From positions 1 through 64,000 of the forward strand of contig JAHLWP010000013.1 in assembly GCA_019057865.1 (NCBI GenBank): a DNA stretch of 64,000 nt. Direction: 5' to 3'. Of this stretch, positions 1 through 64,000 are shown piece after piece. The stretch's first letter is position 1. Each line of letters opens with the position of its first letter. The notes below the pieces were generated by a model. It saw nothing but the letters and a program-made list of their open reading frames with translations. It did not search any database and was not told the DNA's origin. The stretch comes from Promethearchaeota archaeon. GTDB taxonomy: Archaea; Asgardarchaeota; Lokiarchaeia; Sigyniarchaeales; SOKP01. A program made the translations under genes and the position numbers.

Positions 1-2130
1 GGCTTTCCGACCACGGAAATTAATAGAAAAAAAAATAAATACTTGAATACTAATAGAAAAAAAAGATTTTGAATCCATTCTTTTAATAATCTTTTCATTT
101 GGGATTATACCCACTGAATTCATTGCTATCTCCTCACTTTTAAAATTTACTTTTCCTTTATAGATATGATTTATGTCATATCCCTTACTGGTTAGAACAA
201 TATCTCTTCTTAATTCAAGATTATCTTTAGTAAATCTTCTAATATCCTTTAAACCTTGTTTTTCTCTTACAAATATTTTTTCTGGGTATTTTAGATATAT
301 ATATGACATTATGTAGATAATTATTCTATATAGTAAAGGATAATCAAAAGGACCTATAGATTGAGGAAAAATGTAATATGGAACAGAAAACTTTTTTGCA
401 ATCATTAAATTAGATAGATAGTCCAAAGATGCCCCGACATTAAAACTAGAAGAAAGGCTATATCCACTAATATCAATAAAACAAGTAGAATTTTGAATTA
501 TTTCTTTTAAATCATCTTCGGTTTGGTTTTTATATTTATTTCTTTCTATGTTGAAGAGGGGTTTTATGTAATTGAAACGAAGAGGACTTAAAAGATTAAG
601 TTTAGTCTCATCAAATAGAGAATAAGGCCATGGCATTACTTTAAAATTGTATTGAAATTTTTCATATTCGTCTCTTTTAAAAGCTACATTTGAAAAAAGG
701 TATATATCTCTATTTGGAAATCTTTCTTTAATTTGATCAACCACAGTGAAAGTCATAGCTTGGGAACCTTTGTTTGAAAAGTTTCCACCGACAATAATAA
801 AATTCTTTTTTGATGAAAGATTTGATGTTTTTCTTTTTCTAAATGAGATTGCTTCACTAAGGAAATATATTCCAATTGCTGTCAATGCGTTTATTGTTTT
901 TTTTACATATCTAAATATAGCACTCAAATTATGTCTTAAATCATGTAAAAATATCGCACGTTTCAATTTTGAAGAGTTGTAATTCCTTCCCAAGTTGATT
1001 TTTTTCTTTCTCTTTCTAAGATTTTGTCTAGTCTTTCTTTTTATTTTATTAGTACTTTTCATAAAACAATTAATAAAATCTAAGTTTTCTTTCTTATTTA
1101 AAAGACCTTGAGATATTTTTATTGATTTTATACTCGAATTTTCTATTTTAAATAAATGGGAATATTTTTCAAGCACCCTTTTTCCCTTTTCTGTTCTTAT
1201 GATCAAACTGGACCTGCCAGGGAACTCTTTACCGGATATATAACAATCGCCAAACGAAATATCCGATAATTGATTTAACTTATCAAGACAATAAAGACAT
1301 CTTTCAAGCTGAAAGTAATTTTTTACCTTCAGCCTCTCGCTTCTATCAATTATCAGTTCTCTACCAGAATCAAAATAAAGTTTTGGATGACCCGGCCATC
1401 CGTCTTTCTCCTTGTTTCTAAAATCAAATTTAACAAGTTTTTCGTCATTTCTTGAATATTTATCTTCAAAATAACGTATTATATTGAAATTAAGAGATTT
1501 CTCGCAAAAGAGACCAAAGAACAGTATTTTATCATCATCTACATTTTTTTCTTTAATATACTTTTTTATACCCTTGATTTGGCACGGGGTAGCCACTATT
1601 ACATAGTTAGGTTTTGTTTTTTTTTGCAGGATTTTAATAACATTATAAACAGAAGCGGGAATATATTTGGATTTTGCGGCATCTATAACATCGTTCTCAT
1701 TTTTTGCGCATTGTAGCCTTGCGGGTTGTCCCTTAAAAGTATCAAATGGTAAAATAAATGCCCCATTGATCTGTTTGTCGTTTAGAAGATTTGCAATCAA
1801 AGTTGTTATTAATCCTCCACTTGTAGAGTTTTTTAAAATTTCACTATTTTTGCTGTATGCGGAGTATGATTCTAAACAAGTTCCCGTTATTTTCTCTTCA
1901 AAATTATGGGACGATTCAAAATTCAATTTTCCGAGATCAATGCCTGGACAAACTTTTAAACAGAGTTGACAGTTAGTGCACTCATCTTTAACTCTCGGGA
2001 GAAATTGACCTCCTTCGTATTCCATTTTAATTGCGTTAACTGGACATAATGCATTACAGATCTCACATGAAACGCATAGTTTCAATTCAACAGTCTTTTC
2101 TATTGTGTAGATATTTTTAGATTTTTTCAT
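1..2130 (-). CDS. Fusion of 2x[4Fe-4S] ferredoxin + FrhB/F420-hydrogenase beta-like domain + polysaccharide pyruvyltransferase domain (3' end runs off the window)
   Basis: Manual translation from ATG 2130: CVSCEICNALCP...CTNCQLCLKVCP, STSGG, ATPCQI, CLYCLD..SDISFGD. The same frame continues with no stop through 781-1200 into FIIVGGNFSNKGSQAM (pyruvyltransferase N-terminus). It is absent from the ORF track, consistent with no stop inside the window. Confidence 0.8.
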   Translation of the reverse strand, partial: MKKSKNIYTIEKTVELKLCVSCEICNALCPVNAIKMEYEGGQFLPRVKDECTNCQLCLKVCPGIDLGKLNFESSHNFEEKITGTCLESYSAYSKNSEILKNSTSGGLITTLIANLLNDKQINGAFILPFDTFKGQPARLQCAKNENDVIDAAKSKYIPASVYNVIKILQKKTKPNYVIVATPCQIKGIKKYIKEKNVDDDKILFFGLFCEKSLNFNIIRYFEDKYSRNDEKLVKFDFRNKEKDGWPGHPKLYFDSGRELIIDRSERLKVKNYFQLERCLYCLDKLNQLSDISFGDCYISGKEFPGRSSLIIRTEKGKRVLEKYSHLFKIENSSIKSIKISQGLLNKKENLDFINCFMKSTNKIKRKTRQNLRKRKKKINLGRNYNSSKLKRAIFLHDLRHNLSAIFRYVKKTINALTAIGIYFLSEAISFRKRKTSNLSSKKNFIIVGGNFSNKGSQAMTFTVVDQIKERFPNRDIYLFSNVAFKRDEYEKFQYNFKVMPWPYSLFDETKLNLLSPLRFNYIKPLFNIERNKYKNQTEDDLKEIIQNSTCFIDISGYSLSSSFNVGASLDYLSNLMIAKKFSVPYYIFPQSIGPFDYPLLYRIIIYIMSYIYLKYPEKIFVREKQGLKDIRRFTKDNLELRRDIVLTSKGYDINHIYKGKVNFKSEEIAMNSVGIIPNEKIIKRMDSKSFFSISIQVFIFFSINFRGRKA

Positions 2131-2674
2131 TTTAAATATTTTTTTGTAAAATTTTGAATTGATAAATAATTTTATTTAATTCTTATAATATTCACATTTT
2201 TGTTATCTGGATAAATATTTCTTTTTCATTTATTCATTTTAAAGATAATTTTTTAAAATTCTTGTTCGAAATCAATATAATAACTCCAATCCAGTTGATA
2301 ATTTTGACTAACGGTATTTTCAATTTTATTCTTTTTTCAATAATTTTCTTCACTGTTAATAATAAAGCTTTAAACGCTTTTGTAATAGAAGAATCTCTTT
2401 AATTAATTCTTTATCTAGATTGCGAGAAAAATAAAAATATCCAAAATTTTTACAGTTTTCAATCTTATGATTTAAAATCAATATTTTTATCAAGTACTAA
2501 TTTAGTTTAACTACTCAATATTAAAATATAATATCAATAAAGATATTTAGTATTAATTTTTAATTAATAATAATCATCCACCAGGTTCAGAATCACCTCT
2601 TTTATTGCTAAGAAAATCATTAGAGATTATACTGTTTTGTGAAATTATCTAATACGTTATAAATATTAATTAAA

Positions 2675-3724
2675 ATGATCATAAAACTAAAAATATTAAT
2701 AAAGAAAAAGCATAATAATAAAAATGAAGAGAGGATTAATGTGATCAAAAACGATTTGATATCTGTTATTATCCCAACATACAATCGAGAAAAAACTATT
2801 TTGAGGGCTGTTCAAAGTGTATTAGATCAAACATATCAAAATTTCGAAATCATAATCGTAGATGATTGTTCATCCGATAAGACCGTTAAAATTATTAAGC
2901 CTTTATTGGAAAAAGATATGCGAATTAAACTTTTACTAAACGAGAAAAACCAAGGTCCAAATTATTCAAGAAATCGAGGAATAAAGAACTCTAAGGGTGA
3001 ATATATCGCACTTTTAGACTCGGATGATGAATGGCTTTCAGAGAAATTAGAAAATCAGCTACAAAAATTTAAAAATAATAGTGAGAATGTCGGGCTTGTA
3101 TATTGCGGTGTAGCAATAATTAATGTTCTGAATAAAAGTAAAGAGATAATTTCTCCAAAGTATCGAGGGAACGTTCTAAAAAATTTATCGATTAGAAATA
3201 TTATTACTGGAGGAGGTAGTGGTTCATTAATTAAACGAAAAGTGTTCGAAAAATGTGGTTTTTTTGATGAACATGAATCTTTGAGAAGAGGTGGATCTCA
3301 AGATTATGAAATGTGGATTCGGATTTCTCAATATTTTGAATTTGAGTACGTGAATGACGTATTATTAAATGTTTATCTTTATAATGATTGTATCACATAC
3401 ATTACTTCTGTCAAAAATCTAATCAATAAAATAAAAGCTATTTTACATATATGGGGGAAATATAAAAAATTTTTTCAAGAAATACCTGATGCATATATAT
3501 CTCATTGCTATAGATTATTTATTAGTTTAAACTTATTAAAAAATAAAAAAATGTCCCGAAAAGTAATTTTTATGGCATTAAAAAAAAAAATGTTTAGAAT
3601 TAGGACTTATTATTATTTAATTTATTATCTACATAATTATTATTCAATCTATGACATAATTTCAAAATTAGCTAGAATTAAAAGTCTCTCGTATGTTAGT
3701 AAATTTATATATCGTCCCGTTTGA
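2675..3724 (+). CDS. GT2 glycosyltransferase (likely start GTG 2741 after GAGGA)
   Basis: ISVIIPTYNR, IIVDDCSSD, ALLDSDD, QDYEMW motifs. Confidence 0.9.
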   Translation: MIIKLKILIKKKHNNKNEERINVIKNDLISVIIPTYNREKTILRAVQSVLDQTYQNFEIIIVDDCSSDKTVKIIKPLLEKDMRIKLLLNEKNQGPNYSRNRGIKNSKGEYIALLDSDDEWLSEKLENQLQKFKNNSENVGLVYCGVAIINVLNKSKEIISPKYRGNVLKNLSIRNIITGGGSGSLIKRKVFEKCGFFDEHESLRRGGSQDYEMWIRISQYFEFEYVNDVLLNVYLYNDCITYITSVKNLINKIKAILHIWGKYKKFFQEIPDAYISHCYRLFISLNLLKNKKMSRKVIFMALKKKMFRIRTYYYLIYYLHNYYSIYDIISKLARIKSLSYVSKFIYRPV

Positions 3725-3850
3725 AGAACTCTTAGAGAAATTGTAAAAATTTTATATTTGAAGGTCGTTTTAAAAAATTAGTTTTAAGAGGACAAGAAAT
3801 TTTTAGAAGTAAAAATTTTATATTTAATATACCAACCAAAGAATGCATAG

Positions 3851-6316
3851 ATGAAATCAAAACAAATTGTTCGGAATTCAATAATTACAACATTTGTTTA
3901 TCTTTTTATTTGTCTATATTTCCTATTTTTAGTTCAAACTTATATTATTCCTAATGATTTTAATATTTCAATCATTTTATTACTTGGTTTCGCCATAGTT
4001 ATAACCGGGATATTTTACTTCTTTTTGAAGATTAATTCTTATAATAATATAATCGCCAGAGTAAAAATATTAGACGAAAATATAATAAAAACAATACTAA
4101 TGGCATTAATGGGAATAGCTATTTTTATTCCACCCGTCTCATTTAGCGATGTAATCATAGCTTGGAATCAAATTTACATTTTAAATTATTTTAGAGCAGT
4201 TGTATTTCTTATTGGGGCTCTATTTATACCAGGAGCATGCATCTTTAATCTTATCTTCTCGAAGAGCACCATTCATGAGAGGCTAAATGTCGAGTCTTTC
4301 TTAGTTAAACTTACAATCTATCCAATTATCTCCTTAATATTTTTAGGAAGTATAACATTAATTCTTGATTTTATTGGATTCACAAGAAACTCCATCTTTC
4401 TCTTCTTATTCTTTTCATTTATATTCCTCTTTTATTTAGATATACTTTTTCAAAAAAATCGCGGAACCAAATTAAAAATTAAAACCACTGAGATAACAAT
4501 TTCAAGGGACACTTTTTTAATTTTATTTATAGGATTAGGTATCATAATTATCGCTTTAGGGGTTCTTTTATCATCCCATCAATATATTCTTGCAGGAGAT
4601 CGATGGAGAGGAATTTCTTCGGCTTCATTAATAGGGAATGGTGATTTTGGATCATCTCAAAATACATATGCAAAATATTGGGGGTGTGTTAGTTTTGGTT
4701 TAAGTGTATTATGTGGTATTCCTTATATTAATACCAATGTTTTACTATTTCTCTTTTTATATTTATCTATTACTTCGATTTATCTTCTTACAAAAATCCT
4801 ATTAAAGAATATGAATGAGAAATTTTGCGTTCTATCTTCTATTTTTATAGCAATATTATTCCGTCCTCACTTGCTAATTTTTCAATTTTCATATCATAGT
4901 TTTGCCTTTTTCTCGCTTTTTATATCCTTAACCCTATTTTTTATCGTAATTAAATCAGATCATTTAGAAAATAAACAAAAGTTAACTACCGAAAATATAA
5001 TACTTCTTGCCTTTTCTTCTTTATTTCTTGTTCAAAGTCTTATGTCATATATACTTCCAGCTTTAATGGGAATAGTAATAGTTTTTTTATATTGCCTATT
5101 TTCAACTAATATTAAGCAATATATTAGAGTTCTTTTAATTTTTTATGTTCTTTTTATAATATTTCTTCTTATTTTTGATTTAATTGCTTTTAATTTCTTT
5201 AGTTTTTCGTGTTTTCAGCATTTATCGGGATTTTCGGGAATTCCTTTTAATTTCGTGCACGTAACACCATATTCATTGAGAATCACCCTTACTTCTTTGC
5301 TTTTCTACACCCTTTTATTGAGTTCTTTTTTTTTACTATCTTTTGTATATAAATTTTCAAGACGTTTATCAATTATAATTAATAAGATAAAGTTGAAAAT
5401 AAACTTCATATTAGAGAAAAAACACAAATATTTGTTTGTCTTTATATTCACTTTTTTTTCAATTTGTTTATTAATAACTAATTTGGATTTACGGTTTTTA
5501 ATTTTGTATTCAAGAGCATCTAATTTGCATTTAAGTTTTTTAAGTTTCTATTTAAATACTTTAATTGTTAGTATAGGATTTTTTGGTATTTTTGGAATAT
5601 ATTTATCTTTTTTTTGTTTTAAAGAAAATAAAAATATGTTCTTTTTTTTATTTTCTTGGATTGTTTTAATAATAGGATTGGCTTCATCATTAATATTTTT
5701 GAGATGGATGCAGTATCCTACTTCCCTCGTCTCTAACATTCCAGAAGATTATTATCGTTACATGGTATATTGGTTTTCAAGAACTTGGTATTATTCAACG
5801 ATTCCTCTCTCCATTTTTGCTTCAATTGGGTTAATAAAATTAATTCAAAAGGTAAAATCTCGCGGCTGGTTTAAAGTAAAGAGATATAAGGAAAAAAAAT
5901 CATTCGAATCCTTATCTTTAATAGCCCTTTTTATCTTTCTTTCGCTTTCAACTCCAATAACTATAATAACGTATTGGGATAATTATTACGCCACTACAAA
6001 CGAAGAAGCTCAAATAATCGGTTGGACTTCAAAAAATATACCAAAAGACTCTGAAATTCTTATTACTAGGTGGCAATTCAGGGAGAGGTTGGAAAAGGAT
6101 CTCTACTTGTATAAAACTTATTATATTCACGAAGTGATGAATAATACTAATTATAACATTGAAGAATTAATTGGTAATTTAACCTCACAGAAAATATATT
6201 ATTTCATTTTCGATAAACAATACGAATCTAAATATATAGAATTATTAAATAACTTTTATACTATAAAATTGTATGAATATGGAAGCTTCTCAGTAATGTC
6301 AAATAAATCCATTTAA
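3851..6316 (+). CDS. Large polytopic membrane protein, GT-C-like glycosyltransferase candidate
   Basis: Many hydrophobic segments; LAGDRW loop motif; soluble C-terminal domain (WTSKNIPKDSEIL). Confidence 0.6.
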   Translation: MKSKQIVRNSIITTFVYLFICLYFLFLVQTYIIPNDFNISIILLLGFAIVITGIFYFFLKINSYNNIIARVKILDENIIKTILMALMGIAIFIPPVSFSDVIIAWNQIYILNYFRAVVFLIGALFIPGACIFNLIFSKSTIHERLNVESFLVKLTIYPIISLIFLGSITLILDFIGFTRNSIFLFLFFSFIFLFYLDILFQKNRGTKLKIKTTEITISRDTFLILFIGLGIIIIALGVLLSSHQYILAGDRWRGISSASLIGNGDFGSSQNTYAKYWGCVSFGLSVLCGIPYINTNVLLFLFLYLSITSIYLLTKILLKNMNEKFCVLSSIFIAILFRPHLLIFQFSYHSFAFFSLFISLTLFFIVIKSDHLENKQKLTTENIILLAFSSLFLVQSLMSYILPALMGIVIVFLYCLFSTNIKQYIRVLLIFYVLFIIFLLIFDLIAFNFFSFSCFQHLSGFSGIPFNFVHVTPYSLRITLTSLLFYTLLLSSFFLLSFVYKFSRRLSIIINKIKLKINFILEKKHKYLFVFIFTFFSICLLITNLDLRFLILYSRASNLHLSFLSFYLNTLIVSIGFFGIFGIYLSFFCFKENKNMFFFLFSWIVLIIGLASSLIFLRWMQYPTSLVSNIPEDYYRYMVYWFSRTWYYSTIPLSIFASIGLIKLIQKVKSRGWFKVKRYKEKKSFESLSLIALFIFLSLSTPITIITYWDNYYATTNEEAQIIGWTSKNIPKDSEILITRWQFRERLEKDLYLYKTYYIHEVMNNTNYNIEELIGNLTSQKIYYFIFDKQYESKYIELLNNFYTIKLYEYGSFSVMSNKSI

Positions 6317-6428
6317 GAGATTCTTTTGGATTGTAATTATAATATAAAAATACTAGAAACTAAGAAGAGATATATTGTCGGAAATCTCTAAGTGTACCTC
6401 GATAACTCACAATAGAAAAATAAAAATA

Positions 6429-7598
6429 TTAAAATTTTATTTTCGATTTTATAAAATGAATTTGTGCATTTACAATATCTTTTATATCATAATTAGATAT
6501 AACAAATTCTCTGGCGTTCTTAATAATCTTATTTCGCATAGCTACATCATTCTTAAAAAGGAGTAATTTTTCTAGAAGGTTATTTTGATTAAACGGATCA
6601 AATAAAAAACCTGTTTTTTCATGTTTAATAATATCACGATTTCCTTTAACATTCGAAGCAATTATAAACGTATTGGTTAATGCGGCTTCTAATATTATCA
6701 TGGGGACTCCCTCTCCAAATGAGGGATGAATCAAGACATCTAGTTTACTATATATCTCCGATTTATTTGCCTTAAAACCCATAAGAAGAATTTTATTGCT
6801 AAGATTATATTTTTTAACATAATCTGAGATAAAATATATTTCTGGACCCATTCCAAAAATTAATAATTTATCGTTTGGAAAATGAGTTAAATACAATTTA
6901 AAGGTTTTTATTAAAAATCTAATATTTTTTGTTTTTATCAATCTCCCAACATACCCAAAATTAATCCCATTATGAGAATCTTTCTTAATATTATCAAAAG
7001 TGTCGGATTGAATTCCATTTGGGATTAAAACAATGTTATCTCTCTTTAGATTTAATTCAATTAAGTCATTATAAATATCTTGATTAATAGCTTGTACATA
7101 AACTCTTTCTCGCTTGAGAATATGTTTTTTAAAAAATTTCATCCAACCATAATGTAAAATTTTAAAAATTCTTGATTTAGATTTTGAATAAAAAAATTCC
7201 CTATCGTAGGTCTCAAAATTAGTTGGAGTAATAATTAAAATAGGTATTTTAAGAATATAATTTAGTATTGATGGGATAAATACTTCATAATAAGAGAATC
7301 GGAATAAAAATAATACATCTATCTTCCTAGCTTTATTTAAGGATATTATCTTGGAAAATCCCTTTAAATTGAAATAAATGGTATTTATTTGTCTAATTTT
7401 AAATTTATTAAATTGATATATTTTTAAGTTATTAGAAATTGGTTTATACTGTGAATATTTTGTTATAAGAGAGATATTAAGATTCTGCTTTTTTTCAAAT
7501 TCAGATAATAATTGAACGATTTGACTTGCTATCCCTCCTTCTTCAAAAGCAAAATTCCGATTTTTATGAGTATTTGAAATATAAATACAAAAATGAAT
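6429..7598 (-). CDS. GT4 glycosyltransferase; extended to a probable ATT start at 7598 (track gives 7142)
   Basis: IPNG, YVGRL..KN, PSFGEGVPMIILEAA. The frame is open from 7142 to 7598 and encodes the GT4 N-terminal EEGGIASQ; GGTGA lies 5 nt upstream of the ATT. Confidence 0.85.
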   Translation of the reverse strand: MHFCIYISNTHKNRNFAFEEGGIASQIVQLLSEFEKKQNLNISLITKYSQYKPISNNLKIYQFNKFKIRQINTIYFNLKGFSKIISLNKARKIDVLFLFRFSYYEVFIPSILNYILKIPILIITPTNFETYDREFFYSKSKSRIFKILHYGWMKFFKKHILKRERVYVQAINQDIYNDLIELNLKRDNIVLIPNGIQSDTFDNIKKDSHNGINFGYVGRLIKTKNIRFLIKTFKLYLTHFPNDKLLIFGMGPEIYFISDYVKKYNLSNKILLMGFKANKSEIYSKLDVLIHPSFGEGVPMIILEAALTNTFIIASNVKGNRDIIKHEKTGFLFDPFNQNNLLEKLLLFKNDVAMRNKIIKNAREFVISNYDIKDIVNAQIHFIKSKIKF

Positions 7599-7613
7599 TT
7601 AAATCACCAATTA

Positions 7614-8468
7614 CTATATTTTGTTTTTGTTTTTTTTAATCGTATATAAAGTTAATATGTAATCCTGAAGGTTAATTAAATGAGTATATATTTTTTTACC
7701 AAAAATCAAACCAAATAAATTTCTTGATATTGATATCCAAAATCTTAAATAATTCCAAAGTATTAATTTTAATCCAAATCTTTTAAAATCATTTTTATAT
7801 TTTCTGAAAAAATAAATTGTGCTATCTATTATATTTTTAAAATTATAGCTTAATTGATTAACGGATTCATATTTAATCGATAATTTTTCTGGTACATAAT
7901 CAAAGTTACATAATTTTGCTATCTGAATAAATAGATCATATTCATCATGATATTTTAAATTTAAATCAAAATAAGGTGTAAATTCTTTTTCAATCAAAGG
8001 CGACTCAGTTCCTTTTACCGAAAAAGAAGTAAGTAATGACTTATATACATTTCCTCTTGCACGATTTTTCCAAACTCTATTTATATTTCCTCCATTGTAT
8101 TCAACATCACAAACTACTGCTCCTAGATTTTCAATATTAGATTTCTTAAACTTATTTATTTGAAGTTCAGTTTTATTTGGTAGAATTTGATCATCATCAT
8201 CCAGAAAATTTATATATTTTCCTTTAGAATAGAAAATTCCCTTATTTCTACTAAATTGAGGTCCTCTGTTAATTCTATTTTTAAAGTACCTTAACCTTGA
8301 ATCTTTAATTCCCTTAACAAAATTTTCAGTATTGTCTTTAGAATTATCATCAATTATAATTAATTCCAAATCTGTAATTGTTTGATTAAGTACTGAATTT
8401 ATTGCTCTTTTAAGATAGTTAACTCTATTAAAGGTAGGAATTATAAATGAAACTAAAGGCTCATTCAT
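7614..8468 (-). CDS. GT2 glycosyltransferase
   Basis: VSFIIPTFNR, IIDDNSKD, FLDDDD. Confidence 0.9.
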   Translation of the reverse strand: MNEPLVSFIIPTFNRVNYLKRAINSVLNQTITDLELIIIDDNSKDNTENFVKGIKDSRLRYFKNRINRGPQFSRNKGIFYSKGKYINFLDDDDQILPNKTELQINKFKKSNIENLGAVVCDVEYNGGNINRVWKNRARGNVYKSLLTSFSVKGTESPLIEKEFTPYFDLNLKYHDEYDLFIQIAKLCNFDYVPEKLSIKYESVNQLSYNFKNIIDSTIYFFRKYKNDFKRFGLKLILWNYLRFWISISRNLFGLIFGKKIYTHLINLQDYILTLYTIKKNKNKI

Positions 8469-8990
8469 GTGATTTTCAATATTATATTAATCTGGTTTAT
8501 AATAGATTAGAATTTGAGAAATTATTCTACTTATATAAATATTCTGATAAAAATATATATATGTTTTTTTAATTCTACTAAATATTGTGTAAACGCTTTA
8601 ACGAATTATTTTAAGAAATTGCTTTTTTTCATTCTCGTTCCTTTACTGAATATAAATCGAGTGAGGAACTATAAAATGTCATATGTTATTCTTAATTTCT
8701 CAAATCCATATTTTTGTTTTTGTTTTTGAATTTTCGACTTAAGTTCTAGCATTTTTTTGGATTCTTCCTTTTCCCAAAAAGATTCTAAGCGTCCAAAAAT
8801 GAATTTAATCAATGCATTGTAGGTCTAAACCTCAAAAAAAAATTTAGGTGTAATTGGATTTCAGCGAATTATATTTATGCTAAATATTTCTCTGAAATGT
8901 TTATTATTAAATTATATGGATGATTTTAACTAAAATTTAAAATAGATTAAAAACTAAAAAACTCAAGAATTTCATTTTAAAATTAAAAAT

Positions 8991-10052
8991 ATGAAAGAAA
9001 TCGATCAAAAACATTTAGTCTCTGTTATAATGCCCGTATATAATTCACAGAATTATCTAACAGATGCAATCGAAAGTGTTTTGAATCAAACATATAAAAA
9101 CTTCGAATTTATTATTATTGATGATTATTCAACAGATAGATCTTGGGAAATTATCAAGAAGTATTCTGATAATGATAAGAGGATAAAGAAATTTAGAAAT
9201 AAAAAAAATTTAGGAATTGCTAAAACAAGGAACAAAGGTTTTAAGTTAGTAAAAAAAAATTCAAAATATTATGCTATATTTGATTCTGATGATATTTTAA
9301 CACCTAATAGAATTGAGGAGCAAGTAAAGTTTTTAGAAAAAAATGAAAATTATGCTCTAATTGGTTCTCACATTATCATTATCGATAATGATGGTAAAGA
9401 AATTGGTATTAGACGATATAAAACAAATAATTTGGATATTAAAAAAAGGATGTTTTTTTATAATCCTATCGCACAATCTGCTGTTATGATAAGAGCATCT
9501 GTTCTTGAGGAAGTTGGTTATTATGATGAAAATTATTCTGGGTGTGAAGATTATGATTTATGGCTGAGGGTTGCAGAAAAATATAAGATTGCAAATATTA
9601 ATAAACCTTTAGTTAAGTACAGAATTAGTCCAACTCAATTTAAAACGACTCGATTAAAAGAAACTTTACGAATGACTATTAATATCCAAAAGAAATGGCT
9701 CTCTAAAAAAAATTCTTTTAATGCTTTAGCTGTTATTAATTTAATATACGATTTTATTATTGTACCAACATATAAAGATTCACCTTATGGTTCTACTAAA
9801 ATATCTGGTTCCTTTGGCGATGCCGTATCTTTTGGGATGCCTTTCCTCTTACCAAATTACTATGCTGAAGGTTATTATTTTCCTGAAAATATTATCCGAT
9901 TTGATGACGATTCACTCGAAAATACCTTACTTGATTGTATCAATATCAAATTTAATAAAAATGAGTATATAAAACTTAAAAATTCGGTTATATTATATTC
10001 AGAAAAGTTGAGCAATGTAATGAAAAGAGTGGATTTCACCAATTTAATTTGA
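8991..10052 (+). CDS. GT2 glycosyltransferase with an appended GT-B-like C-terminal fragment (chimera)
   Basis: VSVIMPVYN, IFDSDD, EDYDLW; the tail YDFIIVP..YG..KISG..GDAVSFGMP is absent from the downstream paralog. Confidence 0.8.
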   Translation: MKEIDQKHLVSVIMPVYNSQNYLTDAIESVLNQTYKNFEFIIIDDYSTDRSWEIIKKYSDNDKRIKKFRNKKNLGIAKTRNKGFKLVKKNSKYYAIFDSDDILTPNRIEEQVKFLEKNENYALIGSHIIIIDNDGKEIGIRRYKTNNLDIKKRMFFYNPIAQSAVMIRASVLEEVGYYDENYSGCEDYDLWLRVAEKYKIANINKPLVKYRISPTQFKTTRLKETLRMTINIQKKWLSKKNSFNALAVINLIYDFIIVPTYKDSPYGSTKISGSFGDAVSFGMPFLLPNYYAEGYYFPENIIRFDDDSLENTLLDCINIKFNKNEYIKLKNSVILYSEKLSNVMKRVDFTNLI

Positions 10053-10201
10053 TAAAATAAAAAAAAGATAATTAGGGAATAATATTGAACTTATTAATTC
10101 GAAGAAGTAGCTGTATATATCATATAAAAACTTATTTGATTTACATAGGATATTTTATTCAATATTATTTGCATAATTAATATTTTTTAGAGGTAATATG
10201 A

Positions 10202-11020
10202 ATGAATAGTGAATATCCATTAGTCACCGTATTTACTCCTAATTATAATAATTCAAAATATATATCAGAAACAATTGAAAGTATACTTAATCAAAGCTAC
10301 TCAAATTTTGAATATATTATAATTGATGATTGCTCAACAGATGATAGTTGGAAAATCATCACAAAATATGCTAAAGAAGATAAAAGAATTAAACCATATA
10401 GAAATAAAAAAAATCTAGGCATTGTAAAAACCCGTAATAGAGGCTTTCTGTTAAGTTCACCAGAAGCAAAATATTTTGCAATAATTGATAGTGACGATGT
10501 TGCTATAGAAAATAGAATAAAAATTCAAGTAGATTTTTTAGAACAAAATCCTGATTATGGTTTAGTTGGAAGTGACACCCTTATAATAAATGAAAATTCT
10601 CAAATTATAGGTTATCGAAAATTCCCCAGCACCAATAAAAGTATTAAAAAAATAATAACAAGATATAATCCATTTGCTCAATCTAGTATTGTTATAAGAA
10701 AAAGTGTAATTAAAGAAGTTGGAGTTTATGATATAAATTGGGACGTTTGTCAAGATTATGATTATTGGTTAAGAGTAGGAATTAGATGGAAACTTGCAAA
10801 TATCAACAAACCACTTATTAAATATAGATTGAGTACTACACAAATTAAAATTAGGAAATTAAAAAGAACAATATATAATACCTATAGAATACAGGAAAAA
10901 GCGATAAAGAATTATGGATATAAAGACAATTTATATAACAGGCTTATAAGGATTATATTGAGATGTCTTTTAATTTATCCTAAATTAGCTTATTATTTAT
11001 ATACTAAAATTATATATTAA
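10202..11020 (+). CDS. GT2 glycosyltransferase (paralog of 8991..10052)
   Basis: VTVFTPNYN, IIDSDD, QDYDYW; clear similarity to the upstream ORF. Confidence 0.9.
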   Translation: MNSEYPLVTVFTPNYNNSKYISETIESILNQSYSNFEYIIIDDCSTDDSWKIITKYAKEDKRIKPYRNKKNLGIVKTRNRGFLLSSPEAKYFAIIDSDDVAIENRIKIQVDFLEQNPDYGLVGSDTLIINENSQIIGYRKFPSTNKSIKKIITRYNPFAQSSIVIRKSVIKEVGVYDINWDVCQDYDYWLRVGIRWKLANINKPLIKYRLSTTQIKIRKLKRTIYNTYRIQEKAIKNYGYKDNLYNRLIRIILRCLLIYPKLAYYLYTKIIY

Positions 11021-11191
11021 AATTATTTTAATTTGAAAGAATGTATTAAGTTATAGTGGAAGTATTTCTTAATTTTAGTTGATTTGATTTAGAATTAATA
11101 TTATATTAATCTTCATAATTTTTTTTTAATCTCTTAAAATATATAAGATTGTTGTTATAAACTTTTAAAATAATCTTTTAATATTTTTTGT

Positions 11192-11749
11192 TTATTGAAA
11201 AAATTTTAAATGCTTAACTCTTTTGTAAATACTATTTAATAAATTTTTTGGAAGTAACCGATTTAGATCCAAGTTGAATTTCTTTAAAGTATAAAATAAA
11301 ATACAAAAAGAAACTGATTTTAAAATTCTAGCAAGTTTCACATAGGAAGTACCCTCTTCTCGAGAATTTAAAGAAATAGGGATTTCTTTTATCCTTAAAT
11401 TTTTATAGGCTGCTCTAAATAATAATACTGTAGTAAAACCCATTCCAGTACATTTTATATTTTTAAATATGTTAACAGTTTCTTTTCTAAATGCTCTAAA
11501 TCCTGCTTGATTATTTCTAATTTTTTGACGAAATAATAACCATAAGCATAAATTAATAAAATACTCTCCTACACGAGCATAAAGAGCTAATTTATAGCTA
11601 GAACTGCCTAAATATCTTGATCCAACGACTATATCTGCTTGATCATTGAAGAATAATTTAATTATGTTAGAAATTTCTTCAGGATTATGTTGACAATCAG
11701 AATCTATTGTTACAATTATATCGCCAGTAGCATATTTAAATGTATTCAA
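11192..11749 (-). pseudogene. 5'-truncated tandem copy of the DPM1-like GT2 at 11792..12661
   Basis: Near-identical sequence offset by exactly 600 bp; lacks the first ~100 aa; DGQH changed to DCQH and TELL to TVLL. Confidence 0.75.
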
Positions 11750-11791
11750 TAATACAAAACGATACCAATTGTATTGATGGATTTCACATAT

Positions 11792-12661
11792 TTATTGAAA
11801 AAATTTTAAATGCTTAACTCTTTTGTAAACGCATTTTAATGAATTTTTTGGCAATAAACGATTAGCATCTAAGTTGAATTTCTTCATACTATAAAATAAA
11901 ATACAAAAAGAAACTGATTTTAAAATTCTAATTAGGTTCACATAGGATATTCCCGCTTCTCGAGAATTTAAAAAAATAGGAATTTCTATGATCTTCAAGT
12001 TTCTATGAGCTGCTTTAAACAATAGTTCCGTAGTAAAACCCATTCCAGTACATTTTATATTTTTAAATATTTTAACTGTTTTTTTTCTAAATGCTCTAAA
12101 TCCTGCTTGATTATTTCTAATTTTTTGACGATATAAAAACCATAAGCATAAGTTAATAAAATATTCCCCTACACGAGCATAAAGAGGTACTTTATAGGTA
12201 GAGCTACCTAAATATCTCGATCCAACAACAAAATCAGCTTGTTCATTAATAATTGGTTTAATTAAGTTAGGAATTTCTTCAGGATTATGTTGCCCATCAG
12301 AATCCATTGTTACTATTATATCCCCGGTGGCATGTTTAAACCCTGTTAGTATTGATGCTCCATAGCCTAGATTTTTTTCATGTTGAATTATTTTAATATC
12401 CTTATCTTTTATTTCTTCGATTTTCTTCACACTTTTATCAGTAGAACCATCATCAACTACAATAATCTCGTAGGAACTGTGATCTGGTATCCTTTCAATT
12501 ACATTTTTAATGGAATGCTCTTCATTATATAGCGGGATAACAACCGAGATTAAGGGTGAATCTTTTATATAAGAATTTTTGATTCTACTTGATGATTCGG
12601 TTGAGTAATCCTTGTCTATGTTAGAATCATCAACATCCGGAGTAATCTGTCTAATGCTCAT
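11792..12661 (-). CDS. DPM1-like GT2 (polyprenol-phosphate glycosyltransferase)
   Basis: VVIPLYNEE, VDDGSTD, NLGYG, MDSDGQHNP, VVGSRY, GFRAF. Confidence 0.9.
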   Translation of the reverse strand: MSIRQITPDVDDSNIDKDYSTESSSRIKNSYIKDSPLISVVIPLYNEEHSIKNVIERIPDHSSYEIIVVDDGSTDKSVKKIEEIKDKDIKIIQHEKNLGYGASILTGFKHATGDIIVTMDSDGQHNPEEIPNLIKPIINEQADFVVGSRYLGSSTYKVPLYARVGEYFINLCLWFLYRQKIRNNQAGFRAFRKKTVKIFKNIKCTGMGFTTELLFKAAHRNLKIIEIPIFLNSREAGISYVNLIRILKSVSFCILFYSMKKFNLDANRLLPKNSLKCVYKRVKHLKFFQ

Positions 12662-13034
12662 TTTATAGGTTTGCCTAACGGTTTATCAATTAAAATAGAT
12701 CTAAGTTTGATTAATATATCTTATGCAAGTTTTGTCTTTTTTCTTACATATTGTAATCTCTTTTGTATAATATAAATGTTTCTATAAATGTCTCTATTAG
12801 TATCTCTATATAGTCTCTTTGTGATGATAAATTTGTATAAATTAAAAAAAGGTTTAATTAGAATGAGATCTAATTAAAGGAGATGCTAAAATAAGATAAT
12901 TATAATAATTGATTAATTAAATCAAAAATTTTGAAGTAATTATGCTTAGAATCCATAATATCTGTTAAAAAATCTTATAAAATCTTTGAATCATTAGTTA
13001 GATTTTAATAAGTATTTGTATTTGATTTTATTCT

Positions 13035-14978
13035 ATGACATTAATCTTATCACTTCTTAAGACATACCTCATTTTCATAATTTTTTCTTTAATTATTTCT
13101 CTATTTGGAGGTATTTTTATTTATATTTTCCAAAAACATAGTAAGAAGAAATGGAATTTATCTTTACTTGAGTATGGTTTTATTTCTTACGCTGTGGGGT
13201 TATTATTATATATCTTGATCACATATATCCTTAGTTGGTTCAAGTTTTTTAATTTTTACACTGCTTTTTTGCCATTTTTAATAATTTCTTTAATATTTTT
13301 ATTATATTTGTTTAAAAAGAGGAATATTCGAGATGCTTTACCTCGAATTAGAAATTATTTAACTTTGAACTATAAAGAGATTGTTATAAACATCTTAATT
13401 TTAACAGTTATTTTTTTATTTCAATTTTTAACTCTTTGGCCGAAAATCTCAAAAACTTCAGCACTTTTATCCAGAGATTCTTATTATTGGACTAGACAAA
13501 TACTATATCTTAATGAAAATGGGATTGTGAATTATTCTGAGCATGGTTCTTTATATCCATGGGGTTTTATTTTGTTCTGTGGAGGAAATTTATTAATCTC
13601 AAATGATTTTACTACGATCTATTATTTTATGAAATTAGCTTGTTTTCCTTTTTTAAATTTCTATATTTTAGTTATGTTTTCAATTTCTAAGAGAATTTTT
13701 AAGAAAAAATTTTTAATTTTTTTTTGTTTGATTTCAATTTTGAGCCAAATGTTCTTTATGTATAGAACATTGATGTTTCTATCATCATCTATTGCTGTTT
13801 TGTTGATTTTAATTTCATTGATAATACTTTTAACTGAAACTCCAAATTATATTTTATGTTTTATTATACCTGCAACATTTTTATTCAATCCTGTATATGC
13901 TTTTTATTTTATTTTAGCATTATCAGTTTTTTATATTATAAAATTAATAAATTTGGATAGAAATAGGATTTTGATTTATAAAGAAATTATTACAATTATA
14001 TCATTATCGATAATTTTAGTTATTCCATATATAGTTAGTGCTTTCTTTTTTTATGGTAAAGATCTAATTAGTCTCATTGATTATTTTTGTCGCTTTTTCG
14101 AGATAAAAAATTTTAGCCATACTAATACTATAATTGAAATCCCGTCGAATTTTCAGTCAAAATTGTTTTTATTAAATTTATTTAACATTGAATTATATGA
14201 AATTCAATTTCTACTCTATATTGGATTCATTTTTCTTTTACCAATTTGGAGTTTCTTTTTAAAATTTAAAACTCAAGATGATAGACGTAAAGATTTTATT
14301 ATATTTTTAAAAATAGGATTTATTTTGACAATTTTAATCTTACTTACGCCTTTTTTTTTTAGTACGATTAGATTTTTTAAGATTTATTTTATAAGAATAT
14401 TTGAAGCATTTATTCCTTTTATGATACTTCTTTCAGGATTTTTTTTTGAACAAGTATTATCTAAATCTGAAAAATTATGGTATAATACTAAGCTTAAATT
14501 CAGAAAAGTTAAAAGTTGGACTGAAAAAAATAAATTCAATAAAAATGTATTGAATCTTCCTTCACTTTCAATAATTTTAATGCTTGTATTTTCTCTTTTT
14601 GCGTATAATTATTCCAGAATTCATACAGTTACTAATTATTATTATGATGACTCTTTAGTTAAATGTTGTTTTTATATTAATGAAAATATTGAAGAAAACA
14701 CAGATATAGCAGTTTACGATCTTAATGAATCATCTATCCATTCTAGTGCAATTTATTACTTATTATACCGTTATGATTTAATCTATTATCGATTTAATGG
14801 AAATGTAACCTTAAATGAATTTTGGGCGTTTCTACAAGCAAATACAATTGAAAATTTAATTATAAACTTGTCATATTACACTCAGGATTTCATTGATGAT
14901 TTTTCTTCTAATAGCTCTTTTAACACATTAGTAGGGGGATTAACAAACGGAGAATTCTCTTTATATCAGATATTATAG
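13035..14978 (+). CDS. Polytopic membrane protein, GT-C-like
   Basis: Multiple TM segments; SRDSYYW ... YPWGF loop motif; soluble C-terminal domain. Confidence 0.6.
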   Translation: MTLILSLLKTYLIFIIFSLIISLFGGIFIYIFQKHSKKKWNLSLLEYGFISYAVGLLLYILITYILSWFKFFNFYTAFLPFLIISLIFLLYLFKKRNIRDALPRIRNYLTLNYKEIVINILILTVIFLFQFLTLWPKISKTSALLSRDSYYWTRQILYLNENGIVNYSEHGSLYPWGFILFCGGNLLISNDFTTIYYFMKLACFPFLNFYILVMFSISKRIFKKKFLIFFCLISILSQMFFMYRTLMFLSSSIAVLLILISLIILLTETPNYILCFIIPATFLFNPVYAFYFILALSVFYIIKLINLDRNRILIYKEIITIISLSIILVIPYIVSAFFFYGKDLISLIDYFCRFFEIKNFSHTNTIIEIPSNFQSKLFLLNLFNIELYEIQFLLYIGFIFLLPIWSFFLKFKTQDDRRKDFIIFLKIGFILTILILLTPFFFSTIRFFKIYFIRIFEAFIPFMILLSGFFFEQVLSKSEKLWYNTKLKFRKVKSWTEKNKFNKNVLNLPSLSIILMLVFSLFAYNYSRIHTVTNYYYDDSLVKCCFYINENIEENTDIAVYDLNESSIHSSAIYYLLYRYDLIYYRFNGNVTLNEFWAFLQANTIENLIINLSYYTQDFIDDFSSNSSFNTLVGGLTNGEFSLYQIL

Positions 14979-15029
14979 ATTTTAAATTCAATAAAGAGGT
15001 TAAAAGAGAAGTGTGAATTCAAATTTATT

Positions 15030-15866
15030 TTAAGTTTTTAAAATATATATTCTTATTCTATCTCTAAACTTTTTACTAAATATTCTGTGAGTAATTCCTT
15101 TTATTCTTGGAAATATATAGTATTTTATAAAGAGTAAGATTATTTTTGAGAAGTAGTTTCTCATTTTGATAAAGGATTTACCATGATCCCTTTGTTTAAC
15201 TACAATTGGAATTTCTTTATAATTATAATAGGGAATAATTTTAAAAAGCATTTCTTGCGATATTGAATACTCGGATTCAAGTTCTAAATTATCTAATACT
15301 TTTGATGTTAATGCCCGATATCCATTTGTAGGATCCATTACTTTTTTATGAAGGAATACCATGTAAAAAGCAGTCATAATTTTTAAACAGAGCTTCTTAT
15401 AGGTTTCCATCTCATAATAATACTTAAATCGATTTCCAACAACAAAATCTATATTATCTTCTATTATAGGTTTTATAAAATCTTTAATATATTTAGGATT
15501 GTGTTGACCGTCGGCATCAAGTAAAATTACTATCTCTAATTTTCCATTTTTACAATAATCTAGTCCTGTTCTAACTGCAGCACCATATCCTCTATTTTGA
15601 GAATGTTTGATAAGACAAATGTTATAACGACTGGCAATTTCACAAGTTTTATCAGCAGATCCATCATCTACTACTATTACTTCAAACTTATCAGATATAT
15701 TAGTGGGAATTTGTGCAAGTGTATTTCCGATATTTAACTCTTCATTATATGCCGGTATCACAACACCTATTTTCAAATCTGGATAAAGGTAATTTTTATT
15801 TTGGGGTTCTTTTTTCAATTTTTTTGAGGTATAATTCAATTTCTCGGAAGTTGTTGATATTTTCAA
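15030..15866 (-). CDS. DPM1-like GT2
   Basis: VVIPAYNEE, VDDGSAD, LDADGQHNP, DPTNGYRA. Confidence 0.9.
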   Translation of the reverse strand: MKISTTSEKLNYTSKKLKKEPQNKNYLYPDLKIGVVIPAYNEELNIGNTLAQIPTNISDKFEVIVVDDGSADKTCEIASRYNICLIKHSQNRGYGAAVRTGLDYCKNGKLEIVILLDADGQHNPKYIKDFIKPIIEDNIDFVVGNRFKYYYEMETYKKLCLKIMTAFYMVFLHKKVMDPTNGYRALTSKVLDNLELESEYSISQEMLFKIIPYYNYKEIPIVVKQRDHGKSFIKMRNYFSKIILLFIKYYIFPRIKGITHRIFSKKFRDRIRIYILKT

Positions 15867-16119
15867 TATTTAAACCCCATCTTATATTAAAAGTGGTCGT
15901 AATATTTGCTATTATTGAAATTTAAAATAAATTTTGATATATGTTGTAATATTCTGTAATATAAAAAATAAATTTATTTTATTAATTAAATATTTATTTA
16001 ATCCCATTATTTGTCGTATATTATTTCCTTTAATATTCTTGATTAAAGGAGCTGTTCTTTATGATTATTATATTTAATTGAATCAAAATAATAATTATTT
16101 TTGAATTAACTATTCTATT

Positions 16120-16591
16120 TATAACGACATAAATAATTTCTTATGCTCTAAGCGTCTTTTTTTGAATATCACCTGGATATCACACTCTTAAATAAGGCTT
16201 TTTTTTGCTCTTAGATTCATGGAAAAACTTCAAATAACAAGGAGTTCGCCTAACCACGATGAGTTGGTCGAGTTCTACAAGAAAGAGAAAAATTCTAAGC
16301 TGAAAGAACGATATCATGCTCTTTTTTTAATGCATGAGTTCATGAACTGCACGATAGTTGCAGAACTAATAAGGATAAGCTCGAGCTTCTCTTTCTACCC
16401 CCATATTCCCCCAATTTAAATCCGATGGAGTGGTTTTGGAAGTTTTAACGCAAACAGGTCACGCATAACACTTTTTTTGACACGTTTAAGAAATTTCAGC
16501 GTGCTCTCATAAAATTTATAAGAAAATTTAAATTACCATCAATAGAAATTAAAACTCGCTGCAGTTTTGCGAAATTAATTCCGTCGTTATA
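16120..16591 (+). mobile_element. Internally deleted IS630-family element (transposase relic with terminal inverted repeats)
   Basis: TIRs TATAACGAC..aa.taatttc at 16120 and inverted at 16571-16591, with TA ends. The HTH N-terminus (KERYHALFL) is joined out of frame to FLPPYSPNLNPMEWFWKF*RKQVTHN. Confidence 0.85.
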
Positions 16592-16650
16592 AATAGTTGA
16601 GAATGAGTCTTTTATTCCTCCACGGATAAAACGGTTATTTTTAAAGTTTC

Positions 16651-17802
16651 TTAGCCAGGATTCATTCTCTTTTTTTTTAATTTTTTAACTATCAAAAAGC
16701 TAATTATTATAAATGCCAGACAACTTAAACCTAAAGATAACCCCAGGATTACTCTGCCTATAAAAATTTGTGGTGTTGGTGTATTTGTGGCATGAAATGG
16801 TAATTCTGAAGGATAAGGGTCATACGATTTTGCAGAACCATCAATATTATATGAACCAAAGCCCCACCAATCCGACCAATAATTTCCTTCTTGTAAAGAT
16901 TCATTATACCAAACATTGTTTAAACCATCGTCTTTCGCCTGGCTTTTGCCTTCAAGATGATTGTTTACAAAAGAATTATGAAATATGGTATTATCATTAC
17001 TATCTATTAGTAAACCATACCATTTGGTACCCTCTATCAGATTATGTATAATTGAGCAAAAGTCTGGATAATATGGGCCAAGAAAACTTGACAATAGAAT
17101 ACCAAAATTATTATTTACGATTAAATTGTCTTTTATTAAAAAATACCCTCCTGAATTTGTTAAATAAATCACTTCATAATTGTTGGTAATATTATTTTCA
17201 AGAATTCGTGAATATGGTGATCTATATTCAACTCTGATACAACATATATTATTGAATAATGTATTATTTGCTACTAACGCATGAGGAGAATCATTGAAAT
17301 GTATAGCATAATAACAATTATAAATTATATTCTTTAAGATCTTAATATAAGGTGATTTACCAACGAATATGCCAAAATAATTGTCTGAACTGCAAGTATT
17401 ATTTTTTATTGTAATAGTATTTTCAGTTGTATTATAAATTTCTATTGCTCGATAATGAGCATAAATATAACAATTTTGGATTAAGACATATTTGGTGGTA
17501 TTTTCTAAATAAATACCATAATCTTTTTCGGTTGATATTAAAAGATTTTCTATATGGTAAGGGTCGTTTTCACTTCCTGAACCTGGGAAACTATAATTAA
17601 TCAAATCTTGGTCTGAATTTATATAAATAACGCAATTATCAGAATCTAGCGAATTTAACGTATTTAAATTAATATCTTTTAAGTTATTTAGAATAACATA
17701 CTCTTTTGATTGAATAAAACCTTCAGAATTGGCAAAACACAATATAAAAAAGAATAAACCTACAATCAGTAAATGTGATTTAAATTTTTGAATTTGAATC
17801 AA
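16651..17802 (-). CDS. Secreted, membrane-anchored right-handed beta-helix (NosD/CASH-like) protein
   Basis: Signal peptide, GSGSENDPY, N/I-rich beta-helix repeats, GNYWSD, C-terminal TM followed by a basic tail. Confidence 0.8.
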   Translation of the reverse strand: MIQIQKFKSHLLIVGLFFFILCFANSEGFIQSKEYVILNNLKDINLNTLNSLDSDNCVIYINSDQDLINYSFPGSGSENDPYHIENLLISTEKDYGIYLENTTKYVLIQNCYIYAHYRAIEIYNTTENTITIKNNTCSSDNYFGIFVGKSPYIKILKNIIYNCYYAIHFNDSPHALVANNTLFNNICCIRVEYRSPYSRILENNITNNYEVIYLTNSGGYFLIKDNLIVNNNFGILLSSFLGPYYPDFCSIIHNLIEGTKWYGLLIDSNDNTIFHNSFVNNHLEGKSQAKDDGLNNVWYNESLQEGNYWSDWWGFGSYNIDGSAKSYDPYPSELPFHATNTPTPQIFIGRVILGLSLGLSCLAFIIISFLIVKKLKKKRMNPG

Positions 17803-17939
17803 TTCTTTAAAAGGATAGTATTAAAGAATTTATAACAAATTCAATATTTAAAAGTTTCTCTAAAAGCTTCAAATTTTTATGTGAACTATAAATAGATTTA
17901 CAATAATTTACTTAAGAAAAATAATATAGGAGGAAAAAA

Positions 17940-17976
17940 CTTAAAGCATGAGAAAAGAATTATGTCGTTATAAATA
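17940..17976 (-). repeat. Isolated inverted copy of the IS630 left end
   Basis: Reverse complement matches 16116..16152 at 32/37 nt. Confidence 0.8.
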
Positions 17977-18027
17977 ATATTTGTAGAAAAAAGTAAATTA
18001 AAAATTTCATAATTCTTTCCCTTATTT

Positions 18028-19182
18028 ATGGGTAAACAAATTAAAAGAATTTGTTATGTTAATCCCGGTATTAATGTTAAAAGACCAATTTCTTTTCTTA
18101 TGAATAAATTAAAGAATGAAAGATATATCGTTACTGTTTTATTACCAAAGAAGAAATATGAAATAAAAAGAGAGGATACAAGATATTATGATGATTTTAA
18201 AGGGATAAATCTATTAACATACCCCATTTGGACTAAATCTTCAGGATTTATTTGGCCAATTCCAATCAATTTAGATTTTTTTAGACGATGTTGGAAAGTT
18301 TTAAGAGAAAATGATATAATTCATATTTGGACTGCTTTTTATCCTAATACATTTATAACTTGTTTGTTAAAATTATTATTTTTTAAGAAAAAAACTCTAA
18401 TTCTAACAATGGATACCTTTCCAGCTTACTCCTTTAAAGTATCTTCAATTTTAGATATTTTATTCAAATTGTATTTTAAAACAATAGGTAAAATTCCCTT
18501 TTACGCATCTAATTACATAACAATCTATGGAAAATCATTTTTTAAATATGCTAGAAAAATAGGAATTCCTAAAAGAAAAATAGTTATTACACCTACTGGT
18601 ATTGAATTATCACCTAAAGCCCCCGATAGAAATATAAGGAAATTATTTAACATTAGTTCAAATAAGAAAATAGTATTATTTGTTGGACTTCATAATAAAA
18701 GGAAAGGAACTGATTTAATAATAAAAACCGCTAGATTATTAAAAGATGAGAATATTATATTTTTATTGGTAGGTGACGGTCCGGAAAGGATTAAATCAAT
18801 AAAAGAAGTATCTAAAATTGGATTGAATGAAAAAGTATTATTTTTAGGAACTAGACTTGATTTATATAATTTTTATAATCAATCAGATGTGTTTTTTCTT
18901 CCAAGTAGAGGTGAAGGTTTGGCAGGTGTTTTAATGGAAGCAATGATTTATCAAGTTCCAATAGTAACTAGCAATATTCCGGGAACAAGAGATTTAGTTA
19001 ATCATTTAGAAAATGGATTATTATGTGAAACGGAAAATTATAGATGTTATGCAGAATCAATAAAAAGAATTCTACAAGATGATAAACTATCAAATAGATT
19101 TAAAATAAATGGTTTGAATAAGATGAGAACTAAATTTTTATGGGAAAATAATATAAAAAAATATGAGCTTTTATATCTATAA
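18028..19182 (+). CDS. GT4 glycosyltransferase
   Basis: FVG...RKG, LVGDGP, PSRGEGLAGVLMEAM. Confidence 0.9.
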   Translation: MGKQIKRICYVNPGINVKRPISFLMNKLKNERYIVTVLLPKKKYEIKREDTRYYDDFKGINLLTYPIWTKSSGFIWPIPINLDFFRRCWKVLRENDIIHIWTAFYPNTFITCLLKLLFFKKKTLILTMDTFPAYSFKVSSILDILFKLYFKTIGKIPFYASNYITIYGKSFFKYARKIGIPKRKIVITPTGIELSPKAPDRNIRKLFNISSNKKIVLFVGLHNKRKGTDLIIKTARLLKDENIIFLLVGDGPERIKSIKEVSKIGLNEKVLFLGTRLDLYNFYNQSDVFFLPSRGEGLAGVLMEAMIYQVPIVTSNIPGTRDLVNHLENGLLCETENYRCYAESIKRILQDDKLSNRFKINGLNKMRTKFLWENNIKKYELLYL

Positions 19183-19310
19183 TTTAAGAATTTAAAGATA
19201 AAATTATTGAATTTTTTTAAAAATAAAGTGAACAGATAAAGAAGAAAATTTTTCTGAAAAGTTTAATTTGATAAATTATATTTTTTCATATTAAAAAATC
19301 TAGAACCATT

Positions 19311-20273
19311 ATGTTAAAAAATAGAAACGTTTTAATTACTGGTGGAGCAGGTTTTATTGGAACACACCTATTTGAAACTTTAATAAAAGATGATAATTAT
19401 ATTGTGATAATTGATAACTTCAATGAGTGTTATTATTCAGGAAAAGAGGAAAATTTAGTAAATGTGACTCAAAATCATGAAATTCTAAAAGATTATAATA
19501 TAATTAAAGGTGATTTATTAAACAACTCAATTTATAGCAAAATAAAATGTGAAATTGATATTATATTTCATCTTGCTGCTCATGCTGGAGTAAGATATTC
19601 AATTCAAAATGCAGAAGAAGTAACAAGAAATAACATTATAAGTTTTGTCAACATTTTAGAATATGCTTTACATAATAATGTAAAAAAAGTTGTTTATGCG
19701 TCTTCTTCTTCTGTATATGGAAATCCAATTTATACACCTGTAGATGAAGAACATCCAAAAAATCCAATATCTCCATATGGTGTATCAAAATTATGTGGTG
19801 AAGTTTATGCTGATTACTATTTTAGAGAATATTCCTTGCCAATTACTTCATTGAGATTTTATACTGTTTATGGGCCAAGAGGTAGACCTGATATGGCTAT
19901 TGGAAAATTTTTTAATCTAATTTTTCAAGATAAAGAAATAATAGTATATGGAGATGGAGAGCAGCTCCGAGACTTCACTTTTATTTCTGATATTGTGAAT
20001 GGACTAATTTTATCAGGAGAAAAAAAGAAGTCTTCTGGTGAAGCTTTTAATTTAGGTTGGTCTAATCCAATCACAGTTAATCATTTAGTTGATATGATGT
20101 TTAAAATTGCTAATAAAACTAAAAAAGTTAAATATATAAAAAGACAAAAGGGAGATGTAGATATTACCCATTCAGATATTAAGAAAGCGAATGATATGCT
20201 AAATTATCAGCCAAGAGTGAATATTGAAGAGGGATTACAAAAAACATACAAGTGGCATAAAAATAATGTTTAA
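19311..20273 (+). CDS. NAD-dependent epimerase/dehydratase (UDP-glucuronate/glucose 4-epimerase-like)
   Basis: TGGAGFIG, SSSSVYG, YGVSK, FYTVYGPRGRPDMA. Confidence 0.9.
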   Translation: MLKNRNVLITGGAGFIGTHLFETLIKDDNYIVIIDNFNECYYSGKEENLVNVTQNHEILKDYNIIKGDLLNNSIYSKIKCEIDIIFHLAAHAGVRYSIQNAEEVTRNNIISFVNILEYALHNNVKKVVYASSSSVYGNPIYTPVDEEHPKNPISPYGVSKLCGEVYADYYFREYSLPITSLRFYTVYGPRGRPDMAIGKFFNLIFQDKEIIVYGDGEQLRDFTFISDIVNGLILSGEKKKSSGEAFNLGWSNPITVNHLVDMMFKIANKTKKVKYIKRQKGDVDITHSDIKKANDMLNYQPRVNIEEGLQKTYKWHKNNV

Positions 20274-20329
20274 AATTTGATTGTTATTTTATAGCTAAAG
20301 TTAAAAAATAAAGTAATTCTCAAGGAAGG

Positions 20330-21457
20330 ATGTTATCAAAAAAAATAAAGGTCTGTCTTGTCTCGCATGGGTATCCAATTTATAATAAAAAATACAAAGA
20401 TTATTATAGAATTGGAGGTGCTGAGGTACAACTATTTCTCCTTTCAAAAGAATTTGCTAAGAATGATAATTTTGAAGTAAATCTTATTATTGGAAATTAT
20501 AAAAGAAAAGCTTCAATTGAATTTTTTGAAAAAATTAAGATATTTGGTTTGCGCTCTCTTAGTAAAAAATTAATAAATCATTTCATAAGTATGATTAAAT
20601 TGTTTTTCACATTAAAACAAATAAATCCAGATTTTGTAATTAAGAGAGCTGCTAGTATGGTTACTGGAGTCTGCGCACTATATTGTAGAATATTTAAAAA
20701 AAATTTTATTTATTCCATTGCAAATGAAACCGATGTAAATGGAGAATCAGAGAAAAATATTTTTGGTAAAATCTATAAATTTGGTTTAGATAATGCTACT
20801 TATCTTGTAGCCCAAAATTTTAACCAAATTATTGAATTAGAAAAATTCAAGAAAAGAAAATTCTACAATATTAAAGTTATTAAAAGTGGTTATGAAATTA
20901 AAAAAGAAGAGCCTATAACCCAAAAAGAAATTATATTATGGGTAGCAAGGGCTATTGAATGGAAGAGACCAGAAATGTTTTTCATGCTTGCGAAGCAATT
21001 TCCTAATGAAAAATTTATAATGATATGTAATGAGGTCAATTATAAGAAAGACTATTACAAAACAATTGTTAGAAAAGCGTCAAATTTAAAAAATTTAACA
21101 TTTATTAAATTTGTTCCATTTCACGAGATTGATGATTATTTTAAACAAGCAAAAATTTTAATCAATACATCTATTTATGAAGGGTTTCCAAACACATTTA
21201 TTCAAGCTTTTAGAAATGGAACTCCTGTTATAAGTCTAAATGTGAATCCTGATAACATATTTTCAAAAAACAAAATAGGATATTTTTGTAATGATGATTT
21301 TGAAAAAATGAAAGCAAATTTAAGTCTATTATTAGAAAAACGTGATTTATATAAAACTTATTCTAAAAATGCATATCACTTTTGTAGAGAAAATCATGAT
21401 ATAAAAAAAATTGGACATCAATGGATTCAATTGATTGATACTCTTTCTAAATTATAA
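20330..21457 (+). CDS. GT4 glycosyltransferase
   Basis: GGAEVQ, WKRPE, TSIYEGFPNTFIQA. Confidence 0.9.
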   Translation: MLSKKIKVCLVSHGYPIYNKKYKDYYRIGGAEVQLFLLSKEFAKNDNFEVNLIIGNYKRKASIEFFEKIKIFGLRSLSKKLINHFISMIKLFFTLKQINPDFVIKRAASMVTGVCALYCRIFKKNFIYSIANETDVNGESEKNIFGKIYKFGLDNATYLVAQNFNQIIELEKFKKRKFYNIKVIKSGYEIKKEEPITQKEIILWVARAIEWKRPEMFFMLAKQFPNEKFIMICNEVNYKKDYYKTIVRKASNLKNLTFIKFVPFHEIDDYFKQAKILINTSIYEGFPNTFIQAFRNGTPVISLNVNPDNIFSKNKIGYFCNDDFEKMKANLSLLLEKRDLYKTYSKNAYHFCRENHDIKKIGHQWIQLIDTLSKL

Positions 21458-21613
21458 ACTGTTTCACACTTGAATGTACTATTTTTATATATAGTGTGCT
21501 ATTAAGTTGTAATATTACTTGAAAAACCTTATAAAATAGAACTTATACTTCAGTAATAGTTTTTATAAAAATCAATATTAGTTGTATTCTATTATAAAAA
21601 TAACATTATCTTT

Positions 21614-21673
21614 TTACTTAAAAGTTAAAAAATCATAAAAACGTTCACAAAAAGCTTTCTTTGTATTAAACAT
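21614..21673 (-). pseudogene. Collapsed remnant (19-codon minigene) of a paralog of the GT at 26441..27580
   Basis: Encodes MFNTKKAFCERFYDFLTFK*; 45/47 nt identical to the 3' end of 26441..27580; the upstream ~100 nt resemble 27581..27680. Confidence 0.75.
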
Positions 21674-21784
21674 TTATGAAATCCCTTATAAAGAGTGAAA
21701 CAAAAAATTTTTAATTTAATTTATAATTTTTCAAATATTTCTAATTATTAATAAGTTATTACTTAAAATTGAATTCTTTTAAAA

Positions 21785-22858
21785 ATGAAAATCTGTTTTC
21801 TCATTACCGGTTTAGGAATAGGGGGTGCTGAAAGACATTTATTTAACCTTGTTCCAAAACTAAAATTCAATGTATTTATTATTAGCTTATCTAATAATAA
21901 TGATTTTGGAGTAGAAATTGAGCAAAAGGGAATAAAAGTTTATTATTTAGGATTAAACAAAATCAATTTACCTTTAGTCATATTAAGACTTATAAAAATA
22001 ATAAGAGCTGAGAAACCAGATGTAATAGATACATACCTTATACATGCAAATCTTATTGGGAGAATAGTTGGAAAGATACTTAGAATAAATAAAATAATTT
22101 GTTCAATAAGAAACGATTATTCACACTTTAAAATTTTAAATTTTTTAGATAAAGTAACTCAAAATTTAGTAGATTTATACATTTTAAACTCAAAATCATT
22201 ATTCGATTATGTTCATAAACATAATCATGTTCCTATTAAAAAAATAAAATTTATTCCAAATGGAATAGATTTGAAAAGAATGTATGGAAAATTAGATAAA
22301 AATTATGATATAAGAAAAGAATTGAGCTTAGAAAAAAATAGTTTTATTTTAATTTCTGTACTAAGATTAATTAAAGATAAAAATATTCCAACTCTAATAA
22401 AATCTCTTAAATATCTTGATAAAAATATCTTTCTTTTAATTATTGGTGATGGTACTCAAAGAGAAAATCTTTTAAACTTATCAAGAAAGTTAAATCTTAA
22501 TGATAATATCTTCTTTCTTGGAAAAAGAAAAGATGTATTCAACATAGTTAATAGTTCAGATGTTTTTATTTTACCTAGTTTAAGAGAAGGAATGAGTAAT
22601 GCACTCTTAGAAGCAATGGCTTTAAAAAAAATTTGTATTGTGAGTAATATACCTCAAAATAGAGAATTAATAAAAAACAGATTCAATGGGATTACATTTA
22701 GCCCATTAAATGAAAGAGAATTAGCTGAAAAAATTAAAAAAGTTTATGAAAACAAAAATTTAGAAGCACTTAGTCAAGAATCCTTTAATCTTATAAAAAA
22801 TAAATTCAACATAAAAATAATCTTCAAAAGCTATGAAAATATTATAGAAGCCCTCTAA
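21785..22858 (+). CDS. GT4 glycosyltransferase
   Basis: GIGGAE, IPNG, PSLREGMSNALLEAMA. Confidence 0.9.
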   Translation: MKICFLITGLGIGGAERHLFNLVPKLKFNVFIISLSNNNDFGVEIEQKGIKVYYLGLNKINLPLVILRLIKIIRAEKPDVIDTYLIHANLIGRIVGKILRINKIICSIRNDYSHFKILNFLDKVTQNLVDLYILNSKSLFDYVHKHNHVPIKKIKFIPNGIDLKRMYGKLDKNYDIRKELSLEKNSFILISVLRLIKDKNIPTLIKSLKYLDKNIFLLIIGDGTQRENLLNLSRKLNLNDNIFFLGKRKDVFNIVNSSDVFILPSLREGMSNALLEAMALKKICIVSNIPQNRELIKNRFNGITFSPLNERELAEKIKKVYENKNLEALSQESFNLIKNKFNIKIIFKSYENIIEAL

Positions 22859-23126
22859 ATTGATTTAATTTAAAAAAGCGAAGTATAAATTAAGCATCAA
22901 TAAAGAAATATATAGAGCATTTTTAATAGCGCAAGGTACCTGAAAAACATTGGCGAAGGAAAAGAGCGTCGGAGAACTTTTTAAACCATTTCACGAGGAA
23001 TTATTTTTGCTGGCTGGACTAAATTATAAGCATAGCATAGTAGGTGAAATATCGTTTTGGAAATAGAGAACTTTATAACGAATGAATGCATATCCTCATT
23101 AGATAGGAAAAACCGAGCGTGAACAT

Positions 23127-23870
23127 ATGATAAAACGTGTCGCCTTTAAGGCAAAACGAATCAGGTCTAAGTTAAGACGTATCCCACGAAAGATAAAATG
23201 TGTACCACGCAATATCCTTTGGCAACTTTTCCCCACCAAAACGAAGGAATGGTACGCACTGGACGCCTGGAAGCGGAAGAAAGCAGTAGAAGGACGACTG
23301 AAAAAAAGTCATTTCAAGGAATTCTATACAAAACACTTTGAAATCGAGGATAGCTTCTATTCAGGCAAAAGGATACTGGATATCGGTTGCGGTCCACGCG
23401 GGAGTCTCGAGTGGGCAGACATGGCCTTGGAGCGGATAGGGTTGGATCCTCTGGCGAAACAATACCTTAAACTTGGCGCCGATGAGCATAAAACAAAATA
23501 TGTAGCAGCCTATTCCGAGTCGATTCCCTTTGATGACGATTACTTTGATGTAATATCCTCCTTCAATTCATTAGATCATGTTGCAGATGTTCAACTCACG
23601 ATATCAGAGATTAAGCGCGTACTTAAGTCGGGAGGGGAGTTCTTGTTATTAACGGAGTTAAACCACAAGCCCAAAATTAAAGAACCCCAGGATTTTTCAT
23701 GGGATATCGTCCATGCTTTTCTACCTGAATTCGAGATCCTGAACGAAAAACATTATGAAATGAAAGTAAAAGGTATGTATGAGAGTATCCGCTATGGCAT
23801 ACCCTTCAATCATTCGGATCGCTCTAAACGTACTGGCATTCTTTCGGCAAAATTCCGCAAATTTGGGTAA
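23127..23870 (+). CDS. Class I SAM-dependent methyltransferase (in a GC-richer island)
   Basis: ILDIGCGP, IPFDDDYFD, NSLDHV, RVLKSGG. Confidence 0.88.
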   Translation: MIKRVAFKAKRIRSKLRRIPRKIKCVPRNILWQLFPTKTKEWYALDAWKRKKAVEGRLKKSHFKEFYTKHFEIEDSFYSGKRILDIGCGPRGSLEWADMALERIGLDPLAKQYLKLGADEHKTKYVAAYSESIPFDDDYFDVISSFNSLDHVADVQLTISEIKRVLKSGGEFLLLTELNHKPKIKEPQDFSWDIVHAFLPEFEILNEKHYEMKVKGMYESIRYGIPFNHSDRSKRTGILSAKFRKFG

Positions 23871-24273
23871 TTAACCTTTGGCAAATAAAATAATAGAAAA
23901 ACTGCTCGCGAAATGGGATGCCTTGATTTTGTCAGTTTTTATGGAGAATGCATGTAACGACAGTGCCGCAACAAAAATTGGAGGTACATTACCTTAACAG
24001 AATGATTGAGGTTTTTCCTCTTAAATCAAATGTTTCTGAACCGTTTTGATTTGCAGGAATGTTATTTTAAAAGCAAAAAAACATAAAATGAACAAATTAG
24101 TTATCCTGCTACTGTCAATTCCAAAGCCGGAGACAGTGGTTGAAATATTATCTAAATCGGTAATCGTTTCGCCGGGAAGGCATTCGAAGAGAAGGATAGA
24201 GAAATATGAAATACGAAATAGTCAGATATTGCCCAGAGTTTAAGAGTCACATAGTAGAACTACTATATTATAT

Positions 24274-25272
24274 GATTCGATAATTTTTGCGGGGATAATA
24301 TATTTGTTTATTCTATTTTATTTATTTATTTATTAAAAAAAAATAAACTTAAAGACGATAATAATATCCATTTCTTCGATTATAATTGGAATGGGCACAT
24401 TAATCTTTGGGTTTTATTTAATGGGTGGTTCTTTTATCCCTATAAGTGCAAAAGTTAAAACCTCATTAAACCAAAATCCTACATTTCCTCAATATTTATT
24501 TAATATTATGTTCATTAATACTCTATTGAAATTTCCATTCAGTGAAATTTTCTCAGCAATTCTTATAATATTTCTGATCTCACTTAATTTGAAATTCCTC
24601 TCTGTTTTTTTAAAGGAAAAAGAAAAAAAAATTTCATTGAAAAGTTTGATAATGATATTATCATTATCTAATTTTATATATAGTTTGATTGTAGGATATG
24701 TATTTTATTGGTACTATATTTGGTACTTATCTTTAACTTTCATTCTCTGGGCAATTGTAATCACTTATATAATTACTGTTATAATAACCAAATTTCAAGA
24801 GAAAATTCATATCTCTAATAGAAATTTCAATTATAAAAAAAAAATTTCTTATGTATTTATGATATTTATTTCAACATCCATTCTGGGCTTTATAGTATTA
24901 AATGAAATCGATTATTATTTTAATTATCGTTATTCCATGCGTTATAATGCAGCAATTTGGTTAAAGTCTAATACAAATGAGGAGGATATTATTGGATCTT
25001 GGAATGCAGGTCAGATTGGGTTTTTTTCAGATAGAAGAGTCATCAATCTCGATGGATTAATAAATAATTATGATTATTATGAAAGAATATTATTGAATGA
25101 TAATAAATTCAATTCAAGTGAATTTGTGGAATATCTTAACGAAAACAATGTATCATATATTGTTGACTATAAGTTTTACGGATTTAAACCATGGTATGCA
25201 AATTTTACATTAATCAAGGAATTTACATCTCAACGATACGATCCGATACAGGTTTGGGCTAAGATTCCTTAA
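24274..25272 (+). pseudogene. C-terminal part of a GT-C-like membrane glycosyltransferase (N-terminus lost; ORF 24391..25272)
   Basis: WLKSNT..DIIGSWNAGQIGFFSDRRVINLDGLIN; hydrophobic frame continues upstream across an in-frame TAA at 24334. Confidence 0.6.
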
Positions 25273-25483
25273 TTTTCATTATGATTTCCATTAATAGCTC
25301 CTTCAGGGGATTAAAATCCGGAAAAATCTTATTTTAAAAAGTATATTATTTAAAAAAAAGCCCGTAGCACTAGAGCACAAAAATCATTTGATCATTTTAT
25401 AGAAAAAATCCTTTTAATTTTTATTGAATAGAATCCTATATTGTATTAAAGCTAATATTCATAATAATCGTTAATTAACTATT

Positions 25484-26395
25484 ATGGAAAATCCTTTAGT
25501 AAGTGTAATAATACCTACATTCAACCGGGCCTATTTACTAAAAAAAGCAATTTACTCCGTATTAAATCAAACCTATAAAAATTTTGAGATTATTATTGTT
25601 GATGATGGGTCCACGGATAACACAGAAGAATTAATAAGGGGTTTTGAAAATGAAAAAATAAGATATTTTAAATTAGAACATACTGGATTACCTGCAGTAG
25701 TTAGAAATAAAGGAATTGAGGAGTGTCACGGGGAGCTCATTGCTTTTTTAGATTCAGATGATTTTTGGATACCTAATAAATTAGAACTGCAAATCAGAGC
25801 ATTTAAAAATCATGAAAACATATTATTAGTCGCTTCAAGAAGAATTATACTACCTGATAAAATAACATATCATCTTAATTATCAAAAAAGGGGTGTTGTT
25901 TCTTTTAGAGAATTGATTAGGCGAAACGTTATACCCACCTCAAGCGTCATTATTAGAAGAGAAGTTATCGAAAAAGTAGGAAAATTCGATGAAGATTATA
26001 GGCTTAGATCTGGTCAAGATTTTTCTTACTGGTTAGATATTTTATCATATCGAGATAAATCAATTCTAATTTTAAAAGCACCTTTAATAATTTTTAGAGT
26101 TCATGATAAAACTCTTACATTTGAAAGAAGGCAAGAATCAGATTTTTTCAAGGATAGTTTCTATAAACGTAAATATTTAATATTAAAATACGAAGATGTT
26201 GATAGGAATTATGTTAATTCTATTTTGAGAAAATGGGTCAAAAAGATTTTACTTGATCATAGAAAAAAATTACTACATGAAGGAAGTCTTATTTTTAGGA
26301 AAATGTTAAGAGATAATTTATTAACTCCCTATGAAAAGATTAAAATCATCATAGTCGTTTTGCTAAAGAAAATCCAAATGAAATTTTTCAAATAG
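25484..26395 (+). CDS. GT2 glycosyltransferase
   Basis: VSVIIPTFNR, VDDGSTD, FLDSDD, QDFSYW. Confidence 0.9.
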   Translation: MENPLVSVIIPTFNRAYLLKKAIYSVLNQTYKNFEIIIVDDGSTDNTEELIRGFENEKIRYFKLEHTGLPAVVRNKGIEECHGELIAFLDSDDFWIPNKLELQIRAFKNHENILLVASRRIILPDKITYHLNYQKRGVVSFRELIRRNVIPTSSVIIRREVIEKVGKFDEDYRLRSGQDFSYWLDILSYRDKSILILKAPLIIFRVHDKTLTFERRQESDFFKDSFYKRKYLILKYEDVDRNYVNSILRKWVKKILLDHRKKLLHEGSLIFRKMLRDNLLTPYEKIKIIIVVLLKKIQMKFFK

Positions 26396-26440
26396 AATTT
26401 CATATGTAAGAAGTATGAATCTTCTGGATGATACTTATTA

Positions 26441-27580
26441 TTACTTAAAAGTTAGAAAATCGTAAAAACGTTCACAAAAAGCTTTCTTACCTTCCTTCGT
26501 CCATAATCTTTTATATATATTTTGTCCATTTTTAGCAACTTCATAAAGAAGTGTTTTATTTGCCAAGATTTCATTAAACTCATTGTCCCAATTCTCAATT
26601 TTCCATGATATAGGTATATATGTATCTTGTTTTTTATATAAATTTGGCCAAGTTTCTACATGATCCATATCAGGCTTTATCAATGCCGCACCTGCTATAA
26701 AAGCTTCAAAATCTCGAAAACAGATTTCTCCCCATCCAAAAGGACTACAAATTGACTTAGATTTTCTTAAATTTATTAAATAATCCTTTTTAGGCATTTT
26801 TCCTATAGATATCTTCTGGTTAGACTTATACTTTTCTTTTAAAAACTTCAAGAGAGCATGTCGCTGAAAATAATATTTTGGTTTAGTAATTTTATAAGAG
26901 AAATTTGCAGATAAAAGTATTTTTCGGTTTATACTTGGCTTACAAAAATTCATTTCATTTTTTCTTGTAAAACCATATAAAAATCTATCAAAACTATTAG
27001 TAAAACGATAATCTGTTAATGCAAGGTTCCATGATAGGCTGACTTTATGATTATATTTTGGATCAAGAGAAGTATAATTTAAAAATTCATTTTTTTTATT
27101 GTATAATTTGTCTAAATTATATTCTTTATTATAAAAGTTAATATAGATTCTGCTTTCTTTTTTAAAAGAATTTTTTGTATAGAAAGTACGGTCTTTAAGA
27201 ATAGACCTTTTTAAATATCGATCAACATAAGGTAATACTTCAAATCGAGTGGTTCCTGTACTGGCAGTGTTATCAAACCATATTAAATAATCAGTTTTTT
27301 TCTTTAACACTTTAAGAGTTGATAATAATTCTTCCTTATTTCTTACCATTGTACCAAGGAATTTACAATCAATTCCTACTATTTTTGAAAAATTTGTTTT
27401 TTTTCTAAAAATTCTACCAAAATCATGTAAAAATCGGACATTGATGCCCATATTTTTAAGTTCCTTTTTATAATACCATACGGGAAACCAGTAGGAATTC
27501 CACTTATAGGTAGGGAAAGAATAGTTTTGGTATTTTCGAAAAGGGGTGAGTGTAGGGATAAATATATCCACATTAAGCAT
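26441..27580 (-). CDS. GT-B-fold glycosyltransferase-like protein
   Basis: C-terminal SKSICSPFGWGEICFRDFEAFIAG ... IAKNG-type motif. Confidence 0.7.
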   Translation of the reverse strand: MLNVDIFIPTLTPFRKYQNYSFPTYKWNSYWFPVWYYKKELKNMGINVRFLHDFGRIFRKKTNFSKIVGIDCKFLGTMVRNKEELLSTLKVLKKKTDYLIWFDNTASTGTTRFEVLPYVDRYLKRSILKDRTFYTKNSFKKESRIYINFYNKEYNLDKLYNKKNEFLNYTSLDPKYNHKVSLSWNLALTDYRFTNSFDRFLYGFTRKNEMNFCKPSINRKILLSANFSYKITKPKYYFQRHALLKFLKEKYKSNQKISIGKMPKKDYLINLRKSKSICSPFGWGEICFRDFEAFIAGAALIKPDMDHVETWPNLYKKQDTYIPISWKIENWDNEFNEILANKTLLYEVAKNGQNIYKRLWTKEGKKAFCERFYDFLTFK

Positions 27581-27754
27581 TTAGTAAATCCCCTGTTTAA
27601 ATATTGAAATTAGAAATCCTTTGTTTTATTTATAATTTTCCTAATATTTCTAATTATTAATAATTTATTACTTAAAATTGATATAAAAAAATAAGGTATA
27701 AACTAAGTATCAATAAAGAAAAAAGATTTAAATAACTAGTTTGACAAAATCTTT

Positions 27755-29428
27755 TTATTTTCTTCTTGTAAATTTCTTTAAAACATTTAAAGTTTTAAGC
27801 ATAATTCTATTTAAAAATTTATCCTTACTTAACAAAGACTCAAAATATTCAAAATCAGTAGATTTTACAATTCCAAAAACTAAATTCATTAATATAAAGA
27901 GTACGATGAATGTTCCAATAGATAAAAAATCGAGATTTATAAAGAGTGATAACCCTAAATTATGTAAAATTGTAATGTTGATTTTTTTTAATATTAAATC
28001 CTCTAAAATTACCGTAATAACTAAAGGGATAAAAAATGTTAAATATTGCAATATAATCTTTTTAATATTTATTTTAATATTTCCGATTCTATAAATTGAG
28101 TATATTTGTATTATTAATGAGATTATATTTCCGATTATTAAACCTAAAATTATCGCACCTTCAACCCCACCATATGTTAAACCAATAAAAAACAATGGTA
28201 TAGAATACGTCATATAGAGTATATTTAATAGAAATGACGATTTTACTTTATTCTGGGCGTTTAAAAGCGATAGGACAAAGATTTTGAATATTTGAAAAAT
28301 TGACGCAAGAACAAATAATTTAAGAATATTTGAAAAAATTAAACGAGATTCGAGAAAAACAAAATCTAAGAAAAAGTCTACACTAAAAAATAGAATTCCA
28401 GATAAAATTAATAATAAGAATAATGTAATCCTATTCGCAATCTTAAAAATTTTGACAACATGGTAATAATCCTTTTTTGTACTCAAACTTGTAAAAGAAG
28501 TCATTAAAGGAAAATAAAAAGATCCTACTGACACTTGCCCGATATGACTGTAATTTAAGGCGATATTAAATCCAGTAACTGCTCCTGCTGATTCAAAAAA
28601 CCCAACTCCTTGTAGTTGTGCTTCTCTCCAACCCTTTGCAAAAAGATTAGAAAAAGTTGAATAACCACCATATTTCACACTTTTAAAAATATCTTTTTTA
28701 AATGGTTCTATCTCATTCCCTACCGGTTTAATTCTAATTACTTTTATCAAAACATATAAAAACTTTAAAATAAATGGAATTAAGGAAGAAATCATGACAA
28801 TCAAGGCTATAGTATCAATATTAATATTAATATCAAAAATATAGTAAATTAATAAAGGGCAAATATGAAAAGCATTTTTTATGAGCAATATTAGAAAAAG
28901 AAAATTAAATTTACTAAAACCTCTATTTATAGCATCTAAAAGAGAGCCTAAACTATTGAAAAAAATAGTTGGAGATAAGATAAATAAAATAGATACATTA
29001 TCTTCCAAATTAATTACAAATAAATCTTCAAAAATAGTGAAAAAAACGATGCTTATTATGAGAATAATTATTGTAAATAATGATTTTATAATTAGTGTAT
29101 TTTTAATTAATGCCTTGATTTTTTTTTTCTCATTTAAGGCAAGATATCTTGGAATATAATAATTTAAGGCATGATTCAGTCCTGGTGGTAATAAGGATAT
29201 AATAATACCAATAATTGTTATATATGAGGTTGCTAATATTAGAAAGTCCCAAGTTCTATCTAAAATTAATCGTGCTAAAAGAAAAGAATATATTAATGTG
29301 AAAAAAAAGGATCCATAATTTATTAAATAAGAGTAAAATGTATTTGTAGCTAATCTTTTGTACTCTTTATTATTTTTTAATTGATTATTTTCATGGTTAT
29401 TATTTACCATTATAAGAAAACATTTCAT
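27755..29428 (-). CDS. Oligosaccharide flippase (Wzx/MOP superfamily)
   Basis: N-terminal LATNTFYS..LLARL; about 12-14 TM segments; glycan-locus context. Confidence 0.8.
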   Translation of the reverse strand: MKCFLIMVNNNHENNQLKNNKEYKRLATNTFYSYLINYGSFFFTLIYSFLLARLILDRTWDFLILATSYITIIGIIISLLPPGLNHALNYYIPRYLALNEKKKIKALIKNTLIIKSLFTIIILIISIVFFTIFEDLFVINLEDNVSILFILSPTIFFNSLGSLLDAINRGFSKFNFLFLILLIKNAFHICPLLIYYIFDININIDTIALIVMISSLIPFILKFLYVLIKVIRIKPVGNEIEPFKKDIFKSVKYGGYSTFSNLFAKGWREAQLQGVGFFESAGAVTGFNIALNYSHIGQVSVGSFYFPLMTSFTSLSTKKDYYHVVKIFKIANRITLFLLLILSGILFFSVDFFLDFVFLESRLIFSNILKLFVLASIFQIFKIFVLSLLNAQNKVKSSFLLNILYMTYSIPLFFIGLTYGGVEGAIILGLIIGNIISLIIQIYSIYRIGNIKINIKKIILQYLTFFIPLVITVILEDLILKKINITILHNLGLSLFINLDFLSIGTFIVLFILMNLVFGIVKSTDFEYFESLLSKDKFLNRIMLKTLNVLKKFTRRK

Positions 29429-29739
29429 TGATAATATTAAATTAAAAAAAAAAAATAGTGAATTTCAAATTAATTTTATGATTAAAGATTTTTCTTTTTG
29501 ATTTAAAATTACAATTTAATACTTTCACTATGACGTATTTTTTCTTATGATTTCTTTTTAAGTAGAATTGTTTAAATTTTGATTAAGATAATTATATTCT
29601 GTCCTTTTATTGCCAAGAGATATTCATTAAATTTTTATCCTTTTAAAAATTATTCCACATGCATAGAATATTTGTAGTTTTTAATATTTCAATAAAAATG
29701 TATAGAAAGAGCATTATAAAAGAGTCTGATGGTGTTCGG

Positions 29740-31245
29740 ATGAATATTTTCTGGATTGTGACCGATTCGATATGTAGCTATGAAAGATCTGATCTGCATA
29801 GTTTACTTCCAATCTACAAAAAATTAAAAAAAAATAAAGAAGGTTTCTTTTTTAAAAACGCATTATCTCAGTTCACATCAACAAGTTTATCTATTTTTTC
29901 ATTTTTAACAGGTAGATTTCCTTATTATATATTTCCTGATTATTACCCTTCAATCAAATTTCTTCCAAGTTATAAATATAAAAATAATATCAACCCATTG
30001 AAGAGAGAAAATTATAAAATTCAAGCAATTATGCACTCGAAAGAAGCAGTTGATGTTTTTAAGGATATTCTTAATCCATATTATGTGAATAATATGTATC
30101 ATGGAGATCATTTGTTAGATAGTAAAGAAGTTTACCATTTTTTAGCTGAAAAAATTAATGAACTCGATATAAATGAGAACAATTTCATATATGTACATTT
30201 CAGACCAACGGATCCTGAAACAAATTCATACATGAATAAAATAGTTTATTTATTAAAGGAGATGGGTTTTTGGGAAAAATCCATCATTATTATTAATTCT
30301 GATCATGGTTATTATGATAAGTCAATTTATAAAAAGATAAATTTAATACATTTTAATGATATTCACCAAACCTCATTATTATCGGCTTTATTTATAAAAT
30401 TACCCCCCAATTTAACATCTAAAATCCCAAGAACTATTAAAAAAAGAGTTTATTTAATGGATATTATGGAAACAATTCTTGATTATCTTAATATTAAAGC
30501 AGATCATGAGAGAGAATCAATTTCTTTTAAAGAATTAATAGAAAAAGATATAGATATTAATAAAAACAGAAAAATTAGAGGAGATTGTTATTTAATGTTT
30601 CAACCAATTAAAAAAACAGTGATAATCAAAGATAATTGGAAGCTTTTTAATAATAACGGAAAATTTACCTTGTATAATCTTAATGAAGATAATCTAGAAA
30701 AAAAAGATGTTAAAAAAAAATATCCTAAGATTTATACCGAACTATATCAATTTTATTTAGACACAGAATTGAAAGCTTATAAAATATTTAAATCAACCTT
30801 AAATACACTTTATAATCATAATAATTTAACTTTACTAGAATATGAGAATATTTTAGTTCCTCATCAATTTCCTCCACAACTAGCAAACTATTTAAAAGAA
30901 AATTTAAAGATAAAGAATAAAATAGTGAAACCATCTGAAATCGGTATCTCAAATTCAATCAAAAATCAAAGCTTGATTACAATTCTATTTTTTAATAGAT
31001 TAACTGGTTATAGATTAAAAAAACTGCAAAGAAAATATAGAAAATATACAAAAAAATTCATAATTTTAGATACAGCATTATCTGATGTATCAGATCAAAT
31101 AAATAATACTGGTTATATGAAATTTGTTATTAGATCATTAATTACCCGAAAAAAACAGTTGTTTCAAAGATGGAAAGAGATACTAATATGGACTTTATAT
31201 TTTCCACTTTATTTCAATAAATTTATGAAAAAATACTATAATTAA
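29740..31245 (+). CDS. Sulfatase/alkaline-phosphatase superfamily protein; candidate phosphonate transferase (track start 29659)
   Basis: NIFWIVTDS, SQFTSTSLSIFSFLTG, IIINSDHG, LYNL..D..E; GGTGT precedes ATG 29740. Confidence 0.7.
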   Translation: MNIFWIVTDSICSYERSDLHSLLPIYKKLKKNKEGFFFKNALSQFTSTSLSIFSFLTGRFPYYIFPDYYPSIKFLPSYKYKNNINPLKRENYKIQAIMHSKEAVDVFKDILNPYYVNNMYHGDHLLDSKEVYHFLAEKINELDINENNFIYVHFRPTDPETNSYMNKIVYLLKEMGFWEKSIIIINSDHGYYDKSIYKKINLIHFNDIHQTSLLSALFIKLPPNLTSKIPRTIKKRVYLMDIMETILDYLNIKADHERESISFKELIEKDIDINKNRKIRGDCYLMFQPIKKTVIIKDNWKLFNNNGKFTLYNLNEDNLEKKDVKKKYPKIYTELYQFYLDTELKAYKIFKSTLNTLYNHNNLTLLEYENILVPHQFPPQLANYLKENLKIKNKIVKPSEIGISNSIKNQSLITILFFNRLTGYRLKKLQRKYRKYTKKFIILDTALSDVSDQINNTGYMKFVIRSLITRKKQLFQRWKEILIWTLYFPLYFNKFMKKYYN

Positions 31246-31426
31246 TTTAATATTTTATTCAAGAGAATATGTTTAAGAATCTAAATTTTTAATGCCTTAA
31301 TCAAAATAATTTAAAGATTGAAAGAAGTAATCCTATTAAATCCCGTTGATATAAATTCAAATAAACCCATCATTAAGAAATCCATAAAAAATTTAATATT
31401 TAAAGCACTTATTTTTAATAGATCTT

Positions 31427-33118
31427 ATGAGCTTAAAAAATCGAATTTCACCTGAAGATAGAAGGAAATCCTTAAAAAATTTACTTAAAGAAAAAGATTT
31501 TATAAGAGCTATTGAAGCTCATAATGGTTTAAGTGCAATAATTGCTAATGATATTAAAGAAAAAGTAAGAAACGAAATTATTGAATTTGATGCCATTTGG
31601 GAAAGTAGTTTAACTGATAGTGCCACAAAGGGTTATCCAGATGCTGAAATAATAGGACCAGAATCTAGATATGAAACGATACGCCAAATTTTACATAGCT
31701 CTCATAAACCATTAATAGTAGATGGAGATACTGGCGGAGAAGCAACAAATTTTGAATATTTTGTGAAAAATTTGGAAGATTTTGGTGTTTCAATGGTAAT
31801 TATTGAAGATAAAAAATTTCCAAAAAGAAATAGTTTGGAAGCGGGGGCAATACAAATCCAAGAAGATCCAGATACTTTTTCGATAAAGATTAAAAGAGGT
31901 AAAAGTGTTTTATTATCGCAGGACTTTATGATAGCAGCTAGAATAGAAAGTCTTATTTCTGGAGCAGGAATAGAAGATGCCTTATTTAGAGCTAGAAAAT
32001 ATTTAATGGCTGGTGCTGATGCTATAATGATCCATTCAAAGGATTCAAAACCTAATGATATTTTTAAGTTTGCTGAAGAATATAATAAGTTAAGCTCTGA
32101 ATTAGGTTTTAGAAAGCCATTAATATGTGTTCCTACTACATATAATACCATTACGGAAGACGAATTAAAAGAACATGGCTTTAATATTGTGATATATGCA
32201 AATCATCTTTTACGATCATGTCATAAAGCTATGAAAGAAACAGCCTCTTTAATTTTGAGGAGTCAAAGATGTTTTGAGGCAGAACCTATGTGCAGTTCTG
32301 TTAATACTATTTTTAAAGATGTAGGTTTTCTTGAAGTAAAAGAAAAAGATATGAAATATTCTAAAGGAAAAACACGTGTAATCATACCCGCAGCAGGTAA
32401 AGAACCAATTTTCAAAATTCCTAAATCAATGATAAAAATCAATGGAAAACCAATTCTTCAAAGACAAATAGAAACTTTAAATAGCTGCGGTATTTATAAC
32501 ATTATTGTTGTTAGGGGATTTAAAAAAGAACTTATTGATATTCCAGGAGTCAAATATATTGATAATGAGAATTATGAAGATTATGGATTATTATATTCTT
32601 TATTTAGAGCAGAAAGTGAAATGGAAGGGGGATTTATCTATATAAATTCAGATATATTGTTTGATGGACATATCATAAATTCTCTTTTAGAATCTAAAAA
32701 GGATATTGTTTTGGTTGTTGATAATTCTTATGCTTACCATAAACATGAGATTGACAAAAGATTAGATCTAGTTATGACATTGAATAAGCCATCTGACCAA
32801 AGGAGATTATTATATTCTCGAGATAATGAAGTAATAAGAATTGGTAAGAATATAGATAAAAGTATGGCAGACTATGAATACATAGGGATTGCTTATTTTT
32901 CTGAATATGGTATTGATATAGTAAAAAAAATATTTCATGATTGTAGTTCTAATAATAAAGGATGTTTTCATGCTGTTTCTATTGAGAAAGCTACTTTTAA
33001 TGATTTTATTCAAGAAATAATTGATCGTGGTTTTAAGGTTCATAATCTAGAGATACATAAAGGATGGATAGAGATTCATAATAAAAAAGATCTTGAACTG
33101 GCTGAAAAGCTAATTTAA
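31427..33118 (+). CDS. pepM: Phosphoenolpyruvate mutase fused to a C-terminal nucleotidyltransferase domain
   Basis: EAHNGLSA, WESSLTDS, DGDTGG, diagnostic EDKKFPKRNS (EDKx5NS), ARIES, YANH; C-terminal IIPAAG..PK..NSDILFD..GWIEIH. Confidence 0.95.
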   Translation: MSLKNRISPEDRRKSLKNLLKEKDFIRAIEAHNGLSAIIANDIKEKVRNEIIEFDAIWESSLTDSATKGYPDAEIIGPESRYETIRQILHSSHKPLIVDGDTGGEATNFEYFVKNLEDFGVSMVIIEDKKFPKRNSLEAGAIQIQEDPDTFSIKIKRGKSVLLSQDFMIAARIESLISGAGIEDALFRARKYLMAGADAIMIHSKDSKPNDIFKFAEEYNKLSSELGFRKPLICVPTTYNTITEDELKEHGFNIVIYANHLLRSCHKAMKETASLILRSQRCFEAEPMCSSVNTIFKDVGFLEVKEKDMKYSKGKTRVIIPAAGKEPIFKIPKSMIKINGKPILQRQIETLNSCGIYNIIVVRGFKKELIDIPGVKYIDNENYEDYGLLYSLFRAESEMEGGFIYINSDILFDGHIINSLLESKKDIVLVVDNSYAYHKHEIDKRLDLVMTLNKPSDQRRLLYSRDNEVIRIGKNIDKSMADYEYIGIAYFSEYGIDIVKKIFHDCSSNNKGCFHAVSIEKATFNDFIQEIIDRGFKVHNLEIHKGWIEIHNKKDLELAEKLI

Positions 33119-33145
33119 CTATTTTTCGAAAAGTGGAATAATGAA

Positions 33146-34282
33146 ATGATTGAATTTATTGAAAATGGCTCTATTAAAAATCTTAAACGCATTTTAAAAG
33201 AAAATAACTTTAAAAATATTTTTTACATTACAGGTAATTCACCTTTAGAACAAGGTAATGTTGATAAAATCCAATTTATAATTGAGAATGAATGTAAATT
33301 TTTTCATTTTAATGATATTGCACCTACACCAACAGTTGAAGGTATTAAAAAGGCGCTAAATTTATTTAAGAAAGGTAATTATGATTTAATTTTAGCTATG
33401 GGAGGGGGGTCTGTTTTAGATATTGGTAAAAGTGTATCAATTTTTTCTACTAATAAAGGAGAAATTGAAGATTTTCTTTTAAAGAAACTAAAAATTAAAA
33501 GAAAAGGTACTCCATTAATATTAATTCCAACTACAGCAGGAACGGGTAGTGAAGCTACTCATTTCACCGTTATCTTTATCAAAAAAACAAAATATTCTTT
33601 AGCAGATCCTAAAATTTTACATGCGGATTATGCAATCGTAGACCCTGAATTAACATATAGTCTCCCTAAGAGAGTTACTGCTTATACAGGTATGGATGCA
33701 TTAAGTCAGGGAATAGAATCTTATTGGAATATCAATTCTACAGATGAATCAAAAGAATATGCAAAAAAAGCAATAGAGCTTGTTATGAATAATTTATTAA
33801 AAGCTGTTCATAATCCTAATGAAGAATCTAGATACAACATGGCACTTGCCGCTAATTATGCTGGAAAAGCTATAAATGTAACAAAAACAACAGCATGTCA
33901 TGCCATTTCGTATCCTATTACCTCATGTTTTAATGTACCTCATGGCCATGCAGTAGCTTTGACTTTACCTTCTATGATTGTCTTTAATTCGAGAGTTAAT
34001 GAAAATGATGTATTAGATACACGTGGAGTTGAATACGTAAAAAATATTATGAGTAAATTAGCCTCTATAATAGGTGTTTCTAGTTTTATTGAATCAAAAG
34101 AAAAAATCAAAAATTTAATGGTAGCTATTGAATTAGAAATAAAATTACAGGATTTGGGAATAAAATCTCAAGAAGATATTGAAATAATTATAAAAAATGG
34201 TTTTAATCTTGATAGAGTTAAAAATAATCCGAGATTATTAACAGAAACTCAATTAAGAAATATTTTAGAAGAAATAAGATGA
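33146..34282 (+). CDS. Iron-dependent alcohol dehydrogenase, phosphonoacetaldehyde reductase-like
   Basis: GGGSVLD, PTTAGTGSE, DALSQ, HAISY, HGHA; lies between pepM and ppd. Confidence 0.85.
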   Translation: MIEFIENGSIKNLKRILKENNFKNIFYITGNSPLEQGNVDKIQFIIENECKFFHFNDIAPTPTVEGIKKALNLFKKGNYDLILAMGGGSVLDIGKSVSIFSTNKGEIEDFLLKKLKIKRKGTPLILIPTTAGTGSEATHFTVIFIKKTKYSLADPKILHADYAIVDPELTYSLPKRVTAYTGMDALSQGIESYWNINSTDESKEYAKKAIELVMNNLLKAVHNPNEESRYNMALAANYAGKAINVTKTTACHAISYPITSCFNVPHGHAVALTLPSMIVFNSRVNENDVLDTRGVEYVKNIMSKLASIIGVSSFIESKEKIKNLMVAIELEIKLQDLGIKSQEDIEIIIKNGFNLDRVKNNPRLLTETQLRNILEEIR

Positions 34283-34995
34283 AAGTTATATTATTAAATG
34301 CGGGGATAGGTAAAAGGTTAGCCCCTTTAACCAACAATTTGCCAAAATGCCTTGTAAAAATAAGTAATAATGAAACAATTTTAGATCATCAATTAAAAAA
34401 TATTCTTAAGTATGGATTTAAAGATTTTATCATTCCAACAGGTCCGTTTGAGGAGAAAATTAAAACTCATATTATAGAACATTATCCTTCAATTAACGTT
34501 CAATATATTAATAATCCACTTCATGACAAAACAAATTACATATATTCCATATATTTAGTAAAAGACATGATTAATGATGATGTTTTATATTCTCATGGGG
34601 ATTTAATATTTTCTGGAAATTTAGTAAAATTATTACTTAAATCGAGTTATAAAAATTGTGTATTAGTTAATAAAGAAATTCCTCCTCCAGTAAAAGACTT
34701 TAAAGCAATTATATTAAATGATAGAATAAGTAAAATTGGAGTTAATTTGTTCGGACAGAATGCTGCATTCTTAGCCCCGTTATACAAACTCACTAAGGAA
34801 TTTATGTTAAGTTGGCTTAATCAAATAGAGAAATTTATAAATGATAACAAAGTAAATTATTATGCTGAAGATGCTTTAAATGAAATTCTGGATACTCTTG
34901 TTCTAAAACCTTGTTATTATAATGAATTCTGTGTCGAAATTGATGATTATGAAGATTTAGAAGGAGTAAAAAATTATTTTAATAATAATAAGTAA
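34279..34995 (+). CDS. LicC/PntC-like (phosphonate) cytidylyltransferase
   Basis: LLNAGIGKRL..PKCL, TNYIYS, HGDL, EIDDYEDL; ATGA overlap with the upstream gene. Confidence 0.85.
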   Translation: MKVILLNAGIGKRLAPLTNNLPKCLVKISNNETILDHQLKNILKYGFKDFIIPTGPFEEKIKTHIIEHYPSINVQYINNPLHDKTNYIYSIYLVKDMINDDVLYSHGDLIFSGNLVKLLLKSSYKNCVLVNKEIPPPVKDFKAIILNDRISKIGVNLFGQNAAFLAPLYKLTKEFMLSWLNQIEKFINDNKVNYYAEDALNEILDTLVLKPCYYNEFCVEIDDYEDLEGVKNYFNNNK

Positions 34996-35018
34996 AATAG
35001 TAGTTAATATAGGATAAA

Positions 35019-36155
35019 ATGATTTCTTGCGAAAAATTTTTTGAAATTCTAAAAATTAATAATTTTACATTCTTTACAGGAATTCCAGACTCAACTTTTA
35101 AAGATTTTATGAAATTCTTAGCTGATAATGATAGTAAAGATCTAAGAAATATTGTTGCATGTAATGAATGCGAAGCTATTGCATTAGCATCTGGTTATCA
35201 TTTAGCAACTAATAAAATAGGAATTGTATATATGCAGAATTCTGGACTTGGTAAGGCTGTTAATCCTCTTACATCCTTATGTGATCCTGATGTATATTCC
35301 ATTCCAATTCTTTTAATGATAGGATGGCGTGGTGAACCTGGAAAAATTGATGCTCCTCAACATAAAAAAATGGGAAAGATTACATTACCATTATTGGACA
35401 CACTCCAAATACCTTATATCGTATTGGAACCAGATTTAAGTGTAGTTAAAAAAGAACTTATTAAAGCATTAAATTATTTCAATGAAATTAAAGGACCATA
35501 TGCTTTTGTTTTTCGAAGAGGTTTCTTTAAAGAGCATAAAGTGAAATTTAAGCAATTAAATAACTATAGTCTAACCATAGAAGAAGTAATTCAATTGATT
35601 ATGGATAATTTGAACAACGATGAAATCATTGTTTCAACTACAGGTTATATTACACGAGAGCTATATGAATATAGAGAATCAAGAAATAAAGATCATCATA
35701 AAAGTTTTTATAATATTGGTTCTATGGGGTGTGCCAGCTCGATAGGATTAAGTATAGCGCTACACAAACCAAAAAATAGAGTTATAGTATTTGATGGAGA
35801 TGGCGCAGCTATTATGCAAATGGGTTCTTTTACAACAATAGGAAAAAATTCACCTTCTAACTTTGTCCATATTATTTTAGATAATGAAGCTCATGAATCT
35901 ACTGGTGGTCAACCAACTAATTCATCTAATGTTGACTTTGTAAATATTGCGCTCGCATCAAATTATAAATGGGGTGTTCGAGTTGAAAACATCGAAGATT
36001 TATTAAAATCGATTGATAAAATTAAAAACCGAAAAGGCCCAATCTTAGTATTAATAAAAATCAAAATCTATTCTAGATCAGAATTAAAAAGACCAAGTAA
36101 AAGTCCAAAAGAGTATAAAGAAGGATTTATGAGATATTTAAATGATTTAGATTAA
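35019..36155 (+). CDS. aepY: Phosphonopyruvate decarboxylase
   Basis: FTGIPDS, NECEA, YMQNSGLG.AVNPL, GWRGEPG..DAPQH, GSMG, DGDGA, HESTGGQ. Confidence 0.93.
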   Translation: MISCEKFFEILKINNFTFFTGIPDSTFKDFMKFLADNDSKDLRNIVACNECEAIALASGYHLATNKIGIVYMQNSGLGKAVNPLTSLCDPDVYSIPILLMIGWRGEPGKIDAPQHKKMGKITLPLLDTLQIPYIVLEPDLSVVKKELIKALNYFNEIKGPYAFVFRRGFFKEHKVKFKQLNNYSLTIEEVIQLIMDNLNNDEIIVSTTGYITRELYEYRESRNKDHHKSFYNIGSMGCASSIGLSIALHKPKNRVIVFDGDGAAIMQMGSFTTIGKNSPSNFVHIILDNEAHESTGGQPTNSSNVDFVNIALASNYKWGVRVENIEDLLKSIDKIKNRKGPILVLIKIKIYSRSELKRPSKSPKEYKEGFMRYLNDLD

Positions 36156-36301
36156 GGAACTTAATAATTACCTATAAAAATTTATTTTTTATGAACATTT
36201 TTATATGATATGAAATTTTTTATGATAAAATATAATTTAATAAAAAAATAGGATTTTTTTAATAAAAGGTAAATAATTTAAGTTTTTTTGTTGAAATACC
36301 A

Positions 36302-37294
36302 ATGACCTTACCCAGATCAAGTGACTTTTGGAAAAGTAGACGCATTTTAATAACTGGAGCTGCTGGTTTTATAGGAAGTAATTTAACAGATAAATTATTA
36401 GAAATTGGAGCAGAAGTAATTGGTTTAGATAATCTATTTAACGGTAGGATTGAAAATTTAGAAGAAGCTTTGAAAAATAAAAAATTTCAATTTCATAAGG
36501 GAGATATAAGAGATATAAACTTTTTATTAGATATTTTAAAAGATATTGATATTATATTTCATAAAGCAGCATTCACTAGTGTCCCTCAATCAGTAAAAAT
36601 GCCAGAATCTTGCAATGATGTCAATGTAAATGGCACTTTAAATTTATTAAACGCTGCTAGAAAAAAAGATGTAGAAAAAATTATCTTTGCTTCAAGTTCT
36701 TCTGTATATGGTGATACACCTACCTTACCAAAGAAAGAAGATATGCCAAGATTACCAATCTCTCCCTATGGAGTATCAAAGTTAGCGTGTGAGGCATATA
36801 TGCAGGCATTTCACCAGGTTTATGGATTAAAAACAATTTCATTAAGATATTTCAACGTTTTTGGTCCAAGGCAAAAAGATTCTCCATATAGTGGTGTTAT
36901 CGCAATTTGGTTAGGAAGAATCATTAATAATGAAGATTTGATAATATTTGGTGATGGCGAACAATCAAGAGATTTTACATACATTAAAGATGTGGTCCAA
37001 GCAAATTTAATGGCCGCTGAACATGATGTTTCAGGAGAGATCTTAAATGTAGGCGCTGGTTCTCCAATAACTTTAAACGATCTTGCAAAATTAATTCTAA
37101 ATATTACAAATAAAAAGAATTTAAAACTAATTTACACTGATCCTAGACCAGGTGATATTTTACACAGTTACGCTGATATTTCTAAAGCCAAAAGAATAAT
37201 TGGATTTCAACCGGAATATGATCAGGAACAAGGCTTAAGAGATTATTTTATATGGTATTGTAAAAAGTATAACGTTAATTTAAAAATTAACTAA
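36302..37294 (+). CDS. NAD-dependent epimerase (WbpP/GalE-like)
   Basis: TGAAGFIG, SVPQS, YGVSK, YFNVFGPRQ, GDGEQSRDF. Confidence 0.9.
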   Translation: MTLPRSSDFWKSRRILITGAAGFIGSNLTDKLLEIGAEVIGLDNLFNGRIENLEEALKNKKFQFHKGDIRDINFLLDILKDIDIIFHKAAFTSVPQSVKMPESCNDVNVNGTLNLLNAARKKDVEKIIFASSSSVYGDTPTLPKKEDMPRLPISPYGVSKLACEAYMQAFHQVYGLKTISLRYFNVFGPRQKDSPYSGVIAIWLGRIINNEDLIIFGDGEQSRDFTYIKDVVQANLMAAEHDVSGEILNVGAGSPITLNDLAKLILNITNKKNLKLIYTDPRPGDILHSYADISKAKRIIGFQPEYDQEQGLRDYFIWYCKKYNVNLKIN

Positions 37295-37299
37295 GAAAT

Positions 37300-39579
37300 A
37301 TGAATAGGCTTAGATTGAATCAAATACTTTTTAAGGTCAAATCCAGAAAGAATTTATTTATTTTCATTCTTTCTTTAATATCTTTAGGAATTATCCTTCT
37401 TAAGTTAGTTAATATTGATGAAATTATTGGAATATCGGATATGTTCCTGTTGGGTTTCATTTATCAAATAGCAATTGCTTTTAGTACAATTTTTACCATA
37501 CTATTCTTACCTACTTATCCCATTTTTTTTATTTTTTTTAAAGAAAAATCTTTTAATTTTTTAGAGAAACTGAGTTTGACTATTATTATTAATTCAGTTT
37601 TCTATATCTTTACAGGATATATTGGTTATTGGTTTGGAGTTCCTTTAACCGGGACTTTTTTCTTTTGTGCAATAATTATTTTATTCTTTCCAATAATATT
37701 TTATATTATTTACTCTGAATTTAAAAATGGGCCATATAAATTTCTTAGAAGTGAAATATCGTCAATACAAAGTGATCGAAATTTAATTAATTTTTCTTTA
37801 TTTAACTACTTTAAAAAGCTAATTTCTGTTAATGCCCTTTTATTGATAGTTTTTATATTCTTAATCTGCATCTCATATATTGTTAAAGTTAGCTATTTTG
37901 GAGGGACAGATCCATGGCTCCATGTTCTTAATAGTAGAATAATAACTGACATTAATTATTTACCTTTAGAAGGATATCATGGAACTATGGGTTTAAATAT
38001 ATTTGGAGCTGTGATTTATTTTTTTTCGGGAATAAATCATTTGCTAATTCCAAGATATTTTGTTTTTTATACATTTTTTGTATCCGCCTTAATATTTTAT
38101 AATATTCTCATGAGAATCTTCAGAAATAGAAACTTAGCAATTTTTGGTGTATTTATATTAGAATTCTCTTCATTAGGTTTTTCTACTATGATGCTTCAAT
38201 ATTGGCCATCCGGCTCAGCTCTGATCAAATGCCTAGCAATTTTCTTTCTTCTATATGTAAGATTGCAGGATTTTATTCAACCCGAACGACCCTCTAAAAA
38301 CCTTATTTTAAAAGATATATTTTTATTTTACATTCTAATAATCTTAATTTTTATTAGTGCTGTTCTTACGCATGTTGTTACATCTATGGTTTTATTAATT
38401 TCCTTTTTATGGTTATATTTTGTATATTTTATAAAAGATTATAGACGGGGAGTTGATTTTATATTTCTATGTGGATTAATTGGTATATTTTTAATTTTAA
38501 ACTTATTTGGTATAGGCTCTGGTCATTATTGGTTTTTTATTCCATTTGATTTTCCAATTCAGCTACTTATTTTAGGCGCAATCATGGGAGGAATAATAGG
38601 AATATTTTTTTTATGGAGGGTACAAAAATCAATTATTTTCACAAAAGGAAGGTATAAATTAATAATAACAGGGAAAAGAAGTAGATATTATAAGAAAATA
38701 GAAGACAAAATAATAATTCCACTAATATTTAGTATAACTATCTCGTTTACTCTTCTTTTTTTAATAGCAAACCTCTTTTGGTTTAATTTTCATATAGTGA
38801 ATATCTTTTATGTTGCTGAAATCCTAATTATTAGTTCTTTTGCAATCTGGGGTTTTGTATTATATCAAAAAAAACCAAAAGGAAAGCCATTGTTTTTATG
38901 GTCTATAGGTCTTTTGGTTCTTTTAGCCGCGGGTTTTATTTTTAATATCTTATTTTTAAGCAATATGATTTGGCAGAGAATTTTATATTTAATTCCTCCT
39001 GCTATTGTGATTGGATTTGTGTCATATATTTATAAACTAATTAAGATTGGTTCCATAAGAGCAATAAAATTGAAAATATTAATTTTATTTTTAGTATCCT
39101 TTTCATTATTTTCCACTTGTTTTTATGATTCTATTGCGTTTGAAGTTTTCAATTTAAAGAGAAGAGATGTATCTAATATCAGATGGTACTCTCGTTATAC
39201 TTCTAATAGAAATGTAATTATTTCAGAATTCGGTTGGAGTTATATTTTTAAATATTATGATTATCCATTTGACAATAGAAGTGAAGCTCTTCTTTATAAT
39301 GAAACAGATTATTTCTTGAAATATGATATTGATTTATTTCCCCCAGAAAACCATTTTGATGAAAATGGAACAAATATTTTACAAGAAATAAAGAGAGAGT
39401 ATAACACGGATGTTTATATAATATTTGATGGGGTTTATATAATTAATAAAGATTTTGAGTTGTTTGGGCAGTTGACGGAGGAAGAAGAAGAAATATATTA
39501 TACTCTGGATTATTTAAATAAGATTTGTTCTTCAATGACTGAGAATGGAGAGGAAACACCTACATTTTGGGTTATTTAA
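37300..39579 (+). CDS. Polytopic membrane protein, GT-C-like
   Basis: Many TM segments; GGTDPWLH loop motif; soluble C-terminal domain. Confidence 0.6.
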   Translation: MNRLRLNQILFKVKSRKNLFIFILSLISLGIILLKLVNIDEIIGISDMFLLGFIYQIAIAFSTIFTILFLPTYPIFFIFFKEKSFNFLEKLSLTIIINSVFYIFTGYIGYWFGVPLTGTFFFCAIIILFFPIIFYIIYSEFKNGPYKFLRSEISSIQSDRNLINFSLFNYFKKLISVNALLLIVFIFLICISYIVKVSYFGGTDPWLHVLNSRIITDINYLPLEGYHGTMGLNIFGAVIYFFSGINHLLIPRYFVFYTFFVSALIFYNILMRIFRNRNLAIFGVFILEFSSLGFSTMMLQYWPSGSALIKCLAIFFLLYVRLQDFIQPERPSKNLILKDIFLFYILIILIFISAVLTHVVTSMVLLISFLWLYFVYFIKDYRRGVDFIFLCGLIGIFLILNLFGIGSGHYWFFIPFDFPIQLLILGAIMGGIIGIFFLWRVQKSIIFTKGRYKLIITGKRSRYYKKIEDKIIIPLIFSITISFTLLFLIANLFWFNFHIVNIFYVAEILIISSFAIWGFVLYQKKPKGKPLFLWSIGLLVLLAAGFIFNILFLSNMIWQRILYLIPPAIVIGFVSYIYKLIKIGSIRAIKLKILILFLVSFSLFSTCFYDSIAFEVFNLKRRDVSNIRWYSRYTSNRNVIISEFGWSYIFKYYDYPFDNRSEALLYNETDYFLKYDIDLFPPENHFDENGTNILQEIKREYNTDVYIIFDGVYIINKDFELFGQLTEEEEEIYYTLDYLNKICSSMTENGEETPTFWVI

Positions 39580-40360
39580 TAAACTCAAAATCATTTGGAA
39601 AATAATCTTCAATTTTTTCTTTCAATATTTTTGTTGTGTTACCTTCAATTTTTATTAATTGAGGGATTTTTCCTATTTGCCCAATTTTACCTTTCCTGTA
39701 AATAAAGGCGCCAAATAAACCATCAACATCATTAACAGCATCTAAGCCTTTCTTTATAGATCCTTCAATATCGTTTCCCTTCACTAAATTTCCGATCGCT
39801 GTAGCAGCTCCATCTGCTAAAGTGGCATTTTCTGCAAAAATTGTAACTACATCTGCTTGACCAAGACTAATTGCATGACCTATTGTTGCAGAACTTGTAG
39901 CAATTCCTATGGGGCAATCATGCTTTTTAATTAAAAATCCCAAGTTTAAATTTAATTCATTAAATCCGGCATAAAGTGCTATTTTCAAAGGTTTTTCAGA
40001 TTCAATAGCAATTTCACCACCATTTTCAACAAGTGCGATTTTAACAGGAATAAAATCATTCTCATCCTTAACTTTCATAGATTCTATCATTAGATCTGCA
40101 AAAGCTCCTGCTACTGTTGCCATAGGTCCTACATTGCAGATACCCGCTGCATTTGCCATCAGATTAATAATTTTTAAATCAGTTATAACCTTTACTGGAG
40201 AAAAAGAAATAAGAAAATCATTATTTTCTAATAAGAATTTTTCTAAATTATTTCTATGATAATAAAACGCTTCTTTTGCTCTTAATATCGCATTTTTCGA
40301 TTCTGAAATAATTGTTATATCAGACTCTTTTTCCGTAAAATGAGATCTAAATATTTTCAA
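39572..40360 (-). CDS. UPF0280 / ApbE-like protein
   Basis: VGPMATVAG, VENGGEI, GIATSSATIGHAISLG.AD, ADGAAT. Confidence 0.85.
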   Translation of the reverse strand: MKIFRSHFTEKESDITIISESKNAILRAKEAFYYHRNNLEKFLLENNDFLISFSPVKVITDLKIINLMANAAGICNVGPMATVAGAFADLMIESMKVKDENDFIPVKIALVENGGEIAIESEKPLKIALYAGFNELNLNLGFLIKKHDCPIGIATSSATIGHAISLGQADVVTIFAENATLADGAATAIGNLVKGNDIEGSIKKGLDAVNDVDGLFGAFIYRKGKIGQIGKIPQLIKIEGNTTKILKEKIEDYFPNDFEFIK

Positions 40361-40470
40361 TCTAATATGCTATTGAGTTTGATTAAAATCTTATTTTATA
40401 GAGCTTTATTTTTAAATAAATATAAATAAATAATTTTACATTATTTATTAAAAAACAACATCTCTTAATA

Positions 40471-40962
40471 ATGATTCAAATTAATTACGAGGAAATTATC
40501 TCTCAACTTAAATCTGATTTAAAAGCTGAATGTGCTATAGCAAATAAGTATGGAATAGTGTTAGATTCTTTAATTAAAGAATTTGCTAAAGGAAAAGTCA
40601 TTCCACAAAAAATCATTTCTTTAATTGCAAGTTCTAAAGAAATTGCTAATGAGTTAAAGTTAAACCGAATCAATTCATTTACTCTAGAAGCCCAGAAGTA
40701 TAATTATTTATTTTCTTTCAGTGAAGAATTAATTTTAATATCAAAACTAGATTTAAATGTAAATTTAGCAAAGTTTATGCCAAGTATCAGTGTATTTTTA
40801 AAAAAATTAAGTGAAAGCTCTAAAGAGAAAGAAATTAAAAAATTTACAGTTTTCGATTTTTCCAAAGAAATCTCAAAAATCGAAGAGACATTAAAAAGAG
40901 AACAAATTAAACAAGATAAATATTCAATTATTAAAGATCTAGTAAAACTTATTTCCGATTGA
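40471..40962 (+). CDS. Roadblock/LAMTOR-like protein with C-terminal helical extension
   Basis: Helix, then CAIANKYGIVLDS, then helix and beta-strands (roadblock-like pattern); directly upstream of a GTPase. Confidence 0.5.
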   Translation: MIQINYEEIISQLKSDLKAECAIANKYGIVLDSLIKEFAKGKVIPQKIISLIASSKEIANELKLNRINSFTLEAQKYNYLFSFSEELILISKLDLNVNLAKFMPSISVFLKKLSESSKEKEIKKFTVFDFSKEISKIEETLKREQIKQDKYSIIKDLVKLISD

Positions 40963-41002
40963 TCCTTATAAAATTATAATTTAATTATTTTGGTGAATTG
41001 CT

Positions 41003-43147
41003 ATTTTAAGACAAGTATACATATATAAAGGTAATGAACTTTTATATTACAGACATTTTGGTAAAGCTTTAAAAGAAGAAATTTTTAATACACTTGTTTC
41101 AGAAATCATGGATGATGCTTTCGGTAGAGGAGGAAACAAGATTCAATATCATGATTATTTCAAATTTAGGGTATCTTATATAACTGAAAAGGATTTGGAA
41201 TTAATTTTTCTGTTTGTCACTGGTTTAACTGATAATTTTGACAATATAAAGAAAGAATTAATAAGATGTAAAAAAGAATTCTTAAACCTATTTGAAGATA
41301 TTTTACAACATAGATTTGATGCTAAAACCTTCGAAGTTTTTGATCCAACAATAGATTCTATTCATAGAAATTTAAGACCTAAAATTTCTCTTATTGGCTT
41401 TTCTGGGGTTGGAAAAACAACAATTACAAGATTGATAAAAGCAGAAGAAATTCCTATGCAACACATACCAACTATAACAGGAGATATCGCTACAATAAAA
41501 ATTGGCAAATTATATTTTCATCTTTGGGATTTTGCTGGACAAGAACAATTTAGTTACCTTTGGAATAATTTTATTAAAGGAAGTGACGCTGTACTATTAG
41601 TAACTGATTCTACATTAGAAAATGTAGAAAAAAGCAAATTCTTCTTAGAATTAATTAAAGAACAAGCCCCACATGCCCATACTGCTGTAATAGGAAATAA
41701 GCAGGATTTAGATGATGCTATAAATCCCTCACAAATGGAAAAAATTCTTAACTTAAAGTCATATTCCATGATTGCTAAGGATAGTAGTAATCGAGATAAA
41801 ATGATCCAAATTATAGCAGATATTTTAGATATGAGTGCTGAGATTTCACCTTTATTAAAACCACTTCTAGAAAGAGATAAATTAACAGAGGATGCCGTTA
41901 AAGCATTAGAATCTGCTGATTTCGATAAAGCAGCATTTCTATTTGAGAAAATAAGTGATCTATGTATTGATTTAGGAGATGACTCACTAGGAAGAGAATT
42001 TTTTGAAAAAGCACAAAAGATTAAATCTATGCTACAAAAGGTAGGCGCACCACAACCTACACCAGCAACACCACTAGAGACTGATACTCCTAGAAAACCA
42101 GCAATTACACCGAAGCCAGAAGCCCCCAAACCACCAATAACACCACCCCCTAAGAAGCCAGATGCACCTATACCACCAGTAATACCACCCTCTAAGAAGC
42201 CAGAAGTACCAAAACCTCCTATTACACCATCTCCTAAGAAACCAGAAGCACCTAAACCACCAATAACACCACCCCCTAAGAAGCCAGAAGTACCAAAACC
42301 TCCTATTACACCACCTCCTAAGAAGCCAGAAGTACCAAAACCTCCTATTACACCATCTCCTAAGAAGCCAGAAGTACCAAAACCTCCTATTACACCATCT
42401 CCTAAGAAACCAGAAGCACCTAAACCACCTATTACACCACCTGCTGGAATGACAGCAGAGCCTAAACCAGCATTCATTCCTCCTAAAAAGCAAAAAGCAC
42501 CTAAAATTGCACAAGAGGATATGGGTTTAAAATTAGACCCAAAAGATTTTATGATTAAACAAAGACCAAAGTCAGTAGAATTTGTACCTGAAGATGTAAA
42601 AACTAAATTAAAGACGGCTCCATATGGGCATGTTAAAAATGTAGAGCCGCCTAAGGCACCAGTATCTGTTTCACCAACTCAATTATTTAAAGAAAAACCA
42701 AAGACTAGACCAACTAGAGTTCCAAGTGCTACTGCTCCTAAAATCGCTCAAAAACCTATAAAAGTAAAAAAACCCGTAATGCCACCAGAAATTCCTAAAA
42801 CAAGTGTTCAAAAACAGACTCAAGTACCAATAATATCTAACCAGCAATTAGAACCATCAAAAATTACTAAATCAGATGTTCCCGAAACACCTCCTCAGAA
42901 AATTTTAGAAACTCCACAACTTGCTCCAATTATGGATAATAAACAAAAAGGAAACTTGAAGAAGACCTTATTAGATTTAAAGATAAAAAAGGCAAACGTT
43001 TCTAAGATATCCTTAGATTTTGAAATAAAAGAACTTACAGGAGAAATTACTGCTGATGAACTCAAGGAAAAGAAAAGCAAATTAGTTCTTTTAGAAAAGA
43101 AAATCGATGATGAAATTCAAGAATTACAAAAACTTTTAAATAATTAG
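41003..43147 (+). CDS. Longin-like domain + small GTPase + helical bundle + proline-rich repeats + coiled coil (probable ATT start 41003; track start 41108)
   Basis: GFSGVGKT, PTI, WDFAGQ, NKQD; N-terminal (M)LRQVYIYKGNELLYYRHFG; GGTGA at 40992. Confidence 0.85.
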   Translation: MLRQVYIYKGNELLYYRHFGKALKEEIFNTLVSEIMDDAFGRGGNKIQYHDYFKFRVSYITEKDLELIFLFVTGLTDNFDNIKKELIRCKKEFLNLFEDILQHRFDAKTFEVFDPTIDSIHRNLRPKISLIGFSGVGKTTITRLIKAEEIPMQHIPTITGDIATIKIGKLYFHLWDFAGQEQFSYLWNNFIKGSDAVLLVTDSTLENVEKSKFFLELIKEQAPHAHTAVIGNKQDLDDAINPSQMEKILNLKSYSMIAKDSSNRDKMIQIIADILDMSAEISPLLKPLLERDKLTEDAVKALESADFDKAAFLFEKISDLCIDLGDDSLGREFFEKAQKIKSMLQKVGAPQPTPATPLETDTPRKPAITPKPEAPKPPITPPPKKPDAPIPPVIPPSKKPEVPKPPITPSPKKPEAPKPPITPPPKKPEVPKPPITPPPKKPEVPKPPITPSPKKPEVPKPPITPSPKKPEAPKPPITPPAGMTAEPKPAFIPPKKQKAPKIAQEDMGLKLDPKDFMIKQRPKSVEFVPEDVKTKLKTAPYGHVKNVEPPKAPVSVSPTQLFKEKPKTRPTRVPSATAPKIAQKPIKVKKPVMPPEIPKTSVQKQTQVPIISNQQLEPSKITKSDVPETPPQKILETPQLAPIMDNKQKGNLKKTLLDLKIKKANVSKISLDFEIKELTGEITADELKEKKSKLVLLEKKIDDEIQELQKLLNN
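42113..42448 (+). repeat. 8 x 42-bp coding tandem repeat (KPE[AV]PKPPITP[PS]PK)
   Basis: Directly visible, e.g. repeated aagccagaagtaccaaaacctcctattacacca. Confidence 0.95.
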
Positions 43148-43383
43148 GCCACTTCTTTATTATTTTGCTTATTAGCAACTGGATTATGGATTCCATTATT
43201 TTTCACTTCTAAGAAAGCACTAATCAAATTAATATCAAACAATCAGATTTTAAAGATAAAATTAATTAATCTTATTTCTTAATTTTATTTAAATTTAGAA
43301 TATTACTCAATAAAGTATAATTAATATTCATACTTTAGAATAATAATACTTAATAGAGAATCGATCTATTCGGAATTTTTAAC

Positions 43384-44811
43384 ATGACAATTGTTATTAT
43401 GAAGTTTGGGGGTTCCTGTTTAATTGATAGACATACTTTTAAAAAAATTCTTAAGATTACTGACATTTATAACAACTCAAAAAAAATATTTGTTGTTTCA
43501 GCATTTTCAGGGATAACCGATTTACTTCAGAAAACAGCTCAGAATTTGGAAGATCCTATAGAAGTGGATAAAAATGTAGCTTTGATCGAAAAAAAACATA
43601 TAGATATAGTTGAGCAAATATTTTCAGAAGATTCTGAACATTACATTAAAGTTAAAGAATGGATTGATGATAAATTAAGTGAGTTAGAGGATGCTTTTGC
43701 TGATATAAGAGAATTTGGTTTAGAACCTTATTATAAAGATTATGTTTTAAGCTTTGGTGAATTCTTCTCAACATATATACTCAATCAATATCTCTTAAGT
43801 AATGGGATTGATTCAGTATTCATACCAGCAAATAAAATTATTATAACAAATGATGAATTTAATAATGCCTACCCCCTATATGAATTAACAAATTCACGAA
43901 TTAAAAGGTTATTAATTCCTTTGTTAGAGAATCCGAGAAAAGATACTATTATCTGTTTAACAGGTTTTATTGGTAGAAATAAAATAGGGTATATTACAAC
44001 CTTAGGTAGAGGTGGATCAGATTATACAGCAACTATTATAGCACATTCACTTTATGAAATGGGAAACGATAAGGATATTAAAGTTATTTTATGGAAAGAT
44101 GTTGATGGTTTAATGGCAATAAACCCAAAATTTACACCCGAATCCTCACTAATTAGAAATTTAGATTACAATGAAGCAAAACATATCGCAAATTTTGGTG
44201 CTAAAATTCTCCACCCAAAATGCTTAGAAGCCATAGAAAAAAGTAAAATCCCTTTAGAAATCAGAAATTTTGATAAACCATTAGAAAAAGTTGATTTTAC
44301 TAAAATTTCTGAATACTCAGATAAAGACCAAATAAAAGGACTTTCTGCTGTGGAAGATGTTGTTGTAATAACCATTTCTTCCGGAAGTTTAGTTGATGTT
44401 CCAGGAGTTTTAGCTAAAATTTTTAAAGTAATGAGTAAAAATAATATTAGTGTATCATTAGTTGCCCAAAGTGCTTCAGAAATTAGTACTTCATTTATAG
44501 TAAAAAGAGAGGATTCAAAAAAAGCAATTGATGCTTTAAATAAATCTGAATACTTCTCAAATTTTTTTGAAATTAATTTTGAAGATGTTGCTGTTATAAA
44601 TATCACAGGTACAAAAATTTTAGAAAATATCACTAAAGCTTTAATTTTTCAAGCTTTAGATAAGAAAAATATTCATGTTAAAGCTTTAACTCAAAGTACT
44701 GAAGATTTAAGTCTTTCTATAGTTGTAGAAAAAGAAAATCTAATAGACGCGATTAATTTAATACACGATGATCTTTATGAAATTTTAGACACAACTAGAT
44801 TTGAAGATTAA
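43384..44811 (+). CDS. lysC: Aspartate kinase with ACT domains
   Basis: MKFGGS, VVSA, TTLGRGGSDYTA, WKDVDG, GAKILHP. Confidence 0.92.
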   Translation: MTIVIMKFGGSCLIDRHTFKKILKITDIYNNSKKIFVVSAFSGITDLLQKTAQNLEDPIEVDKNVALIEKKHIDIVEQIFSEDSEHYIKVKEWIDDKLSELEDAFADIREFGLEPYYKDYVLSFGEFFSTYILNQYLLSNGIDSVFIPANKIIITNDEFNNAYPLYELTNSRIKRLLIPLLENPRKDTIICLTGFIGRNKIGYITTLGRGGSDYTATIIAHSLYEMGNDKDIKVILWKDVDGLMAINPKFTPESSLIRNLDYNEAKHIANFGAKILHPKCLEAIEKSKIPLEIRNFDKPLEKVDFTKISEYSDKDQIKGLSAVEDVVVITISSGSLVDVPGVLAKIFKVMSKNNISVSLVAQSASEISTSFIVKREDSKKAIDALNKSEYFSNFFEINFEDVAVINITGTKILENITKALIFQALDKKNIHVKALTQSTEDLSLSIVVEKENLIDAINLIHDDLYEILDTTRFED

Positions 44812-44943
44812 TCAATGATTTTTAATTTTTTATCTAAACGTCTATATCTTAATAAATTCTATTGTAAAGAGGGATTTAATTAGATCCCGAAGTAATTTAT
44901 AGTTATTTTTAAAATTATTTTAGTAAGAAAAAGATTAAATCAA

Positions 44944-45474
44944 TTAATGAGTTCTGGAATCAATAATTCGACCAGTAAGTTCAGTAAATGCCTCATCTAC
45001 ACTTACACCTGTTTTTGCCGAAGTTTCTATATAAATACTACCCTCATTTTCGGCAAATGATCTTGCATCATTACGATCAATGACTATTCCTACATCTTCA
45101 ACCAAATCAGCTTTATTTCCAATTAATACAAAGGGGATATTCTCTCCTGCAAATTGACGGATTTCTGTGAGCCATTTTCTAGTTTCTGTATATGTTTGTT
45201 CCCTTGTTAAATCAAATACTAATAATGCCCCCGCGGCTCCTTTATAAAATGTGCTACGTATAAATTCAAACCTTTGTTGTCCACCTATATCCCAAATGCT
45301 TAATGTAGCAATTTCTCCTTGTCGAAACTCAACATCTTTAGTTAAAATATCAACACCGACAGTTAATTTATAATTTGCTTGAAACCTATTCTTTATAAAG
45401 CGCTGAACGAGTGATGTTTTACCTACAGCCGCGGCACCAGTTAATAGAACTTTTAGCTTAAAACTTGACATCAC
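44944..45474 (-). CDS. Rab-like small GTPase
   Basis: GAAAVGKTS, YKLTVGVD, WDIGGQQRF, FYKGA, GNKAD, ETSAK. Confidence 0.92.
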   Translation of the reverse strand: MMSSFKLKVLLTGAAAVGKTSLVQRFIKNRFQANYKLTVGVDILTKDVEFRQGEIATLSIWDIGGQQRFEFIRSTFYKGAAGALLVFDLTREQTYTETRKWLTEIRQFAGENIPFVLIGNKADLVEDVGIVIDRNDARSFAENEGSIYIETSAKTGVSVDEAFTELTGRIIDSRTH

Positions 45475-45664
45475 TGATCACAATTATTTATATTGATATT
45501 TTTAATTTTGTATATAAATTATTATTGTAAATGATATTTAAGAATTTATTTAATTTTATTACACAAATTAAATTAAAGATTAAATAAATTAAAAATTTAA
45601 ATACTTTTACATAAAGTAAAATGGAATTCTAATCATTAAAATGAGTTAATTAGGTGATTTGATT

Positions 45665-47605
45665 TCATCTTTTTGGAATGTTATTATATTCTTTCAGAGT
45701 AGGGAAAAGTTCAAGAGTAAAGTGAGGAAAGTACATGGCATTTGTAAATTCTTTTTGAAATTCTTCTTTTGTAGCGATTTCAATATATTGGATTTTTTTT
45801 AATAATTTTTTAACCTTTTCTCTTAAATCTTTGTTCAATAAGAGGGATTGAGCGCCAGTTCCAGCAGCATTCCCGATTTGAAAAATATTTTCATCTGAAA
45901 TATCTGGAATCATTCCAATAAATTTTGCATTATATTTATTAATATAATTACCAAAAGCACCCGCCAAAAATACTCGTTTTATTTCTAGTTTAGTATCTAA
46001 ATGCTTTAATATAAGTCTAGTACCAGAATAAAAGGCTGCTTTTGCCATTTGTATTTGCCTTATGTCATTCTGAGATATTTTGATTTCTTTTCCAATAGAG
46101 GTTTCTTCTCTTTTAGCTATTATGAACTCAATATTATTATTTCTTTTAAGAATTCTCTCTTGATCAATGAATTCTTTGTTAAAATTACCACTCCTTGTAA
46201 GAATTTTTGATCTTAACATCTCTGCTATAGCATCAACTAAACCAGAACCACAAATACCAATTGGCTTTTTATTTTTAATTGTGCTGTAGGAAACATCAAA
46301 ATTTTGAGGATCGATTTTTATAGTATCTATAGCTCCAGCAGCAGCTCTCATTCCATCACTAATATGTGCTCCTTCTAAAGCAGAGCCAGCTGCACACGAC
46401 CCTGTTGCTAAGAATTTACGATTTCCTAAAATAATTTCCCCATTGGTTCCTATATCAATAGCTAAAGTAAGATCTTTCTGTGAGTTGATATTTGATGAAA
46501 GTATTACACCAACGGTGTCTGCTCCAATAAATCCTGCAATTATTGGTACTGTATATACATATCCGTTTTTAAATATTTTTAAATTTAAAGTTCTGGCCTT
46601 TATATTCATCCCTTTTTGAATCACAGGGATATAAGGACTCAATCCAATATTTATTGGATCCAAATTTAAAAAAATATGGTGCATAACTGAGTTCCCAACA
46701 ATGGTAGCTTCATAAATCTGGGAAGATTTAATTTTACTCTTTTCACAAACTTTTGAAATGATATTATTTAAGTCATTTAAAACAGCTAAATTTAACTTTT
46801 GTAGCCCATTTTCATCATTTTTAATAAAAGAAAGACGTGTGATTACATCTTCTCCATAAGCTGTTTGGCTATTTAGTTTTGAAGCTAATGAATAGACTTT
46901 TCCATTATCTAGATTGATTAAATATCCTACAATTGTAGTTGTTCCAATATCAAATGCAATGCCATAGTTATTTTCTGTTGTGTCACTAGGTTCACATTCT
47001 ATAATCTCATTATCATTCCATAAAGTTAGAGTAATTTTATGGTTATTCTCTCTTAAAATATTAGGTAGTTTATTTATTAAATTAAAATCAATTTCAATTT
47101 GATCTTCTTTAATAGTATTATCTTTAGCAATTATTTCAGCAATTACCCTTTCAAAATCAGGAATAGGCTCATCTAATGTTGGTTTTTTAATATCGAGGAA
47201 AAATTTCTTTATTGCTGGATTTAAGATAGTTTCTTTCCTAATTCCAAAAGTTAGAATATTGAAATCTTCAAATAATAGTTCACTAGGTAAGAAAATACGA
47301 AATTGAGGCGGTTTAAGCTCTTGTAACATATCTATATATTTATCATTAATTTTAGTTTGACATGCTAATCTATATCCACTTTCAAGATCTTCGTTGCTTA
47401 AAAATTTCTTTTCTGCGTTAGTTATTTGATTTAAACACTCACTGCCTTTCTGAATTAAGACTTTACATTTTCCACATGTACCTAAGCCACCACATATGGA
47501 TCTAATTGGCAAATTTAATTTCAATAAAAGGTCATATATTGGCTTATCATCCAAATAGTGAATTCTTCTGGAAATGGGTTCAAAATTAATAATTATTTTA
47601 TTAAT
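45665..47605 (-). CDS. ASKHA/RACo-like reductive activator of corrinoid proteins with N-terminal [2Fe-2S] domain (probable ATT start 47605; track start 47554)
   Basis: CGGLGTCGKC..RLACQ, DIGTTT, YGEDVITR, DIGTNGE, GICGSG, LAGAFG, GNAAG. Confidence 0.88.
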   Translation of the reverse strand: MNKIIINFEPISRRIHYLDDKPIYDLLLKLNLPIRSICGGLGTCGKCKVLIQKGSECLNQITNAEKKFLSNEDLESGYRLACQTKINDKYIDMLQELKPPQFRIFLPSELLFEDFNILTFGIRKETILNPAIKKFFLDIKKPTLDEPIPDFERVIAEIIAKDNTIKEDQIEIDFNLINKLPNILRENNHKITLTLWNDNEIIECEPSDTTENNYGIAFDIGTTTIVGYLINLDNGKVYSLASKLNSQTAYGEDVITRLSFIKNDENGLQKLNLAVLNDLNNIISKVCEKSKIKSSQIYEATIVGNSVMHHIFLNLDPINIGLSPYIPVIQKGMNIKARTLNLKIFKNGYVYTVPIIAGFIGADTVGVILSSNINSQKDLTLAIDIGTNGEIILGNRKFLATGSCAAGSALEGAHISDGMRAAAGAIDTIKIDPQNFDVSYSTIKNKKPIGICGSGLVDAIAEMLRSKILTRSGNFNKEFIDQERILKRNNNIEFIIAKREETSIGKEIKISQNDIRQIQMAKAAFYSGTRLILKHLDTKLEIKRVFLAGAFGNYINKYNAKFIGMIPDISDENIFQIGNAAGTGAQSLLLNKDLREKVKKLLKKIQYIEIATKEEFQKEFTNAMYFPHFTLELFPTLKEYNNIPKR

Positions 47606-47812
47606 GCTTTTCTCCCTTTCTTATTAGTTTATGAAATTATAAATGAGATAAATTCTCTCGGAAATTTAAGAACCTTTATCGTTTTTAATTATCTATAGTT
47701 AAAATAATTATAACAATATAAAAAGTTTAATTACTTAGTTTAACGTAATAAAAAAGATTGTTTATCAAAATAGATTATTTTTTAAATTAAGTATAAAAGG
47801 ATTAATATTAAA

Positions 47813-50800
47813 ATGCAAAATCCTGAAAATTTAGCTCAAGAAGCCTTAAATTTGTTAGAATTAGCTCAAAAACTTGAAGAGGAAAGGAATGTAGAGAAAG
47901 CGATTGTAAATTACGAAAGAGCAGGAGAACTTCTTAAGCAAAGTGGATATTTAACTCACAGAATTCAAGATATTTATGATAGAATTCAAGAATTAAATAA
48001 GTATCTCAAACAAGACAAATTATATCAATATACTCAAACACAAACTCAAATTGAGCAATTACAAGACCAAGCATTTGCGTTATTAGATGGTGCAAAAAAA
48101 TTAGAATCTGATGGTTTTTTTGAAGATGCTATCAAACAATATAGTTCAGCTATAGCCCTCCTGACTCAAGCAGGTTGGTCTAATACTCAATTAAACAATT
48201 TAAATACAAAGATTAAGATTATCTCTGATAATATAGAGCAGGAGAAAAAGATACTTCGGCAAAAAGAATTAGATCCTTCTCAACAATATATTCGAGAAAA
48301 AACAGAAGAGCAACCTCAAATTGTCAGTATGTTTGGAGAAAAAGCAACTCCTGAAAAAATAGAAAGAATAGAAACTTATAAAGCAATGAAAAAACGAGAG
48401 GAAGAAATACAAAATGAAGCATTTGCACTTATTGATAAAGGAAAATTATATGAACAAAAGAAAAAATTCGATAATGCAATACTGAATTATGAAAGGGCTG
48501 TCGAATTATTAAACTCTATTGGTTGGACTGAACAAACGCGTAATATTCAAATAATAATTGAAAAGCTTAAAATGGATCGTAAAAACTTTCAGAAATTTCA
48601 AGCTCAACAAGCACAAGATTCCGAAGCAATAAAGAGTAAAGCTGAGTTAAAACAACCTAGTATAACTTCAGAAGCAGAATTAAAAAAGCAAAAATTAACT
48701 GTATTTGAAGAGAAAAAGAAACAAGAAGAGGAAATTCAGACAAAGGCGTTTAATCTAATAGATATTGGAAAAATGTTCGAAAGGGATAATAATTACGATA
48801 AAGCAAACCAAATGTTTAATCAAGCAATTGAAATGCTTAAATCAATAGAATGGGATGCTTATATTCAACCTATTATTAATTTAATAAATGATGTCAAAGA
48901 AAAACAGAAAAGAGAACAAAAATCGGACCAATTAAAGGAAATAAGACAAGGTCAACTAATGAAACTTCAAGAATCGATATCTTTAAAACAACAAGAACAA
49001 TTATTGCAATCTACTCAAGATTTAGAGCTTAGGAGAAAAGAACTTGAACAAAAGCGAAAAGAAAAAGAAAAGAAAGAAAATGAGTTTTTTACAATATTAG
49101 AGAGAGCAGATAAAATATTACAAGAAGAAAAAGATTTTGATAAAGCAATAAATGAATATCAAAATGCATTAGAAAAGCTTAAAGAGTTAGGGGCAGGATG
49201 GGAACATTATATTAGCACACTAAAGACTACTATAACAAATGTTCGTAAGATTAAGCAATCTCAGCTCAAAAAGCAACAAGAAGAGCAAAGAGGAATCAAA
49301 GAAAGAAAAGAACAAGAATTAGAATTTCAGAGAAAAATTTCTGAACAGATAGATAAAGAACGAGCAAGGTTAAAGCAAAAAGAAATTGAATTAAAAGAAA
49401 GAGATGCCGAAATAAAATATAGAGAACAACGCAAAAGTGTTGCTTTTAATTATATGGATGATGCTCATGATTACATTACACGAGGAGATTTTGAAAACGC
49501 TATTAATGCTTATCAAAATGCGGGAAAAATTTTTGCTGAAATTCAATGGACTGATGAGATACCATTAATTGAAAAATCTATTAATGAAATAGAACAATTA
49601 AGAAGGAAACAACTTGATTTAAAACAGAAAAAGTTCCAAAAAGCAATAGAGAGACATAAAAAAGAAGAAGAATTTCAAAGACAAATTGCCAAACAATTAC
49701 AAGTAGAACGTGAAAAATTAAGAAAAAAAGAGATCGTTTTTAGAAAACATGAGGAAGAATTAAAAGAGCAAGAAGATAAAAGAAAAGCCGGTTTTGTTCT
49801 TCTAGAAGAGGCGCAAGACCATGTAAAACAAGGAGATTTTGATAAGGCAATCGAAATACTTCAGTATGCTATGAATTTTTTCGCAGATGCTCAATGGCAC
49901 AATGAGATACGTTTGATTCAGAATTCTATTATTGAGATTGAAAATAGAAAACGTGAAGCTGAGATAAAAAAACAAATAGAATTACAAACTACTCTTGAGA
50001 AAGAAAAACAAGAAAAGGAGTTTCAAGAAAAAATTACTAAAATGATGAAAACTCAACGTGACAAATTAAAACAAAGAGAGATAATTTTAAGAGAAAAAGA
50101 AGAAGAACTTGCTCATCGCGAGAAAAAAAAAGAAGAGGCTTTCTATTTATTAGATAAGGCCCAAAATCTTGTTCTTCAAGGTAAGTTAGAGTATGCAATT
50201 GAGATTTATTATGATGTCGCTAATATTTTTGCAGAAATTCAATGGATTGATGAAATTCCAATAATCCAAAAAACAATTCAAAATATTAAAAATAAAATTA
50301 GGGAAAATGAGATTTTAAAACAAAAAGAAATTCAGAAGTCAATTGAAAAAGAAATGGTAAATAGAGCATTTGTAGAGAAAATTAAAAAACAGAGAGAAAG
50401 AGAATTAGCAAAAGAGATGGAAAAAGCAGAGATTATCGAACAACAAAAAGAAATTTCAACAAAAAATTTATCTAAACAACAAAGTGCCTTTAAATTAATT
50501 GGTAACGCAGATATATTGCTTCAAGAAGAAAATTTCAGTAAGGCTACAGAAAATTATAGGAAAGCAATAGGAATCTTAACAGAAATAGGGTGGACCCATG
50601 GATATTTGAAACTGTTACAAGAGACCACTCAGGCTATAAATGAAAGAAAACGAGAAAGGGAAAGAGAAAAGCAATTAGAACAAGAATTATTAATTAAGAA
50701 GCAAAAAGAAGAAGAAGAATTCCAATCAAAAATCTCAACCTCTATTCAGAAAGAAAAAGAGAGGATCAAGAAAAAAGAATTTAAAATTCAAAGGAGAGAA

Positions 50801-53800
50801 GAATTAATAGATAAAATAGAAAGTCGTAAAGAAGAAGCATTTAAATTAATGGATGATGCCGAGAATTTGTTAAATCAAAACCAATATTTACAATCCATTG
50901 AAAAATACCGTCAAGCCGAATTAATTCTAAATGAAGTCGGCTTTTCAACAAGGGTTATCAGAGAAATGATTCAAAAGATTCAACAAAAGAATAGAGAAGA
51001 TGATCTTTCTAAACAAAAGGAATTTGAAACAAGAATTAGAAAGCAACAAGAAGATCTCATATTTCAACGAGAAATTTCAGAAAATTTAAAAATTGAAGAG
51101 GAAAAAATGAAAGCTAAGCAAAAATGGTTGAAAGAACAAGAAGATTTTAAGTTATTAGCTGAAAAAAGAAAGAAAGATGCATTTGATTTATTAGAGAAAG
51201 CACAAAACTACATTCAAGAAGGAGAATTTGACAAAGCAATTGAATTATACCATGAAGCGGTAAAAATATTTACCGAAATAAAGTGGGATGAGGAAGTTAG
51301 CTTGATCCAAAATTCGATTTTTGAGATTGAAACTAAAAAACGTGAATTAGAATTAGAGAAACAAAGGGAATTACAGAAAACACTTGAGCGAGAAAAACAA
51401 GATAAAGATTTTCAAGATCAAATTTCTACGATGATGAAAGCTCAATGTGATAAATTAAAACAAAAAGAAATTGCATTTAGAGAAAGAGAACAAGAATTAA
51501 CCCATCGCGAAGAGAGAAAAGAAGAAGCATTTAATTTGTTGGATAAAGCTCATGAGCAACTGTCTCAAGGTAACTTAGATGATACTATTGAACTGTATCA
51601 TAGGATGGCAAATATTTTTGCTCAAATACAATGGAATGAAGAAATCCCGATAATTCAAAGAGCTATACAAGATATTGAAAATAAAAGGAAGGAAAAGGAA
51701 TTAATAAGACAAAAAACCTTCCAAATGGAAATTGAAAAAGAGAAAGCAGATTATGCTTTTATAGAGAAAATTAAACGTCGTAGAGAATCTGAAAGAGTTA
51801 AAGCATTAGAACAACAAGAATTCTTAGAAACACAAAGAATTATATCCGCACATAATTTATCTAAGCAAGAAAATGCTTTTAATTTAATTGAGGAAGGAGA
51901 TCTATTACTCACCCATAAACAATTTAGTAATGCTATAGAAAATTATCAAAAAGCAATAGAAATTTTAAGGGAAATTGGATGGACTAGTGAATATCTAAAG
52001 GTGTTACAAGAAACAATTCAAACAGTAAAATATCGACAATTAGAAAAAGAAAAAGAAAAACAATTAGAACAGCAAATGGTCATCAAGCGACAAAAAGAAG
52101 AAGAACAATTCCAAATAAAAATAGCTGAATATTTACAAAAAGAAAAAGAAAGGATTCAAGAAAAAAAAATCGAAATTCAAAAATTAGAAGATTTAAAACT
52201 CTACATGGAAAATCGTAAGAAAGAAGCTTTTAAAATAATGGATTTAGGAGAAAACTTATTAAATCAAGGCAATTATGAACAATCTATTGAAAATTATCGT
52301 CAGGCTGAATTAATTTTAAATGAAATTAGATTTCCAACAGCAGCAGTTAAAGAAATGATTCATAAAATCCAGGATAAAATTAAAGAAGAAAATTTAAGGA
52401 AACAAAAAATATTTGAAAACCAAATTAAAAAAGAGAGAGAAGAATTTTTATTCCTACAAGATATTAATGAACGGTCAAAAATTAGAGATAAGATTAGGAA
52501 AACAAAAGAACAGCAGCTTGTGAAGCAGAGAGAATTATATGCTTATATGGAAAAGAGAAAAGAGGATGCATTCAATCTTTTAGAAGAAGCAGAGATTTTT
52601 ATGAAAAATGGGCAGTATGATAAAGCCCTTGAATATTACCGTAATGCTGAAATAATTTTGAACGAAATTCAATTCCCAACTGAATCTATAAGAGAGATGA
52701 TTCATAAAGTTCAAGAGAAGAAAAAAGAGCATCAACTAGAAAAGCAGAATGAATTAGAGCTGGCAATTCAAAAAGAAAGAGAAGAACGAGAATTCCAAAG
52801 TAAAATTGCTGAAAGTATCAATAGTGAGAGAGATCGTTTGAAATCAAAACAAATTCAAATATTAGAAATCGAAGAAAGGAAAAGAATCTTAGAAAAAAGA
52901 AAACAAGAAGCATTTAAGATTTTAGATGAAGCTGAAAATGCTTCAAAAAGATTAGATTATAATGGTGCATTAGAAAGTTATAGAAAGGCTGGTTTATTAT
53001 TAAATCAATTACAATTTCCAACCGAATCTATTGAAAATACGATATCTAAGATTGCAGAACTTAAAAAACAAAAAGAACAGACAGAAGTATTAAAATATCA
53101 AAGGGACTTAGAACGATTAGAAGAAGAAAGACAATTACAAGCAATTATTGAAGAAAGACAAAGACAAGAAAGAGAAAAGAAAATAGCTCATCAATTAGCA
53201 CTTCAAGAAAGGGAGAGAGTTATTCAGGAACAAATGAACCAAAGAGAAGCTGCTTATTCACTTTTAGAAAAAGCTCAAAGTCACCTTAAAGGACATACTC
53301 CTGATTATGATTCCGCAATAGCATTATATACTCAAGCAAGAGACTTTTTAGCTGAAAATATCGGTTGGCAACCTGAAATCACCCATTTGAATGATTTAAT
53401 TAACGATTTACAACTAGAGAAAGCAAATTTCATTGAAAGGAAAAGAATAGAAGAACAGGCTAGATTACAAAGACAAAATGAATATATATTATTTCAAGAG
53501 GAAGTAAGAAGGAGACGCATAGAACAAGAAAAATTAAAACAAGAACAACTAAGGCAGTATAGAGTGTTATATTTAAAAAGAGAACAAGCAGATAGACTAA
53601 GAGATGAAGGCTTAAATCTAATTGATGAAGGAAAGAAATGGGCCGCATATCATGATTTTGAACAATCCTATGAGAATTTTAACTTGGCTATTGAAAAGTT
53701 CAAAGAAATTGGTTGGGATGAGGAAGTAAAATATATTCAAAATGAAATAAAAAACATAAAGATATTAGAAGACCGAGTAAAGAAGGAAGAATTGAGGATT

Positions 53801-54178
53801 CAATCTATCTATGAACAATTAGAAAAACAAAAATCTTTAGAAGAGTATCAGAGAAATCAAAAAGAGTCTGAGTTGCAGCAAACTATAGCAGAAGTTGGAG
53901 ATTTAGCTGGTGATATAATTACTTTAATTGAAGATCGAAGAAAAAAACAAAGAACTGAGGCAGAACAACAAAAAATTCAAATCAAGAAAGAAGCACAAGA
54001 ATTTAGCAAAAAAATGGGAGGGTTAATTAGATTAAAAGAAGATCTTATTGCAGAATTGGCAAGAAGAGAAGATGAAAAGAGAAAGAAAGTAGAAGAACTA
54101 AAAAGCGTTAAAGAAAGAGAAAAAATTGATGATATAAAAAAGATGCTTAAAGAAGTTGCTAAAAAAAAGAAAAAATAA
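47813..54178 (+). CDS. Giant 2121-aa repeat protein: 18 TPR/MIT-like helical modules separated by charged helical linkers
   Basis: Motif AFxLLxxA......F/YxxAIxxYxxAxxIL/FxxIxW/F recurs 18 times with E/K/Q/R-rich spacers. Confidence 0.85.
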   Translation: MQNPENLAQEALNLLELAQKLEEERNVEKAIVNYERAGELLKQSGYLTHRIQDIYDRIQELNKYLKQDKLYQYTQTQTQIEQLQDQAFALLDGAKKLESDGFFEDAIKQYSSAIALLTQAGWSNTQLNNLNTKIKIISDNIEQEKKILRQKELDPSQQYIREKTEEQPQIVSMFGEKATPEKIERIETYKAMKKREEEIQNEAFALIDKGKLYEQKKKFDNAILNYERAVELLNSIGWTEQTRNIQIIIEKLKMDRKNFQKFQAQQAQDSEAIKSKAELKQPSITSEAELKKQKLTVFEEKKKQEEEIQTKAFNLIDIGKMFERDNNYDKANQMFNQAIEMLKSIEWDAYIQPIINLINDVKEKQKREQKSDQLKEIRQGQLMKLQESISLKQQEQLLQSTQDLELRRKELEQKRKEKEKKENEFFTILERADKILQEEKDFDKAINEYQNALEKLKELGAGWEHYISTLKTTITNVRKIKQSQLKKQQEEQRGIKERKEQELEFQRKISEQIDKERARLKQKEIELKERDAEIKYREQRKSVAFNYMDDAHDYITRGDFENAINAYQNAGKIFAEIQWTDEIPLIEKSINEIEQLRRKQLDLKQKKFQKAIERHKKEEEFQRQIAKQLQVEREKLRKKEIVFRKHEEELKEQEDKRKAGFVLLEEAQDHVKQGDFDKAIEILQYAMNFFADAQWHNEIRLIQNSIIEIENRKREAEIKKQIELQTTLEKEKQEKEFQEKITKMMKTQRDKLKQREIILREKEEELAHREKKKEEAFYLLDKAQNLVLQGKLEYAIEIYYDVANIFAEIQWIDEIPIIQKTIQNIKNKIRENEILKQKEIQKSIEKEMVNRAFVEKIKKQRERELAKEMEKAEIIEQQKEISTKNLSKQQSAFKLIGNADILLQEENFSKATENYRKAIGILTEIGWTHGYLKLLQETTQAINERKREREREKQLEQELLIKKQKEEEEFQSKISTSIQKEKERIKKKEFKIQRREELIDKIESRKEEAFKLMDDAENLLNQNQYLQSIEKYRQAELILNEVGFSTRVIREMIQKIQQKNREDDLSKQKEFETRIRKQQEDLIFQREISENLKIEEEKMKAKQKWLKEQEDFKLLAEKRKKDAFDLLEKAQNYIQEGEFDKAIELYHEAVKIFTEIKWDEEVSLIQNSIFEIETKKRELELEKQRELQKTLEREKQDKDFQDQISTMMKAQCDKLKQKEIAFREREQELTHREERKEEAFNLLDKAHEQLSQGNLDDTIELYHRMANIFAQIQWNEEIPIIQRAIQDIENKRKEKELIRQKTFQMEIEKEKADYAFIEKIKRRRESERVKALEQQEFLETQRIISAHNLSKQENAFNLIEEGDLLLTHKQFSNAIENYQKAIEILREIGWTSEYLKVLQETIQTVKYRQLEKEKEKQLEQQMVIKRQKEEEQFQIKIAEYLQKEKERIQEKKIEIQKLEDLKLYMENRKKEAFKIMDLGENLLNQGNYEQSIENYRQAELILNEIRFPTAAVKEMIHKIQDKIKEENLRKQKIFENQIKKEREEFLFLQDINERSKIRDKIRKTKEQQLVKQRELYAYMEKRKEDAFNLLEEAEIFMKNGQYDKALEYYRNAEIILNEIQFPTESIREMIHKVQEKKKEHQLEKQNELELAIQKEREEREFQSKIAESINSERDRLKSKQIQILEIEERKRILEKRKQEAFKILDEAENASKRLDYNGALESYRKAGLLLNQLQFPTESIENTISKIAELKKQKEQTEVLKYQRDLERLEEERQLQAIIEERQRQEREKKIAHQLALQERERVIQEQMNQREAAYSLLEKAQSHLKGHTPDYDSAIALYTQARDFLAENIGWQPEITHLNDLINDLQLEKANFIERKRIEEQARLQRQNEYILFQEEVRRRRIEQEKLKQEQLRQYRVLYLKREQADRLRDEGLNLIDEGKKWAAYHDFEQSYENFNLAIEKFKEIGWDEEVKYIQNEIKNIKILEDRVKKEELRIQSIYEQLEKQKSLEEYQRNQKESELQQTIAEVGDLAGDIITLIEDRRKKQRTEAEQQKIQIKKEAQEFSKKMGGLIRLKEDLIAELARREDEKRKKVEELKSVKEREKIDDIKKMLKEVAKKKKK

Positions 54179-54275
54179 AATAAAATTTTATTAGAGATTC
54201 TAATTTCTTTTAAAAATAATTACTAATTTTATTTACATAATTATAGTATTTTAATCATAAACTCTTAATTTAAAG

Positions 54276-62683: not shown

Positions 62684-63874
62684 ATGATTAAAGTCGGTCT
62701 CATATATACTGATGAATATCAAAAATACAACTTTGGAAAAGAACACCCATTAAGACCTTTAAGACTTAAATTAACATATGGTCTTATGGAGAAGTTACAC
62801 CTGTTAGATAATCCAATATTAGAAAAATTTTCTCCTCGTTTAGCAACTAAAGAAGAATTAGAAAGAGTTCACTCATCTGAATATATCGAAATTGTTAAAA
62901 AATTAAGTAAAAATCCTAATGAAAGTACAATTCAACCTTATATCTATGGTTTAGGGCCAGGAGATAACCCCATTTTTAAAGGAATGTATGAAGCTTCAGC
63001 ATTAATATGTGGAGCCAGTATTAGAGCAGCAGACAAAGTATGGAATGACGAAAATTTTACTATTGCCTTTAATCCCGCAGGTGGATTGCATCACGCTCAA
63101 AAAAGTAAGGCATCAGGGTTTTGTATTTTTAATGATATTGCTGTAGCTATACACTATTTAAAAACTTTAAAAAAGGATATAAGAATCGCTTATCTTGATA
63201 TAGATTGTCACCACGGAGATGGTGTTCAATGGTTATTTTATGATGATCCAAATGTTCTAACTGTATCATATCACCAAAGCGGAAAATATTTATTTCCAGG
63301 AAGTGGAGATGTAAATGAAATAGGTGAGGAAAAAGGAAAAGGATATTCATTAAATTTCCCCTTACTACCAGATACTAGCAATAAAATGTTTATGAAATTA
63401 TTTCGAAGGACTATTCCTAAGATTCTAGAAGCTTATTCTCCGGATATATTATTTACACAACTTGGTGTAGATACTTATTTTAATGACCCACTAACTCAAA
63501 TGGGTTTTTCCATTTCTATCTATAGGGATATTGCTCAAACTATAAAAACTTGTTCAAGAAATTATTGCCAAAATAAGTGGGTCGCTTTAGGTGGAGGAGG
63601 ATATTTATTAACCGTTGTACCACGGGCTTGGACATTGTTTTTAGCGAAGATGCTCGATATAGATTTAGAAAATAAGTTACCAGATAGCTGGATAAAGGAA
63701 ATTAAAGAACAAGTTCCCTATGAAGATACTCCATATCTATTATGGGATCGAAATGATAAAACTGAACTCTTGCTACTAAAATATCCTGAATTAGCGAAAA
63801 AAATGTTAGATTATAACAATTCTCTAATCAAAATTTGTGAAGAAAAATACTTACCAAGTTTAACTAAAACTTGA
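62684..63874 (+). CDS. Histone deacetylase family / AcuC-like Zn-dependent deacetylase
   Basis: HPLRP.R, GPGDNP, GGLHHA..ASGFC..ND, DIDCHHGDG, DPL, GGGGY. Confidence 0.92.
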   Translation: MIKVGLIYTDEYQKYNFGKEHPLRPLRLKLTYGLMEKLHLLDNPILEKFSPRLATKEELERVHSSEYIEIVKKLSKNPNESTIQPYIYGLGPGDNPIFKGMYEASALICGASIRAADKVWNDENFTIAFNPAGGLHHAQKSKASGFCIFNDIAVAIHYLKTLKKDIRIAYLDIDCHHGDGVQWLFYDDPNVLTVSYHQSGKYLFPGSGDVNEIGEEKGKGYSLNFPLLPDTSNKMFMKLFRRTIPKILEAYSPDILFTQLGVDTYFNDPLTQMGFSISIYRDIAQTIKTCSRNYCQNKWVALGGGGYLLTVVPRAWTLFLAKMLDIDLENKLPDSWIKEIKEQVPYEDTPYLLWDRNDKTELLLLKYPELAKKMLDYNNSLIKICEEKYLPSLTKT

Positions 63875-63935
63875 ATCTAGAAAATTGATAATGTTAATAA
63901 AAAAAAGAAAAAGTAAGTTAAATATTAAAAATAAT

Positions 63936-64000
63936 TTATTCTTCCATCTTTTCTGCTATTTTTAGCTTTATCTTGTCCCAAGCTTTATCAATTGCTTTTT
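63936..64000 (-). CDS. 3' end of a gene entering from the right (…KAIDKAWDKIKLKIAEKMEE*)
   Basis: Open frame with protein-like sequence ending in TAA at 63936. Confidence 0.4.
   Translation of the reverse strand, partial: KAIDKAWDKIKLKIAEKMEE

What the first reader, a model, noticed from the sequence alone, without database searches (positions are those of the whole stretch)
29740..36155. Phosphonate (2-hydroxyethylphosphonate) biosynthesis cassette embedded in an Asgard surface-glycan locus
Seen: co-oriented PEP mutase (EDKx5NS motif) fused to a nucleotidyltransferase, an Fe-ADH, a LicC-like cytidylyltransferase and phosphonopyruvate decarboxylase, flanked by a flippase, GTs and an epimerase. 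Known: PepM, Ppd and an Fe-ADH convert PEP to phosphonopyruvate, phosphonoacetaldehyde and then 2-HEP, and PntC-type enzymes make CMP-phosphonates for glycan or lipid tailoring. No AEP transaminase or MpnS/HEPD cupin is visible in this window. Inference: this archaeon decorates surface glycans with C-P-bonded 2-HEP. Archaeal phosphonate synthesis is best known from Nitrosopumilus, and I am not aware of it being characterised in Asgard archaea.
Basis: partly seen in the sequence, partly recalled or inferred. Interest (0 to 1): 0.8.

Follow-up and report, generated by a model that had tools for sequence, protein, structure and literature searches.

The report
Hydroxyethylphosphonate cassette in a Lokiarchaeial glycan island
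An uncultured Asgard (Lokiarchaeial) archaeon carries an intact four-gene operon of a known type that should make the carbon-phosphorus compound 2-hydroxyethylphosphonate, activate it with CMP and probably attach it to cell-surface sugars. The chemistry is known, but it has apparently not been remarked on in Asgard archaea, and related cassettes sit in both cultured strains.

Summary
Window 31427-36155 holds a tight operon:
- PepM (EDKKFPKRNS motif, above the NCBIfam equivalog cut-off) fused to a LicC-like domain
- Fe-ADH
- a canonical LicC/PntC-type nucleotidyltransferase (NT2)
- phosphonopyruvate decarboxylase

The operon lies in a roughly 40-kb glycan island.

The 2-HEP reading is well supported:
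- No PhnW reaches its cut-off anywhere in the genome.
- The ADH family is recurrently adjacent to Ppd.
- That family includes natural Ppd-ADH and cytidylyltransferase-ADH fusions.

The organism is Lokiarchaeial, in the same order as Lokiarchaeum ossiferum. The contig is not chimeric: the same locus recurs in at least 8 independent MAGs.

PepM occurs in 42 of 400 Asgard genomes sampled and 17 of 54 in this genus. P. syntrophicum MK-D1 and L. ossiferum carry the Fom1-type version. This scan had already flagged MK-D1. No paper in the held library discusses it.

The least ordinary part is the upstream gene (29740-31245). It is a soluble, Asgard-restricted sulfatase-fold protein with Thr at the nucleophile position. 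It is present in all 17 PepM-positive congeners, and the genome has no LicD. It is a candidate phosphonyl transferase, but this is unproven.

Verdict: a new member of a known kind, of moderate interest.

The parts
27755..29428 (-). Multi-pass membrane protein, probably a Wzx/MOP-type flippase. It is transcribed divergently from the cassette.
   Evidence: PF01943 Polysacc_synt 21 bits, below the cut-off of 28.2. About 12-14 hydrophobic segments. 54-60% identical orthologues lie at the same locus in congeners.
29740..31245 (+). sulfT: a soluble sulfatase/alkaline-phosphatase-fold protein with Thr at the nucleophile position. It is a candidate phosphonyl (HEP) transferase or phosphodiesterase.
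   Evidence: PF00884 30.8 bits. No TM segment or signal peptide. The family is restricted to Asgard MAGs: 57 close homologues, after which E-values drop to about 1e-5. D9, S47, S51 and S187-D188-H189-G190 are invariant and T48 is at least 90% conserved; there is no C/S-x-P-x-R motif. The AF2 model has pLDDT 85, and the top Foldseek hits are S1 sulfatases, PMH and YejM. It is present in 17 of 17 PepM-positive congeners.
31427..33118 (+). PEP mutase (residues about 1-300) fused to a divergent LicC-like nucleotidyltransferase domain (about 315-563).
   Evidence: TIGR02320 330.9 bits, above the cut-off of 319.55. EDKKFPKRNS motif. PF12804 37 bits. The best PDB hits of the C-terminal domain are LicC 1JYK and Tde-PntC 6PD1. 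The domain lacks the G-x-G-x-R signature and has E-I-H in place of E-I-D.
33146..34282 (+). Group III iron alcohol dehydrogenase, a predicted phosphonoacetaldehyde reductase that makes 2-HEP.
   Evidence: PF00465 and PF25137. Homologues at 38-52% identity sit next to Ppd in many phyla. Representatives of its family include three Ppd-ADH fusions and one cytidylyltransferase-ADH fusion.
34279..34995 (+). NT2: a canonical LicC/PntC-type nucleotidyltransferase, a predicted CTP:HEP cytidylyltransferase.
   Evidence: PF00483 50 bits. The best PDB hits are LicC 1JYK (2.2e-11) and Tde-PntC 6PD1. The AG-x-G-x-RL...PLT...PK signature and the E-I-D motif are intact. There is a 4-bp overlap with the ADH gene. 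It co-occurs with the ADH in both PepM architectures.
35019..36155 (+). Phosphonopyruvate decarboxylase (TPP-dependent).
   Evidence: TIGR03297 437.2 bits against a cut-off of 312.5. PF02775 and PF02776.
36302..37294 (+). NAD-dependent sugar-nucleotide epimerase/dehydratase. It belongs to the glycan context and is present in only some versions of the locus.
   Evidence: PF01370 226.9 bits. The best NCBIfam hit is TviC-like, below its cut-off. It is absent between Ppd and orf759 in G004, G019 and G222.
37300..39579 (+). orf759: a conserved multi-pass membrane protein that anchors the variable island. It may be a DUF2206/GT-C-like glycan enzyme.
   Evidence: No Pfam, NCBIfam or PDB sequence hit. 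About 15 or more hydrophobic segments. Atlas feature neighbours include DUF2206 and DUF6541 clusters. It is present at this position in congeners with and without PepM.

Best explanation
The operon PepM-NT / Fe-ADH / NT2 / Ppd is a de novo 2-hydroxyethylphosphonate (HEP) 'phosphonyl tailoring' cassette.

Proposed steps:
1. PepM isomerises PEP to phosphonopyruvate.
2. Ppd decarboxylates it irreversibly to phosphonoacetaldehyde.
3. The Fe-ADH reduces that to 2-HEP.
4. A LicC/PntC-type nucleotidyltransferase condenses HEP with CTP to give CMP-HEP. NT2 is the most likely enzyme, because it keeps the canonical signature. The PepM-fused domain is a conserved divergent subtype of unknown substrate.
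5. In the cytoplasm, the HEP group is transferred from CMP-HEP to a hydroxyl of a lipid-linked glycan. That glycan is built by the surrounding glycosyltransferases and then flipped outward.

The upstream soluble sulfatase-fold protein with a Thr nucleophile (sulfT) is my preferred candidate for the transfer step, at about 40%. It would work through a covalent HEP-Thr intermediate. An unlinked TagF-like enzyme on contig C66 is the alternative.

What is shown by sequence evidence: the identities of PepM and Ppd, the HEP-type ADH family, the canonical state of NT2, and the glycan-island context.

What is inferred: CMP as the activating group, the acceptor, and the transferase.
For: - PepM passes its NCBIfam equivalog cut-off and carries EDKx5NS. 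Ppd also passes its cut-off.
- The operon is tight, with gaps of 27, -4 and 23 bp.
- The ADH family is tied to Ppd. It is adjacent in dozens of loci across archaea and bacteria. Three Ppd-ADH fusions and one CyTase-ADH fusion are among its nearest 60 cluster representatives.
- No PhnW is found anywhere in a 99.7%-complete genome.
- NT2's best PDB relatives are LicC and the AEP cytidylyltransferase Tde-PntC, and its catalytic signature is intact.
- Fom1's CyTase is known to make CMP-HEP, and PepM-PF12804 fusions are the commonest Ppm architecture (PMC6697681).
- HEP-glycan conjugates are known from Stackebrandtia (PMC8942020).
- The context holds at least 12 GTs, epimerases, a methyltransferase and a flippase-like gene.
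- For sulfT: the genome has no LicD. sulfT is in 17 of 17 PepM-positive congeners. In genus g22 a TagF-like transferase lies next to PepM-NT, where sulfT lies in this genus. Thr-type sulfatase-fold genes also lie by HEP cassettes in a Nanoarchaeota MAG and two bacterial MAGs.
Against: - There is no biochemical or expression evidence.
- The ADH scores below the only phosphonate-named NCBIfam ADH model: TIGR03405, 190 bits against a cut-off of 424.
- Two LicC-like domains are present and their division of labour is unknown.
- The fused domain lacks the canonical Arg and Asp.
- sulfT also occurs in 5 congeners without PepM. In two loci it sits beside a sulfotransferase.
- Congeners are not independent samples.
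- Sulfatase-fold transferases known so far (LtaS, EptA) are membrane-anchored, act outside the cytoplasm and use lipid donors, not nucleotide donors (my own knowledge).
- MpnS/HEPD-type tailoring enzymes were not searched for.
Confidence: 0.7

Rival explanations
1. The cassette makes a phosphonolipid, not a phosphonoglycan. CMP-HEP would be condensed with an archaeol-type lipid alcohol by a CDP-alcohol phosphatidyltransferase-family enzyme, giving an HEP head group.
For: Congeners with the larger version of the locus carry a PF01066 CDP-alcohol phosphatidyltransferase two genes upstream of sulfT. The genome holds seven PF01066 genes elsewhere. Burkholderiales phosphonolipid clusters use this logic (PMC8942020).
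Against: The window's own locus lacks the PF01066 gene. The cassette lies between a flippase-like gene, glycosyltransferases and an epimerase.
Confidence: 0.12
2. The product is a free, possibly exported small-molecule phosphonate. Cytidylylation would be a transient handle, as in fosfomycin biosynthesis, and sulfT would act as an NPP/FomD-like phosphodiesterase that releases HEP or a derivative from CMP.
For: Thr-nucleophile alkaline-phosphatase-fold enzymes include nucleotide phosphodiesterases (my own knowledge). Structural neighbours of sulfT carry PF01663 Phosphodiest, and phosphonate monoester hydrolases rank among the PDB hits. Most congeners and L. ossiferum have an MFS transporter next to the cassette.
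Against: The window's version has no MFS gene and no tailoring enzyme such as a radical SAM, oxygenase or ligase. The glycan-island position is conserved. Free HEP has no known bioactivity (my own knowledge).
Confidence: 0.1
3. The end product is 2-aminoethylphosphonate or another non-HEP phosphonate. Phosphonoacetaldehyde would be transaminated by an unlinked class-V aminotransferase, and the ADH would serve another role.
For: A class-V aminotransferase on contig C69 scores 162 bits to the PhnW/AepZ model. Other Asgard genera have a true AEP-type cluster with PepM-NT, Ppd, NT, aminotransferase and a TagF-like gene (L141).
Against: The C69 hit is far below the cut-off of 360.8, and all 14 control genomes give similar sub-threshold hits. 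The ADH overlaps NT2 and belongs to a Ppd-fused family. In AEP-type Asgard clusters the aminotransferase replaces the ADH in the operon.
Confidence: 0.06
4. The genes are not functional in this organism. They would be a recently acquired, decaying or mis-binned segment.
For: The distribution is patchy: 17 of 54 genomes in the genus. The MAG has 5% estimated contamination.
Against: All frames are intact. GC content (0.25-0.28) matches the rest of the window. The same gene order sits between the same Asgard-specific neighbours (orf759, orf262, roadblock, longin-GTPase) in at least 8 MAGs from different studies. The Asgard PepM-NT sequences form one well-supported clade.
Confidence: 0.02

Closest known systems
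Phosphonyl tailoring (Pnt) clusters of bacteria: Ppm fused to a PF12804 nucleotidyltransferase, with PntC cytidylyltransferases (Rice et al. 2019, PMC6697681)
   Same: The PepM-PF12804 fusion is the commonest Ppm architecture there (33% of Ppm). A LicC-like stand-alone nucleotidyltransferase lies in the cluster. The cluster sits in a cell-surface glycan context. The best PDB relatives of both NT domains are LicC 1JYK and Tde-PntC 6PD1.
   Different: The characterised PntCs act on AEP, whereas here the branch enzyme is an ADH (HEP) and no AEP transaminase is present. The genome has no LicD. The host is archaeal. The fused NT domain has a non-canonical signature.
Early fosfomycin steps in Streptomyces: Fom1 (CyTase-PepM), Fom2 (Ppd), FomC (Fe-ADH), giving CMP-HEP
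   Same: The same chemistry from PEP to HEP and then to CMP-HEP is predicted. The Fom1-type architecture (N-terminal PF01467 CyTase-PepM with Ppd, ADH and NT2) is the version found in P. syntrophicum MK-D1, L. ossiferum and other Asgard families.
   Different: The window has the other architecture, with a C-terminal PF12804 domain, and its PepM falls in a separate clade. There is no Fom3, Fom4 or FomD, so no antibiotic pathway.
HEP phosphonoglycan of Stackebrandtia nassauensis / Glycomyces, and the Nitrosopumilus maritimus methylphosphonate cluster (as summarised in PMC8942020)
   Same: PepM-Ppd-PhpC-type ADH clusters whose product is esterified to an exopolysaccharide. The Nitrosopumilus case is archaeal.
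   Different: N. maritimus goes on from HEP to methylphosphonate with the O2-dependent MpnS, and no such enzyme is seen in this operon. The transferase candidates differ.
Thr-nucleophile alkaline-phosphatase-superfamily transferases and hydrolases: LtaS, EptA/MCR-1, NPP, and phosphonate monoester hydrolase (PDB 2VQR, 4UPK)
   Same: sulfT has the sulfatase/AP fold. A Thr occupies the nucleophile position, and the Asp and Asp-His metal-ligand positions are conserved.
   Different: sulfT has no TM anchor or signal peptide, so it is cytoplasmic. It has an extra C-terminal helical/alpha-beta domain of about 170 aa. Sequence similarity to any solved protein is marginal (E 0.015-0.17). PMHs use formylglycine, which sulfT cannot form.

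Membership tests
PEP mutase (TIGR02320 / PF13714 with the Ppm motif) | EDKx5NS active-site motif | tested here: met
   EDKKFPKRNS is read in the translation. The motif is present in all 33 Asgard PepM loci examined.
PEP mutase (TIGR02320 / PF13714 with the Ppm motif) | Score above the NCBIfam equivalog cut-off and above sister families (PPH, methylisocitrate lyase, CPEP mutase) | tested here: met
   330.9 bits against a cut-off of 319.55. TIGR02321 scores 149, TIGR02317 95 and TIGR02319 34 bits, all far below their own cut-offs.
PEP mutase (TIGR02320 / PF13714 with the Ppm motif) | PEP to phosphonopyruvate mutase activity | not testable with these tools
   Needs an enzyme assay coupled to Ppd.
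Phosphonopyruvate decarboxylase (TIGR03297) | Full-length match above the equivalog cut-off, with N- and C-terminal TPP domains | tested here: met
   437.2 bits against a cut-off of 312.5, covering profile positions 1-360 of 360. PF02776 and PF02775 are both present.
PhpC/FomC/Pdh-type phosphonoacetaldehyde reductase | Group III Fe-ADH encoded next to Ppd/PepM, with conserved association | tested here: met
   Adjacent to Ppd or PepM in Asgard, DPANN, Methanosarcinales, Thermoplasmata, CPR and other bacterial loci at 38-80% identity. Three Ppd-ADH fusions and one CyTase-ADH fusion belong to the same family.
PhpC/FomC/Pdh-type phosphonoacetaldehyde reductase | Membership of a curated phosphonate ADH model (TIGR03405, PsrA) | tested here: not met
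   189.7 bits against a cut-off of 423.7. That model describes a different subfamily, so this does not bear on HEP formation.
LicC/PntC-type cytidylyltransferase (NT2) | N-terminal G-x-G-x-R-L...P-K signature and C-terminal E-I-D metal motif | tested here: met
   NAGIGKRLAPLTNNLPK and VEIDDYEDL are seen in the alignment. The best PDB hits are LicC (2.2e-11) and Tde-PntC (3.6e-6).
LicC/PntC-type cytidylyltransferase (domain fused to PepM) | N-terminal G-x-G-x-R-L...P-K signature and C-terminal E-I-D metal motif | tested here: not met
   The domain reads AAGKEPIF-----KIPK, with a 5-residue gap and no Arg, and WIEIH in place of EID. Both changes are conserved across the whole clade of C-terminal fusions, archaeal and bacterial. 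The fold family still matches.
LicC/PntC-type cytidylyltransferase | CTP-dependent activation of HEP | not testable with these tools
   Needs an HPLC or NMR assay with CTP and HEP.
Formylglycine sulfatase (S1) | C/S-x-P-x-R formylglycine motif | tested here: not met
   The aligned segment reads S-T-x-L-S-[IL], nine residues before T-G-R. T48 lies at the Cys position and there is no Pro or Arg. sulfT is therefore not filed as a sulfatase.
Thr-type alkaline-phosphatase-superfamily phosphotransferase (LtaS/EptA-like) | Sulfatase/AP fold with a Thr nucleophile and Asp / Asp-His metal ligands | tested here: met
   AF2 model with pLDDT 85 and Foldseek probability 1.0 to sulfatases, PMH and YejM. D9 and D188-H189 are invariant; T48 is at least 90% conserved. 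The N-terminal strand that carries D9 is modelled with low confidence.
Thr-type alkaline-phosphatase-superfamily phosphotransferase (LtaS/EptA-like) | N-terminal membrane anchor and extracytoplasmic catalytic domain | tested here: not met
   No hydrophobic segment and no signal peptide; the fold starts at residue 3.
Lic/Pnt pathway | LicD-family phospho(no)transferase | tested here: not met
   PF04991 has no match in the whole 99.7%-complete genome, while the control genome Lactococcus lactis is detected.

The most novel reading that the evidence does not exclude
sulfT founds a new class of cytoplasmic, nucleotide-donor-dependent phosphonyl transferases built on the sulfatase/alkaline-phosphatase fold. 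On this reading Thr48 attacks CMP-HEP, or the product of NT3 in relatives. That forms a covalent HEP-enzyme intermediate, which is passed to a lipid-linked glycan. sulfT would then be a non-orthologous replacement for the LicD and TagF-like transferases. The locus would switch between de novo synthesis (PepM cassette), a scavenging mode (MFS + NT3 + sulfT without PepM) and no phosphonate at all, among closely related Lokiarchaeia.
Probability: 0.3. Interest if true: 0.65.

Novelty: new member of a known kind. Interest (0 to 1): 0.42.

Why it matters
Phosphonates are a large and poorly sourced pool of marine and sediment organic phosphorus, and the cell-surface chemistry of Asgard archaea is almost unknown.

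This work shows three things:
- True PepM is in about a tenth of sampled Asgard genomes and about a third of this genus.
- It comes in two architectures.
- HEP-type cassettes are in both cultured Lokiarchaeia.

That makes a concrete prediction which can be tested now in culture by 31P-NMR: C-P-bonded decoration of the Asgard cell envelope.

The locus also varies between strains. Forms seen include de novo synthesis, a possible salvage form, and none. This suggests selection on surface phosphorus chemistry, from viruses, syntrophic partners or P economy.

The Asgard-specific Thr-type sulfatase-fold protein is a tractable candidate for the still poorly defined phosphonyl-transfer step.

The core pathway itself is textbook phosphonate biochemistry.

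Tried and rejected
- PhnW/AEP route: TIGR03301 and TIGR02326 searches of the own genome gave only sub-threshold class-V aminotransferases.
- LicD as transferase: no PF04991 in the genome.
- orf379 or orf293 as hidden TagF-like or CDP-alcohol transferases: no Pfam hit at E 0.1 and no BLAST similarity to the TagF-like or PF01066 proteins of related loci. The C-terminus of orf379 looks like a GT-B glycosyltransferase.
- orf759 as AglB/STT3: no Pfam, NCBIfam or PDB sequence hit. Only feature-level resemblance to DUF2206/DUF6541 clusters.
- Fused NT domain as a dead pseudo-enzyme: rejected as stated. Its unusual residues are conserved across the whole fusion clade, and many bacterial members (Nitrospinota) have no other NT within 10 kb.
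- TagF-like gene on C66 as the dedicated partner: it is enriched in PepM-positive congeners (8 of 17, against 3 of 37) but missing from 9 PepM-positive genomes. It stays an alternative only.
- Sequence search of sulfT against the PDB gave only marginal hits. The Atlas structural search added nothing beyond the sulfatase/phosphodiesterase fold.
- The Metcalf 2012 paper (PMC3466329) is not held. My recollection that the N. maritimus cluster contains sulfatase genes is therefore unverified and is not used as evidence.
- MpnS/HEPD: not searched, because I had no model accession.

Full report
**Observation.**
- 31427-33118 encodes a 563-aa protein. Residues 16-297 match PEP mutase: PF13714 at E 1.3e-49, and TIGR02320 at 330.9 bits, above the equivalog cut-off of 319.55.
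- Sister families score far lower (phosphonopyruvate hydrolase 149 bits, methylisocitrate lyase 95 bits).
- The diagnostic motif reads EDKKFPKRNS.
- Residues about 319-436 match the MobA-like NTP-transferase family PF12804.
- Then follow a group III Fe-ADH (33146-34282), a 238-aa nucleotidyltransferase NT2 (34279-34995, overlapping the ADH by 4 bp) and phosphonopyruvate decarboxylase (35019-36155; TIGR03297 437 bits against 312.5).
- The gaps inside this operon are 27, -4 and 23 bp.
- The start of the finding, 29740, is the true start of a sixth gene not mentioned in the text. It is a 501-aa sulfatase-fold protein (29740-31245). I call it sulfT.

**Context.** The stretch from about 2.6 to 39.6 kb is a glycan-biosynthesis island. 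It holds:
- at least 12 GT2/GT4-type glycosyltransferases;
- three NAD-dependent epimerase/dehydratases;
- a methyltransferase and a NosD-like beta-helix protein;
- a multi-TM flippase-like protein (27755-29428, a weak Pfam hit);
- three large multi-pass membrane proteins without family assignment, including orf759 (37300-39579).

GC content is uniform at 0.23-0.32 and shows no step at the cassette.

**Organism and integrity of the contig.** The window is the first 64 kb of a 90-kb contig of a 4.26-Mb MAG, 99.7% complete with 5% contamination.
- The closest homologues of PepM-NT and sulfT are from MAGs labelled Promethearchaeota, Lokiarchaeota or Hermodarchaeota.
- Two 'same order' handles are cultured strains. 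G171 is Ca. Lokiarchaeum ossiferum B-35 and G038 is Promethearchaeum syntrophicum MK-D1, by exact protein look-up.
- In at least 8 congeners the cassette lies at the same chromosomal site, next to orf759, a conserved 262-aa archaeal protein, a roadblock protein and a longin-type GTPase.

A chimeric contig is therefore excluded.

**Why HEP.**
1. No AEP transaminase was found. The best genome-wide hit to the PhnW models is a class-V aminotransferase on another contig, at 162 bits against a cut-off of 361. All control genomes give comparable sub-threshold hits.
2. The ADH is not a stray neighbour. In 80 PepM loci from named genomes, homologues at 38-80% identity lie beside Ppd. These include Asgard, Nanoarchaeota, Pacearchaeota, Methanosarcinales, Thermoplasmata, Falkowbacteria and others. 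NT2 homologues often lie there as well.
3. An exhaustive search of 1.84 billion cluster representatives was run with the ADH. Among the nearest 60 are three proteins of 735-747 aa whose N-terminal halves are bona fide Ppd (TIGR03297, 415-491 bits). A fourth has a cytidylyltransferase N-terminus. They are 42-53% identical to the window's ADH.
4. These natural fusions tie the family to the product of Ppd (phosphonoacetaldehyde) and to cytidylylation of its own product.
5. This matches the known PhpC/FomC reaction, and Fom1's CyTase making CMP-HEP (PMC8942020, PMC6697681).

**The two nucleotidyltransferases.**
- Both NT2 and the fused domain have LicC (1JYK) and the AEP cytidylyltransferase Tde-PntC (6PD1) as best solved relatives.
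- An alignment shows NT2 keeps the canonical AG-x-G-x-RL...PLT...PK signature and the E-I-D motif. So does a third paralogue, NT3, found in relatives.
- The fused domain reads AAGKEPIF-----KIPK and W-I-E-I-H.
- These changes are conserved through the whole clade of C-terminal fusions, bacterial members included. Some of those have no other NT nearby.
- The fused domain is therefore a conserved divergent subtype and not a wreck.
- I assign HEP activation to NT2 as the more likely enzyme and leave the fused domain's substrate open.

**The transfer step.** The genome has no LicD.

What sulfT looks like:
- It has no TM segment or signal peptide.
- Its family is confined to Asgard MAGs: 57 close homologues, then a fall to E of about 1e-5.
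- Alignment of 27 members shows invariant D9, S47, S51 and S187-D188-H189-G190, and a nearly invariant T48.
- T48 lies exactly where sulfatases have the formylglycine Cys, nine residues before T-G-R. There is no C/S-x-P-x-R motif.
- The AF2 model (pLDDT 85, pTM 0.87) matches S1 sulfatases best. Phosphonate monoester hydrolases and YejM rank further down.
- It is therefore not a sulfatase. It is a Thr-type alkaline-phosphatase-superfamily enzyme located in the cytoplasm, where CMP-HEP would be.

Comparative evidence for a link to the cassette:
- All 17 PepM-positive genomes of the genus have sulfT.
- In genus g22 the same PepM-NT/ADH/NT2/Ppd operon lacks sulfT and has a TagF-like PF04464 transferase directly upstream of PepM-NT. 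In g21 an AEP-type cluster also carries a TagF-like gene.
- Thr-type sulfatase-fold genes also lie by PepM in a Nanoarchaeota MAG, two genes upstream of CyTase-PepM/Ppd/ADH/NT2, and in two bacterial MAGs.
- Sulfatase genes in phosphonate neighbourhoods have been noted before, in Selenomonas (PMC8942020).

Evidence against:
- Five congeners have sulfT without PepM.
- In two loci a sulfotransferase sits beside it.
- The own genome has an unlinked TagF-like gene (C66:30172-31407) at the edge of a second glycan cluster. It is 53% identical to the PepM-adjacent one of g22.
- Within the genus, that TagF-like gene is in 8 of 17 PepM-positive and 3 of 37 PepM-negative genomes.

I put sulfT as the HEP transferase at roughly 40%.

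**Locus polymorphism.** At the same site, between the flippase and orf759, congeners show five states:
1. sulfT plus the four-gene cassette (this window, G012, G222).
2. The same plus NT3 and an MFS transporter between sulfT and PepM-NT (G001, G004, G018, G019, G024).
3. sulfT, NT3 and MFS without any PepM, Ppd or ADH (G002, G016, G214).
4. sulfT alone (G226).
5. None of these (G003, G005, G208).

L. ossiferum has NT3-MFS divergently adjacent to its Fom1-type cassette, so NT3-MFS is linked to phosphonate genes in two families. State 3 could be a scavenging route for exogenous phosph(on)ates. That is speculation.

**Distribution and evolution.**
- TIGR02320 is passed in 42 of 400 sampled genomes of the phylum and 17 of 54 of the genus.
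- All 33 Asgard PepM loci examined carry EDKx5NS.
- Two architectures occur. PepM with C-terminal PF12804 is seen mainly in family f1. The Fom1-like form, with N-terminal PF01467 CyTase, is seen in f2, f13, f16 and others.
- In a quick maximum-likelihood tree of the PepM domain (SH-aLRT only), the Asgard C-terminal-fusion sequences form one clade (99).
- That clade lies inside a well-supported clade of such fusions, which mixes Thermoplasmata, Methanosarcinales, Bathyarchaeia, Woesearchaeota, Nitrospinota, Dehalococcoidia, Planctomycetota and others.
- CyTase-PepM forms make up a separate clade that includes a Heimdallarchaeota sequence.
- Asgard archaea therefore hold at least two PepM lineages. 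The direction of transfer cannot be read from an unrooted tree.

**Literature and prior notes.**
- Full-text searches combining phosphonate or PepM terms with Asgard, Lokiarchaeota or Promethearchaeota names found no paper that treats the subject.
- A cold-seep BGC survey says that six archaeal phyla, not named in the text I read, encode phosphonate BGCs (PMC11051675).
- The MK-D1 isolation and description papers do not contain the string 'phosphon'.
- GenBank already labels the MK-D1 genes PepM and Ppd. The L. ossiferum PepM is labelled 2-methylisocitrate lyase in one record.
- This scan had already reported the MK-D1 cassette, and several DPANN and CPR versions, as new members of a known kind. 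My independent identification agrees.

**Verdict.** This is a real, intact and very probably functional HEP-type phosphonyl-tailoring cassette in a Lokiarchaeial surface-glycan island. It is a new member of a known kind. The points worth following are the Asgard-specific Thr-type sulfatase-fold partner, the unresolved role of the divergent fused NT domain, and the strain-level switching of the locus. A direct test is available in the two cultured Lokiarchaeia.

Noticed in passing
L021, L023, L024, L025 (G004, G018, G019, G024) and L132, L136, L137 (G002, G016, G214): Congeners carry an extra LicC-like nucleotidyltransferase (NT3, about 307 aa, canonical signature) and an MFS transporter between sulfT and PepM-NT. 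In three genomes sulfT-NT3-MFS stands alone, with no PepM, Ppd or ADH. This could be a salvage route for an external phosph(on)ate.
   Followed up: partly
L142 (G171 = Ca. Lokiarchaeum ossiferum B-35, 4923000-4943000) and L027 (G038 = Promethearchaeum syntrophicum MK-D1): Both cultured Lokiarchaeia carry CyTase-PepM, Ppd, Fe-ADH and NT2. L. ossiferum also has NT3 and MFS divergently adjacent. The L. ossiferum PepM is labelled '2-methylisocitrate lyase' in GenBank UYP47934.1 although it carries EDKVGPKRNS.
   Followed up: yes
window 32369-33118 (the NT domain of PepM-NT) and L052-L080: The PepM-fused NT domain lacks the G-x-G-x-R signature and has E-I-H where LicC-type enzymes have E-I-D. Both changes are conserved across archaeal and bacterial C-terminal fusions, so this common fusion domain may not be an ordinary cytidylyltransferase.
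   Followed up: partly
G000 contig C66:30172-31407 (L152:9173-10408, - strand): A TagF-like PF04464 transferase sits at the edge of a second glycan gene cluster (GT2, GT2, FkbM methyltransferase, GT4, GDP-mannose-dehydratase-like), with no linked CDP-glycerol synthesis gene in the 19 kb examined. It is 53% identical to the TagF-like gene next to PepM-NT in genus g22.
   Followed up: partly
L025:4493-5311, L132:11933-12745, L137:3211-4026, L136:10320-11207, L023:15474-16280: A small membrane protein of the CDP-alcohol phosphatidyltransferase family (PF01066, 23-29 bits) lies two genes upstream of sulfT in congeners that have NT3-MFS. The window lacks it.
   Followed up: no
L138:11053-11967 (G226) and L139:7126-8034 (G222): A PF00685 sulfotransferase lies directly beside sulfT in two congeners. 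This does not fit neatly with a purely phosphonate-related role for sulfT.
   Followed up: no
L141 (G198:C10, 9233-16659): Another Asgard genus has an AEP-type cluster: PepM-NT, Ppd, a canonical NT, a class-V aminotransferase, a TagF-like transferase and a SPASM radical-SAM enzyme.
   Followed up: partly
L087:7861-8985 (Nanoarchaeota MAG H14-bin056_1): A 374-aa sulfatase-fold protein with Thr at the nucleophile position and an SDHG motif lies two genes upstream of CyTase-PepM/Ppd/ADH/NT2. It is an independent second association of this fold with an HEP cassette.
   Followed up: partly
window 37300-39579 (orf759), 13035-14978 and 3851-6316: Three large multi-pass membrane proteins have no Pfam assignment. 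orf759 is conserved next to orf262, roadblock and the GTPase in all congeners examined, and it marks the fixed edge of the variable glycan island. Feature search points weakly to DUF2206/DUF6541.
   Followed up: partly
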